From Heterodontus francisci (taxonomy: Eukaryota): DNA of 64,000 bases. This document shows, one piece after another, positions 1 to 64,000 of the stretch. The stretch lies in assembly GCF_036365525.1 (NCBI RefSeq), contig NC_090375.1:182373799-182437798 (forward strand), written 5' to 3'. The notes beneath the pieces were generated by a model that saw only the letters and a program-made list of their open reading frames with translations, did no database searches and was not told where the DNA came from. Each line of letters opens with the position of its first letter. The first letter of the stretch is position 1. The position numbers and the translations under genes were made by a program.

Positions 1-984
1 GTAAAAAAGATGCATTATAAGTTAACTATACTGCATTCTCTGTTGAATGTTATCCACACCAGTTGTTTGATTTATTTTGAAGAATGATCATTGTTTAACA
101 TTGTTTATATTACTGCAAAATCATTGCCACTTCCTTTCAAAATGTTGTTCCTTGTTGTATTTTGAGCTTTGATATTCAAGGTAGGAAGTGAAATGTTCTT
201 CACATGGGCACAAAAAATTTCAGGGGGTATTAAATTAAAAGAAAATAATGAGCTGAATTTTATCCAGCCAGCAAGAACAGGATTGGAGGCAGGGTGGGGG
301 TGTGGGGGGGTGCCGTAAAATCGGGCTGGACACACTCACCAGAAACCCGACGATGTGACGTCTGTTCCAGATTTTGTCAACGGCAAGAAAGCTCCAAGGC
401 AGTATTGCTGTCACAATGCGACAGAACTGCAATTTGAATGGGTGAACAGCTAGTTGGAATGTATTTGCATTGATTTGAAGTTGATTTTATGGTCAATGGC
501 GTACAGGGATCACGTGCCTTCAGATCCCTGGCCATTTAAAGGTGGCGGTACAGAGGCAATGCCACAGTGCCGCCATGATATGTCAGCTATGGTGAGCAGT
601 GGATAGGGGAAGATGGGGGAACAGAGGCCATTGTTGGCCTGCGGTCCTGGACTCTCTGCGAGGGTGGGTGCATTTTTGGGTGCTGGGTTCTTAGCAAGAG
701 TAGATGCAGTTTCTGATGCTGGGCTGTTCACAAGGGTGGGTGCAGTCTTGGGTGCTCAGCTGTCTGCAAGGGTGGACGCTGAAGTGCATTAGCATGTCTT
801 CAGAGGGGAGTAACAAGGGTAAGGTCCCAAGGCAAGATTTTCTCTCCCCAGAACAGTGCACAGATCTCATATACCAATCATTGTGATCCCTTGGGCTGCA
901 CAGGAGTGGCTCAGAGGGAGGAAGGGCCAGGATCTGGCTGGACTTGCCAGTGAAGCTCAATTGGAGAGGCAGCAGCTGGCCATG

Positions 985-1900
985 ACGAAGGGCTGATCCA
1001 TGCCAGAGTGTACCGGACTCACCTCAACTGTCTGCAAATGTCTGAGTGGCAGTGTTGGTGAAGAATATGGCTCTCTAGGGAGACCATCATGAACTTGAGC
1101 GCCATATTGCAGGATGAGCTGTGACCTATGGGCTTCGGTGGACACCCAGTGCCCATTACCCTAAAGATCACTGGCACGCAATTTCTACCCATCTGGCTTT
1201 TTGCAAGGATCCGTTGGGGACATGTGTGGGGTCTCCCAGGCAGCAGCCCATTGCTGCATCAAGGAGGTGACCAATGCCCTGTATAAGAGGGCCAGCGACT
1301 ATGTGCTACCTAACCGATCTGAAAATCAGGTAGAGGGGGGCCGTTGGCTTTGGTTTCATCATTGGGTTTCCTCCAGGTGCAAGGTGCCATCGATTTCACG
1401 CATGTGGCCCATGGAGCAGCCAGCGGTCTTCAAAAGGAAGGGCTTCCATTCTATCTGCATATAACTGGTCTGCAACCACTGAAAGTACTTCCTGGGAAGC
1501 AGCCATGAAGTCTACATATTTTGGCAGTCCTGGGGACAAGGGCTACCCATTGAAGCCATGGCTACTGACCCCATTGAGGAACCCTCACACTGCAGCAGGA
1601 GAGGTCCAACACCTGCCACACGTCCTCTGAGCAACCATTGAACTGACCATTGGGCTGCTGAAGGTGAGATTCTGGTGCTTCGATTGATCTGGTGGAGCCC
1701 TGCAGTATGCCTCAGCGAGGGTCTTGTGTATTGTGGTGGCCTGCTGTGCTCTGCACAATCTAGCAGTGCGGAGGAGGGGAGGCCTTGCATGAAGAGGACA
1801 TGATTGATCGCCAGTCCTCATCCAACGAGGAGCATGTGGAGGAGGCTAATGAACAGGCAGCACTGGATCTTGAACCCTTGCATTGGAGGCCAGGGCTATT
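985..1900 (+). pseudogene. Harbinger (HARBI1-like, DDE_Tnp_4) transposase remnant, frameshifted
   Basis: Motifs across frames: QGSVGDMCGVSQAAAHCCIKEVTNAL, VQGAIDFTHVA, RKGFHSI, LGDKGYPLKPWLLTP, IELTIGLLKVRF, IVVACCALHNLA. Confidence 0.88.
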
Positions 1901-3464
1901 GAGGGACGTGCAAGGGAGGCACGGAACAATCTCATACATACCCATTTCCTGTGTCCATGATGGTGCCTCAAAGTGAACTCAATAGAGACTTAGCTCACTC
2001 TATTGCGCATGTCGCTTCCTTCCCAACGCACACCATGCTTAGCTTCACCACATGCTTCGATACATCTGAGACTGTGACCAAAAGCGGCCTGTGCCTACAC
2101 TGGCAGCCCATTGAGGGAGCAAGGATGAAGTTTGCATATGACAAGGCAGCAATGAAAGCATGAGCCATTTACAGCAATGATTTTGACCTTCGTTTTTTCA
2201 CACAATTGCTGCAACCAATAATTAGGCCAAAGTTAATACACCTGTTAAGCCCCAAGTGTGTCCAGCAGCTCTTTATACACTTTCATGCGCTTTTACACAG
2301 TGTGACCCCTGCACTGGTAGCTGAGGTGGAGGCAGGCTGCTGGTTGCGCTGTCCCTTGTCCTGGGATCTTCTCTGGCTGCCTGTAGCCTGGAGGGCACTG
2401 GCTGGCTGAGGGACTCCTGCATAGGTGTAGGACCCTCCTCCGTCGTCGTGACTACTGGAGCAAGGGTCACTGGGGGAGGGGCCGAGGAGCTGCTGCCCAC
2501 ACCAGAGGCTCATCAGCCTGGGGCTTGCAATAGGCTCGACCTCCCACAGTCCTCTGACTGTCAGCGGCATTGGCTGTCACAGCCTCCATCAGCTGCTCGG
2601 ACGCATGTGTAGTGCTCTCACCAGCTAATGACCCTGAATTTAAGCCCAACCACATACCCACTGACATGACAGTATCTGTGCTGCTGGGACTTGCAGGGGA
2701 ATGATTAACGGTGCATCTCCTGACTGTTTCTCCTCCTCAGAGGTTGACGACAGGCCCCCTGTCCTAGAGGCTGAGCTTGCCTCCGATGTGCCATACCCTG
2801 CATGAGAGAACTATGTAAAGGCCTGTTCCAGCCTCTGCTGGTGAGCCCAGGCCTCCAGCGCTGGCTGGGTGCAGGGCCAGGTGCAGTCCCAGCAGTGACC
2901 ACTGCTCCTGGTGGCACTGCTGGGACTGAAGAGCTGCCGGCCCTCTAGCTGCCAGCTTTTGAAGGCAGGAGATCCTGCCTGCTGGGGTGGAAGCCATGAC
3001 CTCAGGCAACTGCCAGAGCCATGCAAAATTGAGTTATGGCTTCCTGGGCCGGCAGAGGTGGGCTCACCCCCAACATTCCAGCTGTTGGGCGGGACCACTG
3101 CCTCCACATTAAATCTCGGCCAGTGTCTCCTCACTCTCTTGTGTGGGCACTCCAGTTTCACTGTCTGTGATTCCTCGACCGCACTGAGCCCCTGTTATCT
3201 CCAGAGCTGGTGTTAGAGCACGCAAATCAGGGACCTTGCTGCCAGTCCTTAATGTCTCCCTCCTTTTATGGGGCAATTTCTCCTGCAGCCATAAAGAGGG
3301 ACACAGTTAGACCTCACACAAAGAACAACAGGACATTTATGCTGGTGGCAGCCCCTCATCCCTGATCGGAGCTCCCAAATGGCTCCTCCTTGCATCTGCT
3401 CTTGGGACATAGTGGGGTTGAGCTCTGAAAGGAGGCGGCATGTGGCCAAGATACAGTCTTGCAT

Positions 3465-3690
3465 CTGAAAGGATGGTAATGACCTGGAACTCGCTGTCTA
3501 CAAGGATGGTGGATGTGGAGATGATCAATGGCTTCAAGAGGAAGTTGGATGGCCACGTGAGAGAAATAGACTTGCAGGGCTAGAGGGATCAAGCTGGGGA
3601 GTGGGACTGACTGCACAGCTCTGTGGAGAGCCGGCATGGACTCGATGGGCCAAATGACTGCCACCTGTGCTGTAAGTGACTATATGACTC
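3465..3690 (+). mobile_element. CR1 LINE 3' fragment nested in the Harbinger element
   Basis: CR1 ORF2 C-terminus (WNSL..VD.E.INGFKRKLD) plus 3'UTR, similar to other CR1 tails in the window. Confidence 0.7.
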
Positions 3691-3805
3691 TATGTGCTGA
3701 TGCCTCACCCCCTTGCCACCTTCTGGTCACTCCCTCCCCATGCAGCACTCTGTCCCGCATAGCCCCATGCATGCCCCAATGAGGAGATCTGTATGGAGGA
3801 CTCAC

Positions 3806-4025
3806 CTTGGCAAGGAGGTCATTGATCCTCTTGCGGCATTGGACCCAGTTCTGAGGGGTGACCCTACAGCCGCTGACCTCTGCTCTCTCCATCCAGGCTT
3901 GTTTGGTCAGGTGGGATGGTCTCCTCTTTGCCATCCATTGGGAACAGTACCTCTTGCCTTTCCCTAATAGTCTGGATGAGAAGCTGCAGGGAGGCATTGC
4001 TAAACCATGGGGCCGCCTCAGACAT
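3806..4025 (-). pseudogene. Harbinger Myb/SANT-like (trihelix) DNA-binding gene, first exon remnant
   Basis: MSEAAPWFSNASLQLLIQTIRERQEVLFP, a frameshift, then TKQAWMERAEVSG..NWVQCRKRINDL. Ends at a minus-strand AAG|GTGAGT donor. Later exons probably run down to about 2280. Confidence 0.8.
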
Positions 4026-5041
4026 AGTCCCAATTAACTCCCAGTCCATTCTTTGGGTTCTCAGTCCTGGTGCAGGGCTCTCAGCAGCAATTGCAGCAGT
4101 GTGGGGGTTAGGGGGGGCAGTGGGAAGGGTGTCCAGCAGCATTCCAGATTCATTGCATCAGTGAAAGGCAGCAGTACAAGCAGCACTTTAAAGATGGCAC
4201 CAGCACCTGCGTTTTCGTCAGCTGACGTCGCCATCAATGCCTTGTAGCCTGCCCCTGTCCTCCAGTAGGACTCCTGGCACTGCTGGACTCGCACTGGGCC
4301 GACAAAATTCAGCCCAGCATATATGGAAAATGAAAGTGACCTGGGTTCTGACTGACAATAAATTGAAGCTATTGCAACAATGCTCAGTGTCAGTGAGTAA
4401 AGCAAATCAGATGTTGTGACGTTTTAAAAAATTGATTTTGGGACAAAATAATGAGGTAATCCTGACACTTTATAAATCATTGGTGTGATCACCCTTAGGA
4501 TATTGTGTACAGTTCTAATCATTTGCAGCACAAAAGGATATTACGGCTATCGAAAAGATATAGAAGAGCATAACCAGAATGATTGTGGGATGGAGCGATT
4601 GGATTATGAGTGATGACATAAATTGGAAAAGAGAAGATTAAGAGGCAAGATTGCTGTTTTTAGGATTCTGTGGATTATATAATGTAGATCAGGGGTCACC
4701 AACCTTTAGTGAGAGCTACTTCTGATAAAGGAAAAATATCATGAGCAACCCCCTCCCTCGCTCTGCTCGTCTTGCTCATCCTGTTGTGACATCAGTGCAT
4801 CTTGACGTCAGTGTGCGGTGACGTCAGTGTGCGGTGACGTCAGTATGCGCAGGCGCAGATTAATGCTGGCAGGATGATGTGGGCTGTCGGATTGTGTTGT
4901 CACGAGCTTTATGTGAGCTATTCAAAGGCCGACGTGTGCTACCAGGCGCTCACGATCAACATTTTATTTTATTTTTATTTAGAGATACAGGCCCTTCGGC
5001 CCACCGAGTCTGTGCCGACCAACAACCACCCATTTATACTA

Positions 5042-8000
5042 CTTCTTTGGCCTCCTTGTCTCGAGAGACAATGGGTAAGCACCTGGAGCTGGTCAGTGGT
5101 TTGTGCAGCAGCGCCTGGAGTGGCGATAAAGGCAAATTCTAGAGTGACAGAATCTTCCACAGATGCTGCAGATAAAATTGGTTGTCAGGGCTGTTACACA
5201 GTTGGCTCTCTCCTTGCGCTTCTGTCTTTTTTCCTGCCAACTGCTTAGTCTATTCAACTCGCCACGCTTTAGCCCCGCCTTTACGGTTGTCCGCCAGCTC
5301 TGGCGATCACTGGCAACTGACTCCCACGACTTGTGATCAATGTCACAGGATTTCATGTCACGTTTGCAGACGTCTTTAAAGCGGAGACATAGACGGCCGG
5401 TGGATCTGGTACCAGTGACGAGCTCGCTGTACAATGTATCCTTGGGGATCCTGCCATCTTCCATGCGGCTCACATGGCCAAGCCATCTCAGGCGCCGCTG
5501 GCTTAGTAGGGTGTTTATGCTGGGGATGTTGGCCGCCTCGCGGACTTCTGTGTTGGAGATACGGTCCTGCCACCTGATGCCAAGGATTTTCCGGAGGCAG
5601 CGAAGATGGAATGAATTGAGACGTCGCTCTTGGCTGACTTACATTGTCCAGGCCTCGCTGCCACAGAGCAAGGTACTGAGGACACAGGCTTGATACACTT
5701 GGACTTTTGTGTTCTGTGTCAGTGCGCCATTTTCCCACACTCTCTTGGCCAGTCTGGACATAGCAGAGGAAGCCTTTCCCATGCACTTGTTTAATTCTGC
5801 ATCGAGAGACAGGTTACTGGTGATAGTTGAGCCTAGGTAGGTGAACTCTTGAACCACTTCCAGAGTGTGGTCGCCGATATTGATAGATGGGGCATTTCTG
5901 ACGTCCTGTCCCATGATGTTCGTTTTCTTGAGGCTGTTGGTTAGGCCAAATTCAGACAGGCAGCCGCAAACCTGCCGATGAGTCTCTGCAGACACTCTTC
6001 AGTGTGAGATGTTAATGCAGCATCGTCAGCAAAGAGGTGTGCCCTGATGAGGACTTTCCGTACTCTGGTTTTCTCTTTTAGATGGGCAAGGTTGAACAAC
6101 CTGCCACCTGATCTTGTGTGGAGGAAAATTCCTTCTTCTGAGAACTTGAATGCATGTGAGAGCAGCAGGGAGAAGAAGATCCCAAACAGTGTAGGTGCGA
6201 GAACACAGCCCTGTTTCACGCCACTCAGGATAGGAAAAGGGGTCTGATGAGGTACCGCTATGCTGAATTGTGCCTTTCATATTGTCATGGAATGAGTTGA
6301 TGATACTTAGTAGCTTTGGTGGGCATCCAATCTTTTCTAGTAGTCTGAAGAGACCACTTCTGCTGACGCGGTCAAAGGCTTTGGTGAGATCAATGAAAGC
6401 AACGTAGAGGTGTATCTGTTGTTCACGGCATTTCTCCTGTAGCTGGCGAAGGGAGAACTGTATGTCAATGGTGGATCTCTCTGCTCGAAAGCCACACTGC
6501 GCCTCAGGGTAGACACGCTCAGCCAGGTTCTGGAGCCTGTTTAAAGCGACTCGAGCGAAGACTTTCCCCACTATGCTGAGCAGGGAGATTCCACAGTAGT
6601 TGTTGCAGTCACCGCGGTCACCTTTGTTCTTATAGAGGGTGATGATATTGGCATTGCGCACGTCCTGTGGTACTGCTCCCTCATCCCAGCACAGGCAAAG
6701 CAGTTCGTGCAGAGCTGAAAGTATAGCAGGCTTGGCACTCTTGATTATTTCAGGGGTAATGCCATCCTTCCCAGGGGCTTTTCCGCTGGCTAGAGAATCA
6801 ATGGCATCACTGAGATCCGATTTTGTTGGCTGTACGTCCAGCTCATCCATGACTGGCAGAGACAGGGTTGCATTGAGGGCGGTCTCAGTGACAACATTTT
6901 CCCTGGAGTACAGTTCTAGGTAGTGTTCCACCCAGCGGTCCATTTGCTTGCGTTGGTCAGTGATTGTGTCCCCTGATTTAGATTTGAGGGGGCAATCTTC
7001 TTGATGGTTGGCCCAAAAGCTCTCTTAATGCCATCATACATCCCTCTGATATTTCCTGTGTCAGCGGCTAGCTGAATATGACTGCATAGGTGTTGCCAGT
7101 AGTCATTTGTGCAGCGCCTGGCTGTTCTTTGTGCAGCGCTTCTGGCAGCTTTAAGTGCTATGGATGTTAACTCGCTGGGGGCTTTCTTGTAGTTCAGCAG
7201 TGCAATGCGCTTAGCGGCTATGACAGGTTCCAGCTCTTCAATGTGAGATTGAAACCAGTCTGCATTCCGCTTCACACAATTGCCATAGGTGGTCATTGCT
7301 GAGTCATAGATGGCATCTCTGATGTGGGCCCACTTGGTCCCTGCATCCCCTGTGGGAGTGTTTTGAAGGGCTTTTTCAAGTGAATTTAGAAACTTGCGTA
7401 ACAGCTGTGGATGAGAAATTCTGCTAGTGTTGATGCGCGGGCGGCCCTTCTGCTTGGAGTGATGCAGCTTCTTTGGTTTGAGGCTAACCTTGCTGCACAC
7501 CAGGGAGTGGTCGGTGTCGCAGTCCGCACTGTGGAAGCTGCGTTTGATTTGAACACTGTTTAAAGAGGCTCACCTTGTGACGATGAGGTCCAGCTGGTGC
7601 CAACGACGTGATCTTGGGTGCCTCCAAGAAACCTGGTGACAGGGTTTAGTGTGAAAGAATGAGTTGGTGATGCAGAGGTTATGATAGGTACACAACTCAA
7701 GCAGTCTCTGTCCATTCTCATTCATCCTTCCAATGCCATAGCGCCCAAGGCAGGAAGGCCATGAGTCATGGTTGGCCCCAACCCTGGCATTGAAGTCCCC
7801 CAGCAGGAATAGGTGTTCGGTGTTGGGGATGCTACTAATGATATTATGGAGTTCCTCATAGAACTGGTCTTTGCTCCCCATCTGAAGTTAGAGTGTTGGA
7901 GCATAGATGCTGAGTAGGTGTAGTAGACCAGAGGCGGTGAACAGTCGGATGGACAGTGTGCGTTCCGAGCCATTTGAGGGTGGCTCTATCATGCTGAGCA

Positions 8001-8302
8001 AAGAGTTTCTGATGGTGAAGCCCACTCCATGCTGTCTTGGTTCTTCAGGATCCCTACCCTGCCAGAAGAAGGTGTAGTCTTGCTGTCTTAGAGATCCGCT
8101 CACAGGGAGGCGTGTCTCCTGAAGTGCTGCAGTGTCCACAATTGCGTCTACTGAGCTCGTTGTTGATGATGGCGGTCTTCCGAGAATCGTTGATTTGTGT
8201 AAAGTCTTCCGACAGGCCAGGACACACAGTTCTGACGTTCCAGCTTGCAAAACGAAGGGCTGGTACCTTTTTTGGTCGTGCTGTTTGGTGCGGTGTTACA
8301 GT
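5042..8302 (-). mobile_element. RTE-clade LINE body (AP endonuclease + reverse transcriptase), frameshifted
   Basis: ASWNVRT, LQETRL, LLGDFNARVG, WRHPRSRRWHQLD, KAPGKDGI, QCGFRAERST, FIDLTKAFD, KQGCVLAP, LFADD, FTYLGS, GRIPKDTLYSEL and a C-terminal CxxC. Bounded by TSD CCATTTATACTA (5030-5041 and 9533-9544). Confidence 0.95.
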
Positions 8303-8669
8303 TTGATGGTTTCCTGTTAAGATGGCTGCGTCCAGGACGGTGGTCGCGTAAGGCTGGGAGAGGAATTCACTGCAGAGACAGGGTGAACGGCTGGCAATCC
8401 GGGAAAGGACTGCTGATGATGACCCTGCCAGTTGTGACCAAGCTTGGAAAGCCACTTGGCTATGTTCGGGGAGCCCGTCCACGGCAACAATCAGGAGGAA
8501 GAGCGGCCACGTGGTTCCGGCAGCGGCTCCCGCTCACTCGGCGACTGCGCTGTTTCCACACAAACTTTCCCATCAACTCCAGCTCAGCTCCCCAATCCAG
8601 ATCCCAGTAGTAGTACACCATTGTAAAAGGGACAATGGTGGGAGCTGATGCAATGTTTTACTATCTGCA

Positions 8670-8915
8670 ACCCCTCCCCTACCCCCTCCCCCCCCTCCCT
8701 GCTCCCAGCTCACCCCCCCTCGCACCCCCTTCCCAGCTCCCCCCTTGCACCAGCTCTCCCTCGCGCTCCCTTCCCCTGCACCCCTCTCCCCTACCCCCTG
8801 CAGCCCCCCTCCCAGCTCCCCCCGCACCCCCTTCCCTCCGCCCCTTCCCAACGCACTCCTCCTCCTTGCACTCCCCCTCTGCACCCCCTTCCCTCCACCT
8901 CCTCCCACCGGCATC
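8670..8915 (+). repeat. C-rich low-complexity tract
   Basis: Irregular C3-C7 runs with cccagctccccc and gcacccc units. Confidence 0.8.
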
Positions 8916-8917
8916 CA

Positions 8918-9531
8918 CCTACCCCTGTGTAGGGGCCCCAACAACCCCACTGCCTTGTGGGCGTCTCGGGAGAGACCAAGGCTAAGGGAGTAAACCCTAA
9001 CAGAAAATCTGGAGCGGAACACCGAAGGCGGTCATGTGTCACCTTTGGCATGTTTCCGGCAGTTCCTGCAGCCATATTGGTGCCAAATGTCGTGCTCTGC
9101 ACTCCTTTGGACCCCACCAGGAAGGCTGAGAGGGGGGTTTTGACGCTTGGGCAACTCACAACCTCCATACATCCGCCCAGGCATGCGCCATGGAGAGGTC
9201 ACTCCATAGTCGCCTCACTGCGACCAAATCAACACGGAAGGCAGCAGTTACGGGTTATAAGTCCAGCTCAATTGGCGTAGAGATTGGGCGCCACGGGTTG
9301 TCTTTGTCGGTGGGGGAGGTCATTGCATCTCACTGGACAGCTACCGCCCGCCTCAAACCGGGCAGCCCCCGATCAGTAAGGTTCTATCCCGCCACAGTCC
9401 ACCTGCTTCAATGGGTGCTTGGAGCTTAGGGTCATTGCCCGACAAACGGACTGTAACACCGCACCAAACAGCACGACCAAAAAAGGAAAGAAGGCACCAG
9501 CCCTTCGTTTTGCAAGCTGGAATGTCAGAAC
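8918..9531 (+). mobile_element. Inverted 5' segment (5'UTR to ORF start) of the same RTE insertion
   Basis: Colinear with the 5' end of the RTE copy at 15147-15750, but lies inside the TSD-bounded insertion in the opposite orientation to the body. Confidence 0.85.
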
Positions 9532-10609
9532 ACCATTTATACTAACCCTACAGTAATCCCATATTCCCTACCACCTACCTACACTAGGGGCAATTTACAA
9601 TGGCCAATTTTCCTATCACCTGCAAGACTTTGGCTGTTGGAGGAAACTGGAGCACCCGGCGAAAACCCACACAGTCACAGGGAGAACTTGCAAACTCCAC
9701 ACAGGCAGTACCCAGAATCGAACCCGGGTTCCTGGAGCTGTCAGGCTGCGGTGCTAACCACTGCGCCACTGTGCCGCCCATGTTGGCGACCCCGATGTGG
9801 ATGATTATAAGTTTGACCTCGTCCAATACAATGGATGCATATGCGTGAAGGCAGTTAAGTTGAAGACTAATCTGTGGATGCAATATTTTAATGAATATGT
9901 GATAAATCTATGGCATAGGCTTCCTCTGGCACTATAGTGGAAGCAGATAATATTGCTTAATTCGAATGCAAATTAGGGATATTTCTCAGAAAATATATTT
10001 TGAGGTATAGTATGAGCAGTTGAATCATGATGTATGTTAAGTGTAACCTGTTTGGGAGGAAGAGGTAACTTGGTACTTTTGGATCCCAAAGCTGTCCACA
10101 TATGGTGGGCTTTCATCGCCTCATGTCTGGATATGTTGTAGATGTAGATGAACTGATAGAGATTGATTATCATGATTAGTCAGTATCTATTATTGTTGTC
10201 ATGCAGCTAACAGAATGGTAGAAGGCGAATGCGATGGACCATGGTCTTTTCTCACTAGAAATTCTGATGTTCCTATGAGCTTTATGGAGATTAATTGCTG
10301 TAAAATATGCAGTGCTATGCACATCCCTTACTGTGCAATGCCTTTGATTTCACTGCAGTGAATCTTGCTGCTTCAATTTAAATGCATTCATTTACTTCCT
10401 TTGCTACAATAAAGTTCTGTTTAATTTGAAACAAGAGCTGTTTACCATTCCACTGGATTACAAACAAAGCAACATTCCAATGTTAGCTCTTATAATTGGA
10501 CTCGAGTAAAGCAATCTACCTCATTTTATGCTTTAATAATTTCTGTGCAGTTTCATCTCTCCTGATTTGTAGTTGATTTTGTTTTTCCAAAAATGATTGT
10601 TTTCTCCTG

Positions 10610-10980
10610 ATTAGAGGTGTACAAGATTATGACATGCTTAGATAAGGTAGACAAAGAAAAGCAGTTCCCATTAGCTGATTGTATGAGAGCTAGGGGGATA
10701 CAAACTTAAGGTTTTGGGCAAGAGATAGAGTGGGATGTGAGGAAGAACTTTTTTTACATAGCAAGAGATAATGACTGAGAACTCGCTGCCTACAATGGTG
10801 TTGGAAGTGGAGATGATCACTGATTTCAAAAGGAAATTGGGCACTTGAGGGAAATAAACTTTCAGGGCTACAGGAATGAAGTGGGTAAGTGGACTGACTG
10901 GATTGCTGTACAGAGAGACGCATGGCCTCGATGCACTGCATGGCCTCCTTCTGTGCCGCAATGCTTCTATGACTTTGTGA
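10610..10980 (+). mobile_element. CR1 LINE 3' fragment
   Basis: EVYKIM..LDKVD..FP, RKNFF and NSLP segments followed by a CR1 3'UTR. Confidence 0.7.
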
Positions 10981-11359
10981 AGCCAATCCCACTTATTGAA
11001 CTTTGTCACTGAGCCATGTTGATAGACGTGGTCATGGACGTATTGTTAATCATAGCCATGTTATTACCTTAGGAATCTGTTTGTGGTGGTAATAGGAGGG
11101 TCGGGCTGCCAATGGGATCAGAATGGTAAAATGAGAAGAATTGTACACCACTTTATTTTTAAACATTTAGGTTGGCAGTAAAAAATAAGTCTGGAAATCT
11201 TGGTATTGGAATATTCAATTCAAAAGAGCAATACTGTTTTAACTTAAAAATACAACATTAGATTAGTTTCGAAGGAAAAAAGTGACTTTCACATTGTCAG
11301 GATGTCACAAAGCACTTCACAGCCATTGAATTACATTTCAAATGTTATCACTGCTTAGA

Positions 11360-12070
11360 AAAAACTTGCATTTATATAGTGCCTATCACAACCTCAGGAT
11401 ACCCCAGGAGCGCTTTACAGCCAGTAAACTTTTTTTGCAAATGTAGTCACTGTTGTATGTGAGGAAACATGGCAAACAATTAGCACACAGCAAGGTTCCC
11501 TAAACAGAAATGAAAAAAAAATCTGATTGGTTTTAGCGATGTTGGCTGAGACATAAATGTTGGCCAGGACACTGGGCAAACACCCCTGTTCTTGGTAAAG
11601 TACCATTGGGATATGTTCTCGTCCACCTGAGAGGGCAGATGGCATCTCAGTTTAATGACTTAACTGAAAGATGGCACCTCTGACAGTGTAGCATCCCCTC
11701 TATTGAATTGTAAGCATCCTGCAAGCAAGTGCTACCCTGAGCCACAGCTGACACCATAGACAAATGTCAGCACGCAGCTAGGCCCCACAAATAGCCATGA
11801 GATGGGTGACAGCTTGCTCTCTCTTGGTGTTGACCAAAATATCAAATGAACTCTCTTACTCCTCTTTGGTGCTGAGAGATCTTTTACATTCATCTGCGAA
11901 AGCAGATGGCTCCTCGGTTTCATGCCCCATCAGAGGTACTGCATCCTCTGCCCCATCCCATTCCACAACAATGCAATGCTTCCTTTGTGCTGAAGAAGTG
12001 TTGGGCTAGATTATGCACTCAAGTCCCATAATCTTTTGACTTTGAAAGTGCTACCAATTGAACCAAGCTA
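11360..12070 (-). mobile_element. Two degenerate Deu-domain SINE copies (SacSINE1/AmnSINE1-like)
   Basis: Reverse complement of the Deu-core SINE at 53528-53830 (cacacagcaagg..aaacag, ccacctgagagggcaga..ggcacctctgacagtg). Confidence 0.6.
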
Positions 12071-13428
12071 ACACTTTATTTCCTGACTAAATAATTGCCA
12101 TACCAAAGGCTGTGTAGCACTTTAGCACCAAATCTAAGAATGTGCAACACAGTTGGTACACCTTTGTTAGATTGCAGATCAACCTAAGTATGCTGATATT
12201 GAGCTGCATCATTACTGACCACCTCGTGTGTTTCAGTGCATGTATAGAGCTTGGCTTCTCTGCCAGATAATATTTTGATGTTGGATTATAGGCAAGAGTG
12301 TCTGTTTCTTCCTGATATAAAAAAAATCATATAAATCAATTGCTTTCGCATTTTTAAACTGGGGTTTCAAACTGGAGTGAAGTTAAATTTGAAGTAGTGT
12401 AAGATGGTTTCTATAGAAGGCCATGCAATTGCTTACGTTCAGTGGCTTGAGTGATGGCTAGGGACCTTGCTGCCATTTTTTGCATCAAGTGGGCATCTGA
12501 AACTTTTTTTTCTTCTGTTACAAGTTTGGCAGAGTAAGTACACCCTGAGTAATGTATTAAGTGCAATGCAAAAGATAGTTAGATATCTCAGTATTATTGT
12601 GATTTGGTTCAGCAGTTGATTTGATATTTTACAGTTTTAAAAGTGTGCAGCACAAAAATATTGTAATTATGCTTTTTATTACTGTTTTATGATTTAAACC
12701 CACCATTGAGACAATAAAACAAAAAAAAAGGATACTGCTTAGAGTATCTGCATTTTGCATTTCAGAGTATTGAGGATTTTTCTATTCTGGATTTATATTT
12801 TTTCTCCCAAATTTGATCAAATGAGGGCCCTGTCACTCTCGTTTGGTTTTACAAATCTATGCCATAAAGTAGACTGAAAATAGAAACTATGCCAGTAAAA
12901 CCCATTGTTAAAATATGCCACCATATTGAGACTTGCATTGCATTACATGAGGCATTTTAAAAACAATTGTAGTTTGCAAAAGTGTTACAGTTCCTCTTAA
13001 ATGTGTGTCCAACAATATTAGCTTTAGATGAGAATGTGAAATAAAAGGCAGTGTAGACGTTGGCTGCGTTGAGTGCTGTTGTGAATAGTGGCATTCACAA
13101 AATAGACTTCTTGTATACAGTACAGACAGTCTCTCTGGAGAGATCGTGTTGAGTGCATTTTGATTAGCTCCTTGGAGTGGTGCATTTTCAAAACTGGGCG
13201 ACGGCAGTTGCTTACAAATGAGTTTCTGGGTGATCGTGACCCAGAATAATACCGGTTACTCAAGTGCTGTCTTCTGCAATGTCAGTGTTAGCTTGCAGTG
13301 AATTGATTGCCACTTTTCAGCAGATCAGTTATTTGCTGTGCAGAAAGTGTTTAAGTTCCTAGTGTAACTGAACATTCTGCTATCTCCTTTTTTCATATAT
13401 ATCTGCTGAACTTCATTGGTGCTACCTC

Positions 13429-13435
13429 ATGGCAG
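13429..13435 (+). CDS. MTSS1: Candidate alternative start exon of MTSS1 (coding part M-A-G)
   Basis: ATG GCA G followed by a strong GTAAGA donor. Phase 1 joins exon 34296 to give MAGATREIGSAL. Lies in repeat-poor sequence. Inference only. Confidence 0.45.
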
Positions 13436-15146
13436 GTAAGAACATAAAACTCCTGCTACAGTTTTTGCGGTTGTGTAATCCAAGAAAATTTATGTTGAAA
13501 GAGGTACCTCAGTTATGTTTTTTATGCATATTAAAAAATAAAATTTTCTTCTAGTCCAAATCCTAGATTTAATGCAGAGGCAAATTTACTTTTGTTGTGT
13601 TTTTTCAGCTGAATCATTCAGCATTGGCCAAGTATAAATGATATACAGTTGATTATTGAAGAAAAACCTCCCACCGTTTGATTTTGGATTTGGCTAGGGC
13701 TAGGACTGTCCAGTAGATTTTCAACTTGGTGATGTAAACGCATGATATGTATCTCCTATAATGCTAATAATAAGCAGAAGAAAAACACACTACATCACTA
13801 AATTTAAATATGTTGAAAATGCATAGCAGGCTAAGTAGATGTCTGAGAGAGAAGAGATGCTTTCGTGTTTTGAGAGACACCATTCAAAAGAACTGCTTAG
13901 CTTGAGGTCGCGCCAGTTGTGAATCTTGTTCAGTTCATCTGAAACATAAATTGGATTGCCACCCTTTTTGGACTTGATATGAACATAACTGGATGTTTTT
14001 AGTCATATATTAAACATAGCAATGAACAGCATAGTGCTATTTGTAACTAGCTTAGCTTCTCATCTTTCTTTTGAGTAATCTTAAGACTAATGTTCTTGAA
14101 GTTAACTGGGTCAATTCTCAGAAGGCAAGATAAGAATTTTAGGCAGGGTTGAATGGACAGGACTGGGCAAAAAGTACTTGTAATCTATTAGGATATAGTG
14201 GCCTGAAAAGAATGTGCTCAGAAGGGAATAAATAGATTTTTTTTTCAATTGTCATCATGGAAATCAATTTCACACACTGTGCATTTGAAATTATCAGTGA
14301 ATATTGCTCAAATAGGTTTGTGATGTTTTTTCCATTGACCTATATTTCGACAGTTGTCAAAAATTAAATAGTTGAGAAGACAGATATTGAGGGGGTTTGA
14401 GAGATATTTTCTGTGGGAGTAATGACCTTATAAACTATTTAAGCACTACCAGCCAAACATAACAGGTGCAGGCATATTTAAATTTTGAACTTAATTTTTC
14501 CCATCTTCTCAAGGCACTGGCTCTTGCTGAGCTACATTTCCACCAGTGCTGGAAGCTCGCTAGTGCTTTGCCCAAATTCCTTCATGTGTGTACTTAGATG
14601 GCAACTTTCAGTAGGTTATTGGATTCTGGATGGGAGTGAAATAATTGCAGCAAAATCTAATACTGCCTTCACCTGCCAATGACACTTGCGCTATGTATTT
14701 CCCAGTGGAGGTCACTGTCTTTCTCCGCATCCCTTTCCCTCTCCATTGCTCCGTCTCTCTTGCTCTCCCTTTCCATAAAAAAGAACTTGGGAGCTCAGTT
14801 GCTTTAGTACCCACAGCTAAATTGAATTGAGGGTTAGGAGAGGAGAGAACATGTATGTTGCAATTGTGAATGTGTCTCTGCTTTTCCCATGCCTGATCCA
14901 AATAGAACAGTAGTTTAATATTACTGAACATGTTGATATTGATTTTTGTTTCCTGAATTAGTGAAAATTTTCGTCAATCAAGTCAAGGGGTGACGGGTAC
15001 CGTGAGCAACTGTCTATTCTCCACAATACAGGCACAAGCTAATTACAGTAGTCAGGGCAGCTGAATAAAAAACATCTGTGCAGGCATTTCACAACAGGTA
15101 CTTTTACGTTACTTAAGTTACTTAAGTAACAGTTTTACTTGTTAAC

Positions 15147-17428
15147 TCCTATCCTTGAGCAGGGGCCCTAACAATCCCACTGCCTTGTGAGCATCTCAGG
15201 AGAGACCAAGGCTAAGGGAGTAAACCCTAACAGAACATCCGGGGCGGAACCTCTAAGGCGGTCATGTCACCTTTGGCATGTTTCCGGCAGTTCCTGTAGC
15301 CATACCAGTGCCACACGTTGTGCTCTGCACTCCTTTGAACCCCACGAGTAAGGCTGAGAGGGGGGGGGTCTTGACGCTTAGGTAATTCACAACCTCCATA
15401 CATCCGCCCAGGCATGCGCCATGGAGAGGTCACTCCATAGTCGCCTCACCGTGATCAAAACAACAGCAGTTACAGGTTATAAGTCCAGCTCAATTGGCAT
15501 AGAGATTGGGCGCCAGGGGTTGCCCTTGTCGGTGGGAGAGGTCATCGCATCTCACTGGACAGCTACCACCCGCCTCAAACCGGGCAGCCCCCGGTCAGAA
15601 AGGTTCTGTCCCACCACAGTCCACCTGCTTCAATGGGTGCTTGGAGCTTAGGGTCATTGCCCAACAAACGGACTGTAACACCGCACCAAACAGCACGACA
15701 AAAAAAGGAAACAAGGTACTAGCCCTTCAATTTCCAAGCTGGAACGTTAGAACTGTGTGTCCTGGCCTTACACAAATCAACGACTCTCGTAAGACCGCCA
15801 TCATTAACAACGAGCTCAGTAGACTCAATTGTGGACATTGCAGCACTTCAGGAGACACGCCTCCCTGCGAGCGGATCTCTAAGACTACACTTTCTACTGG
15901 CAGGGTAGGGATCCTAAAGAACCAAGACAGCATGGAGTGGGCTTCGCCATCAGAAACTCTTTGCTCAGCATGATAGGGCCACCTTCAAATGGCTCGGAAT
16001 GCATACTGTCCATCCGACTGCTCACCGCCTCTGGTCCAGTACACCTACTCAGCATCTATGCTCCAACACTCTGCTCCCCGCCTGAAGTTAAAGACCAGTT
16101 CTACGGGAACATAATATCATTAGTAGCATTCCTAATACCAAACATTTGTTCCTGCTGGGGGACTTTAATGCCATGGTTAGGGCCGACCATGACTCTTGGC
16201 CCTCCTGCCTTGGGCACTATGGCATTGGAAGGATGAATGAGAATGGACAGAGACTGCTGGAGTTGTGTACCTATCACAACCTCTGCATCACCAACTCATT
16301 TCATACTAAACCCTGTCACCAGGTTTCTTGGAGGCACCCAGGATCACATCGTTGGCACCAGCTGGACCTCATCGTCACAAGGCGAGCCTCTATAAACAGT
16401 GTCCAAATCACACGCAGCTTCCAAAGTGCGGACTGCGACACTGACCACTCCCTGGTGTGCAGCAAAGTTAGGCTCAAACCAAAGAAACTACATCACTCTA
16501 AGCAGAAGGGCTGCCCGCGCATCAACACTAACAGAATTTCTTATCCACAGCTGTTACATAAATTTCTAAATTCACTTGAAAAAGCCCTTCAAAACACTCC
16601 TGCAGGGGATGCAGAGACCAAGTGGGCCCACATCAGAGAGGCCATCTATGACTCAGCAATGACCACCTTTGGCAAATGTGAGAAGCAGAATGCAGACTGG
16701 TTTCAATCTCACTTTGAAGAGCTGGAACCTGTCATGGCCGCTAAGCGCACTGCACTGTTGAACTACAAGAAAGCCCCCAGCAAGTTAACATCCGTAGCAC
16801 AAAGAACAGTCAGGTGCTGTGCAAATGACTACTGGCAACACCTATGCAGTCGTCTTCAGCTGGCCTCCAACACCGGAAACATCACAGCAATGTATGATGG
16901 CATTAAGAGAGCTTTTGGGCCAACCATCAAGAAGATCATCCCCCTCAAGTCTAAATCAGGGGACACGATCACTGACCAACGCAAGCAAATGGACGGCTGG
17001 GTGGAACACTACCTAGAACTGTACTCCAGGGAAAATGTTGTCACTGAGACCGCCCTCAATGCAACCCTGTCTCTGCCAGTCATGGATGAGCTGGACGTAC
17101 AGCCAACAAAATCGGATCTCAGTGATGCCATTGATTCTCTAGCCAGCGGAAAAGCCCCTGGGAAGGATGGCATTACCCCTGAAATAATCAAGAGTGCCAA
17201 GCCTGCTGTACTTTCAGCTCTGCACGAACTGCTTTGCCTGTGCTGGGATGAGGGAGCAGTACCACAGGACATGCGCGATGCCAATATCATCACCCTCTAT
17301 AAGAACAAGGGTGACCGCGGTGACTGCAACAACAACCATGGAATGTCCCTGCTCAGCATAGTGGGGATAGTCTTCGCTCGGGTCGCTTTAAACAGGCTCC
17401 AGAAGCTGGCTGAGCATGTCTACCCTGA
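15147..17428 (+). mobile_element. RTE-clade LINE, 5' end present, 3' half missing
   Basis: Same family as 5042-9531. 5'UTR, endonuclease and RT start (ORF 16146-17486). Homology stops at ..HVYPE. Confidence 0.92.
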
Positions 17429-17717
17429 ACCTCAGACCATTGGTCTGCATGTCTTAGGACAGCAGCAGATGGTAGATAGTTATTAGTACACTAGAGAGCC
17501 ACTTTTTCTTTGAGGACTCGTTCTGAAGTTCTTCTGATTTTATTTAATGACATGAATCATTCCACACTTGTCAAAAGGACTTGCATTTATATAGTGCCTT
17601 GTTATGAGTGAACATCCAATACAGTGATTTACTTTGGAATGCATTAATTTTAATGTAGGCAAAGTATAGTGTTTGAAAATGGTACTTAGTAATACATCTG
17701 TGAATATGTACATCCAA

Positions 17718-18105
17718 GCAGACTCGGAGGGCGGAGTTCCAGAGCGGTGAGTATATAAAAAAACTTACCTCGGGGATTCTCGGAGCAGACTCGGAGGGCG
17801 GAGTTCCAGAGCGTGAGTATATAAAAAAACTTACCTCGGGGATTCTCGGAGCAGACTCGGAGGGCGGAGTTCCAGAGCGTGAGTATATAAAAAAACTTAC
17901 CTCGGGGATTCTCGGAGCAGACTCGGAGGGCGGAGTTCCAGAGCGTGAGTATATAAAAAAACTTAGCTCGGGGATTCTCGGAGCAGACTCGGAGGGCAGA
18001 GTTCCAGAGCGGTGAGTATATAAAAAAACTTAGCTCGGGGATTCTCAGAGCAGACTCGGAGGGCGGAGTTCCAGAGCGGTGAGTATACGTAGTAAGTTAC
18101 CTCGG
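17718..18105 (+). repeat. Tandem array of 66-67 bp monomers (5 full + 1 partial) forming the CR1 5'UTR
   Basis: Units start at 17718, 17785, 17851, 17917, 17983 and 18050 (GCAGACTCGGAGGGCGGAGTTCCAGAGCG..TATATAAAAAAACTTACCTCGGGGATTCTCGGA). Confidence 0.95.
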
Positions 18106-18394
18106 GTGGGAGAAAAAACTGAAAAAGTGACGTCACAGGAAAGCTGTGACCTGATTGGCTGGTAGGGAATCTGTCCCAAATTTGTAAATAAAACTGATAA
18201 AAACTGATTAAAACACTAATTAACTAATTAATAAGTAGAGTAACTAAACCAGAGGGAGTAGATTACTGTATTTAGACAGCATTTAATATTTATTGTAGAA
18301 ATCTAGCACTAGGGACCACATAGTGAAGTGTATCATAATCTAGTAAGGATTTAATAAGTATTTATTTATATCAATTAACTAATTAGTGATAGAA

Positions 18395-19320
18395 ATGACA
18401 GTAAGAGGGGTGAAGTGCTTCACCTGTGAGATGTGGGAAGTCCGTGACACTTCCAGCGTTCCGGGTGACTACATCTGCAGGAAGTGTATCCAGTTGCAGC
18501 TCCTCACAGACCGCATGGATCGGTTGGAGCGGCAACTGGATGCACTTAGGAGCATGCAGGTGGCGGAAAGCGTCATAGACAGGAGTTTTAGAGAAGTGGT
18601 TACACCCAAAGTGCAGGCAGATAGATGGGTGACTGCTAAAAGGGGCAGGCAGTCAGTGCAGGAATCCCCTGTGGCTATCCCCCTCTCTAACAAGTATACC
18701 ATTTTGGATACTGTTGGGGGGGATGGCCTATCAGGGGAAAACAGCAGCAGCCAGAGCAGTGGCTCCACGGCTGGCACTGTTGTTCAGCAGGGAGGGACAA
18801 AGCGCAGAAGAGCAATAGTTATAGGGGACTGTATATTCAGGGGCACAGATAGGCACTTCTGTGGACATGAAAGAGACTCCAGGAAGGTATGTTGCCTCCC
18901 TGGTACCAGGGTCAAGGATGTCTCTGAACGGACAGGGGGCATTCTGAAGGGGGAGGGTGAACAGCCAGAGGTTGTGGTACACATCGGTACCAATGACATA
19001 GGCAGGAAGAGTGATGAGGTCCTGCAGGGGGAGTTTAGGGAGTTAGGTAGTAAGTTTAAAAAAACAGGTCCTCCAGGGTTGTAATCTCTGGATTACTCCC
19101 TGTGCCATGTGCCAGTGAGGCTAGAAATAGGGAGATAGTGCAGCTAAACACGTGGCTAAGCAGCTGGTGTAGAAAGGAGGGTTTCAGATATCTGGACCAT
19201 TGGGCTCTCTTCAGGGACAGATGGGACCTGTACAAGAAGGACGGGTTGCATCTAAACTGGAAGGGCACTAATATCCTGGCTGCAAGGTTTGCTAGCTTCA
19301 CTCGGGAGGGTTTAAACTAG
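18395..19320 (+). pseudogene. CR1 ORF1 (zinc finger, coiled coil, SGNH esterase), one frameshift near 19060
   Basis: CFTCEMW..YICRKC, LSNKY..L, VIGDCI.RG, CCLPG, VVHIGTND, then in another frame LNTWL..WC and DGLHLN. Confidence 0.9.
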
Positions 19321-22256
19321 TGTGGCAGGGGGGTAGGAACCAGAGCAGTTGGACAGCTAGTGAAGTAAATGAGGAGGACATAGTAAATAAGGCCAGTAGG
19401 ACTAAGAGGAAGAGCAGGCAGGGAGATGTTGCTGAGCACAGCGGGACTGGTGGTCTGAAGTGCATTTGTTTCAATGCGAGAAGTATAACAGGTAAGGCAG
19501 ATGAACTTAGAGCTTGGATTAGTACTTGGAAATATGATGTTGCTATTACAGAGACTTGGTTGAGGGAAGGGCAGGATAGGCAGCTAAATGTTCCAGGCTT
19601 TAGAAGCTTCAGGCGGGATAGAGGGGGATGTAAAAGGGGTGGGGGAGTTGAATTACTGGTTAAGGAGAATATCACAGCTGTACTGCGGGAGGACACCTCA
19701 GAGGGGTCATGCAGCAAGGCAATATGGGTGGAGCTCAGGAATAGGAAGGGTGCAGTCACGATGTTGGGGGTTTACTACAGGCCTCCCAACAGCCAGCGGG
19801 AGGTAGAGGAGCAGATATGTAGCCAGGTTTTGGAAAGATGTAAAGGTAAGAGGGTTGTAGTGGTGGGTGATTTTAACTTCCCCAATATTGACTGGGACTC
19901 ACTTAGTGCCAGGGGCTTGGATGGGGCAGAATTTGTGAGGAGCATCCAGGAGGGCTTCTTGAAACAGTATGTAGATAGTCCAACTAGGGATGGGGCCATT
20001 CTGGACCTGGTATTGGGGAATGAGCCCAGCCAGGTGGTCGAAGTTTCAGTGGGGGAGCATTTCGGGAGCAGTGACCATAATTCCAAAAGCTTTAAGGTAC
20101 TTGTGGATAAGGATAAGAGTAGTCCTCGGGTGAAGGTGCTAAATTGGGGGAAGGCTAATTATAACAATATTAGGCAGGAACTGAAGAATTTAGATTGGGA
20201 GCGGCTGTTTGAGGGTAAATCAACATCTGACATGTGGGAGTCTTTCAAACGTCAACTGATTAGAATCCAGGACCAGCATGTTCCTGTGAGGAAGAAAGAC
20301 AAGTTTGGCAAGTTTCGGGAAGCTTGGATAACACGGGATATTGTGAGCCTAGTCAAAAAGAAAAAGGAAGCATTTGTAAGGGCTGTAAGGCTAGGAACAG
20401 ATGAAGCACTTGAAGAATATAAAGACCATAGGAAGGAACATAAGCAATGAGTTAGGAGGGCTAAAAGGGGTCATGAAAAGTCATTGGCAAACAGGATTAA
20501 GGAAAATCCCAAGGCTTCTCATACATATATAAACAGCAAGAGGGTAACCAGGGAAAGGATCGGCCCACTCAAGGACAGAGGAGGGAATCTATGTGTGGAG
20601 CCAGAGGAAATGGGCGAGGTGCAAAATGAGTACTTTGCATCAGTATTCACCAAAGAGAAGGACTTGGTGGATGATGAGCCTCGGGAAGGGAGTGTAGATC
20701 GTCTCAATCATCTCATTATCAAAAAGGAGGAGGTGTTGGGTGTCTTGCAAAGCATTAAGGTAGATAAGTCCCCAGGGCCTGATGGGATCTACCCTAGAAT
20801 ACTGAGGGAGGCAAGGGAAGGAATTTCTGGGGCCTTGACAGAAATCTTTGCATCCTCATTGGCTACAGGTGAGGTCCCAGAGGACTGTAGAATAGCCAAT
20901 GTTGTTCCTTTGTTTAAGAAGGGTAGCAAGGATAATCCAGGAAATTATAGGCCGGTGAGCCTTACGTCAGTGGTAGGAAAACTATTAGAGAGGATTCTTC
21001 GGGACAGGATTTACTCCCATTTGGAAACAAACGAACTTATTAGCGAGAGACAGCATGGTTTTGTGAAGGGGAGGTTGTGTCTTACTAATTTGATTGAGTT
21101 TTTTGAGGAAGTGACGAAGATGATTGATGAGGGAAGGGCGGTGGATGTTGTCTATATGGACTTCAGTAAAGCCTTTGACAAGGTCCCGCATGGCAGACTG
21201 GTGCAAAAGGTGAAGTCACACGGGATCAGAGGTGAGCTGGCAAGATGGATACAGAACTGGCTCAGTCACAGAAGACAGAGGGTGACAGTGGATGAGTGTT
21301 TTTCTGAATGGAGGGATGTGACTAGTGGTGTTCCGCAGGTATCAGTGCTGGGACCTTTGCTGTTTCTAGTATATATGAATGATTTGGAGAAAAATGTAGC
21401 TGGTCTGATTAGTAAGTTTGCGGACGACACAAAGGTTGGTGGAGTTGCGGATAATGATGAGGATTGTCAGAGGATACAGCAGGATATAGATCAGTTGGAG
21501 ACTTGGGCGGAGAAATGGCAGATGGAGTTTAATCCGGACAAATGTGAGGTAATGCATTTTGGAAGATCTAATGCAGGTGGGAAGTATACAGTCAATGGCA
21601 GAACCCTTAGGAGTATTGACAGGCAGAGAGATCTGGGCGTACAGGTCTACAGGTCACTGAAAGTGGCAACGCAGGTGGATAAGGTAGTCAAGAAGGCATA
21701 CGGCATGCTTGCCTTCATCGGTCGGGGCATAGAGTATAAAAATTGGCAAGTCATGTTGCAGCTGTACAGAACCTTAGTTAGGCCACACTTAGAATATTGC
21801 GTGCAATTCTGGTCGCCACACTAACAGAAGGACATGGAGGCTTTGGAGAGGGTACGGAGGAGGTTTACCAGGATGTTGCCTGGTCTGGAGGGCATTAGCT
21901 ATGAGGAGAGGTGGAAAAACTCGGATTGTTTTCACTGGAACGACGGAGGTGGAGGGGCGACATGATAGAGGTTTACAAAGTTATGAGCGGCATGGACAGA
22001 GTGGATAGTCAGAAGCTTTTTCCCAGGGTGGAAGAGTCAGTTACTAGGGGACATAGGTTTAAGGTGCGAGGGGCAAAGTTTAGAGGGGATGTGCGAGGCA
22101 AGATTTTTTACACAGAGGGTGGTGAGTGCCTGGAACTTGCTGCTGGGGGAGGTGGTGGAAGCAGATACGATAGCGACGTTTAAGAGACATCTTGACAAAT
22201 ACATGAATAGGAAGGGAATAGAGGGATATGGGCCCCGGAAGTGCGGAAGGTGTTAG
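19320..22256 (+). pseudogene. CR1 ORF2 (AP endonuclease + RT), stops at about 20448 and 21822 and a late frameshift
   Basis: FNARSI, ITETWL, GVYYRPP, GDFNFP, SDHN, KSPGPDG, NYRPVSLTS, QHGFVKG, MDFSKAFD, GVPQ.SVLGP, KFADDTK, RPHLEYCVQFWSP. Confidence 0.93.
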
Positions 22257-22374
22257 TTTCGGCAGGCATCAAGATCGGCGCAGGCTTGGCGGGCCGAATG
22301 GCCTGTTCCTGTGCTGTACTGTTCCTTGTTCTTTGTCATAGTACCTGAAAGCTTGAAGGTTTTTTTGATCGAGT

Positions 22375-22970
22375 TAAAAAAGCATATAAGATCCTTGGTT
22401 TTATAAGTAGCTGTGCTGAACCATTATAAATCACTAATTAAGCTTCAACTGTAGTATTGTGTCAAATTCTGGTCACTGCATGATAAGAAGTAGTCAAGGG
22501 TTTGGACAGGGCTTTGGTAGAATGGTACCAGAAATAAGGGATTTCAGTAACATGGAGAGACGAGAGATGCTGGGATTGCTCCGCTTGGAGCAGACAGAGA
22601 AGGTTAAAGGAAGATTTAATAAAGGCGTTCAAAATCATGAGTTTTTTAGAAAGTAAGTTACAAGAAACTGTTTAGACTTGCTGAAGGGTCACTAATCGGA
22701 GGACATCAACTTAAAGAGTCAGTGGTGACATGAGGAATTTTTTACGCAGTGAGTTATGAACTGGACTGCATTGCCTGAAGGTTTAGTGGAAGCAGATTCA
22801 GTAGTAACTTTCAAAAAGGAATTAGATAAATACTTGGAGAGAAAATTGCAAAGCTGTGGGGAAAGAGCAGAGGAGTGGAACTAATTGGATAGCTTTTTCA
22901 AAGCACTAGCACAGACTTGGTGTGCTGAGTAGCAGCATTCTGTGCTGTAATATTTAATGATTCTATGAAG
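22375..22970 (+). mobile_element. Older CR1 3' fragment
   Basis: Degenerate ORF2 end (YCVKFWS, RMVPEIRDFS) and 3'UTR. Confidence 0.65.
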
Positions 22971-23399
22971 TTAGCAAGTGGTTCAAACGTTGACCCATTT
23001 TCTTTCTGACACTACCTCAGAGATAACCTAAAAAGCTTTCAATAGCCAAGGGACTCCTCTTTCTTTGAAGATAACTAGTATGATATTTTTATTTTTAATC
23101 TTTAAGTAACAGTCAAACAGAGGATAGTGTAACAGAGTTAGCATACTGTCATTTTCAGTTCTAAGGCATGAGTTAAAACCCAGTTCAGTCTGAGGAGATG
23201 CAAGTTGTCTCTTCCTGTTCCCTGTAAGTGTTTTTGGCATTAGACCTTGGCTAGCCTTGACGCAGCTCCTAATGGGTGTTTGGCAGGGGTGGGGAGCTGA
23301 TGGAGCAGAACCTTGCCTTTGTAGTTGGATGATTCTAACTGAATATAATCCTGTATGGGCACAGTCTTTTGTTTTGCATTCTAAAGTGAAACCATTGCA

Positions 23400-23900
23400 T
23401 TGTATTTGATTTCCTTGCATCTTGTCAATTCCAAAACTTTGCCATATCCTAACTTGCAAAAACCCCTTCACTCAATACTTCTATGCTCACTGACCTACAT
23501 TGGCTCCCAGTCCCGCAGTGCTTCCATTTTAAAGTTCTCATCCTTGTGTTCAAATCCCTCCATGGCCTTGCTCCTCACTATTTATGTAATCTCCTCCAAC
23601 CTTCAGAGAGCTCTGTATTCCTCCAACTATGGCTTCTTGCACTTCCCCTGCTTCCTTCACTACACCATTGGAGGATGTGCCTTCAGCCATCTTGACTCTC
23701 TCTGGAATTCTCTCCCTAAACCTTGCCGTCTCTCCACCTTGCCCTCCTCCTTTAAGATGTCCTTTAAAACCTACCTCTTTGACCAAGCTTTTGGTCACCT
23801 ATCCTAATGCCTCCTCCTTTGGTTTGCAGTCAAATTTTGCTTGTTAACACTGCTGTGAATCGCATTGGATGTTTTACTATGTTAAAGATGCTCTATAAAC
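23400..23900 (+). mobile_element. L2-type LINE 3' fragment
   Basis: LTDLHWLPVPQCFHFKVLILVFKSLHGLAPHYL, IGGCAFS, LWNSLP, FK..LKTYLFDQAF. A similar tail is at about 40600-40790. Confidence 0.75.
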
Positions 23901-24599
23901 CCTATACCCCAAGGACTACAGTTCAAGAAGGCAGCTCCCCACCACCTTCTCGAGGGCAATTAGGGACGGGCAGTAAATGCTGGCCTAGCCAGCCATGCCC
24001 ACATCCCATGAATGAATTTTAAAAAATGCAAGTTGTTCATTCAACTTCTGCAAGGATACTTCTCAAAGACGCCACATTCTCACAATACTTTTAAATATAT
24101 GAGCCTTCATAAATATTTTCACATAGATATCCTGTTGCTCTGCAGTAAGAAACATATTGTTTGCAAATGAGTGGGCTGTTGGCTGTACTTCTGTACGGTT
24201 GCCCTTTTCCCTGCAATTCAGGAAGTTTTCTTGTCAAGGAGACAGCTATAGAAAGTTCCTGGAATTCAAAACAAAATTACTAATGAAGGGTGTTCTTATT
24301 TGCTCATTAGCAGTACCCAGAATGTTCACTGTCAGTAATGCCAGACGTTCTCTTAGTGAAGTAACTAAGCTCTTTAAGGTTTATACAGACTGTGATGCAT
24401 CTTGAGGTTTTTTTCTTCCTGAAGCTGATGTTCATCAGTTAAGCAGCTTCAGCCATAACTGGCCCAGTATTTGCTGTTAATAGATGGTGGGTTTCAGCTT
24501 TCTTTAAAGAAAAAAGGTGGTGCACGATCATTTGCCAGCATGTATCTCTCTCAGCTATGTCATCTGAGAGTTTTGACTCTGCTGGTTGCAAAACTAGAT

Positions 24600-25307
24600 G
24601 GGCTAAATTTTCCTGCGTTCGTCAGGAACACAACATTGGGACCATATGCGGTTCCCATGCTTGCACTCGTCATCAAGTCAGCCATCGGTGCAACTCTGCA
24701 TGAGGCAGCTTGTAATTGGCTGCTTCCGCGTTCGCTATCCAATTAAGGACAGCACGCGGTTTCCGAAGGCGGGAGGCCCAGTGAGAGGGCCTGCAGAAGT
24801 GGATGGCCAACAGCCCCACCGCGAAAGGTAGGTTCTACTGAGGCAGAAAGTCGAGCATGAGGGTGCCTCAAAATGGAGGCACTCTTGAAAATCTGCTGAA
24901 AATTTGAAATTAAAGAAGGTCCACAGTTGTTTGGGCCATCAGTGTGGAGGGGAAACTCCTCCACAGGATTGGTTTTAGCCACGGCTATAGCCATTCATTG
25001 GGCGAGTGAGAGGAGGCACCAGTGGCCCTCCGGGCTGCCGCCAGGAGGTGGCCTCCAAGTTGCTGGATTCAACCTCTGGATTCAGTGGGGACGCATTCTG
25101 ATGCTTGGAAAATGCCATAGACGTCAGAAAAGGGCCCCTTAATTGGCTGCCTGCCTCCGTTGAGCGGGTTGCCAAGTCTGGTGGCAAACTCCCTGAAAAA
25201 TTCACCCAGAGGTGGGACAGCGTCTGGGAGCCAACCCAATTTTCCGCTTATTTCCAGGTCTCTCTGCCTCCAAATCAACCTCCCATGGGGCTGGGAAAAT
25301 TGCTGCC
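24600..25307. mobile_element. Harbinger-type MITE, decayed
   Basis: Starts GGGCTAAATTTT and ends GAAAATTGCTGCC. GC-rich interior resembles the MITEs at 30563 and 52851. Confidence 0.55.
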
Positions 25308-25309
25308 AG

Positions 25310-25785
25310 TGTTTCCCCTTTCCCTGCCTATGTACTTGCTTTAAACCTGTTACATGTGTAACATTTTTCAGTTCTGACGATAGGTCACTGACCTGTTTGT
25401 TTCTCCACAGACGCTGCCTGACTTGTTGAGTATTTCCAGCATTTTCTGTTAGTATTTCAGATTTCCAGCTTCTGCAGTATTTTGCCTTTCTGCAGACTAC
25501 CTGTGTTGGTAGCTAAATGATTGTTGTGTTGCTTTCACAAACTTATCAGCTTGACAATTGGAGTTGATGACTTGGTACTTCTCTTCAAGATGGCCTCACA
25601 AAGTTAAATCCTAGTTGAGAGAGAAGCAGAGTTCACGTTTCAGGTCTGTGGTTCTGATGAAATCTCAAAGACCTGAAACGTTAACTCTGTTTCCTTCTCC
25701 ACAGATGCTGCCAGACCTGCTGAGTACTTCCAGCACTTTGTTTTCATTTCAGTTTTCCAGTATCTGCAGTATTTTCTTTTATATT
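25310..25785 (+). mobile_element. Two Penelope-like 3'-end fragments with hammerhead-like cores
   Basis: Shared tail ctccacaga(t)gctgcc(a)gac.tg.tgagta.ttccagca, preceded by CTGACGA or CTGATGA. The second copy has CTGATGA..GAAACGTT inside an inverted repeat. Confidence 0.6.
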
Positions 25786-26845
25786 AAATCCTAGTTGACC
25801 ATTTTCAGAACTACATTGTACTTATGGAGATTGAAAGACTAAAATAGAATTCTATGTTAGTGTGCAGTCTTTGAATGTAGTTCTATCTCCATGTGCAAAA
25901 CACCATCCTGCTTACAGTTGTTTTCCCTTATGTCTGGCAAAGGACTTTAAACACAACATTTTTCAAAATGATTCTAATGAAAGGTCTTAGACAGTGTAGG
26001 CTGGGGAGAGCATGTAGTTTGCACACCGCTCAGTGAGAATGTAAACTCTTGTTCCATGTTTCCACCATTAAAAATGATGTACTTGTAATTTTAGGGAGGT
26101 TAAAGTGCTTTAAAAAATGAATCACAAGTTCGGTTCCATTTTATAATCTATTATCATCTTGGGGCAATCAGGGATGTACAAAAAATACTGGCCCATCTGC
26201 AATGCCCACATCCTGAGAGTGAATTTTGAAGAAAAGAGAAATAAAGAAATTACAATTGATAAAATAGTATGTATTCTCATATATCAATCTCTGTCATTTA
26301 AGGTGTTGGGCCTTAAATATTTCCTGTCACTTACCCACAGTGTCCTCTGCTTACTGACTGCTCTTCAGATATTTTTTGGTAATTTCAGTTTGGCAAACAT
26401 CTGTTTTTCCAGTAATTATCTTGAAAGATGTTGATTCAGTAAAGTTGGATGCAGGAAGAGATATCCAATATTTGATTGTAAGCAGTATGAAAGCTTGGTG
26501 ATAAATAAGAAATGGTGGTGTGAAAGCAGATTTGTGGCAAAAGATTTGATTTGGAGGAAGTCACAACTACTGAAGTCTTGTCCTAATTCTGTGTCTTTTA
26601 CGATTTTGAAGAACTTGTAATATCAGCACTCTCCAGTTGTTCATTTTCACTTTTAGCCTCGATTTTATGAACTAGACTTTCCATAGTTGGAAGATACAAT
26701 AAATACAAATCCAGTCTTAGAATTCACACTTAAGTTTCATTATCACACTTTTCTTGGTGTTTTGTGGAGTGAGTTGAGATTACTTTGTTAAATGCAGCAG
26801 CCAGGTTACAATTTGTAAAGGAGATGGAACAGTCCATTAACTGAA

Positions 26846-27060
26846 ACTAGCAGAGACCTGCAAAACATTTGCGGTGAAATTAGTATCTTCATTGCAACAG
26901 TGCTTATTTAAATCCCCAGCTCATGCCATGCCATCATTTCCATGCCATCTCATGCCAAACCCATCCCATTCCTCCCACCCGTTCTTCATATGCCATCCCC
27001 ACAACCTTCCCATGCTACCCGCCAACCAATGCCATTCCTTCCCTGTTGGTAGGAGGCTGG
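26846..27060 (-). mobile_element. Non-autonomous element with CCATG/CCATC repeats, possibly a Helitron 3' end
   Basis: Shares the boundary ACTAGCAGAGACCTGCA and a CCATGCCAT-rich interior with 55113. On the minus strand it reads as a short hairpin followed by CTAG|T. Confidence 0.4.
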
Positions 27061-27069
27061 AGACCAGTA

Positions 27070-29305
27070 TCACAGAATTGTTACAGTGCAGGAGGCCATT
27101 CGGCCCATCGTATTGCACTAGCTCTCCGAAAGAGCAGATCACTCAGTTCCATTCCCTGCCTTCTCTCTGAAACCCTGCACGTTCTTCCTTTTCATATAAC
27201 AGTCTAATTCCCTTTTGAATGCTTCAGTTGAACGTGTCTCCACCACACTCCCAGGCAGTGCATTCCAGACCTTAACCACTCGCTGCGTGAAAAAGTTTTT
27301 CCTCATGTCACTTTTGCTTCTTTTACCAAATACTGTAAATCTACGTCCTTTCACGAGCGGGAACGGTTTCTCTCTATTCTGACCAGACCCCTCGGGATTT
27401 TGAATACCTCCATCAAATCACCCCTAAGCCTTCTCTTCTCCAAGGAAAACAATCCTAACTTCTCCAATCTGTCTTCATAACTGAAGTTCCTCATCCCTGT
27501 AACCATGCTTGTGGATCTTTTCTGTACTCTTTCCAATGCCCTCATGTCTTTCCTAAAGTGTAGTGCCCAGAACTATGCAATACTCCAGCTGAGGCCAAAC
27601 TATACAAGTTCAACATAACTTCCTTGCTCTTGTACTCTATGCCCCTATTAATAAAGCCCAGGACACTGTATGCTTTATTGGCCTTGCTCTCAATCTGTCC
27701 TGCCACCTTCAATGATTTATGCACATATACACCTAGGTCCCTCTGCTCTTGCACCCCCTTTAGAATTGTACCCTTTATTTCATATTGTCTCTTCATGTTC
27801 TTCTTAACAAAATGAATCACTTCACATTTCTCTGCATTGAACTTCATCTGCCCCTGTCTGCCCATTCCACCAGCTTGTCTATGTCCTTTTAAAGTTCTAC
27901 ACTATCCTCCTCACAGTTCACAATGCTTCCAAGTTTTGTATCATCTACAAACTTTGAAATTGTGCCCTGTACACCAAGTTCTAGGTCATTAATATATATC
28001 AGGAAAAGCAAGGGTCCCAACACTGATCCCTGGGAAACTCCACTACAAACCTTCCTCCAGCCTGAAAAACATCCATTAACCAATACTCTTTGTTTCCTGT
28101 CAGTTAACCAATTTTGTATCCATGTTGCTACCATCTCGTTTATTCCGTGAGCTACAGGTTTGCTCACAAGTCTGTTATATGGCACTGAATCAAATGCCTT
28201 TTGAAATTCCGTGTACACCACATCAGCAGCATTGCCCTCATCAACCCTCTCTGTTACCTCCTCAAAAAACTCCAGCAAGTTAGTTAAACATGATTTTCCC
28301 TTAAAAAATCCATGCTGGCTTTCCTTAATTAACTCGCATTTGTCCACGTGACTATTGATTTTGTCCCGAATAATTTTTTATGGAAGTTTTCTACCACCAA
28401 AGTTAAACTGACTGGCCTGGAGTTGAAGGTCTTATCTTTACAACTTTTTTTGAACATGGGTGTAACGTTAGCAATTCTCCAGTCCTCTGGGCCACCCCTA
28501 CCCCCTCACCCCGAGTCTAAGGAAGGCTGAAAAGTTCTGGCCAGTGCCTCTGCAATTTCCACCCTCACTTCCTTCAGTATCCTTGGATGCATCTCATCCG
28601 GTCCTGTTGCTTTATCCACTTTAAGTACAGATAGCCTATCTAATACATCCTCTTTATCAATTTTAAATTCTTCTAGTGTTTCAATTACCTCCTCTTTCAC
28701 CACTGCTTTGGCTGCATCTTCGTCCTTGGTAAAGACAGATGCAAAGTATTCATTTAATATCTCAGCTATGCCCTCTGCCTCGTGTAAATCCCCTTTATGG
28801 TCCCTAATCAGCCCCACTCCTTTTTACCACCCTTTTACTCTTTATATGTCTATGGAAAACCATGGGATTCCCTTTAATGTTAGCTGCCAGTCTCTTTTCA
28901 AGTTCTCTCTTTGCTGCTGTTATTTTCTTTTTCACTTCCCCTCTGGACCTTCTATATTCAGTCTGGTTCTCCATAGTATTTTCTACCTGGCATCAGTCTT
29001 GAGCATACTTTTTCTTCTTTATCTTAATCTCTACCTCTTTTGTCATCCAGGGAGTCATGAATTTGTCTGCCCTACCTTTCCCCTTCAAGGGAACATAACT
29101 TGACTGTGCCCAAACTATCTCTTCTTTGAAGGTAGTCCATTGTTCAGTTACTGTTTTTCCTGCCCCAACCTTTGACTCCAATTTATTCTTCCCAGCTCGA
29201 TTCTTTGCTCATTGAAGTTGGCTTTCCCCCAGTTAATTATTATTACTCTGGATTGTTCTTTGTCCTTTCCATAGTCAGCCTAAACCTCATGATTCAATGA
29301 TCACT
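27070..29305 (-). mobile_element. 5'-truncated CR1 LINE (RT region)
   Basis: EILNEYFASVFTK, KATGPDEMHPRILKE, QHGFFKGKSCLTNLLEFFE, GVSQGSVLGP, KFVDDTK, KNFFTQRVV. Confidence 0.92.
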
Positions 29306-29657
29306 ATAGTAACCAGTAACTGAGGCTGGGGAGCAGCAAGAACTGGGCGTGCTGGAGGCCAGTAACTGAAGCCGGAGCGCAGCGAGATCTGGAGCCCAGA
29401 AACAGAGGCCGGGGAGCAGTGAGAGCTGAAGTCCAATAACTGTGGCACGTGCACCAGGCTCTTCCTATCAAGTCAACACACGGATCATTCAGAAAATGCG
29501 GACAGACACAAGCTGTATTATAGATGGTAAAGTAGAATTGGATTGATAGTGTTAGTGGGTGTAGCACCATCTGCTGGATATACTGGCTGTCCAAATTGTA
29601 TTTTTTTTTGGTCTTTGCTTAATCAGTAAGGAAATGCGCATATTTCCTTTTCATATT

Positions 29658-30561
29658 GTGATAGAAATCACACCTGGCAAATGGAACATATTAATTTTGT
29701 CACATGGGATACTACTTAAACCTTTTTTTAACTGTACGTTGCACATAACTTGTTTTAAAAAAAAACAGAGCTGAACAGCTGAAAACTTGGTTGCACATTG
29801 GCATTCGAAAACACTGTTGAATAGAGAGACAATGGGAGTGTGCACTGATTCATTTAACAAGATTGGTCTGGGCAATAGTGATAATCAACCACCTTTGTCT
29901 GTCTAAGAGCCAGAACTCCAACCCCCACCAAGTGTGTCTGGAAAGCTTTGAGATCAACAACCCTCCCAGAAGCTGTTGTTTCACACAGAGAGGGTCACAT
30001 GACCTGCCTGCTGGTCAGACTGGGGTCTTTTTGAATTGTGCCACACAGAAAGGGCAGATTACAATTTGAACAGAAAGGAGAGGGAAGGTTTCCCCCTCGC
30101 TGTCTCTCTATCCAGCAAAGTCCCAGAAAAGCCACGGTGGCAGATTCTACGCTTCAAGACTATAGACCAAGTATATCTTCAACCTTTTGGTTCCAGAGAA
30201 GTAAGTTTGAAATTGTGCACCTGGCCCCAACGCAAACTCTAAGATCTTAACTTCAGTTGAGGACATTGTCACCCAGTAACTGAATTCCATTTATTACAAA
30301 CTCAACTCGTATCCATGGTTGCGTCGCGTATTGTAATTTTAACCGTGTTAGAGTGATAAGGCAATAAACTTACATCCATATTGTTTAAACCTAAGGAAAC
30401 CTGTCTGGTTCATTTGCAATTACAATTAGAGAGCAGTGAGCAAAGACTCACTGAGGGGGTAAGCTAAAATCACTGTGTTTTAAAAGATAAACCCTGTTAT
30501 GGCCAAACCAGGAAAGGCGCAAGAGGGGAGCCTGAGACCCCTTCCTCACCCAGTTGTAACA
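29658..30561 (+). mobile_element. Probable solo LTR (left edge uncertain)
   Basis: AATAAA near 30363 and a 3' end CCTCACCCAGTTGTAACA resembling the termini of the other solo LTRs. Confidence 0.5.
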
Positions 30562-30562
30562 A

Positions 30563-31049
30563 TGGCCGGAATTTTACCCCACCCCAACGAGCCGGATGAT
30601 GTAAAATGGAGTGGGAGGCTCCGAGTGACCTTCCCGACCCGCTCCCGCCTCCACCGCCCTTTACATAAGGGCCTTCGCCCGCCTCCACGCGGATTTTACA
30701 TGTGGCAAGTGGGCATCCGGGACCTGAGAGAAGACGCCTGGAAAAACCAGGCGGCTGCCGATCGTCCCGGCTCTACGTCGTCTTCTATCTTAGGCTGGGC
30801 TGCAGTCCCAGCAGTGGCCACCGCTCCCGGTGTTGCTGCTGGGACTAAGAGCTGACGGCCTACTGATTGGCCGGCAGCAAAATGAAGCGGGACTTCCTCC
30901 CTCAAGAGTGTCAAAGTCCCGCCTCGGAACAATTAAAGCTTGGGGTCCCGTAAAATACGAACGGATCCCCAGGCGAGGCGGAAGTGGGTTCGCCACCTAC
31001 TTTTACATCAGTGGCTGTCTTCTGTCTGCCCACTGTAAAATTCCGGCCA
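30563..31049. mobile_element. Harbinger-type MITE with perfect 15-bp TIRs
   Basis: TGGCCGGAATTTTAC ... GTAAAATTCCGGCCA. Confidence 0.8.
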
Positions 31050-32264
31050 GTATTTATAAACTTGCTTCCCTTATGGCATACTATATAAATTCGTTGGTGT
31101 GGTTCCAAGTCATAGTAACTAAAAAGTCCCTAGTTCAATTCCCGCTCTGCAGTGAGTTGGTTATCTCAGCCAGGGCAGCAAATGATGTGATTCAGTTGTC
31201 CTCAGGCCCTCAACAGAAACAAGTTGGCTGAAGTTCCTGCTCCTGATGGTTCGCCCATGAATCGTTCTGGAAATATTGAATGTGTGGTTGAGAATAAGAT
31301 TAAACTTGTGTTCTGCCCACTGCCATTGAATAACCAACCAGAGGAAGACTTGAAATGATTGTTGTATATTCGAGGACATTGGGCTTTAGCGTGCCCTGGT
31401 GAAAAGAGCTAGGATTTTGTCAACAAAAATATTGTAGACCTGAATATTTTGCAGTGCAGTCCTTACTAACTAGTAGTGATTGAGTGGAGCCGCATGCAGT
31501 ACTACTCCCCAGAGTGATTTTGGGGTATGTTTATACCACAGATTTAGTAACCAAGTTGGGAGAGCATGGTGTGAAATTCCCTGGAGCAGCAAAGCTCACA
31601 ATGCTTGAGTGTGACACATTTGAGTTCATACAGTGTCAAATTGGTTTAAAAGGTGTTTGTGTGGTTGGGGTCCCTTTTATCTCCTGAACATTTTTTCAAA
31701 ATGCATCTGGAGGTCATTGAAGTTTTAGCAACAGGAGTAAGCCCCTCGAGCCCATTCATGTGACTCTTGTGGCTGATCTGTATCTTAACTCCATTTATCT
31801 ACCTTGATTCTATATCTTTTACTACTGTTACCTGAAAAAAAAAGATCATTCTCAGTTGTGAAATTTTCAATTGACTTAGCCTCGACAGCTGTCAGATAAT
31901 TGACACTGCCACCCGTAGTTAAATTTTAATTGCTTTGAGTTGAATGGTGCACATGCATGTAACCATGCAGTCTGAATCTGGTAGCTGCACTGTAAATACA
32001 GTATTAATAATGTTCTTGGTATGTTTATTAGTGAATTGTCCTCATTGTACATTTTGTGGACGAACTACTTCAAGAAGATCTATGCTATCTTTGCTTCTTG
32101 GAATCTCTGGCAGATTCTACAACACTGGAGTAATAAATTGTGATTACGCATTGCAGGGGTGGCCTATTTGTGACTCCAGATCCACAGCAATGTGGCTGAC
32201 TCTTCAACTGCCCTCTGAAATGGCCTAGCAAGCTACTCACTTGTACCAAACCACTATGCTTTTA

Positions 32265-33030
32265 AAAAATTCATTCATGGGATGTGGGCGTCGCTGGACA
32301 GGCCAGCATTTAATGCCCGTCCCTAATTGCCCTTGAGAAGGTGGTGGTGAGCGGCCTTCTTGAACCGCTGCAGTCCATGTGGGGTAGGTACATCCAGAAT
32401 GCTGTTAGGAAGGGAGTTCCAGGATTTTGACCCAGCGACAGTGAAGGAATGGTGATATAGTTGCAAGTCAGGATGGTGTGTGAGTTGGAGGAGAACTTGC
32501 AGGTGGTGGTGTTCCCATGCATTTGCTGCCCTTGTCCTTCTAGTTGGTAGAGGTCACGGGTTTGGAAGGTGCTGTCGAAGGAGCCTTGATGCGCTGCTGC
32601 AGTGCATCTTGTAGATGGTACACACTGCTGCCACTGTGTGTCGGTGATGGAGGGAGTGAATGTTTGTAGATGTGCTAATCAAGTGGGCGGCATTGTCCTG
32701 GATGGGGTCGGGTTTCTGGAGTGTTGTTGGAGCTGCACCCATCCAGGCAAGTGAAGAGTATTCCATCACACTCCTGACTTGTGCCTTGTAGATGGTGGAC
32801 AGGCTTTGGGGAGTCAGGAGGTGAGTTACCCACCGCAGGATTCCTAGCCTCTGACCTGCTCTTATAGCCATGGTATTTCTATGGCTACTCCATTTCAGTT
32901 TCTGGTAAATGGTAGCCCCTAGGATGTTGATAGTGGGGGATTCAGCAATGGTAATACCATTGAATGACAAGGGGAGATGGTTAGATTCTCCTTTGTCAGA
33001 GATGGTCATTACCTGGCACTTGTATGGCTT
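32265..33030 (-). mobile_element. 3' part of a second CR1/L2-superclade LINE family, inserted inside a + strand SINE/LINE tail (32140-33130)
   Basis: HLPLSFNGITIAESPTINILGAT, IYKAQVRSVMEYS, HSLHHRHTVAAVCTIYKMHC. Confidence 0.85.
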
Positions 33031-33694
33031 GCAGCAGTTCGAGGCGGCAGCTCACCACCACTTTCTCGGGATCAATTAAGAATGGACAATAAATATTGTC
33101 TCCGCTCACATCCTAGGAATTAATTTTTTTTAAAAGCTACAGAACTCCCAGGATGCTTAAGAAAGGGCCATCAGGCCAGATCTTAGAAAAATGCTTCTTG
33201 AGTTGCATGCACTGCTTGCGCGCCTGATGGCCAGTGTTGATTTCTCGTGATGTAATGCTGTGAGCCACCTTAAGGTGGCCTTTTCTTTATTCACCATACA
33301 AATCTGCTGTTGTAGTGGGGACTGTTTCTGGCAAAAGCACGAGAATTTAGAATGCTTGGAGCCTATTATGCAGTGGAGACGAGTTCTTGCTACAAATTTG
33401 GGCATGGACAAGACATAAATGTAAAAGTACAGAGGCCTAAAAAATTACTGTAAGAACTCTATCCAACTTACTGCTACATATTTGACCTCTAGATACTGGC
33501 TTTACTATATCACTGCAAATAAATAAAAGTGCTTTATCATTTTGTACAAGGAGCCATCCATAATTGATATCTAGTGGATGAGTGTTTATGCTCCTTGCAC
33601 ATTTTCATTGTATGTTATAGTCTACTCTTAATTAGTTGTTTTGGATGGAAAGAAATCTTAATTAAGCAGCTGAACTAAAACAGCATTTAACTTT

Positions 33695-34047
33695 GTTTAG
33701 TTTAGTTTAGTTTAGAGATACAGCACTGAAACAGGCCCTTCGGCCCACCGAGTCTGTGCCGACCATCAACCACCCATTTATACTAATCCTACACTAATTC
33801 CATATTCCTACCACATCCCCACCTGTCCCTATATTTCCCTACCACCTACCTATACTAGGGGCAATTGCTAATGGCCAATTTACCTATCAACCTGCAAGTC
33901 TTTGGCCTGTGGGAGGAAACCGGAGCACCCGGAGGAAACCCACGCAGACACAGGGAGAACTTGCAAACTCCACACAGGCAGTACCCAGAATTGAACCCGG
34001 GTCGCTGGAGCTGTGAGGCTGCGGTGCTAACCACTGCGCCACTGTGC
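33695..34047 (-). mobile_element. HE1/V-SINE-type SINE
   Basis: tRNA-like head (TGGCGCAGTGGTTAGCA..GGTTCAATTC), V-core (TGTGTGGAGTTTGCAAGTTCTCCCTGTGTCTGCGTGGGTTTCC) and (CTAAA)n tail. Confidence 0.9.
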
Positions 34048-34295
34048 GAAAGAAATTGAGTTAATAGAGAATTCAAATTGACTTTGAATTCAAACAAGCA
34101 AATTATATTTTGCTTTGGACGGGGTAAAACGGGAGCATTTGTGAAAAAGATGATGTTGAACAATCTCTAATACTGTTTTGAAACTGTTCTGAAGGTACCT
34201 ATGTTGGAACTTATATATAGAAATATTGGTACAAATACTAAAATGATTGGATAGCTGTAAAGAATTCTAATGATTCTCTTCCCCTCTCTCATTAG

Positions 34296-34380
34296 GTGCA
34301 ACAAGAGAAATTGGTTCAGCATTAACCAGAATGTGTATGAGACACAGAAGTATAGAGTCTAAACTTCGTCAGTTCTCGGC
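34296..34380 (+). CDS. MTSS1: MTSS1 (MIM) coding exon, I-BAR/IMD domain (exon 4 equivalent)
   Basis: Pyrimidine tract + ttag, 85 nt, gtaagt donor. Encodes GATREIGSALTRMCMRHRSIESKLRQFSA, matching the MTSS1 IMD. Confidence 0.96.
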
Positions 34381-35012
34381 GTAAGTTATTTTGCTTTTGT
34401 AAAGGTTGAATTATAAGTGCACAGTGAGGAATAATTATTTATGGATTATTTATTTTAATTTGTTCAAAATCTCCTTAGATTGATTATAATTTCGAAGGTG
34501 ATCTGGCTGAATTGGATTTATTTAGAGGCCTAGTTTTCAGGAAAATGTAAGAGCTCATTCAGCTGAGCCAATTCATTTTCCATTTTTGTTTCCAATCAGC
34601 TGAGTGACATTTAGATTACATTTTTGAATTTCTACTTGGGCACTCAATTGGGTTACTTCAGTTCATTTATGAGCAGCTTTTAATTGTATCATTTGAAATT
34701 TTAAGTGCATTTCCTTCAGCTTTTTCTGCAGAACTGTGTCATACAAGCTATGCGTCAAAAATATTCAAATGAAGTCTTTCTTTACCAATCAAGTTGAGTG
34801 CAGTACATCATATTCTTTCAGTGTTGCATGTTAAAATCAATCGAGATGTCCTTTCTTTAATCATTTGAAAAATGTCAAACAGCATATTGGTTGCCTTTCT
34901 ATCAGATGGTTTCTGTTTAAATACTTACAATATACAAGATTTGTTTGCATTCTTCTCAGATTTAAAAAACCCAGTTATTTTTTCTAATCTTAACATTATT
35001 TGATTAACTTAG

Positions 35013-35104
35013 AGCTCTGATCGATTGCCTGATAAATCCACTTCAGGATCAAATGGAAGAATGGAAGAAAGTAGCCAACCAACTGGACAAGGATCATGCA
35101 AAAG
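35013..35104 (+). CDS. MTSS1: MTSS1 coding exon (exon 5 equivalent)
   Basis: ttag, 92 nt, gtacag. Encodes ALIDCLINPLQDQMEEWKKVANQLDKDHAK, in phase with both neighbours. These residues fit MTSS1 better than MTSS2. Confidence 0.96.
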
Positions 35105-35391
35105 GTACAGTTAACCAAGGATTCTTTGTAAGTATGCTCTTATCAAACAATTGCAAAAAGATTTTTTTTTTAAAAATAGTCTCATCACTCTAAAGGTCTT
35201 TTTTAAAAAATAAGTTAAATATATAATTGGCTGCTTTTGTGAGCCAGTCCTTATTCCAGGTTAACCAAAATCTCTCATGCTATAGAGCAGGGTTGTCCAA
35301 CGTTTTCATTGCATTCAACTCCACATTGCAATTTTTGTCTTGCATAGGGGGCCAGTGAGACAATTTCGGAAGGATAAAGGCATTAAAAAAT

Positions 35392-35720
35392 GTTTTTATT
35401 CATTTGTGGGACGTGGGCATCACTGGCTAGGCTAGCATTTGTTGCTCATCCCTAATTGCCCTTGAACTGAGTGACTTGCGAGGGCAATTTAAGAGTCAAT
35501 CACATTGCTGTGGGTCTGGAGTCACATGTAGGCCAGACCAGGTAAGGACGGCAGATTTCCCTCATGGTCATCCTTAGACTAGCTTTTAATTCCAGATTTA
35601 TTAATTGAATTCAAATTTCAGCATCTGTCACGATGGGGTTCAAACCCATGTCTGCTAGAGCATTAGCCTGGCCTCTGGATTACTAGTCCAGTGACATGAA
35701 CACTACGCCACTGCTTCCCT
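35392..35720 (-). mobile_element. tRNA-derived SINE sharing its 3' tail with the second LINE family
   Basis: Head GGGAAGCAGTGGCGTAGTG..GGGTTTGAACCCC. Tail GGGCAATTAGGGATG..GCCCACGTCCCAC matches the LINE end at 32270-32335. Confidence 0.7.
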
Positions 35721-35944
35721 AAGTTATCTTACTTTTAATCAAAACAGCAACAAATGTACATTTTTGTGAAGAAGCTTTCAATGAGAAGGTTAATTTGTTG
35801 ACTTATTTTCTCATCATTATATTGGACGCTGATTCAGTGAGATACCTGGCATTTGTTTGTTTGCATAAGTAGTCAATGCTTGTCTGCATACCTGTTGTAG
35901 CAATGCGGAGTATTCCAGATAGACGTCCATCTGTCAGGAATATG

Positions 35945-36428
35945 AAAACATATAAATTAGGAGCAGGAACAGTCCGCTCGGCCCCTCGAGCCTGCTCCGC
36001 CATTCAATAAGATGATTGCTGATCTGATTGTAACCTCAACTCCACATTCCTGCCTACCCCCAATAACCTTTCACCCCCTTGCTTATCAAGAATCTATCTA
36101 TCTTTGCCTTAAAAATATTCAAAGGCTCTTCCACTGCCTTTTGAGGAAGAGAGTTCCAAAGACTCACGACCCTCGGAGAGAAAAAATTGCTCCTCATCTC
36201 TGTCTTAAATGGGCGGCCCCTTATTTTTAAACAGTGACCCCCTAGTTTCTAGATTCTTCCACAAGAGGAAACATCCTTTCCACATCCACCCTGTCAAGAC
36301 CCCTCAGGATCTTATGTTTCAATCAAGTCGCCTGTTATTCTTCTAAACTTCAGCAGGTACAAGCCTATGCTGTCCAACTTTTCCTCATAAGACAAGCTGC
36401 CCATTCCAGGTATTAGTCCAGTGGTTTG
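35945..36428 (-). mobile_element. CR1 3' end running into the assembly gap
   Basis: LIPGMGSLSYEEKLD, RRITGDLIET and a CR1 3'UTR. Confidence 0.85.
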
Positions 36429-36636
36429 NNNNNNNNNNNNNNNNNNNNNNNNNNNNNNNNNNNNNNNNNNNNNNNNNNNNNNNNNNNNNNNNNNNNNNNN
36501 NNNNNNNNNNNNNNNNNNNNNNNNNNNNNNNNNNNNNNNNNNNNNNNNNNNNNNNNNNNNNNNNNNNNNNNNNNNNNNNNNNNNNNNNNNNNNNNNNNNN
36601 NNNNNNNNNNNNNNNNNNNNNNNNNNNNNNNNNNNN
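36429..36636. other. Assembly gap (208 N)
   Basis: Run of N. Confidence 1.
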
Positions 36637-36682
36637 TGCACATCCATCTCTGTGTTGTGCCACCCTCCGCCCCCTCCCCCCC

Positions 36683-37620
36683 TTTCAAGCTTCTTGAGTA
36701 TTGTTGGAGCTGCACCCATCCAGGAAAGTGGAGAGTATTTCATCACACCCCTGACTTGTGCCTTGTAGATGGTGGAAAGGCTTTGGGGATTCAGGAGGTG
36801 AGTTATGCGCCACAGGAGTCCTAGCCTCTGACCTGCTCTTGTAGCCACGGTATTCATGTGGCTACTCCAATTCAGTTTCTGGTCAATGGTAGCCCCTAGG
36901 ATGTTGATAGTGGGGGATTCAGCGATGGTAATGCCATTGAATGTCAAGGGGAGATGGTTATATTCTCTCTTGTTGGAGATGGTCATTGCCTGGCACTTGT
37001 GTGGCGCAAATATTACTTGCCACTTATCAGCCCAAGCCTGGATATTGTCCAGGTCTTGGTGCATTTCCACATGGACTGCTTCAGTATCTGAGGAGTCGTG
37101 AATGGTGCTGAGCATTGCGCAATCATCAGCGAACAACCCCACTTCTGACCTTAAGATTGAAGGAAGGTCATTGATGAAGTAGCTGAAGATGGTTGGGCCT
37201 AAGACACTACCCTGAGGAACTCCTGCAGTGATGTCCTGCAGCTCAGATGATTGTACTCCAACAACCACAACCATCTTCCTTTGTGCTCGGTGTGACACCA
37301 ACCAGCAGAGAGTTTTCCCCCTGATTCCCATTGAATCCAGTTTTGCAAGGGTGCCTTGATGCCATACTCGGTCAAATGCTGTCTTGATGTCAAGTGTAGT
37401 CACTCTCACCTCACCTCATCTCTTGCGTTCAGCTCCTTTGACCATGTTTGAAGCAAGGCAGTAATGAGGTCAGAAGTTGAGTGGCCTGGCAGAAACTAAA
37501 TGAGCAACACTGAGCAGGTTATTGCTAAACTTATGCCACTTGATAGCATTGTCGACAACTCCTTCCATAACTTGACTGATGATCAAGTGTAGACAGATGG
37601 GCCGGTAATTGCTCCCTGTT
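36683..37620 (-). mobile_element. RT region of the second CR1/L2-superclade LINE family
   Basis: [58 protein letters not shown]. Confidence 0.9.
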
Positions 37621-37649
37621 CTGTGTTGTATCCCCCCTGTGTAGTGTCC

Positions 37650-39685
37650 ACCCCCCCCCCGTGCGCTGTGTCCCCCCCCCTCCCCCCGTGCGCTGTGTCC
37701 CCCCCCCTCCCCCCGTGCGCTGTGTCCCCCCCCCCTCCCCCCGTGCGCTGTGTCCCCCCCCCCTCCCCCCGTGCGCTGTGTCTCCCCCCCCCCGTGCGCT
37801 GTGTCTCCCCCCCCCCCGTGCGCTGTGTCCCCCCCCCGTGCGCTGTGTCCCCCCCCGTGCGCTGTGTCCCCCCCCGTGCGCTGTGTCCCCCCCCCGTGCG
37901 CTGTGTCCCCCCCCCGTGCGCTGTGTCCCCCCCCCGTGCGCTGTGTCCCCCCCCCGTGCGCTGTGTCCCCCCCCCGTGCGCTGTGTCCCCCCCCCGTGCG
38001 CTGTGTCCCCCCCCCGTGCGCTGTGTCCCCCCCCCGTGCGCTGTGTCCCCCCCCCGTGCGCTGTGTCCCCCCCCCGTGCGCTGTGTCCCCCCCCCGTGCG
38101 CTGTGTCCCCCCCCCGTGCGCTGTGTCCCCCCCCCGTGCGCTGTGTCCCCCCCCCGTGCGCTGTGTCCCCCCCCCGTGCGCTGTGTCCCCCCCCCGTGCG
38201 CTGTGTCCCCCCCCCGTGCGCTGTGTCCCCCCCCCGTGCGCTGTGTCCCCCCCCCCGTGCGCTGTGTCCCCCCCCCCGTGCGCTGTGTCCCCCCCCCCGT
38301 GCGCTGTGTCCCCCCCCCCGTGCGCTGTGTCCCCCCCCCCGTGCGCTGTGTCCCCCCCCCGTGCGCTGTGTCCCCCCCCCGTGCGCTGTGTCCCCCCCCC
38401 GTGCGCTGTGTCCCCCCCCCGTGCGCTGTGTCCCCCCCCCGTGCGCTGTGTCCCCCCCCCGTGCGCTGTGTCCCCCCCCCGTGCGCTGTGTCCCCCCCCC
38501 GTGCGCTGTGTCCCCCCCCCGTGCGCTGTGTCCCCCCCCCGTGCGCTGTGTCCCCCCCCGTGCGCTGTGTCCCCCCCCGTGCGCTGTGTCCCCCCCCCGT
38601 GCGCTGTGTCCCCCCCCGTGCGCTGTGTCCCCCCCCCCGTGCGCTGTGTCCCCCCCCCGTGCGCTGTGTCCCCCCCCCGTGCGCTGTGTCCCCCCCCCGT
38701 GCGCTGTGTCCCCCCCCGTGCGCTGTGTCCCCCCCCGTGCGCTGTGTCCCCCCCCGTGCGCTGTGTCCCCCCCCCGTGCGCTGTGTCCCCCCCCCCGTGC
38801 GCTGTGTCCCCCCCCCCGTGCGCTGTGTCCCCCCCCCCGTGCGCTGTGTCCCCCCCCCCCGTGCGCTGTGTCCCCCCCCCCCGTGCGCTGTGTCCCCCCC
38901 CCCCGTGCGCTGTGTCCCCCCCCCCGTGCGCTGTGTCCCCCCCCCCGTGCGCTGTGTCCCCCCCCCCGTGCGCTGTGTCCCCCCCCCCGTGCGCTGTGTC
39001 CCCCCCCCCGTGCGCTGTGTCCCCCCCCCCGTGCGCTGTGTCCCCCCCCCCGTGCGCTGTGTCCCCCCCCCCGTGCGCTGTGTCCCCCCCCCCGTGCGCT
39101 GTGTCCCCCCCCCGTGCGCTGTGTCCCCCCCCCGTGCGCTGTGTCCCCCCCCCCGTGCGCTGTGTCCCCCCCCCCGTGCGCTGTGTCCCCCCCCCGTGCG
39201 CTGTGTCCCCCCCCCCGTGCGCTGTGTCCCCCCCCGTGCGCTGTGTCCCCCCCCCGTGCGCTGTGTCCCCCCCCCGTGCGCTGTGTCCCCCCCCCGTGCG
39301 CTGTGTCCCCCCCCCCCGTGCGCTGTGTCCCCCCCCCCGTGCGCTGTGTCCCCCCCCCCGTGCGCTGTGTCCCCCCCCCCGTGCGCTGTGTCCCCCCCCC
39401 CGTGCGCTGTGTCCCCCCCCCCGTGCGCTGTGTCCCCCCCCCCGTGCGCTGTGTCCCCCCCCCCGTGCGCTGTGTCCCCCCCCCCGTGCGCTGTGTCCCC
39501 CACCCCGTGCGCTGTGTCCCCCACCCCGTGCGCTGTGTCCCCCCCCCCGTGCGCTGTGTCCCCCCCCCCGTGCGCTGTGTCCCCCCCCCGTGCGCTGTGT
39601 CCCCCCCCCGTGCGCTGTGTCCCCCCCCCGTGCGCTGTGTCCCCCCCCCGTGCGCTGTGTCCCCCCCCCGTGCGCTGTGTCTCCC
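37650..39685 (+). repeat. Minisatellite, unit GTGCGCTGTGT + C8-11 (about 20 bp, about 100 copies)
   Basis: Directly visible, highly homogeneous array that varies mainly in C-run length. Confidence 0.98.
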
Positions 39686-39689
39686 CCGC

Positions 39690-40135
39690 CTCATTCTGTC
39701 CCCCCCCTCCATGTCCCCCTTTCTCTCTCTCCCTCACTCTCACCCGCTCTCTGTCTTCCCCTACCCGCTCTCTGCCGCTCCCTCTCTCTGTACCCCCCGT
39801 CCCCCTCCCTCTCTCTGTCCCCTCCCTTTCTCTCCCTCTGTCCCCTCCCTTTCTCTCTCTCTGTCCCCTCCCTTTCTCTCTCTCTGTCCCCTCCCTTTCT
39901 CTCTCTCTCTGTCCCCTCCCTTTCTCTCTCTCTCTGTCCCCTCCCTTTCTCTCTCTCTGTCCCCTCCCTCCCTCTCTCTCTCTGTCCGCCCCCTCCCTCT
40001 CTCGCTCCGTCCCCCTCCTTCACTCTGTCCCCACACCCTCGCCGCCTCTGCTTCCCTCCCCTGCCTCCCCCTGCTCTTGGCCCCCCCCTACCCCGCCACT
40101 CTCGCTCGCTCAGTCTCTCTCTCTCTCTCTCTCTG
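39690..40135 (+). repeat. Pyrimidine-rich (CT)n / ctgtcccctccctttctctct repeats
   Basis: Directly visible. Confidence 0.9.
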
Positions 40136-41025
40136 TGGGAACGCTCAGCAGAGCAGGTTTGTGATTGTTCAGTTTTTTGGACAAAAAGCGCAAGTCACTT
40201 TCATGGCTGACAGGTGATGGGAGCAGGAACTGCAGTTTCCTGACTTCGGACAGCTTTCGAGTTTTCCGGCAGGTTCCAACTTTTTTTAAAAGCCCGCCAG
40301 AAAACCCCAAAGCTCTTCGTAGTTGGGAAACTGCTGTTCCCGCTCCCAGCACCTGTCAGCTGTGAAACTGACGTGATTTTTAAAAAAAAAGCCAATCTAG
40401 AAAAAGAAGCCAATGCAAAATTTCTCATCTCTGAAATACATCCGCAGGCCAGATGGAAACCTTTAACGGGCCATATGTTGGACAACGTAACATGCATTGT
40501 TTCTGGGGAAAGTTGAAATAGGATTGCAGGTGACCAGGAAGGTGCAGATACGCACAGCTTACCCTCTTATGTGCAAGTCTCTTACCTGGTCTTCACATAC
40601 CTCTCTGCCTCGCTTTCCTCCTTTAAGACACTACTTAAAACGCACCTGTTTGACCAAGCTTTTGGTCATATGACCTGATGTAATCCCCTTATGTGGCTTG
40701 GTGACATAATTTGTTCTATAATTCTCCTGTGAAGCACCTTAGGATGTTTTGTTACGTTAAAGGTGCTACATAAATATAAGTTGTTGTTGCTTTAGGTTGA
40801 AGTAATGCTGCAAAGCTTGAAATCTATTTTCAATCATGTGTACTAGGCAGACCAGTAGAATTGGTATTAATGGCAAATAATCTTTTAAATTTACTAAATA
40901 GCAGTATGCACTGTTTCTAACATGACGTACACTGCAGTAGGAGATCTATAAAATATGGAATTAATTATAGTGGGGATGCAATACAGAATAATATAGACCT
41001 TGAAAGAAGTTTTCTTTGTTTAAAG

Positions 41026-41100
41026 AATATAAGAAAGCACGACAAGAAATCAAGAAGAAATCATCTGATACATTGAAACTTCAGAAGAAGGCCAAGAAAG
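41026..41100 (+). CDS. MTSS1: MTSS1 coding exon (exon 6 equivalent, basic I-BAR tip)
   Basis: aag acceptor, 75 nt, gtatgt donor. Encodes EYKKARQEIKKKSSDTLKLQKKAKK and ends in phase 1. Confidence 0.96.
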
Positions 41101-41799
41101 GTATGTTGTTTCACAAAGCACATTTGCATTACTGTTAATTTATATAGTGCAATGTTAACATTTTACCAGTAGGTTTATCTCATTAACTGCAGCAGTTTTG
41201 AACCTACTTTTTCTACACAGTTGTGTTGTCCATTGATATGAAGTTACGGATACTATCGTCCACTTCATGATAACCCAGCAAAAGGTGGATAAGCAGTATA
41301 TATTGACTCAGTACAGCTGTTTATGACAATAAAAATAATGCAGAAGTGATAAAGCTTGTTCTTACTGGTTTCAGGCATCATTACATCCTAATTTCTGTGA
41401 ACTCGTAATATTTGGTGTTTGAATTTGATTTACTCATAGTACCTTTTTTAAAAAACTGTCACTTCTTTTGTACAAAACATTAGCCTGAGATTAATTGGCG
41501 TACACCACTGAAAAAGAAGCCACGCTCTCGTTAATTTGCACTACATATTTCTACCCCTGGGAAGATAAATCAATGCCATCAGCATAAGTGTAGGAGACAT
41601 GATGCTATCAGTGTTACAGTTTCTTGAATCGCAGGAAACCTAAGAAGCTCACAAGATTATCCCTCCAAGGGTCCAGACCACAGAGTGAACTTTTACCTTC
41701 ATTATTGTCACCAAGATAATTACATATGAGGAAGACCATACAATACTCTAAGCCTATTCTACTGCAGGAACTGGCAGTCCCCTAACACAGTATCTAATG

Positions 41800-42292
41800 G
41801 TCATTGGCAATGTGGTTGATAATGAAGAAGAAAGCTATGGACTGCAGGAAGGTGTCAGTGGACTGGTCAGGTGGGCAGAACAGTGGCAAATGGAGTTCAG
41901 TCTAGAGAAGTGTGAGGTAATGCATTTGGGGAGACTGACAAAGGCAAGGGAATACACAAATGGTTGGATGGTGCGAAGTATAGCAGAATAGAGGGACCTT
42001 GAACTGTATGTCCACAGATCCCTGAAGGTGGCTGAACAGGTAGATAAGGTGGCAAAGAAGGCATACGGGCACTTTCCTTTATTAGTTGAGGCATACAATA
42101 TAAGTGCAGTGAGGTTTTGCTGGTACTGCATAAAACACTGGTGAGGCCACAGGTAGAGTTCTGCGTGCAGTTCTGGTCAGCGTATTATAGGAAAGATGTG
42201 ATTGCACAAGGGAGCGTACAGAGGAGATTTACAAAGATGTTGCCTAGACTGGAGAATTTTAGTTATGAGGAAAGATTAAATAGTCTAGGGTT
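41800..42292 (+). mobile_element. CR1 RT C-terminal fragment
   Basis: WAEQWQMEFSLEKCEVMHLG and LVRPQVEFCVQFWS. Confidence 0.85.
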
Positions 42293-44199
42293 ACATACGA
42301 ACATATGAATTAGGAGCAGAAGTAGGCCATTGGGCCACTCCAGCCTGCTGCACCATTCAATAAGATCAAGGCTGATCTGTTTGTGTTTCGAATTCCACAC
42401 TCCCTTCTACCCCCGATAACCTTAGATTCTTGTTAGGCAAGGGAATCAATCTACTTCCGCCTAAAAAAATATTCTATGACCCTGCCTCCACCAACTTCTG
42501 AGGCAGAGTGTTGCAAAATCGCACAACCCTCTGAGAGAAAAAATTCTCCTTATCTCTGTCCTAAAAGGGCGACCCCTAACTTTAAAACAGTACCCCCTAG
42601 TTCTGGACTCACCTACAAGAGGAAACATCCTTTCCACATCGACCTTGTCAAGACCGTTCAGGATCTTGTATACTTCAATCAAGTCTCCCCTCACTGTTCT
42701 AAACTCCAGTGAAAACAAACCCATCTGTCCAACCTTTACTCATAAGACAACCCACTCATTCCAGGTAGCAATCTAGTAAACGTCCTCTGAACCGCCTCCA
42801 ATGCATTTACATCCGTCCTTAAATAAGGAGACCAAAACTGCACACAGTATTCAAGATGTGGTCTCACCAGTGCTCTGTATAACTGAAGCATTCCTCTTGT
42901 AATAAAGGATTGCATTCAGTTAGCCTTCTTTATTACTTGCTGTACCTGCTTTCTAACTTTTTGTGACATGCACTAGAACACCTATATCCCTCTGCACCTC
43001 GGCATTCTGCAGTTATTCTCTGTTTAAGTAATACTCTGCTTTTTTACTCTTCCTGCCAAAGTGAACAACTTCACATTTTCCCACATTATACTCCATCTGC
43101 CAGATTTTTTCCCCCTCACTCAACTTCTCTATATCGGTCTTCAACCTCCTTATGTCCTCTTCACAACATACTTTCCTCCCTATCTTTGTGTCATCTACAA
43201 ACTTAGTTACCATGCCATTACTCCCCTCCTCTAAGTCATTGATATAAATTGTAAAATGTTGAGGCTGTAGCACAGACCCCTGAGGGACTCCACTCGTCAC
43301 ATCCTGCCAATCAGAAAAGGACCCATTTATGCATACTCTGTTTTCTGCCAACCAGCCAATCTTCTATCCATGTTAATATGTTGCCCCCTACACCATTAGC
43401 TCCTACTTTGCGCAATAAGCTTTTATGTGGCACCTTGTCAGATGCCTTCTGGAAATCCAAGTACAGTACGTCAACAGGCTCCCCTTGATCCACAGCACAT
43501 GTTACTCCTTCAGAGAACTCCAATAAATTGGTTAAACATGATTTCCCTTGCACAAAACCATGCTGACCATTCCTGATTACCTTGAGTTTTTCTAAGTGCC
43601 CAGCTATAGCCTCCTTAATGATCAATTCTAACACCTTCCCCACGACAGACATTAATGTCTGTTACATGCTTTTTGCCTTCCCTCTCCCCCACTTTCTTGA
43701 ATAGAAGGGTTTATATTTGCTTTTTTCCAGTCTGATGGAACCTTTCCAGAATCTAGCAAATTTTGAAAAATTAACACCAGCGCATCGACTACCTCATTAG
43801 CCACTCTTTTAAGACTGTAGGATGAAGCCCATCAGGACCTGGGGGCTTGTCAGCCCGCAGCTCCATCAGTTTGCTCAGTACCATTTCCCTGGTGATTGTA
43901 ACTTCACCCAAGTTCCTCTCTTCCTTCCACCTCCTGATTTACAGCTATTACAGGAATATTTTTGTATCCTCTATAATGAAGACAGAAGCAAAATATTTGT
44001 TCTTTTCATCTGCCATTTCCTTATTATCTACTATCAATTCCCCTTTCTCTCTCTCTCTAGAGGACCACCACTCATTTTACTTACTGTCTTCCTTTTTAAA
44101 TACCTGTAGAAACTCTTGCATTTTTACATTTCTAGCTAGCTTCCTCTTATATTCTAATTTCTTTCTCCTGATTAACCTTTTAGTCATTCTCTGCAGTTA

Positions 44200-44543
44200 G
44201 GGCGGCACAATGGCGCAGTGGTTAGCACTGCAGCCTCACAGCTCCAGGGACCCGGGTTCGATTCCGGGTACTGCCTGTGTGGAGTTTGCAAGTTCTCCCT
44301 GTGTCTGCGTGGGTTTTCTCCGGGTGCTCCGGTTTCCTCCCACAAGCCAAAAGACTTGCAGGTTGACAGGTAAATTGGCCATTATAAATTGTCACTAGTA
44401 TAGGTAGGTGGTAGGGAAATAGAGGGACAGGTGGGGATGTTTGGTAGGAATATAGGATTAGTATAAATGGGTGGATGATGTTCGGCACAGACTCGGTGGG
44501 CCGAAGGGCCTGTTTCAGTGCTGTATCTCTAATCTAATCTAAT
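44200..44543 (+). mobile_element. Full-length HE1/V-SINE-type SINE
   Basis: GGGCGGCAC head, V-core, (CTAAT)n tail and a CAGTT flanking duplication. Confidence 0.92.
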
Positions 44544-44843
44544 CAGTTCTTGATATTCTGACCAATCACCTGACCTGCCACTTACCTTTGCGCAGTTATA
44601 TGCTTTTTCCTTAAGTTTGATGCTTTCTTTAACTACTTTAGTTAACCACGGATGGTGGGTCCTCCCCTTACAATTTTCCTTTATAGTAGGAATATACTTA
44701 TCCTGAGTATTCTGAAATATCCCCTTAAATGTCTGCCACTGCTTCTCTATTGATCTATCTCCAAGCCTAGTAACCCAGTTCACTTCAGCTAGCTTAGCTT
44801 TCATGCCAATATAGTTGACCTTATTTAAGTTTCAAATACTAGT

Positions 44844-45194
44844 TTTAGTTTTAGAGATACAGCACTGAAACAGGCCCTTCGGCCCACCGAGTCTGTGCCG
44901 ACCATCAACCACCCATTTATACTAATCCTACACTAATCCCATATTCCTACCATATCCCCACCTGTCTCTATGTTTCCCTCCCACCTACCTATACTAGGGG
45001 CAATTTTTAATGGCCAATTAACCTATCAACCTGCAAGTCTTTGGCATGTGGGAGGAAACCGGAGCACCCGGATGAAACCCACGCAGACACAGGGAGAACT
45101 TGCAAACTCCACACAGGCAGTACCCAGAATTGAACCCGGGTCGCTGGAGCTGTGAGGCTGCGGTGCTAACCACTGCGCCACTGTGCCGCCCGCC
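44844..45194 (-). mobile_element. Full-length HE1/V-SINE-type SINE
   Basis: Reverse complement of the same family, with a CTAGT flanking duplication. Confidence 0.92.
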
Positions 45195-45604
45195 CCTAGT
45201 CTTAGACCCACTCTTCTCTCTTCCAAATCATATTGTAGTCGCTGTTACCGAGAGGTGCCTTTACTCTGAGGTCATTAATTAATCCTGTCACATTACACAA
45301 TACCAAGTCTAATATAACCTCCTCTCTGGTAGGTTCCAGAATGTGCTGTTCTAAGAAATTGTCTCTGAGGCATCCTTTGAACTCCTCATCCAGGCTACTA
45401 TTGCTAATCTGATTTTTCCAGTTTATATGTAGATTACAATCACTCACAATTATTGCTGTCCCTTTATCACAAGCACACATTATTTCTTGTATATTTCGTT
45501 CTATATTGTGGTTACTGTTAGGGGGCTTGTAGACCACTCCCACTAGTGACTTCTTTCCCCTTCTATCCCTCATCTCCACCCAAACTGATTCTACATGCTG
45601 ATCT

Positions 45605-46015
45605 CTGCTTGTTTTCTTTGAAGCAGCGGAGACTGAGGGGAGACATAATTGAAGGGTATAAAATTACGTGGGGTCTAGATAGAGTGGACAGGAAGGTCCT
45701 GTTCTCTTTGGTTGAGGGGTCCATAACTGGGGGCATAGATTTAGGGTAAGGCATTTAGTAGGGATTCAGGGGGATATTTTTTCATTCAGAGGGTGGTGGA
45801 GATCTGAAACTTACTGCTTGAAAGGGTGGTAGAGGCAGAAACCCTCTTAACATTTAAAAAGTACTTGGATATACACTTGAAGTACTATAACCTACAAGGC
45901 TACAGACTGTCAGCTGGAACGTGGTATCAGGCTGGATGGCTGCTTGTCAGCTGGCATGGACACAGTGGGAAAATAGCCTCCTTCCGTGCTGTAAATTTCT
46001 GTCACGTCTATGATT
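45605..46015 (+). mobile_element. CR1 3' fragment
   Basis: LFSLKQRRLRGDIIEGYKI and VEAETLLTFKKYLD. Confidence 0.8.
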
Positions 46016-46091
46016 TTAAGAATTGCCATGTTCATGATACCATACCTAAAAGACCATTTTCTTTTTCTCATGCTAATCTGTCCTCATCCTT

Positions 46092-47200
46092 TGTTTCTAT
46101 TTGTTCGGGGGCTGTGGGTGTCGCTGACTATGCCAGCATTTATTGCCCATCCCTAATTATCCTTGAGAAGGTGATGGTGAGCTGCCTTCTTGAATCCTTG
46201 GGGTGTAGGTACACCAACAGTGCTGTTAGGAAGGGAGTTCCAGGATTTTGACCCAGCAACAGTGAAGGAATGGCGATATAGTTCTAAGTCAGGATGTTGT
46301 GTGGCTTGGAGGAGAACTTGCAGGTGGTGATGTTCCCATGCATCTGCTGCCCTTGTCCTTCTAGGTAGTTGAGATTGTGGATTTGGAAAGTGCTGTTTAA
46401 GGAGCCTTGGTGAGTTGCCAACGTGCATCTTGTAGATGGTACACTGTGCGTCGGTGGTGGAGGGAGTGAATGTTGAAGGTGGTGGATGCTGTACAAATCA
46501 AGTGGGCTGCTTTGTCCTGGATGGTGTCAAGCTTCTTGAGTGTTGTTGGAGCTGCAGCCATCCAGGCAAATTGAGAGTATTCCATCACACTCCTGACTTG
46601 TTTAGTTTAGAGATACAGCACTGAAACAGGCCCTTCGGCCCACCGAGACTGTGCCGACCATGAACCACCCATTTATACTAATCCTACACTAATCCCATAT
46701 TCCGACCACATCCCCACCTGTTGCTATATTTCCCTACGACCTACCTATACTAGGGGCAATTTATAATGGCCAATTTACCTATCAACCTGCAAGTCTTTTG
46801 GCTTGTGGGAGGAAACCGGAGCACTCGGAGAAAACCCACGCAGACACAGGGAGAACTTGCAAACTCCACACAGGCAGTACCCAGAATTGAACCCGGGTCG
46901 CTGGAGCTGTGAGGCTGCGGTGCTAACCACTGCCCCACTTGTGCCTTGTGGATGGTGGACAGGCACTGGGGAGACGGGAGGTGAGTCATTCGCCACAGAA
47001 TTCCCAGCCTTTGACCTGCTTTTGTAGCCGCAGCATTTATATGGCTGGTCCAGTTCAGTTTCTGGTCAATGGTAACCCCCAGGATGTTGATAGTGATTCA
47101 GTGATGGTAATGCCATTGAATGTCAAGGGGAGATGGTTAGATTTATTTTGTTTGAGATGGTCATTGTGTTGTGCGAATGTGACATGCCACTTATCAGTCC
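46092..47200 (-). mobile_element. 3' part of the second LINE family with an HE1/V-SINE inserted at about 46601-46935
   Basis: MEYSQFAWMAAAPTTLKKLDTIQDKAAHLI. The SINE is flanked by an ACTTGT duplication. Confidence 0.85.
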
Positions 47201-47204
47201 ACAC

Positions 47205-47554
47205 TAAAGGCTGGCTCGGGGTCTGCAAATGAAACCCAATCCAAGCCCAACAGAACCACGATCCGACCTGGCCAGAGTCCTTTTATTTTTTCCCGAGCCG
47301 ACCACACCACTGGAATGTTCAGTTAACCTCACTTCCGTTTTTCACTTTTTAAGCTTGTGCAGATAAGCAACAAAAACTGAAACTGGACTTGAAAGGTTGT
47401 TCAAAAAGTGCATTTAAGATTGGAGCCATGTACCGGAGGTGGTGATAGAATGTGTCTGAGCCGGCCCGACCCCAAATGCCAGACCCTGAAGAGCAACCCG
47501 ACCCTCCCGAACCAGAGACATGTCGTCGGGTTCGGGTCGGGTAGCCATGTTCTA
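47205..47554. mobile_element. hAT (Ac-like) MITE
   Basis: Subterminal CCCGA/TCGGG repeats, TA..TA ends and 8-bp TSD GTCCACAC / GTCCACAG. Confidence 0.65.
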
Positions 47555-47954
47555 GTCCACAGCATTGTTTAATGTTCGGTATTTTAAGAAGTTTACAGTA
47601 TCAGGTTCTTGCAAATCAGTGCTTGTATAATGTCTCCCATCTTGAATAATTTTTATTGAGTATCTGATTCACAATGAAGGAAGCAAAATTCCTATATTGG
47701 AACGAATCCTACAATGACAAACTCTGCATTTTTCTTTTTTTTTAAGCATTTTCCACATGCCTTTGGAGTTAGTCCAGTTCTGAATTTGTTCTCTGAAAAA
47801 CATGCATTGGCCATGCCATTTTGCTATCAGAGACTTGGTCCTTTTTAAATGGCAGACTGCTGCGGTGTCATATATAGCCCTGATCATGTGCTGGAGGATT
47901 AGCCATTGAGTTCACATCATTTCCTTATGAATGCAACATCCTTTATAAATATAG

Positions 47955-47974
47955 ATTGTATTGACATAATTCAG
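47955..47974 (+). CDS. MTSS1: Candidate MTSS1 microexon A (20 nt, DCIDIIQ, phase 1 to 0)
   Basis: atag acceptor (weak tract), CAG|GTATGG donor, in frame with exon 41026-41100. Confidence 0.5.
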
Positions 47975-49391
47975 GTATGGCAAAAGACAACTTTAGAACA
48001 TTTTTTAAAGGTGATTTTTGTTTTTAGGTCATACCCAATTCAACAGCAGCATTGCTGTTTGTTTCATGGCAGACTTAAACTAATGAAATAATTAAATGCT
48101 ATAAACCTATCATGAAATGTAATTCGATATAACTATTTACATTTTTTCAAGAAGGAAATTTTTTTAACAAAGATAATACCTATTATTTAAAACAGTTCAA
48201 TTAAAACTGATTTGAGCTATATTTGTTTCTATTTATGGGTCGCTGCACATTATGATCAGAGTGTAGTTTGCGGCACAGATTATTTGCAAGAGATTAGGCC
48301 ATTGCAGCATATAATCATGCTGTGGATTTCCACTATTCTAATTTTAAAACTACTGTATGTAGAATTTTTGGTCATGCACAGAAAGTCCAACTCCCTTGGA
48401 TCCTTTGTCTTAATTCTCCAGAATTTTTAATAAATAGTTTCTATTACTTATTCTGAAAGCATTCCTGCATGCTTTGTTGTACGCAATTTATCATTTTTTC
48501 CTAAAGCTGGTTTTAGAGTTACGCTTGCTTTGTTCAATACCAAAAACTGTTTGCTGAAGGGTGAACAACTGTGATTACATCAAATACTAATGTTTCAGTT
48601 TGTGTGTCACAGCTGTCCCATGTCTTGGCTAGTTATTTTTTCAAATGTATTATATACTTTATTAATGTAAAAAAAATTGATTAAGTATTTTGGCACATCA
48701 AAAATATTCGAGTAAGATTGTTGTATAAAAGTCATTAGTTTAAGATTAAAAAATTCATGCAGCATCTTAAATCAATATGGGAGTATTGGGCAACACATTT
48801 TATGATGCAAAGCTGTCCTATAAGTTTTGGGCATACATGATATTCATAGAAAAAATGATCTGCCAACAGTAATCCCCAGCATAGTTCACTTAAAAAAAAA
48901 ATGTAAGTGTTTGGGTGTGTGTTCCAGAGTGTAGGATATAGCACTCAAATGTTTTGGATGCTGTTTAGTTCTGATTATTAAGCTCATTGAGTGTTAATGT
49001 TGCAACGTGACCATCTAGTCTCTAGTGCATTCGAGGAAAATTGAAGGTACTTAATTTGATAAATACCAGTTTACTGAGTTCTTTAGTCTGACCTGTACAG
49101 CTGTATTATGGACATAATCAGCTTGTAACATTGTCCCTGTTTGAGATGTGTTGAAGAAATTCTGACTTTGATCTAATAGCAGTAGTTGCCTATCTTCACG
49201 AATGACGAGAACTAGCTTTGCAGAAGCTTTGGTTGTTTTGGCGGGGGGAAGGGTTGCGCAAACAAAATTTCATGTATTTGAGCTCTCCATTTGAAATTTG
49301 TGGGATTAGAATGGGTGGCTAGTTTTTTCAGCCGGTGCAGATACGATGGGCTGAATGGGCTCTTTCTGTGCAGTAACTTTTCTATGGTTCT

Positions 49392-50214
49392 TGTTACGAC
49401 CAGGTGAGAAAGGTGCCTAGGGGTCTTTTGCTGTCTTCACCTGGTCTTATTGCAACAGAGTTTAATTTTTAAACACAGTGTTTTGAGCTCCCCCTTGGTG
49501 AATCCTTGTTCACTGCTTTCCAATTATAAGGCAAAGAAAAGAGCATAAACAGGCTTTCTTAGGTTTAAAGAAGAAAAATGAAATTTATTAAAACTTAAAC
49601 TCTAATTCGGTTAACGCCTACAGATATACGACGTGCCCATGCTCGCATGCACACACGATACCCGCATGCCAATAGGGACAGAAAAGAGCAGAAGAAAAAT
49701 AGAGCGGTTTGAGGCAGTCCCTGAAGGGAGTTTCTTATAACTGTTCCTGTGTTTCCAGCTCGCCGTCGAGTCTTTGATTGTAGACAGCTCTTACTTTTCT
49801 CAAACCTTGTTCACGTAGGAGGCTTTTCTCTCTTGGCATTTACGTGTCTTCACTGGTTTCCGACGCTGGTGAGAACGAGATGAGAGCAGATAAGAGAGAG
49901 GTATTTTCCAGTCCAAGAGTGAACAGCTTTCTGAATTTCTTTCTCTCAGCAAGTTCAAACTGAAAAAAAACTCCCAACAGTCAGTCAGTCATGTGACTAA
50001 ACTGGTCTGACCAGTTCTTATGTGTCTTGGGGAAGCAAGGATTGGGTTCCTCGTTCCAACACTGTCTGCTAGCATGCAAATGTCTTTCCAGTCAGGGGCT
50101 TGGCAATTCCTTGTGATAGGCCCTCTGTTCTTCCCAGCCACAATTTTAAGTTTTAATGCTCATGTGGCGAAATAATGTGTGTCTCAGTCTTGGCAGGTGG
50201 GGGCCTGCATGACA
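49392..50214 (-). mobile_element. Solo LTR
   Basis: Termini TGTTACG ... CATGACA. The minus-strand end TCTCACCTGGTCGTAACA resembles the other LTR ends. TSD unclear. Confidence 0.65.
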
Positions 50215-50377
50215 GTTTATAGAAATAAACACATTGAAATCAGTTTTGGCAAGTATTTTAATTCTGAAAACTTAAAATTGTGCCATTGTCAACTTTGAAA
50301 GCAAATCCTTCTGTAAGTTTTTTTTAAGGTTTTGTTCAACACTCCATGATTTATGTGTTAATATGTGCTCTTTGTAG

Positions 50378-50392
50378 AATAAAAGGCTTGGG
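50378..50392 (+). CDS. MTSS1: Candidate MTSS1 microexon B (15 nt, NKRLG, phase 0-0)
   Basis: tgttaat..TGCtctttgtag acceptor and consensus GG|GTAAGT donor. Confidence 0.55.
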
Positions 50393-51139
50393 GTAAGTTA
50401 TATGTCCAACTATTCCTTCTCCCAAACTGGATGAAGGTGGAGTTTACAGAGAATCCCCTCCTGTCTTGTGAGCTATTCAGCATGGAAGCTCATTTTTGAA
50501 GTGACACTGTCTCTGTCACTTGTCTCATTTATGTTTCTGGTTGTTCTTTCTCCCACTGAAAGATAATCTTGCACAGTTAAAAAAAAAAATCAAATTGCAG
50601 ATTCCTTTCAGTTGATAATGTTTGGAATGTACAGAATTGGTTGAGTTTGCATTTATAAACTCCGAATCCTAAATGCTTCCTATGGTTGTTTCATGTCTTT
50701 GATCATGATTCAAATTGGCAACTATAATAATGTATAGAATATTTTATGCTTTATAAACAAACTTACTGAATATTTCCTTTACCTCCCCTGTCCCCAACCT
50801 TTACACTGACTTTGCCTAAAATAGTAAGGAACATTTTAACATTGACTAACTTTAAAAGTATTTTTCTGAATTTGATTAATATGAAAGGTATATTGCTGTA
50901 TTTTTCAAATGGAAATATCATTACTGGTTGACCCTGGTAAATTTTCATATGGACAATTCTGTGGATTATTAGGAACTGGACAGTGTGAAATCTACTCAAT
51001 CTAAGTAGTAAATGGGTTCACTAGGATAAATCTGATTATCTACATTGAGTTTTTTTTTTCCTGAAGTAGTTGTGGAACAGCAATCATCAAAGCAACTATT
51101 GTGCTGAGCTATAGACTCAGATTTGGATTGCTCCCTTAG

Positions 51140-51184
51140 ATTAATCCCAACTCTGAGAGCATACTTACTAGTTGCGATATCCAG
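51140..51184 (+). CDS. MTSS1: Candidate MTSS1 short exon C (45 nt, INPNSESILTSCDIQ, phase 0-0)
   Basis: TGCtcccttag acceptor, CAG|GTAAGC donor, open in the required frame. Confidence 0.5.
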
Positions 51185-51297
51185 GTAAGCTTTAGCATAA
51201 AAGGTTGTGCCCAGGTAACCAACAGTACAGCCTATTAAGTGATTTTAACTGTTGGAATTATTCTGTGCCTTCCTAGGATCCTTCTCCAATCTTCAGT

Positions 51298-52299
51298 TGT
51301 TATGAAATTACTTCCATTTTTTGTTCAATTTTTTTTGAGGACTTGGGTTTTAAAACTGAAGATTCCATAAATGCTGGACTTTCTTTTAAAAAAAAAAGAG
51401 TGCATTGGAAGGTCTTTTGGACTTGGTTTATAAACAACCCTTACTGGAAGTCACCTGTCTTCAGATAAGTACCCAGCGGGGGCTTTTTGACCTGGAGAGG
51501 ATGTTTACAGAGAAGTGACAGTTCAAGATTTATAGGGGTTAGGAGGCTTTACTCTTGAGGTATTGTTTTTGGTTTTGCTTTGGCCAGTGAGCTGGGGGTG
51601 TGGACAGTGCTTTGAAAGGAGTTTGAAAGTCAACCTTCCAAAGACAAAAACCCCCAACTCTGCCTTTTCAATCTTTTTGGAAAGGCTGCCAGCTTTTCCA
51701 TCTCTGTGAAAAAGCTCTGCATTTTCAGTGTGATAACCAAAACCCTTGATGCTGCATTCCTCTCAAAGGCCTGCCTGAAACCCCTGTTGCCGCATTTCTC
51801 CGGGAAAGCCTGCCAAACTGATCCTTGATCAGTTGATCGCTTGAAAAGAAATGTTCTAGGTAGATCCCATTGACAATCGTCTACGCGTATTTGGGACACC
51901 AGACCAAAAGGGACATCTTTCCGGTTTTTTTTTCCTTCAAGAATTAGCAAGTATTTGGCCAAAGTATTCTTTTCTGTCTTTTTTGTAACAAACCTCTGCA
52001 GAGAGAGAATTTCTGGGGTTTTTTTCAGTGTGAATTTGTGTGTGGGGAATTTAAAAAGGGAACTTTCATGTTTCAATCTGTGTGTTACTGCTTTGCTTCA
52101 TTATAGGATAAGTCTTGTTTTGATATATCAGATAATTTTGTTGGTTATTGAAGAAACCTGGTTAATGTATTTTATTCTGGGACAAAAATAGAGTCTGTGA
52201 TTGACCGTATTAACTGGGTAAACATTTAAATATAGGTTGTGACCTGCAGAAAAGTGGAACTAGAAACAACAGTGCACCACACCTGCCTCGGTCATAACA
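51298..52299 (+). mobile_element. Solo LTR (1002 bp) with 4-bp TSD
   Basis: Perfect terminal inverted repeat TGTTATGA ... TCATAACA with TSD CAGT on both sides. Confidence 0.85.
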
Positions 52300-52779
52300 C
52301 AGTCAACAGAAGAACATTACAACCTCAGATCTCATTTTTGGTTTAAATTATTAATTTAATATGAATATGTGAACCAGTGATGAAATAAATATATACCTTT
52401 TTACAATAAAAATCATTTTTTCTACCTCCTCCAAGTGAAATTAGCAAGGTTGCAAACTATTGCTAATTGTTCTTTTGTACAATACTTTTATATATACACT
52501 TTTTTTTGGGTTACTGCAGCAGGTAGTTAGTCTACTTCAATTTTCTGTAACGATTCAAATCAGTTCTACCCTCTTCTAAACTCCACATTCAGCTCTGTTC
52601 TTTTCAAATATCGCTGAAAACTGTTTTTGGGATCTCCTGCATTTTGAATAAATGTCGACTACTTTTGGAAATAAGTTGTTGCCATACATAGAACGAATTA
52701 TATTTTTCTGTTGGTTTGAAAGTGGTTTGTCTCTTCTTTCAGTCTTCTAGCTAACTGAACCAAACTTTGTCCTATTTTT

Positions 52780-53835
52780 GCCTCTGTCAGAAGGTTGTGG
52801 GTTCAGGTGCCCCCAAAGAGACTTGAGCACAAAATGCCAGCTGACACTTCAAGCTGAATTTTACCCCGACAGCGGGGGTACCGGCGACGGGCCAGAAGGC
52901 AGGAGGCAACCCCACCTCGGCCCTGTTTTGGACCACAGCCGAATTCCACGGGATCCTGCCTGCAAAAGCTGCCGGCCAATCAGAGGGCTGGCAGCTCAGT
53001 GGTACCGGCAGCAGTGGCTACTGCTGGTACTACAGGAGGCCTGGGACCAGGACTGGAGCCCCAGACCACAAGTAAGTGGGGCAGGTTTGCTGGGGCCAGT
53101 CCAACAGGCCTTGCCAATGGGGGCCCTGAGAGGGTGGTTCTTGAGAGCAAGGGTTGTTTGCGGAGGGGTAGCCTTTGCCGCCTGGGGCCCTCTATGGGTT
53201 GCTGATTGCCCATGGAGGACAGCACCCCCAGCCCACAAGGAGGCCTCCTTCCTTTACTGGGCAACTGCTCTACGTGGCAGAGGCACATCCCACTGCTTGT
53301 AAAATACCAGTGGCAGTGGGAAGGGGCCCTTAAGCGGCCATTAATTGGCTACTTAAGGGCCTCAATTGGTCTCTGGGTGGGAAGACGGTCCTCGGCCATC
53401 CTCGACCCCAGACTAAATGCCGGCATTGGGAAGGCGACAGGCACTCTGCCCCCTGCCTTCTGACTCAATTTTATGGTCCCCCACTGCCTCCATTCCCGTC
53501 CCTAGGGGGCTCCATAAAATTCAGCCCTCTACTGCAGTACTGAGGCAGTGCTGTTGGAGGTACCATCTGCTGGTTGAGATGTTAAACTGAAGTTCCATCT
53601 GCCCACCCAGATGGACGGAATAGATCCGATGGCACTATTCTGAAGAAGAGCAGGGGAGTGTTTGTTGGTATTCTGGCCAATATTTATCCCTCAACCAACA
53701 TCATTAAAACAGATTATCTGGTCATTATCTCATTGTTGTGTGTGGGACCTTTGTGTGTGCAAATTGCTGCCCTGTATCCTACATTACAACAGTGACTACA
53801 CTTCAAAATTAACTGACTGTAAAGTGCTTTAGAAC
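52780..53835 (+). mobile_element. Deu-domain SINE interrupted by a Harbinger-type MITE (52851-53527)
   Basis: tRNA-like head at about 52780-52850 and Deu core CAGATTATCTGGTCATTATCTCATTG..CCTACATTACAACAGTGACTACACTTCAAAA. MITE ends AGCTGAATTTTA / TAAAATTCAGCCC. Confidence 0.75.
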
Positions 53836-54734
53836 ATTGTCGTCTTCTAAGTGGGACTTGTCACCTTTCTTACAAGTCTCTATCTTGCTGGGAGTTGACT
53901 ACTTAGCTAAAAGTCTAAGATAAAATACTTTCTCCCAGCATTATTTTCTAATGCTACAAGGGAGAAGCCTCCTGTGTCAGGATATTTTGATGGAATTCTG
54001 TCCTGAAACCATGAAATGCATTCCTACGTAGCAATGTCTCATTTTTATTTAATGGAAACTCAACACTCCAATCCCCCCCGATCTGCTAGATTAATTGATG
54101 CCAGCTGATTGCCAGAGGACCTCAGTTCTTCTCGCAGGTGCCTTTCCGTACTGAATTTGCTGTAGTTTAGGTGCACAGCGATTTGAACCCATACCTCGCT
54201 GGCTGGCTAATTCAAGCTTTCACCTGGAACTCAGCCAAGCAAGAGGTCTGGGGAGTAATCGTGGTTGGTCTTTTTGGCCAATCATGAAAATTTGCAGTCA
54301 AACCCCACGCAATGCCCTGTGCCTCTGTGTTGTTAGCTTGTCTCAGTTGATCGCATTGTCACTCTGAATCAAGCCCTAACTTTATGCAGCAAGTCTAATT
54401 TGTACTTGCAGCACAAATCCAGCAATTTCCAAAAACCCATGGGATCAACAGGAAGATCTCATTTTTGCAAGGCAAATGACCGCAAATCATCCAGCAATTT
54501 GCAACTCATAGCTGATCTCTTTGCCACAACTTGCTGGTTTTTTTTACACACAAATAACAACATGCGCATCAAAGTCACCATTATTTTCCCTGCCAATTCT
54601 GGGACTTTGTCACATTTCGCCAGCATACATTCTATTTATCTCCACACTCTGTCTCCTACCTCCCCACTAATTTTCAAGCCATATCCTAAAGTTGCCTCCA
54701 ATTCCATACGCTCTCATTCTGGCTAATAATCTCT

Positions 54735-54995
54735 TTTGTATGAATCTTATCAAAAGCCTTAAGGAAATCCATATATACAAAAGCCATAGATACTCTCCTG
54801 TCCACCTTGCAGTGAAGACCTCCTCAAAAAAAATTTAATTGGATTAGTCAGACATGACCTACCCTTCACAAATCCACACTGACTTTATTTGATTGGCTCA
54901 TACTTGTTCAAATATTGTCATTCTGTCCCTAATGGATACCAGTAACTTATCTACAACTGGCATTCAACTGACAGGTCTGTAGTTTGCTGGTTCCC
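54735..54995 (-). mobile_element. Degenerate CR1 RT fragment
   Basis: Reverse strand reads NYRPVS, SQCGFVKGRSCLTN and YMDFLKAFDKI. Confidence 0.6.
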
Positions 54996-55112
54996 CCTCC
55001 CTCCTGTCTAAAAAGTGCAAAACGATTTTTGAATTTTTTTTTAATTACTGCATTGTGTAAGTCTGGGTTTAGGAAATGGTTCACTTTATTGGTTACAGAC
55101 AATTTAATAATG

Positions 55113-56170
55113 TACTAGCAGAGACCTGCAGAGCATTTTGGGTCAACTTTGTATACTTAACCAATTCCATCATCTCCTCCCCACCCTCCCATACCATCCC
55201 CATCACATGCCATTCCCTCCTTCCCAAGAAACCTCTCCGATGCGATCCCCGCCCTCCCACTTCTCCCATGCCATTCAACCCATCCTGTCCCACCTCCCCC
55301 CATGCCTCCCACTTCTCTGCCATCCCCATCGCATGCCATTCCATCCCTCCCATTTGTTTCCTCCTATGCCACCTTTCCCATGCCATCCTTCTTCCATTCC
55401 ATGCCATCCCCTCCCTCCATTCCATGCCATCCCCTCCCTCCATTCCTCCCATGCCATCCCAAACCTATGCCATGCCCATCCCCCATTTCATCTCCCTTCA
55501 CCTCCCCCACCCCATGCCATGTTATCCTCACCTTCCATGCTGTTCTCCCATCCGCAGTGTCGTCATCTCTCCCTCGTCGTGCAATCCCCCTCCCCCCACC
55601 CCACTGTCCTCTGTCTCTCCAGCCAGGGTAACTTTGTTGTTGGGCTCCCTTTACTTCCTGCTGTTTTTTCCTCCACCAAACAGCTCCATACTGCCACCAA
55701 CGTCCCTCCCATGCTGTTGCCCCGTCTCCCCCCCGCCCCCAATCCCTCCAGCCAGGATAACCTTGTTGGGCTCCCTTTACTTTCTGCTTTTTTTTCCTCC
55801 ACCAAACAACTCCATACTGCCACTAACATCCCTCCCATGCTGTTCTGCCCCTCCCCCCCCCCCCCCTCCCCACCCGCCTCAAATCCCTCCAGCCAGGATA
55901 ACTTTGTTCTTGGGCTCCCCTTACCTTCCACTGTTCTTTTTCTCCACAAACTCCCATTTCACCACTGCTACCAACTGTTGGCACATGTGTCACACGCTCC
56001 AGTCCTCCACGTGCCTGTGTGTGTGCCAGGCTCCACCCACCAAATCAACCCACTGACTGGTCAGAAAAATGCAGACAAAAATTACATGTTAATATCGATT
56101 TTAATTTAAACATGTGATACATTTGGCAAAATGCCCCAAATTGGTGATTGTTTGAAACTTGGCACAATCC
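55113..56170 (-). mobile_element. Non-autonomous element with a CCATG/CCATC tract and three imperfect 130-140 bp tandem units, possibly a Helitron
   Basis: Same left boundary as 26846. Units CCAGCCAGG(G/A)TAAC.TTGTT..GGGCTCCC at about 55619, 55748 and 55889. Right edge uncertain. Confidence 0.45.
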
Positions 56171-56591
56171 CTGGGGGGGGGGGGGGGTGGTCAGGATGAA
56201 AAAAGAATATTTAAAGGTTCACCTCCTGAATCTGACCTGATCTCCCAGATCGCTGAATGATGCACATGAGCAGCCTGGAAATGGCATTTCCTGTGATGGA
56301 GTGCATCACCTCTGTTGATCAGCTTCTCACAGTAAAGACCTGGGGATTACAGGCAAAAATTTGTTCTATTTGTTGCAATGCATTCACTGCCCCATTGCAA
56401 AATTAGAAAATCCTCCTATTTCCCTTCCCCGCATCCAACTTTGCCAACCTCTCTGATTTTCCCCATCTTGCTCTTTAGTCAGACAATAGGAGGTTGCTTT
56501 CTTACCAGCTATTCTCCCTAGAAGGAAATTTGTTCTGATCAAGAGCACACCTTGAGGATTTGTGGATATGGGCTCATGTCTCACCACTCCA

Positions 56592-56811
56592 GGCACGAGG
56601 GACTTCAGTTACATGGAGAGACTACAGAAGCTGGAGTTATTCACCTTAGAAGAGAGAGGATTATGGAGATATTTAATAGGGGTGTTCAAAATTATGAAGA
56701 GTTCTGATGAGCTAACTGAAGAGAAACTGTTTCCACTGGCAGAAGGGTTGGTAACCAGAGGATGCAGATTTATGATAGTTGGCAAAAGAACCAGAGGGGC
56801 AAGGGGGAGAC
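56592..56811 (+). repeat. Internal CR1 segment flanked by a 24-bp direct repeat; inverted copy of about 57885-58103
   Basis: ATGGGCTCATGTCTCACCACTCCA at 56568-56591 and 56812-56835. Confidence 0.85.
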
Positions 56812-57281
56812 ATGGGCTCATGTCTCACCACTCCAAGACAGCACAGCCTACCAGCAATAGTTTTATGAAGAAGTATTCTCACTAGTTGTACCTTCATGTC
56901 TGATGGAAGTCACAACTAAATTTAATTCCATGATGAATGCACTGTTTTACTTGTTTGGTTCTTTGCTTGTGACACTATAATTCTTCACCTCATTCCAAAA
57001 TAAGATGCAACTCTTTACTGCTTTAAAAGCAACCTAATTGTTTGAATGAATTGTATTTCTTAAGCTAATGCCTGTGCAGTTTTAAAATTTCTTCTGTGAG
57101 TTATGCTTTAACTTATTTGAGGCAGGGACAAGGTTCATGACATTGAGATTGTTTGACTTAGTTGGTCAAAGGACAGGCCTTTTTTATGCTGCTGCTTATT
57201 GTGCCTTATTTCCCTATTAAGGCCTCTAACATACTTCTAAATCCTTCTGTAATGTTGTGCTGTTCCTTTTTGCTCTCTTAG

Positions 57282-57312
57282 GAGAAATTCTCAGCATCCC
57301 TCACTGAAATTG
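57282..57312 (+). CDS. MTSS1: Candidate MTSS1 microexon D (31 nt, EKFSASLTEI, phase 0 to 1)
   Basis: Long pyrimidine tract ending TGCtctcttag, weaker TTG|GTATAA donor. Restores phase 1 for the 12-nt microexon. Confidence 0.5.
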
Positions 57313-57669
57313 GTATAAGTCACTAAAAGTAATAAACTGATTCTAGTGTGGCTCAGGTAACCTACTTCCAAACAGAGATTCCTGAATCTCTCTTAGTGCA
57401 AGGGGAAGAAGGAACAGCATTATTTCATGTAAATAGTGACATGGAGAAGTGGAAACAGCATTATTTTATGGAAATGGCGAGCAAGGCCAAGGCATAAATC
57501 GCTAAGATTTTGATGTTCCCCATTCCAATTAATTTTCAGGGTCCAATTACCCTTTTTGTTGCTGGCCACCAAGAGACAAGTTTACTGCAGCCCAGAAGTG
57601 GCTTTGCAAAAGGGCACTCTATTTGAGTCTTGGAATTAATTGGCGGGGAAAATGTAACTAGACCAAGTT

Positions 57670-58220
57670 AGAATTATACAGCCATTCAACTGATTGTGCC
57701 TGTGCTGGCTCTTTGAAATAGATGTCCAATTAGTCTCACTCTCCTCTTTCTCCATGGCCCTGTAAAAGTTTTCTTTTCAAAGTATATATCCAGTACCCTT
57801 TGGAAAGTCTAGTATTGAATCTGCTTCCACCATCCTTTCTGGTAGTGAATTCCAGATTTTAACTCTCTGCTTAAATTTTTTTGCTCCTCCTTGCCCCTCT
57901 GGTTCTTCTGCCGACTATCATAAATCTGCAACCTCTGGTTACCAACCCTTCTGCCAGTGTAAACAGTTTTGCTTCAGTTATCCCATCAGAACTCTTCATA
58001 ATTTTGAACACCCCTATTAAATATCTCCATAACCTTCTCTGTTCTGAGGTGAATAACTCCAGCTTCTGTAGTCTCTCCATGTAACTGAAGTCCCTCGTGC
58101 CTGGTACCATTCTAGTAAATCTGCTCTGCACTTTATCCACAGCCTTGATACCTTCAGAAAGTGTGGTGTCTGAAATGCTCCAGCTAAGGACTAACCAGTG
58201 ATTTTGAAGGTTTAGCATAA
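57670..58220 (-). mobile_element. CR1 3' fragment
   Basis: KVQSRFTRMVPGTRDFSYMERLQKLELF and a 3'UTR. Confidence 0.85.
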
Positions 58221-59339
58221 CTTACATATGAGCTTTTAAAAATAATTCTCAGTTGATGAGTAAGAATTGTAAAGTATAGCTGGAAAAAAAGATATTTGGC
58301 ATTAGACCATTTATTTTCTACAGTTCTATATTTCCTAATCTTTTTGGGGGGAATTTTGTGTTTTTTAATTAGCTGTTGCAACTCTAGTATTGTACTGATA
58401 TAAATTTAATTTTTTTAAACTTTAGATTTTTTAAAGTCTTTCTATAAATTTGAGAGGGTAAATTGATAACTGGTGTCTGTGGTACTGAAAAGTTAACTTG
58501 TATGCTTGTATGAGTATATGGTCATATGAAATATCCTTTCATTTGCAAGCAAATGATCGACATTATTTACATTAATTTGTTTGCATTACCTCCTTGTGCA
58601 TTTACATCAAAACTCAAACTGAACAAGTTGACCAAAAAAGTTGTGTGTGTAAATGGCTATAAAGTGAATTTTTACTTTTATTTTAAATTCAGCCCCTTAA
58701 AATCCACTATTTGACACAATAGTGTTGAAATAAATTTCCATCAACTTTTGTAATTTTCTGCTTTGCAAATTTTAAACTGTTAATAGGATAAGCAGGTGAC
58801 ATAATTTAACTGTAAATTAGGCTTATTGCAAATTGTGATTTGTGTCTTGTTATGGTGGTAATATATCTTTAATTTTATCTTGTTAACACGTTGCATATAA
58901 TTTTCCTTCATTCACTCCTACCTTTTTAAATTAATGTCCCCAAACTGTTGGCATCAGTAGTTGTTCATAAAGATGTTTATGGCAAAAAGACTGGACTGAA
59001 GTGCCACAAGTGGATATGTCACTTACACAATGCAAACATAAGTTTGATTGACAATATGATTGCGCTCGCTATTAACTGTAAGTTATCAGATTGTAAACTG
59101 ATATGCAATGAGTGACTGACTTCCAACCTTATAGAACCGTATTATCAAGCACATAAATATAACTTGGGTGAGCAATATTATCTTGTAGTTCTGTTGAAAT
59201 GAAATATGAGTTTGCATATACATGTATGATTTGGCACAGAACTAGATACTGATATTGTGCATAACACCATGAAGATTAGATTGACTTAATATTTTTTCCT
59301 TTTTGTATCAAATTTTGCTGTGCCATATCTTCCTGCTAG

Positions 59340-59351
59340 CTGATGTTTTTG
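59340..59351 (+). CDS. MTSS1: MTSS1 12-nt microexon (ADVF), counterpart of the 4-aa IMD insert exon of mammalian MIM
   Basis: gacttaat branch-like site, long pyrimidine tract with TGC motifs, ctag|CTGATGTTTTTG|gtaagt. Phase 1-1. Size, phase and position match the known insert between KKAKK and GRGD. Confidence 0.8.
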
Positions 59352-60899
59352 GTAAGTTGAGCTCTACCCTGCTGGCTGGTGGTTAAACCTTTTTGTGGGA
59401 TCCATGTGCATAAATGGTATTCACCAGTAACTGCCAGTCCGTTTCTTCCCTTTGCCTCTCACCTTTTCTCCCCTCCTCCCACTATGAAGAAGCCTTTGAC
59501 TATCTCAGTGTTTCAATGCTGGTGCCTTTGTTCTGAAATGAATAAAGAAGTGGCACACTGTGCAATATATGTTCTGTTGTGCCATATTTAGAGGTAAATC
59601 TGATGCAGTGAAATAAGTACCTGAAACTATTGACTAGAAAACAGTTGCATTGTAGCAATACTTATTTGAAATTTAATCTTCTGAATGTTGGGTACTTTTG
59701 GGATTAAACAGCAACAGAAGTTTTACATTTAATATGCCAAAATGCCATTAATACAAAATGTAAAGGATTATGATGGTGAAAGATTTGACTTGCTCTATGG
59801 ATTTTATGATGACAGAAGTTGAAAATGTGATGTGTTCAAGGAGGAATTTAGTAAAACTCAAAGGCATTTTATTTTATTTGAGTATGATGCTTTTTTAAAG
59901 AGTTAAAAACTTATATCCATATTCACAAGCACATAACAGTTATAAATATAACCTATAAATGTGATTTAATCAACCATTAGACTGCTGTAACTCGTATGCA
60001 TACCACTAACTGCTTGATCATTTTAATGTAAGTTCTTGACAAATGAGACATCAGTAAGCAAAAACCTTTGATTCAACTTTTTGGTATAAATGTACTACTT
60101 TAGATTTTTCAAGCTATAAATTGTACAGTACTGTTGTTTAATCTTATGTTTAAATGTGGCTATGTCCACTTCAAAGTTGTATTCTTACTACTACAAGACC
60201 TTGGTCATTCTGAGTTCAGCAGGGAGTCTTGTCTACTAGAAGGATACCTCTGAAATTCAGGTGTACACTATTATGATTTTGTGACCATTAAGTGAACTCC
60301 TGAATTTCCAGTGTGCTCTTCTGGCAAGCAAGGCTTCCAAAGATTTTGTAATTTTATGCACCCATCTCCTCCACATTCCCATGTCTTTGGGAAAGATTTG
60401 GGAGCCATCTCCTAGAGTCATAGAGTCATCGGCCCCTAATTGACAAACCTTCCCTCTATCCAACTTTTCTCAAAGGGAATTGGGGAGTAATAGGCCTCTT
60501 AAAGGGAACTTCCGCTTTGTGAAATTAGCACATTCTTGCTACAGTGAGAGAGGTATGAGCCTAAAAGCTTTTCAAGAGTCAGCAATCTGATTTCAGGGAA
60601 GAAAATAGTTGTATGTGTGGTTGGTATGCTGCCACCTTAATATGCTTAGTTAGTCTAGCTTAGAGAGATTCCTTAGTCTTGAGTAATTAGAACTGTAACC
60701 TTTTTTACATTATCACTATGTACAGCTTCACACCAGCTTATGGAACTCCTCTGAAACCACGCTGCATCTCCAAGTCTCTCTCTCATGTGATCTCTTACAT
60801 TATCATGGTAGGAGATATTCTTTACATTTTCTCAAAATTAACCCTTTCAGACCCTTATACTACATCTCCCCCAGGTCTTTATCCAAATATATATATTTA

Positions 60900-61130
60900 T
60901 ATACGAACATACGAATTAGGAGCAGGAGTAGGCCACTCGGCCCCTCGAGCTTGCTCTGCCATTCAATAAGATCATTGCTGATCTGATTGTAACCTCAACT
61001 CCACATTCCTGCCTACCCCAATAATCTTTCACCCCCCCCCCCCCCCCCCTTGCTTACCAAGAATCAATCTATCTATCTATCTATCTCTGTCTGCCTTAGA
61101 AATATTCAAAGAATCTGCTTCCACTGCCTA
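60900..61130 (-). mobile_element. CR1 3' end fragment
   Basis: Matches the CR1 tails at 35945 and 42293. Confidence 0.8.
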
Positions 61131-61189
61131 CCATTCACTGATGTTTTTACATACTACCTCATCTCCCCCCAAGTTTCTGACATCATAGA

Positions 61190-63580
61190 TTGAATCTTTC
61201 AGGAGTCTTCACAACTCTTCCTGATCATGGTGTTGTCAGATGTGAAAGATTGCAGGTCTTTCTTTGAACTCTTGTTTCTTGACTTGCACGGCCTTCATTG
61301 AGGTTCGTAGTATCTGGTGCTTTCTAAATTTCAGGTTCGACATCTGGTTCATCCAAATGTATGACTGATTGATGTCTTTGATGAATAGAAATAAGATTTT
61401 TCCTGTTCTTATTTAATACAAACTTCAGAAGGTACTATAAGATCACTGTTGATTTTCATCTCTCTGCTTCGGTCTCATACCCATACCTTTTATCCTTCTG
61501 TTAACTTCGATAGGTTCCTGGTATCGTATTTCTTCCTGTAATTATAGGCTTGTTGCTTTCTGTAAGACTTTTCTCTGTCTTTAGACGCTCTGATAATCCT
61601 GGACTTGTAGTCCTGAAAGTAACTTTTTGGGTAGGATTGGAAGTTGTGTTGTAAGATTCCTTCCCATCAAGAATTCTGATGGTGCTAATCTGCATAGCAG
61701 TGGAGTAGTTCTGTAGTAGAGTCGAAGAGACTTAGTAGTTGGCAGGAAAAAAGAGAGGCGCAAGGGGAGAGCCAACTGTCCAACAGCCCCAACAAACAAA
61801 TTTCTCTGCAGCACCTGTGGAAGAGCCTGTTACTCCAGAATTGGCCTTTATAGCCACTCCAGGCGCTGCTTCACAAACCACTGACCACCTCCAGGCGCGT
61901 ATCCATTGTCTCTCGAGATAAGGAGGCCCAAAAGAAAAAGTTCTGTAGTTCAGGAGTGCCGATTGAAAATCTTGATTTTTCTTTAACAGTGCTTTAAGAG
62001 TTCTAACTCTTTTCTCGCTTCTCCGTTAGATTGTGGTTATCTAGGGGAACTTGTTAGATGTACAAATGCACAGTTTTCCACAAATTGTGTCAAGTAGTCG
62101 TTTGCAAGTTGTGGTCCATTATCGGACACTATCTGGTCAGGTTTAGCATGTGTTGCGAAGATTTCTTGTAACAGTCGAAGGACTGCTTCAGTTGTTGTTG
62201 CGTACAAACGTTTGACCTCGATCCACCTTAAAAAGTAGTCACTGACAATCAGGTAGGATTTTGCATTAAATCTGAATAGATCCATCGCCAAATGTTCCCA
62301 CGGTCTAGTTGGGAATTGGTTCCTTCTGATCCTGTCTGTACTCTGCACAGACCTAATTTGAAATCATTTGTTCTATATCTTTCGATATTGCCGGCCACCA
62401 CACAGATGCCTGAGCGTATTTTTTCTAAGATATCTACTCAGAGTGACTCTGGAATCACCAGTCTCTTGTCATATACCAGCAAATCATCCGCTATGGTAAA
62501 GTGTCTTCTGTGTTCGAAGAAGATTTTCATCCTCTTACCACTGGAACTCTGTTGCAGCCAGGTTTGCTTGCAGTATTGGCGGATATAAATCATCTTCTTG
62601 CATCTGCGCATGACGAATTTCTTGGGGTTTCTTTAAGCTTGCCAGCGAGAATATGACTCAATTTCATTAATAAAATTAACATCCTGTTGTGTAGCATGGT
62701 CGACATTAGCTGTGGGCAATGCATCTGCTGTCGGTCTGTTGATTGCCCTGTACGTATACCGTTTCGTACACGAACTTCATTAGCCTCAATTGGAATCTCT
62801 GGATTTGCGGAGGCATTCTAGCAAATTCCTTTTCGTCAAGTAAGGAAACTAGAGGTTTTTGGTCTATCTCTATGACCACCTTTAAGTCAATTATGCAATC
62901 TGAAAATTTCTCACTTGCCCACATGACTGCGAGAGCTTCTTTCTCTATTATGACTTACCTCGTCTCAGTGTCAGACAATGCTCATGACATATAATAAACC
63001 GGTCTTCTACTTCCATCTGGCTGTTCTTGGAAAAGGACTGCCCCTATCCTTGTAGATGAGGCGTCTGCTGCAGTTGCAGTTGGAAGTGAAGGGTTATAAT
63101 GCCTAAGACATCCGGTGAAATCAGCACTTCCTTGATCATTTGAAATGCTTGTTCCTGATGTGCATCACAGCACCATGCTTGAGCTTTCCTTAATAGTTGT
63201 CGCAAAGGCTCAATAACTTGCGCAAGAGTAGGTAAGAATTTTGCCAATTTATTGACCATGCCAAGGAACCGTTGAAGATCGTGGACAGAAATAGGAAGTG
63301 AGAATTCATTAATGGCTCTCGTCTTTTGTGGGTCTGTCATTATGCTGCTGCCACTGACAGTGTGTCCTAAAAAACGAATTGTTGTTTTTGAAAACTCACA
63401 CTTCTCATTGAGTCTTAGGCCTTCATTTTGCGGATGATTCAAAACCGCTCTAACCCTTAGGTCATGTTCTTCAGTGGACTCACCGTGAACTAAGATGTTG
63501 TCCATATGGCAAGATGTTGTCTTCAAGGCCCGGTAGAATATTCAACATAGTTCTTTGAAATATTTCTGGTGCTGATTTGA
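61190..63580 (-). mobile_element. Gypsy/Ty3 LTR retrotransposon pol remnant (RT, RNase H, integrase)
   Basis: SAPEIFQRTM, HMDNILVHG, LQRFLGMVN, EIDQKPLVSL, RPWEHLAMDLF..YLIVSDYF, IVSDNGPQ, TSSPR and LNYRTTP, in RT-RH-IN order. Confidence 0.9.
61718..61938 (+). mobile_element. 5'-truncated RTE 3' end inserted in the Gypsy integrase
   Basis: Matches the RTE tail at 5045-5260 in reverse. TSD AGTTCTGTAGT at 61707-61717 and 61939-61949. Confidence 0.85.
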
Positions 63581-63584
63581 TACT

Positions 63585-64000
63585 GAATAAACATAGGAAC
63601 AGCAGTAGGCCATTCAGCCCATCGAGCCTGCCCTGCCATTCAATACGGTCATGGATGATCTTCCACTTCAATGCCTTTTTCCCCACACTATCATCATATC
63701 TCCTTATGTCTTTGGTATTTAGAAATCTGTCAATCTCTGCTTTAAACATACTCAATGACTGAGCTTCCACAGCCCTCTGAGGTAGAGAATTCCCAAGAGT
63801 CTCAGCCCTCTGAGTAAAGAAATTTCTCCTCATCTCTGTCCTCAGAGGCTTCCCCCTTATTTTGAAAGCGTGTCCCCTGGTTCTAGACTCCCCAACCAGA
63901 GGAAACATCTTAGCTACATCTACCCTGTCTATCCCTTTAAGTATTTTATAGGTTTCAATGAGATCACCTCTCATCCTTTGAAACTCTAGAGAATACAGGC
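63585..64000 (-). mobile_element. CR1 3' end inserted in the Gypsy RT, continuing past the window
   Basis: RGDLIETYKILKGIDRVD..MFPLVGESRTRGH and RRNFFTQR. Confidence 0.9.

Follow-up and report, generated by a model that had tools for sequence, protein, structure and literature searches.

The closest described system is exon 7 of mouse and human MTSS1 (MIM), which is present in IMD-L and absent from IMD-S. The respective reports (PMC2064081, PMC2194783 and Sci Rep 2019, PMC6411742) describe an alternatively included exon of 12 nt, whose 4 residues directly follow the basic patch KKAKK at the tip of the dimer, and the passages on it make no mention of further exons in this intron. According to Mattila 2007 (PMC2064081), mouse IMD-L binds Rac at 10–15% of the level of the short form, and the long form retains PI(4,5)P2 binding and the induction of filopodia. 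In mouse cerebellum, exon 7 was included and no skipped band was seen (Glassmann 2007, PMC2194783). The paralogue MTSS2 (MTSS1L/ABBA) contains a 9-nt microexon, VastDB HsaEX0040737, which is listed as SRRM4-responsive in human cells (PMC7935315). Because of its length, this microexon is presumably the one that encodes ELL, the residues that human MTSS2 proteins carry at the tip position corresponding to unit 5 below. The third system for comparison is the class of SRRM3/4-regulated neural microexons (bioRxiv 10.1101/2024.09.17.613571), with a microexon defined here as 3–27 nt.

The analyzed stretch, here called the window, comprises 64,000 nt from Heterodontus francisci. Exons in the window match PF08397 (I-BAR/IMD), the constitutive exon after intron 6 is 100% identical to proteins named MTSS1-like, and the comparison of P0128 with PDB 2D1L gave E = 8e-147. 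From these matches, the host gene of all five units is identified as MTSS1, and the site as the I-BAR tip. At least one internal MTSS1 first exon lies in the window at 29496-29526 (P0134). The next constitutive exon begins 7.2 kb past the end of the window, and therefore, intron 6 has a length of 30.1 kb. The features of this region are as follows.

MTSS1 constitutive exon 4: 34296..34380, + strand, 85 nt, I-BAR; matches PF08397, agrees with P0037
MTSS1 constitutive exon 5: 35013..35104, + strand, 92 nt, I-BAR
MTSS1 constitutive exon 6: 41026..41100, + strand, 75 nt; ends with KKAKK plus one base, phase 1
Intron 6, part within the window: 41101..64000, + strand; extends to window-equivalent 71230
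Unit 1: 47955..47974, + strand, 20 nt; probable pseudo-exon; weak acceptor, good donor; on its own causes a frameshift
Unit 2: 50378..50392, + strand, 15 nt; probable pseudo-exon, poison-exon candidate; good donor, TGC at -12
Unit 3: 51140..51184, + strand, 45 nt; probable pseudo-exon, poison-exon candidate; good donor, TGC at -11
Unit 4: 57282..57312, + strand, 31 nt; probable pseudo-exon; strong acceptor, non-consensus donor; on its own causes a frameshift and a stop
Conserved intronic flanks of unit 5: 59240..59440, limits approximate, + strand; pyrimidine tract, TGC motifs, downstream element
Unit 5 (ADVF): 59340..59351, + strand, 12 nt, phase 1 to 1; by its sequence a real alternative microexon, orthologue of mammalian MTSS1/MIM exon 7
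Next constitutive exon: G000:C5:182445029-182445186, outside the window

The original prediction had placed five AG..GT units in this intron and had combined them into a cassette of up to 41 residues. Its description of the sequence proved correct. All five units, with lengths of 20, 15, 45, 31, and 12 nt, were found at the positions given above, each preceded by AG and followed by GT, and when joined after the phase-1 exon 41026-41100 they add 123 nt, keep the frame, and contain zero stops. The TGC nearest to the acceptor is located at -23, -12, -11, -11, and -6 in units 1–5, respectively, and thus within 15 nt in four of the five. The surroundings of each unit matched only themselves in the shark's own genome, in agreement with the predicted location in non-repeat DNA. 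A repeat origin of the units was rejected, as far as can be seen by this search, which passes over very common words.

Unit 5 turned out to be the expected counterpart of the mammalian insert exon. Its 12 nt encode 4 residues between KKAKK and G[RK]GD, and in the alignment to 2D1L the mouse residues VDAQ fill the same four columns as the shark ADVF. The 12 nt at 59340-59351 thus represent, in the shark, the conserved 4-aa exon 7 of mammalian MTSS1/MIM, an exon that is already known. Unit 5 shares with the mammalian exon the length, the site, and the alternative inclusion, but differs in its residues. Among 180 cartilaginous-fish proteins, 151 have no insert between KKAKK and GKGD, 28 have ADVF, none has any other insert, and one skips the region. 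The isoforms with and without ADVF occur side by side in Chiloscyllium plagiosum (ADVF in 8 of 16 database forms), Scyliorhinus canicula (9 of 15), and Callorhinchus milii (9 of 19), all of which are database predictions. ADVF is annotated in these 3 of 23 named cartilaginous-fish species and missed in the other 20, and it is absent from all three isoforms of H. francisci itself. Outside of this group, it was found in 3 of 89 short proteins, all three from teleosts, while ADAL occupies the tip position in eel and monotremes and AEAL in turtle and bird.

The intronic surroundings of unit 5 were compared with metagenome loci. A scan with the next constitutive exon as query yielded at least 8 loci from at least 595 candidate stretches, and among the loci listed, only L008 (89%), which stems from another vertebrate, spans the 12-nt exon. 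L008 contains a 12-nt AEAL exon, and its flanks can be aligned to those of the shark. The local alignment of the unit 5 flanks with L008 764-974 had a score of 80, compared to a mean of 32.7 and a maximum of 41 for 39 controls, a conservation that rests on this one comparison sequence. TGC is present at -24, -19, and -6 in the shark and at -18 and -10 in L008. Apart from L008, the metagenome loci listed contained no meaningful blastn match to the shark intron. Unit 5 thus combines a length of 12 nt, frame-keeping, UGC before the AG, a good donor, and flanks conserved from shark to amniotes, features that it shares with the SRRM3/4-regulated microexons. The MTSS2 microexon resembles unit 5 in being short and frame-keeping and resides in a paralogue, and in the C17 paralogue of the H. 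francisci genome, a unit of 9 nt encodes ELL and has TGC at -12. However, this microexon has 9 instead of 12 nt, and its flanks could not be aligned to those of unit 5 above the control level. The same was true for all units and the paralogous introns on C17 and L009; the C16 paralogous intron was scanned for candidates only.

The results for units 1–4 were different. With the SRRM3/4-type exons they have in common only the UGC and the AG/GT boundaries. A TGC within 15 nt is present in three of the four, but also in 108 of 405 control units (27%), which gives P = 0.06 before selection by eye is taken into account. Units 1 and 2 are inside the microexon length range, units 3 (45 nt) and 4 (31 nt) outside. 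None of the four has an open frame on its own, and each of them leads to a stop. The lowest splice scores, calculated from approximate site frequencies and not with MaxEntScan, were those of the unit 1 acceptor (-5.0) and the unit 4 donor (-3.6). Comparison with L008 gave scores of 31–36, similar to the controls, and L008 lacks the matching part of the intron; in the upstream direction it extends no more than 876 nt from the 12-nt exon and, therefore, offers no test of units 1–4.

In a cassette of the predicted kind, units 1 and 4 would be co-included, units 2, 3, and 5 would be optional, and 17 to 41 residues would be added to the I-BAR tip, in a rare cell type or in this lineage only. The full chain is indeed open and in frame, every unit is single-copy, and eight of the nine open combinations require units 1 and 4 together. 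In addition, it is the only five-unit chain of TGC-type units in intron 6; with repeat-masked DNA and a TGC filter that had been tuned so that all five units pass, none of 12 matched control windows went above three and reached four. The unmasked sequence of the intron (18.6 kb) contains 7 TGC-type units, compared with 35 in 185.6 kb of control sequence, which makes them about two times as frequent in the intron. On the other hand, 22 of the 31 unit combinations contain a stop, and units 1 and 4, on which the cassette depends, have the poorest splice sites and were lost under a stricter filter. Random draws from control-intron units gave P = 0.19 for an open chain of four or more, and P = 0.44 given six units. 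Also, the excess of units in intron 6 had P = 0.24, 24 of 100 Markov shuffles had a chain of five or more, and two antisense controls yielded chains of 8 and 10. The peptides of units 1–4 are present in 0 of the 180 cartilaginous-fish proteins, though ADVF was captured directly after KKAKK 28 times, and seven 5-residue words of these units in 0 of 336 proteins, the protein set leaving out seven members of two clusters. As ADVF is annotated in so few species, and in none of the shark's own isoforms, rarer exons could go unnoticed. Nevertheless, the combinatorial 41-aa cassette was not upheld, and we regard its existence as very improbable. The caveat of the original prediction, that some of the candidates picked by eye could be chance matches, seems to apply to units 1–4, which are likely look-alikes.

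Units 2 and 3 deserve separate consideration, because they are the only ones besides the real exon, unit 5, that passed the stricter filter. Each of them keeps the frame but stops at codon 2 when joined directly to exon 6, so that one or both might be poison exons that lead to nonsense-mediated decay and lower the MTSS1 dose in some cells, next to a real unit 5. Both are single-copy, lie 750 nt apart, and combine a good donor with a TGC, at -12 and -11, respectively, and exons that trigger decay would leave no trace in protein databases. However, two passes of the stricter filter compare with an expectation of 0.75 (P = 0.175), and a random AT-rich unit would by default run into a stop early on. 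When the 32 aa of unit 3 and its natural downstream frame were compared with 1.84 billion protein representatives, the single match was P0223, a protein of 1602 aa with 43% identity that is not MTSS1-like; this search lacks the sensitivity to weigh against unit 3. A role of units 2 and 3 as poison exons is thus judged to be improbable. Taken together, it is unlikely that the intron contains further real short exons of either kind, i.e. a rare or lineage-specific cassette with obligatory units 1 and 4 and optional units 2 and 3 or two UGC-marked poison exons.

Some of the units could also belong to another transcript, either as 5′ exons of MTSS1 driven by an internal promoter or as parts of a non-coding RNA. 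An internal first exon of the gene is known, the eel isoform P0225 starts just upstream of the ADAL exon, and unit 1 resembles a first exon in that its donor is good and its acceptor poor. But there is no CpG island across the units, the window has zero Rfam matches at the gathering score, and 0 of the 180 isoforms begin with unit peptides, which makes this explanation extremely unlikely.

In summary, a signal beyond chance was established for unit 5 and not for units 1–4, and the 30-kb intron very probably contains one known exon, likely to weaken Rac binding, and four likely unused pseudo-exons. Inclusion of unit 5 would lengthen the I-BAR tip by four residues, and the gene would be expected to make one tip form that carries ADVF and one that lacks it. 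The use of this exon is probably biased to neural tissue and assisted by SRRM3/4. If the Rac switch of the mouse carries over to the shark, ADVF would be likely to weaken the binding of Rac. Units 1–4 probably do not enter the mRNA to any meaningful extent.

Should the extra units be real, they would constitute a phase-linked cassette that rebuilds the membrane-bending tip, or UGC-marked poison exons of MTSS1, by which neural splicing would be linked to the decay of MTSS1. No prior description of either was found in the papers retrieved, and the evidence does not favor them. As found, the result adds to this species a 12-nt exon that is absent from its three isoforms, which in itself matters little. 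Both the microexon at the tip and the intron sequence around it trace back to the origin of jawed vertebrates, and sharks and some teleosts have the identical ADVF; therefore, the Rac-binding switch may be an old feature.

The window corresponds to G000:C5:182373799-182437798, and its MTSS1 exons each match the I-BAR (IMD) domain PF08397, exon by exon. Since the next constitutive exon starts beyond the window, intron 6 spans 30.1 kb. Shark proteins named MTSS1-like were 100% identical to that exon, and P0037, a protein labeled Heterodontus francisci at its source, was consistent with the exons in the window.

34296-34380: MTSS1 exon 4, PF08397 match
35013-35104: MTSS1 exon 5, PF08397 match
41026-41100: MTSS1 exon 6, PF08397 match, ending KKAKK in phase 1
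47955-47974, 50378-50392, 51140-51184, 57282-57312: units 1 to 4 (20, 15, 45, 31 nt)
59340-59351: unit 5 (12 nt, ADVF)
71231 (window-equivalent, 7.2 kb past the window end): start of the next constitutive MTSS1 exon
G000:C16:100326592-100361971, minus strand: third MTSS-family gene, KKVKK tip, 35-kb intron at the same position

Several variants of the gene were also observed. An alternative internal first exon, whose coding portion lies at 29496-29526 (plus strand), supplies isoform X3 (P0134) with its unique N-terminus and joins exon 4 in phase 1; the resulting MTSS1 lacks the initial part of the I-BAR. In C. plagiosum isoform X1 (P0127, tblastn query), a 27-residue insert lies within the I-BAR between exons 3 and 4; this could be an alternative first exon that the annotation attached. 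C. punctatum isoform X13 (P0131) skips exons 4-6. Most of the I-BAR is missing from Anguilla rostrata isoform X6 (P0225), whose start lies immediately upstream of the ADAL exon. A GC-rich tandem array at 37470-40200, located between exons 5 and 6 and some 2.5 kb long, yields long repetitive ORFs in several frames. Broken retroelement ORFs lie at 5093-8533, 15503-17486, 18383-21824, and 62037-63541; from their translations, we take them to be endonuclease/reverse-transcriptase-like and, near 62 kb, integrase-like.

The original prediction had joined five AG..GT units of intron 6 into a combinatorial microexon cassette. Their positions, lengths, and boundaries were found in the sequence as described, the translated chain of all five was open, and TGC lay within 15 nt of the exon start in four of them. 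In a search that passes over very common words, each neighborhood matched itself alone in its own genome, except that a repeat begins about 110 nt after unit 3.

Unit 5, rightly regarded as the counterpart of the mammalian four-residue exon, is a real exon and already known as MTSS1 exon 7. The best 120 of 5957 proteins found, which extend past cartilaginous fishes into tetrapods and eels, were supplemented with members of three protein clusters (7 members of two clusters lie outside the set). At the KKAKK-GKGD junction of 180 cartilaginous-fish proteins, mostly predictions (23 named species contributed 169, and the other 11 are Logan proteins from skate clusters; P0001, a fragment starting in intron sequence, is left out), 151 had no insert, 28 had ADVF, none had another insert, and one skipped the region. 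ADVF also occurred in three teleost proteins among 89 further proteins, and at the same position 11 proteins from eels and monotremes had ADAL, and three from turtle and bird had AEAL. The ADVF columns hold VDAQ in the mouse MTSS1 I-BAR structure 2D1L. L008, a vertebrate contig from a metagenome, carries a 12-nt AEAL exon, and unit 5 with its flanks aligned to it with a score of 80, versus a mean of 32.7 and a maximum of 41 for 39 control intron pieces. L008 starts 876 nt before this exon, short of the stretch where any counterparts of units 1-4 would lie.

The combinatorial cassette found no support. Seven 5-residue words from units 1-4 matched none of 336 proteins. Because annotation caught ADVF in just 3 of the 23 named species, and not in the H. 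francisci isoforms, this absence is moderate evidence against these units. Among the 31 combinations after exon 6, 22 stop; the nine open ones are unit 5 alone and eight requiring both unit 1 and unit 4. Units 2 and 3 have lengths that are multiples of three, yet each meets a stop at codon 2 once spliced to exon 6, and therefore the set cannot consist of independent cassettes. Protein absence carries no weight against exons that trigger decay, and thus does not reach the reading of units 2 and 3 as poison exons, which we nevertheless consider unlikely. With approximate splice-site weights, scores were lowest for the unit 1 acceptor (-5.0) and the unit 4 donor (-3.6), and several other AG..GT units of the intron scored above all five.

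Chance was assessed with a filter loose enough to pass all five units. Unmasked, 24 of 100 Markov shuffles yielded open chains at least five units long, and two of five real control regions gave chains (of 8 and 10, both antisense). Once repeats had been masked by comparison with about 414 kb of intron-rich DNA, 18,646 nt of intron 6 contained 7 units, compared with 35 in sense-strand controls totaling 185,607 nt. When TGC was not required, 7 of 12 matched masked windows contained chains of five or more; when it was required, none exceeded three, the strongest point favoring a coding cassette. TGC lay within 15 nt in 108 of 405 control units. As unit 5 is real, a chain of four is the fair question; its probability was 0.19 (5000 draws from 83 control units), or 0.44 given six units. 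The coding cassette is considered very improbable. Six units were counted versus 4.2 expected (P = 0.24), and a stricter filter retained units 2, 3, and 5 alone (two extra versus 0.75 expected, P = 0.175). By these frequencies, chance and selection by eye suffice to explain units 1-4, without being proven. That some of the units belong to another transcript is least probable of all. Taken together, one known exon was rightly spotted by eye, and units 1-4 are probably pseudo-exons. The titles and abstract openings of the literature searched (subscription papers outside its scope) describe no extra exons in MTSS1 intron 6.

Paralogues lie on C17 (MTSS2-like) and C16. The C17 gene has a 9-nt ELL unit (L003:2762-2770) with a GTAAG donor and TGC at -12, and a matching ELL unit lies at L009 3030-3038. 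The 35-kb C16 intron held four phase-compatible short candidates, none of them supported.

Mouse MIM exon 7 encodes four residues at the I-BAR dimer ends (Mattila 2007, PMC2064081), described as the domain's most variable part (PMC6411742), and is included in cerebellum, where the skipped band is absent (Glassmann 2007, PMC2194783); term look-up in PMC11615175 and PMC10178952 found nothing further on it. SRRM3/4 may control ADVF inclusion, as suggested by the conserved TGC, the general SRRM3/4 microexon architecture (bioRxiv 10.1101/2024.09.17.613571, whose main text does not name MTSS1), and a 9-nt exon in the paralogue MTSS1L that responds to SRRM4 (PMC7935315, supplementary legend). The shark gene most likely produces its I-BAR tip in two forms, one carrying ADVF and one lacking it. 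In mouse, Rac binding by the long form reaches 10-15% of the level seen with the short form, and PI(4,5)P2 binding and filopodia induction are alike in both (PMC2064081). By analogy with mouse, the ADVF insert would separate Rac binding from membrane bending.
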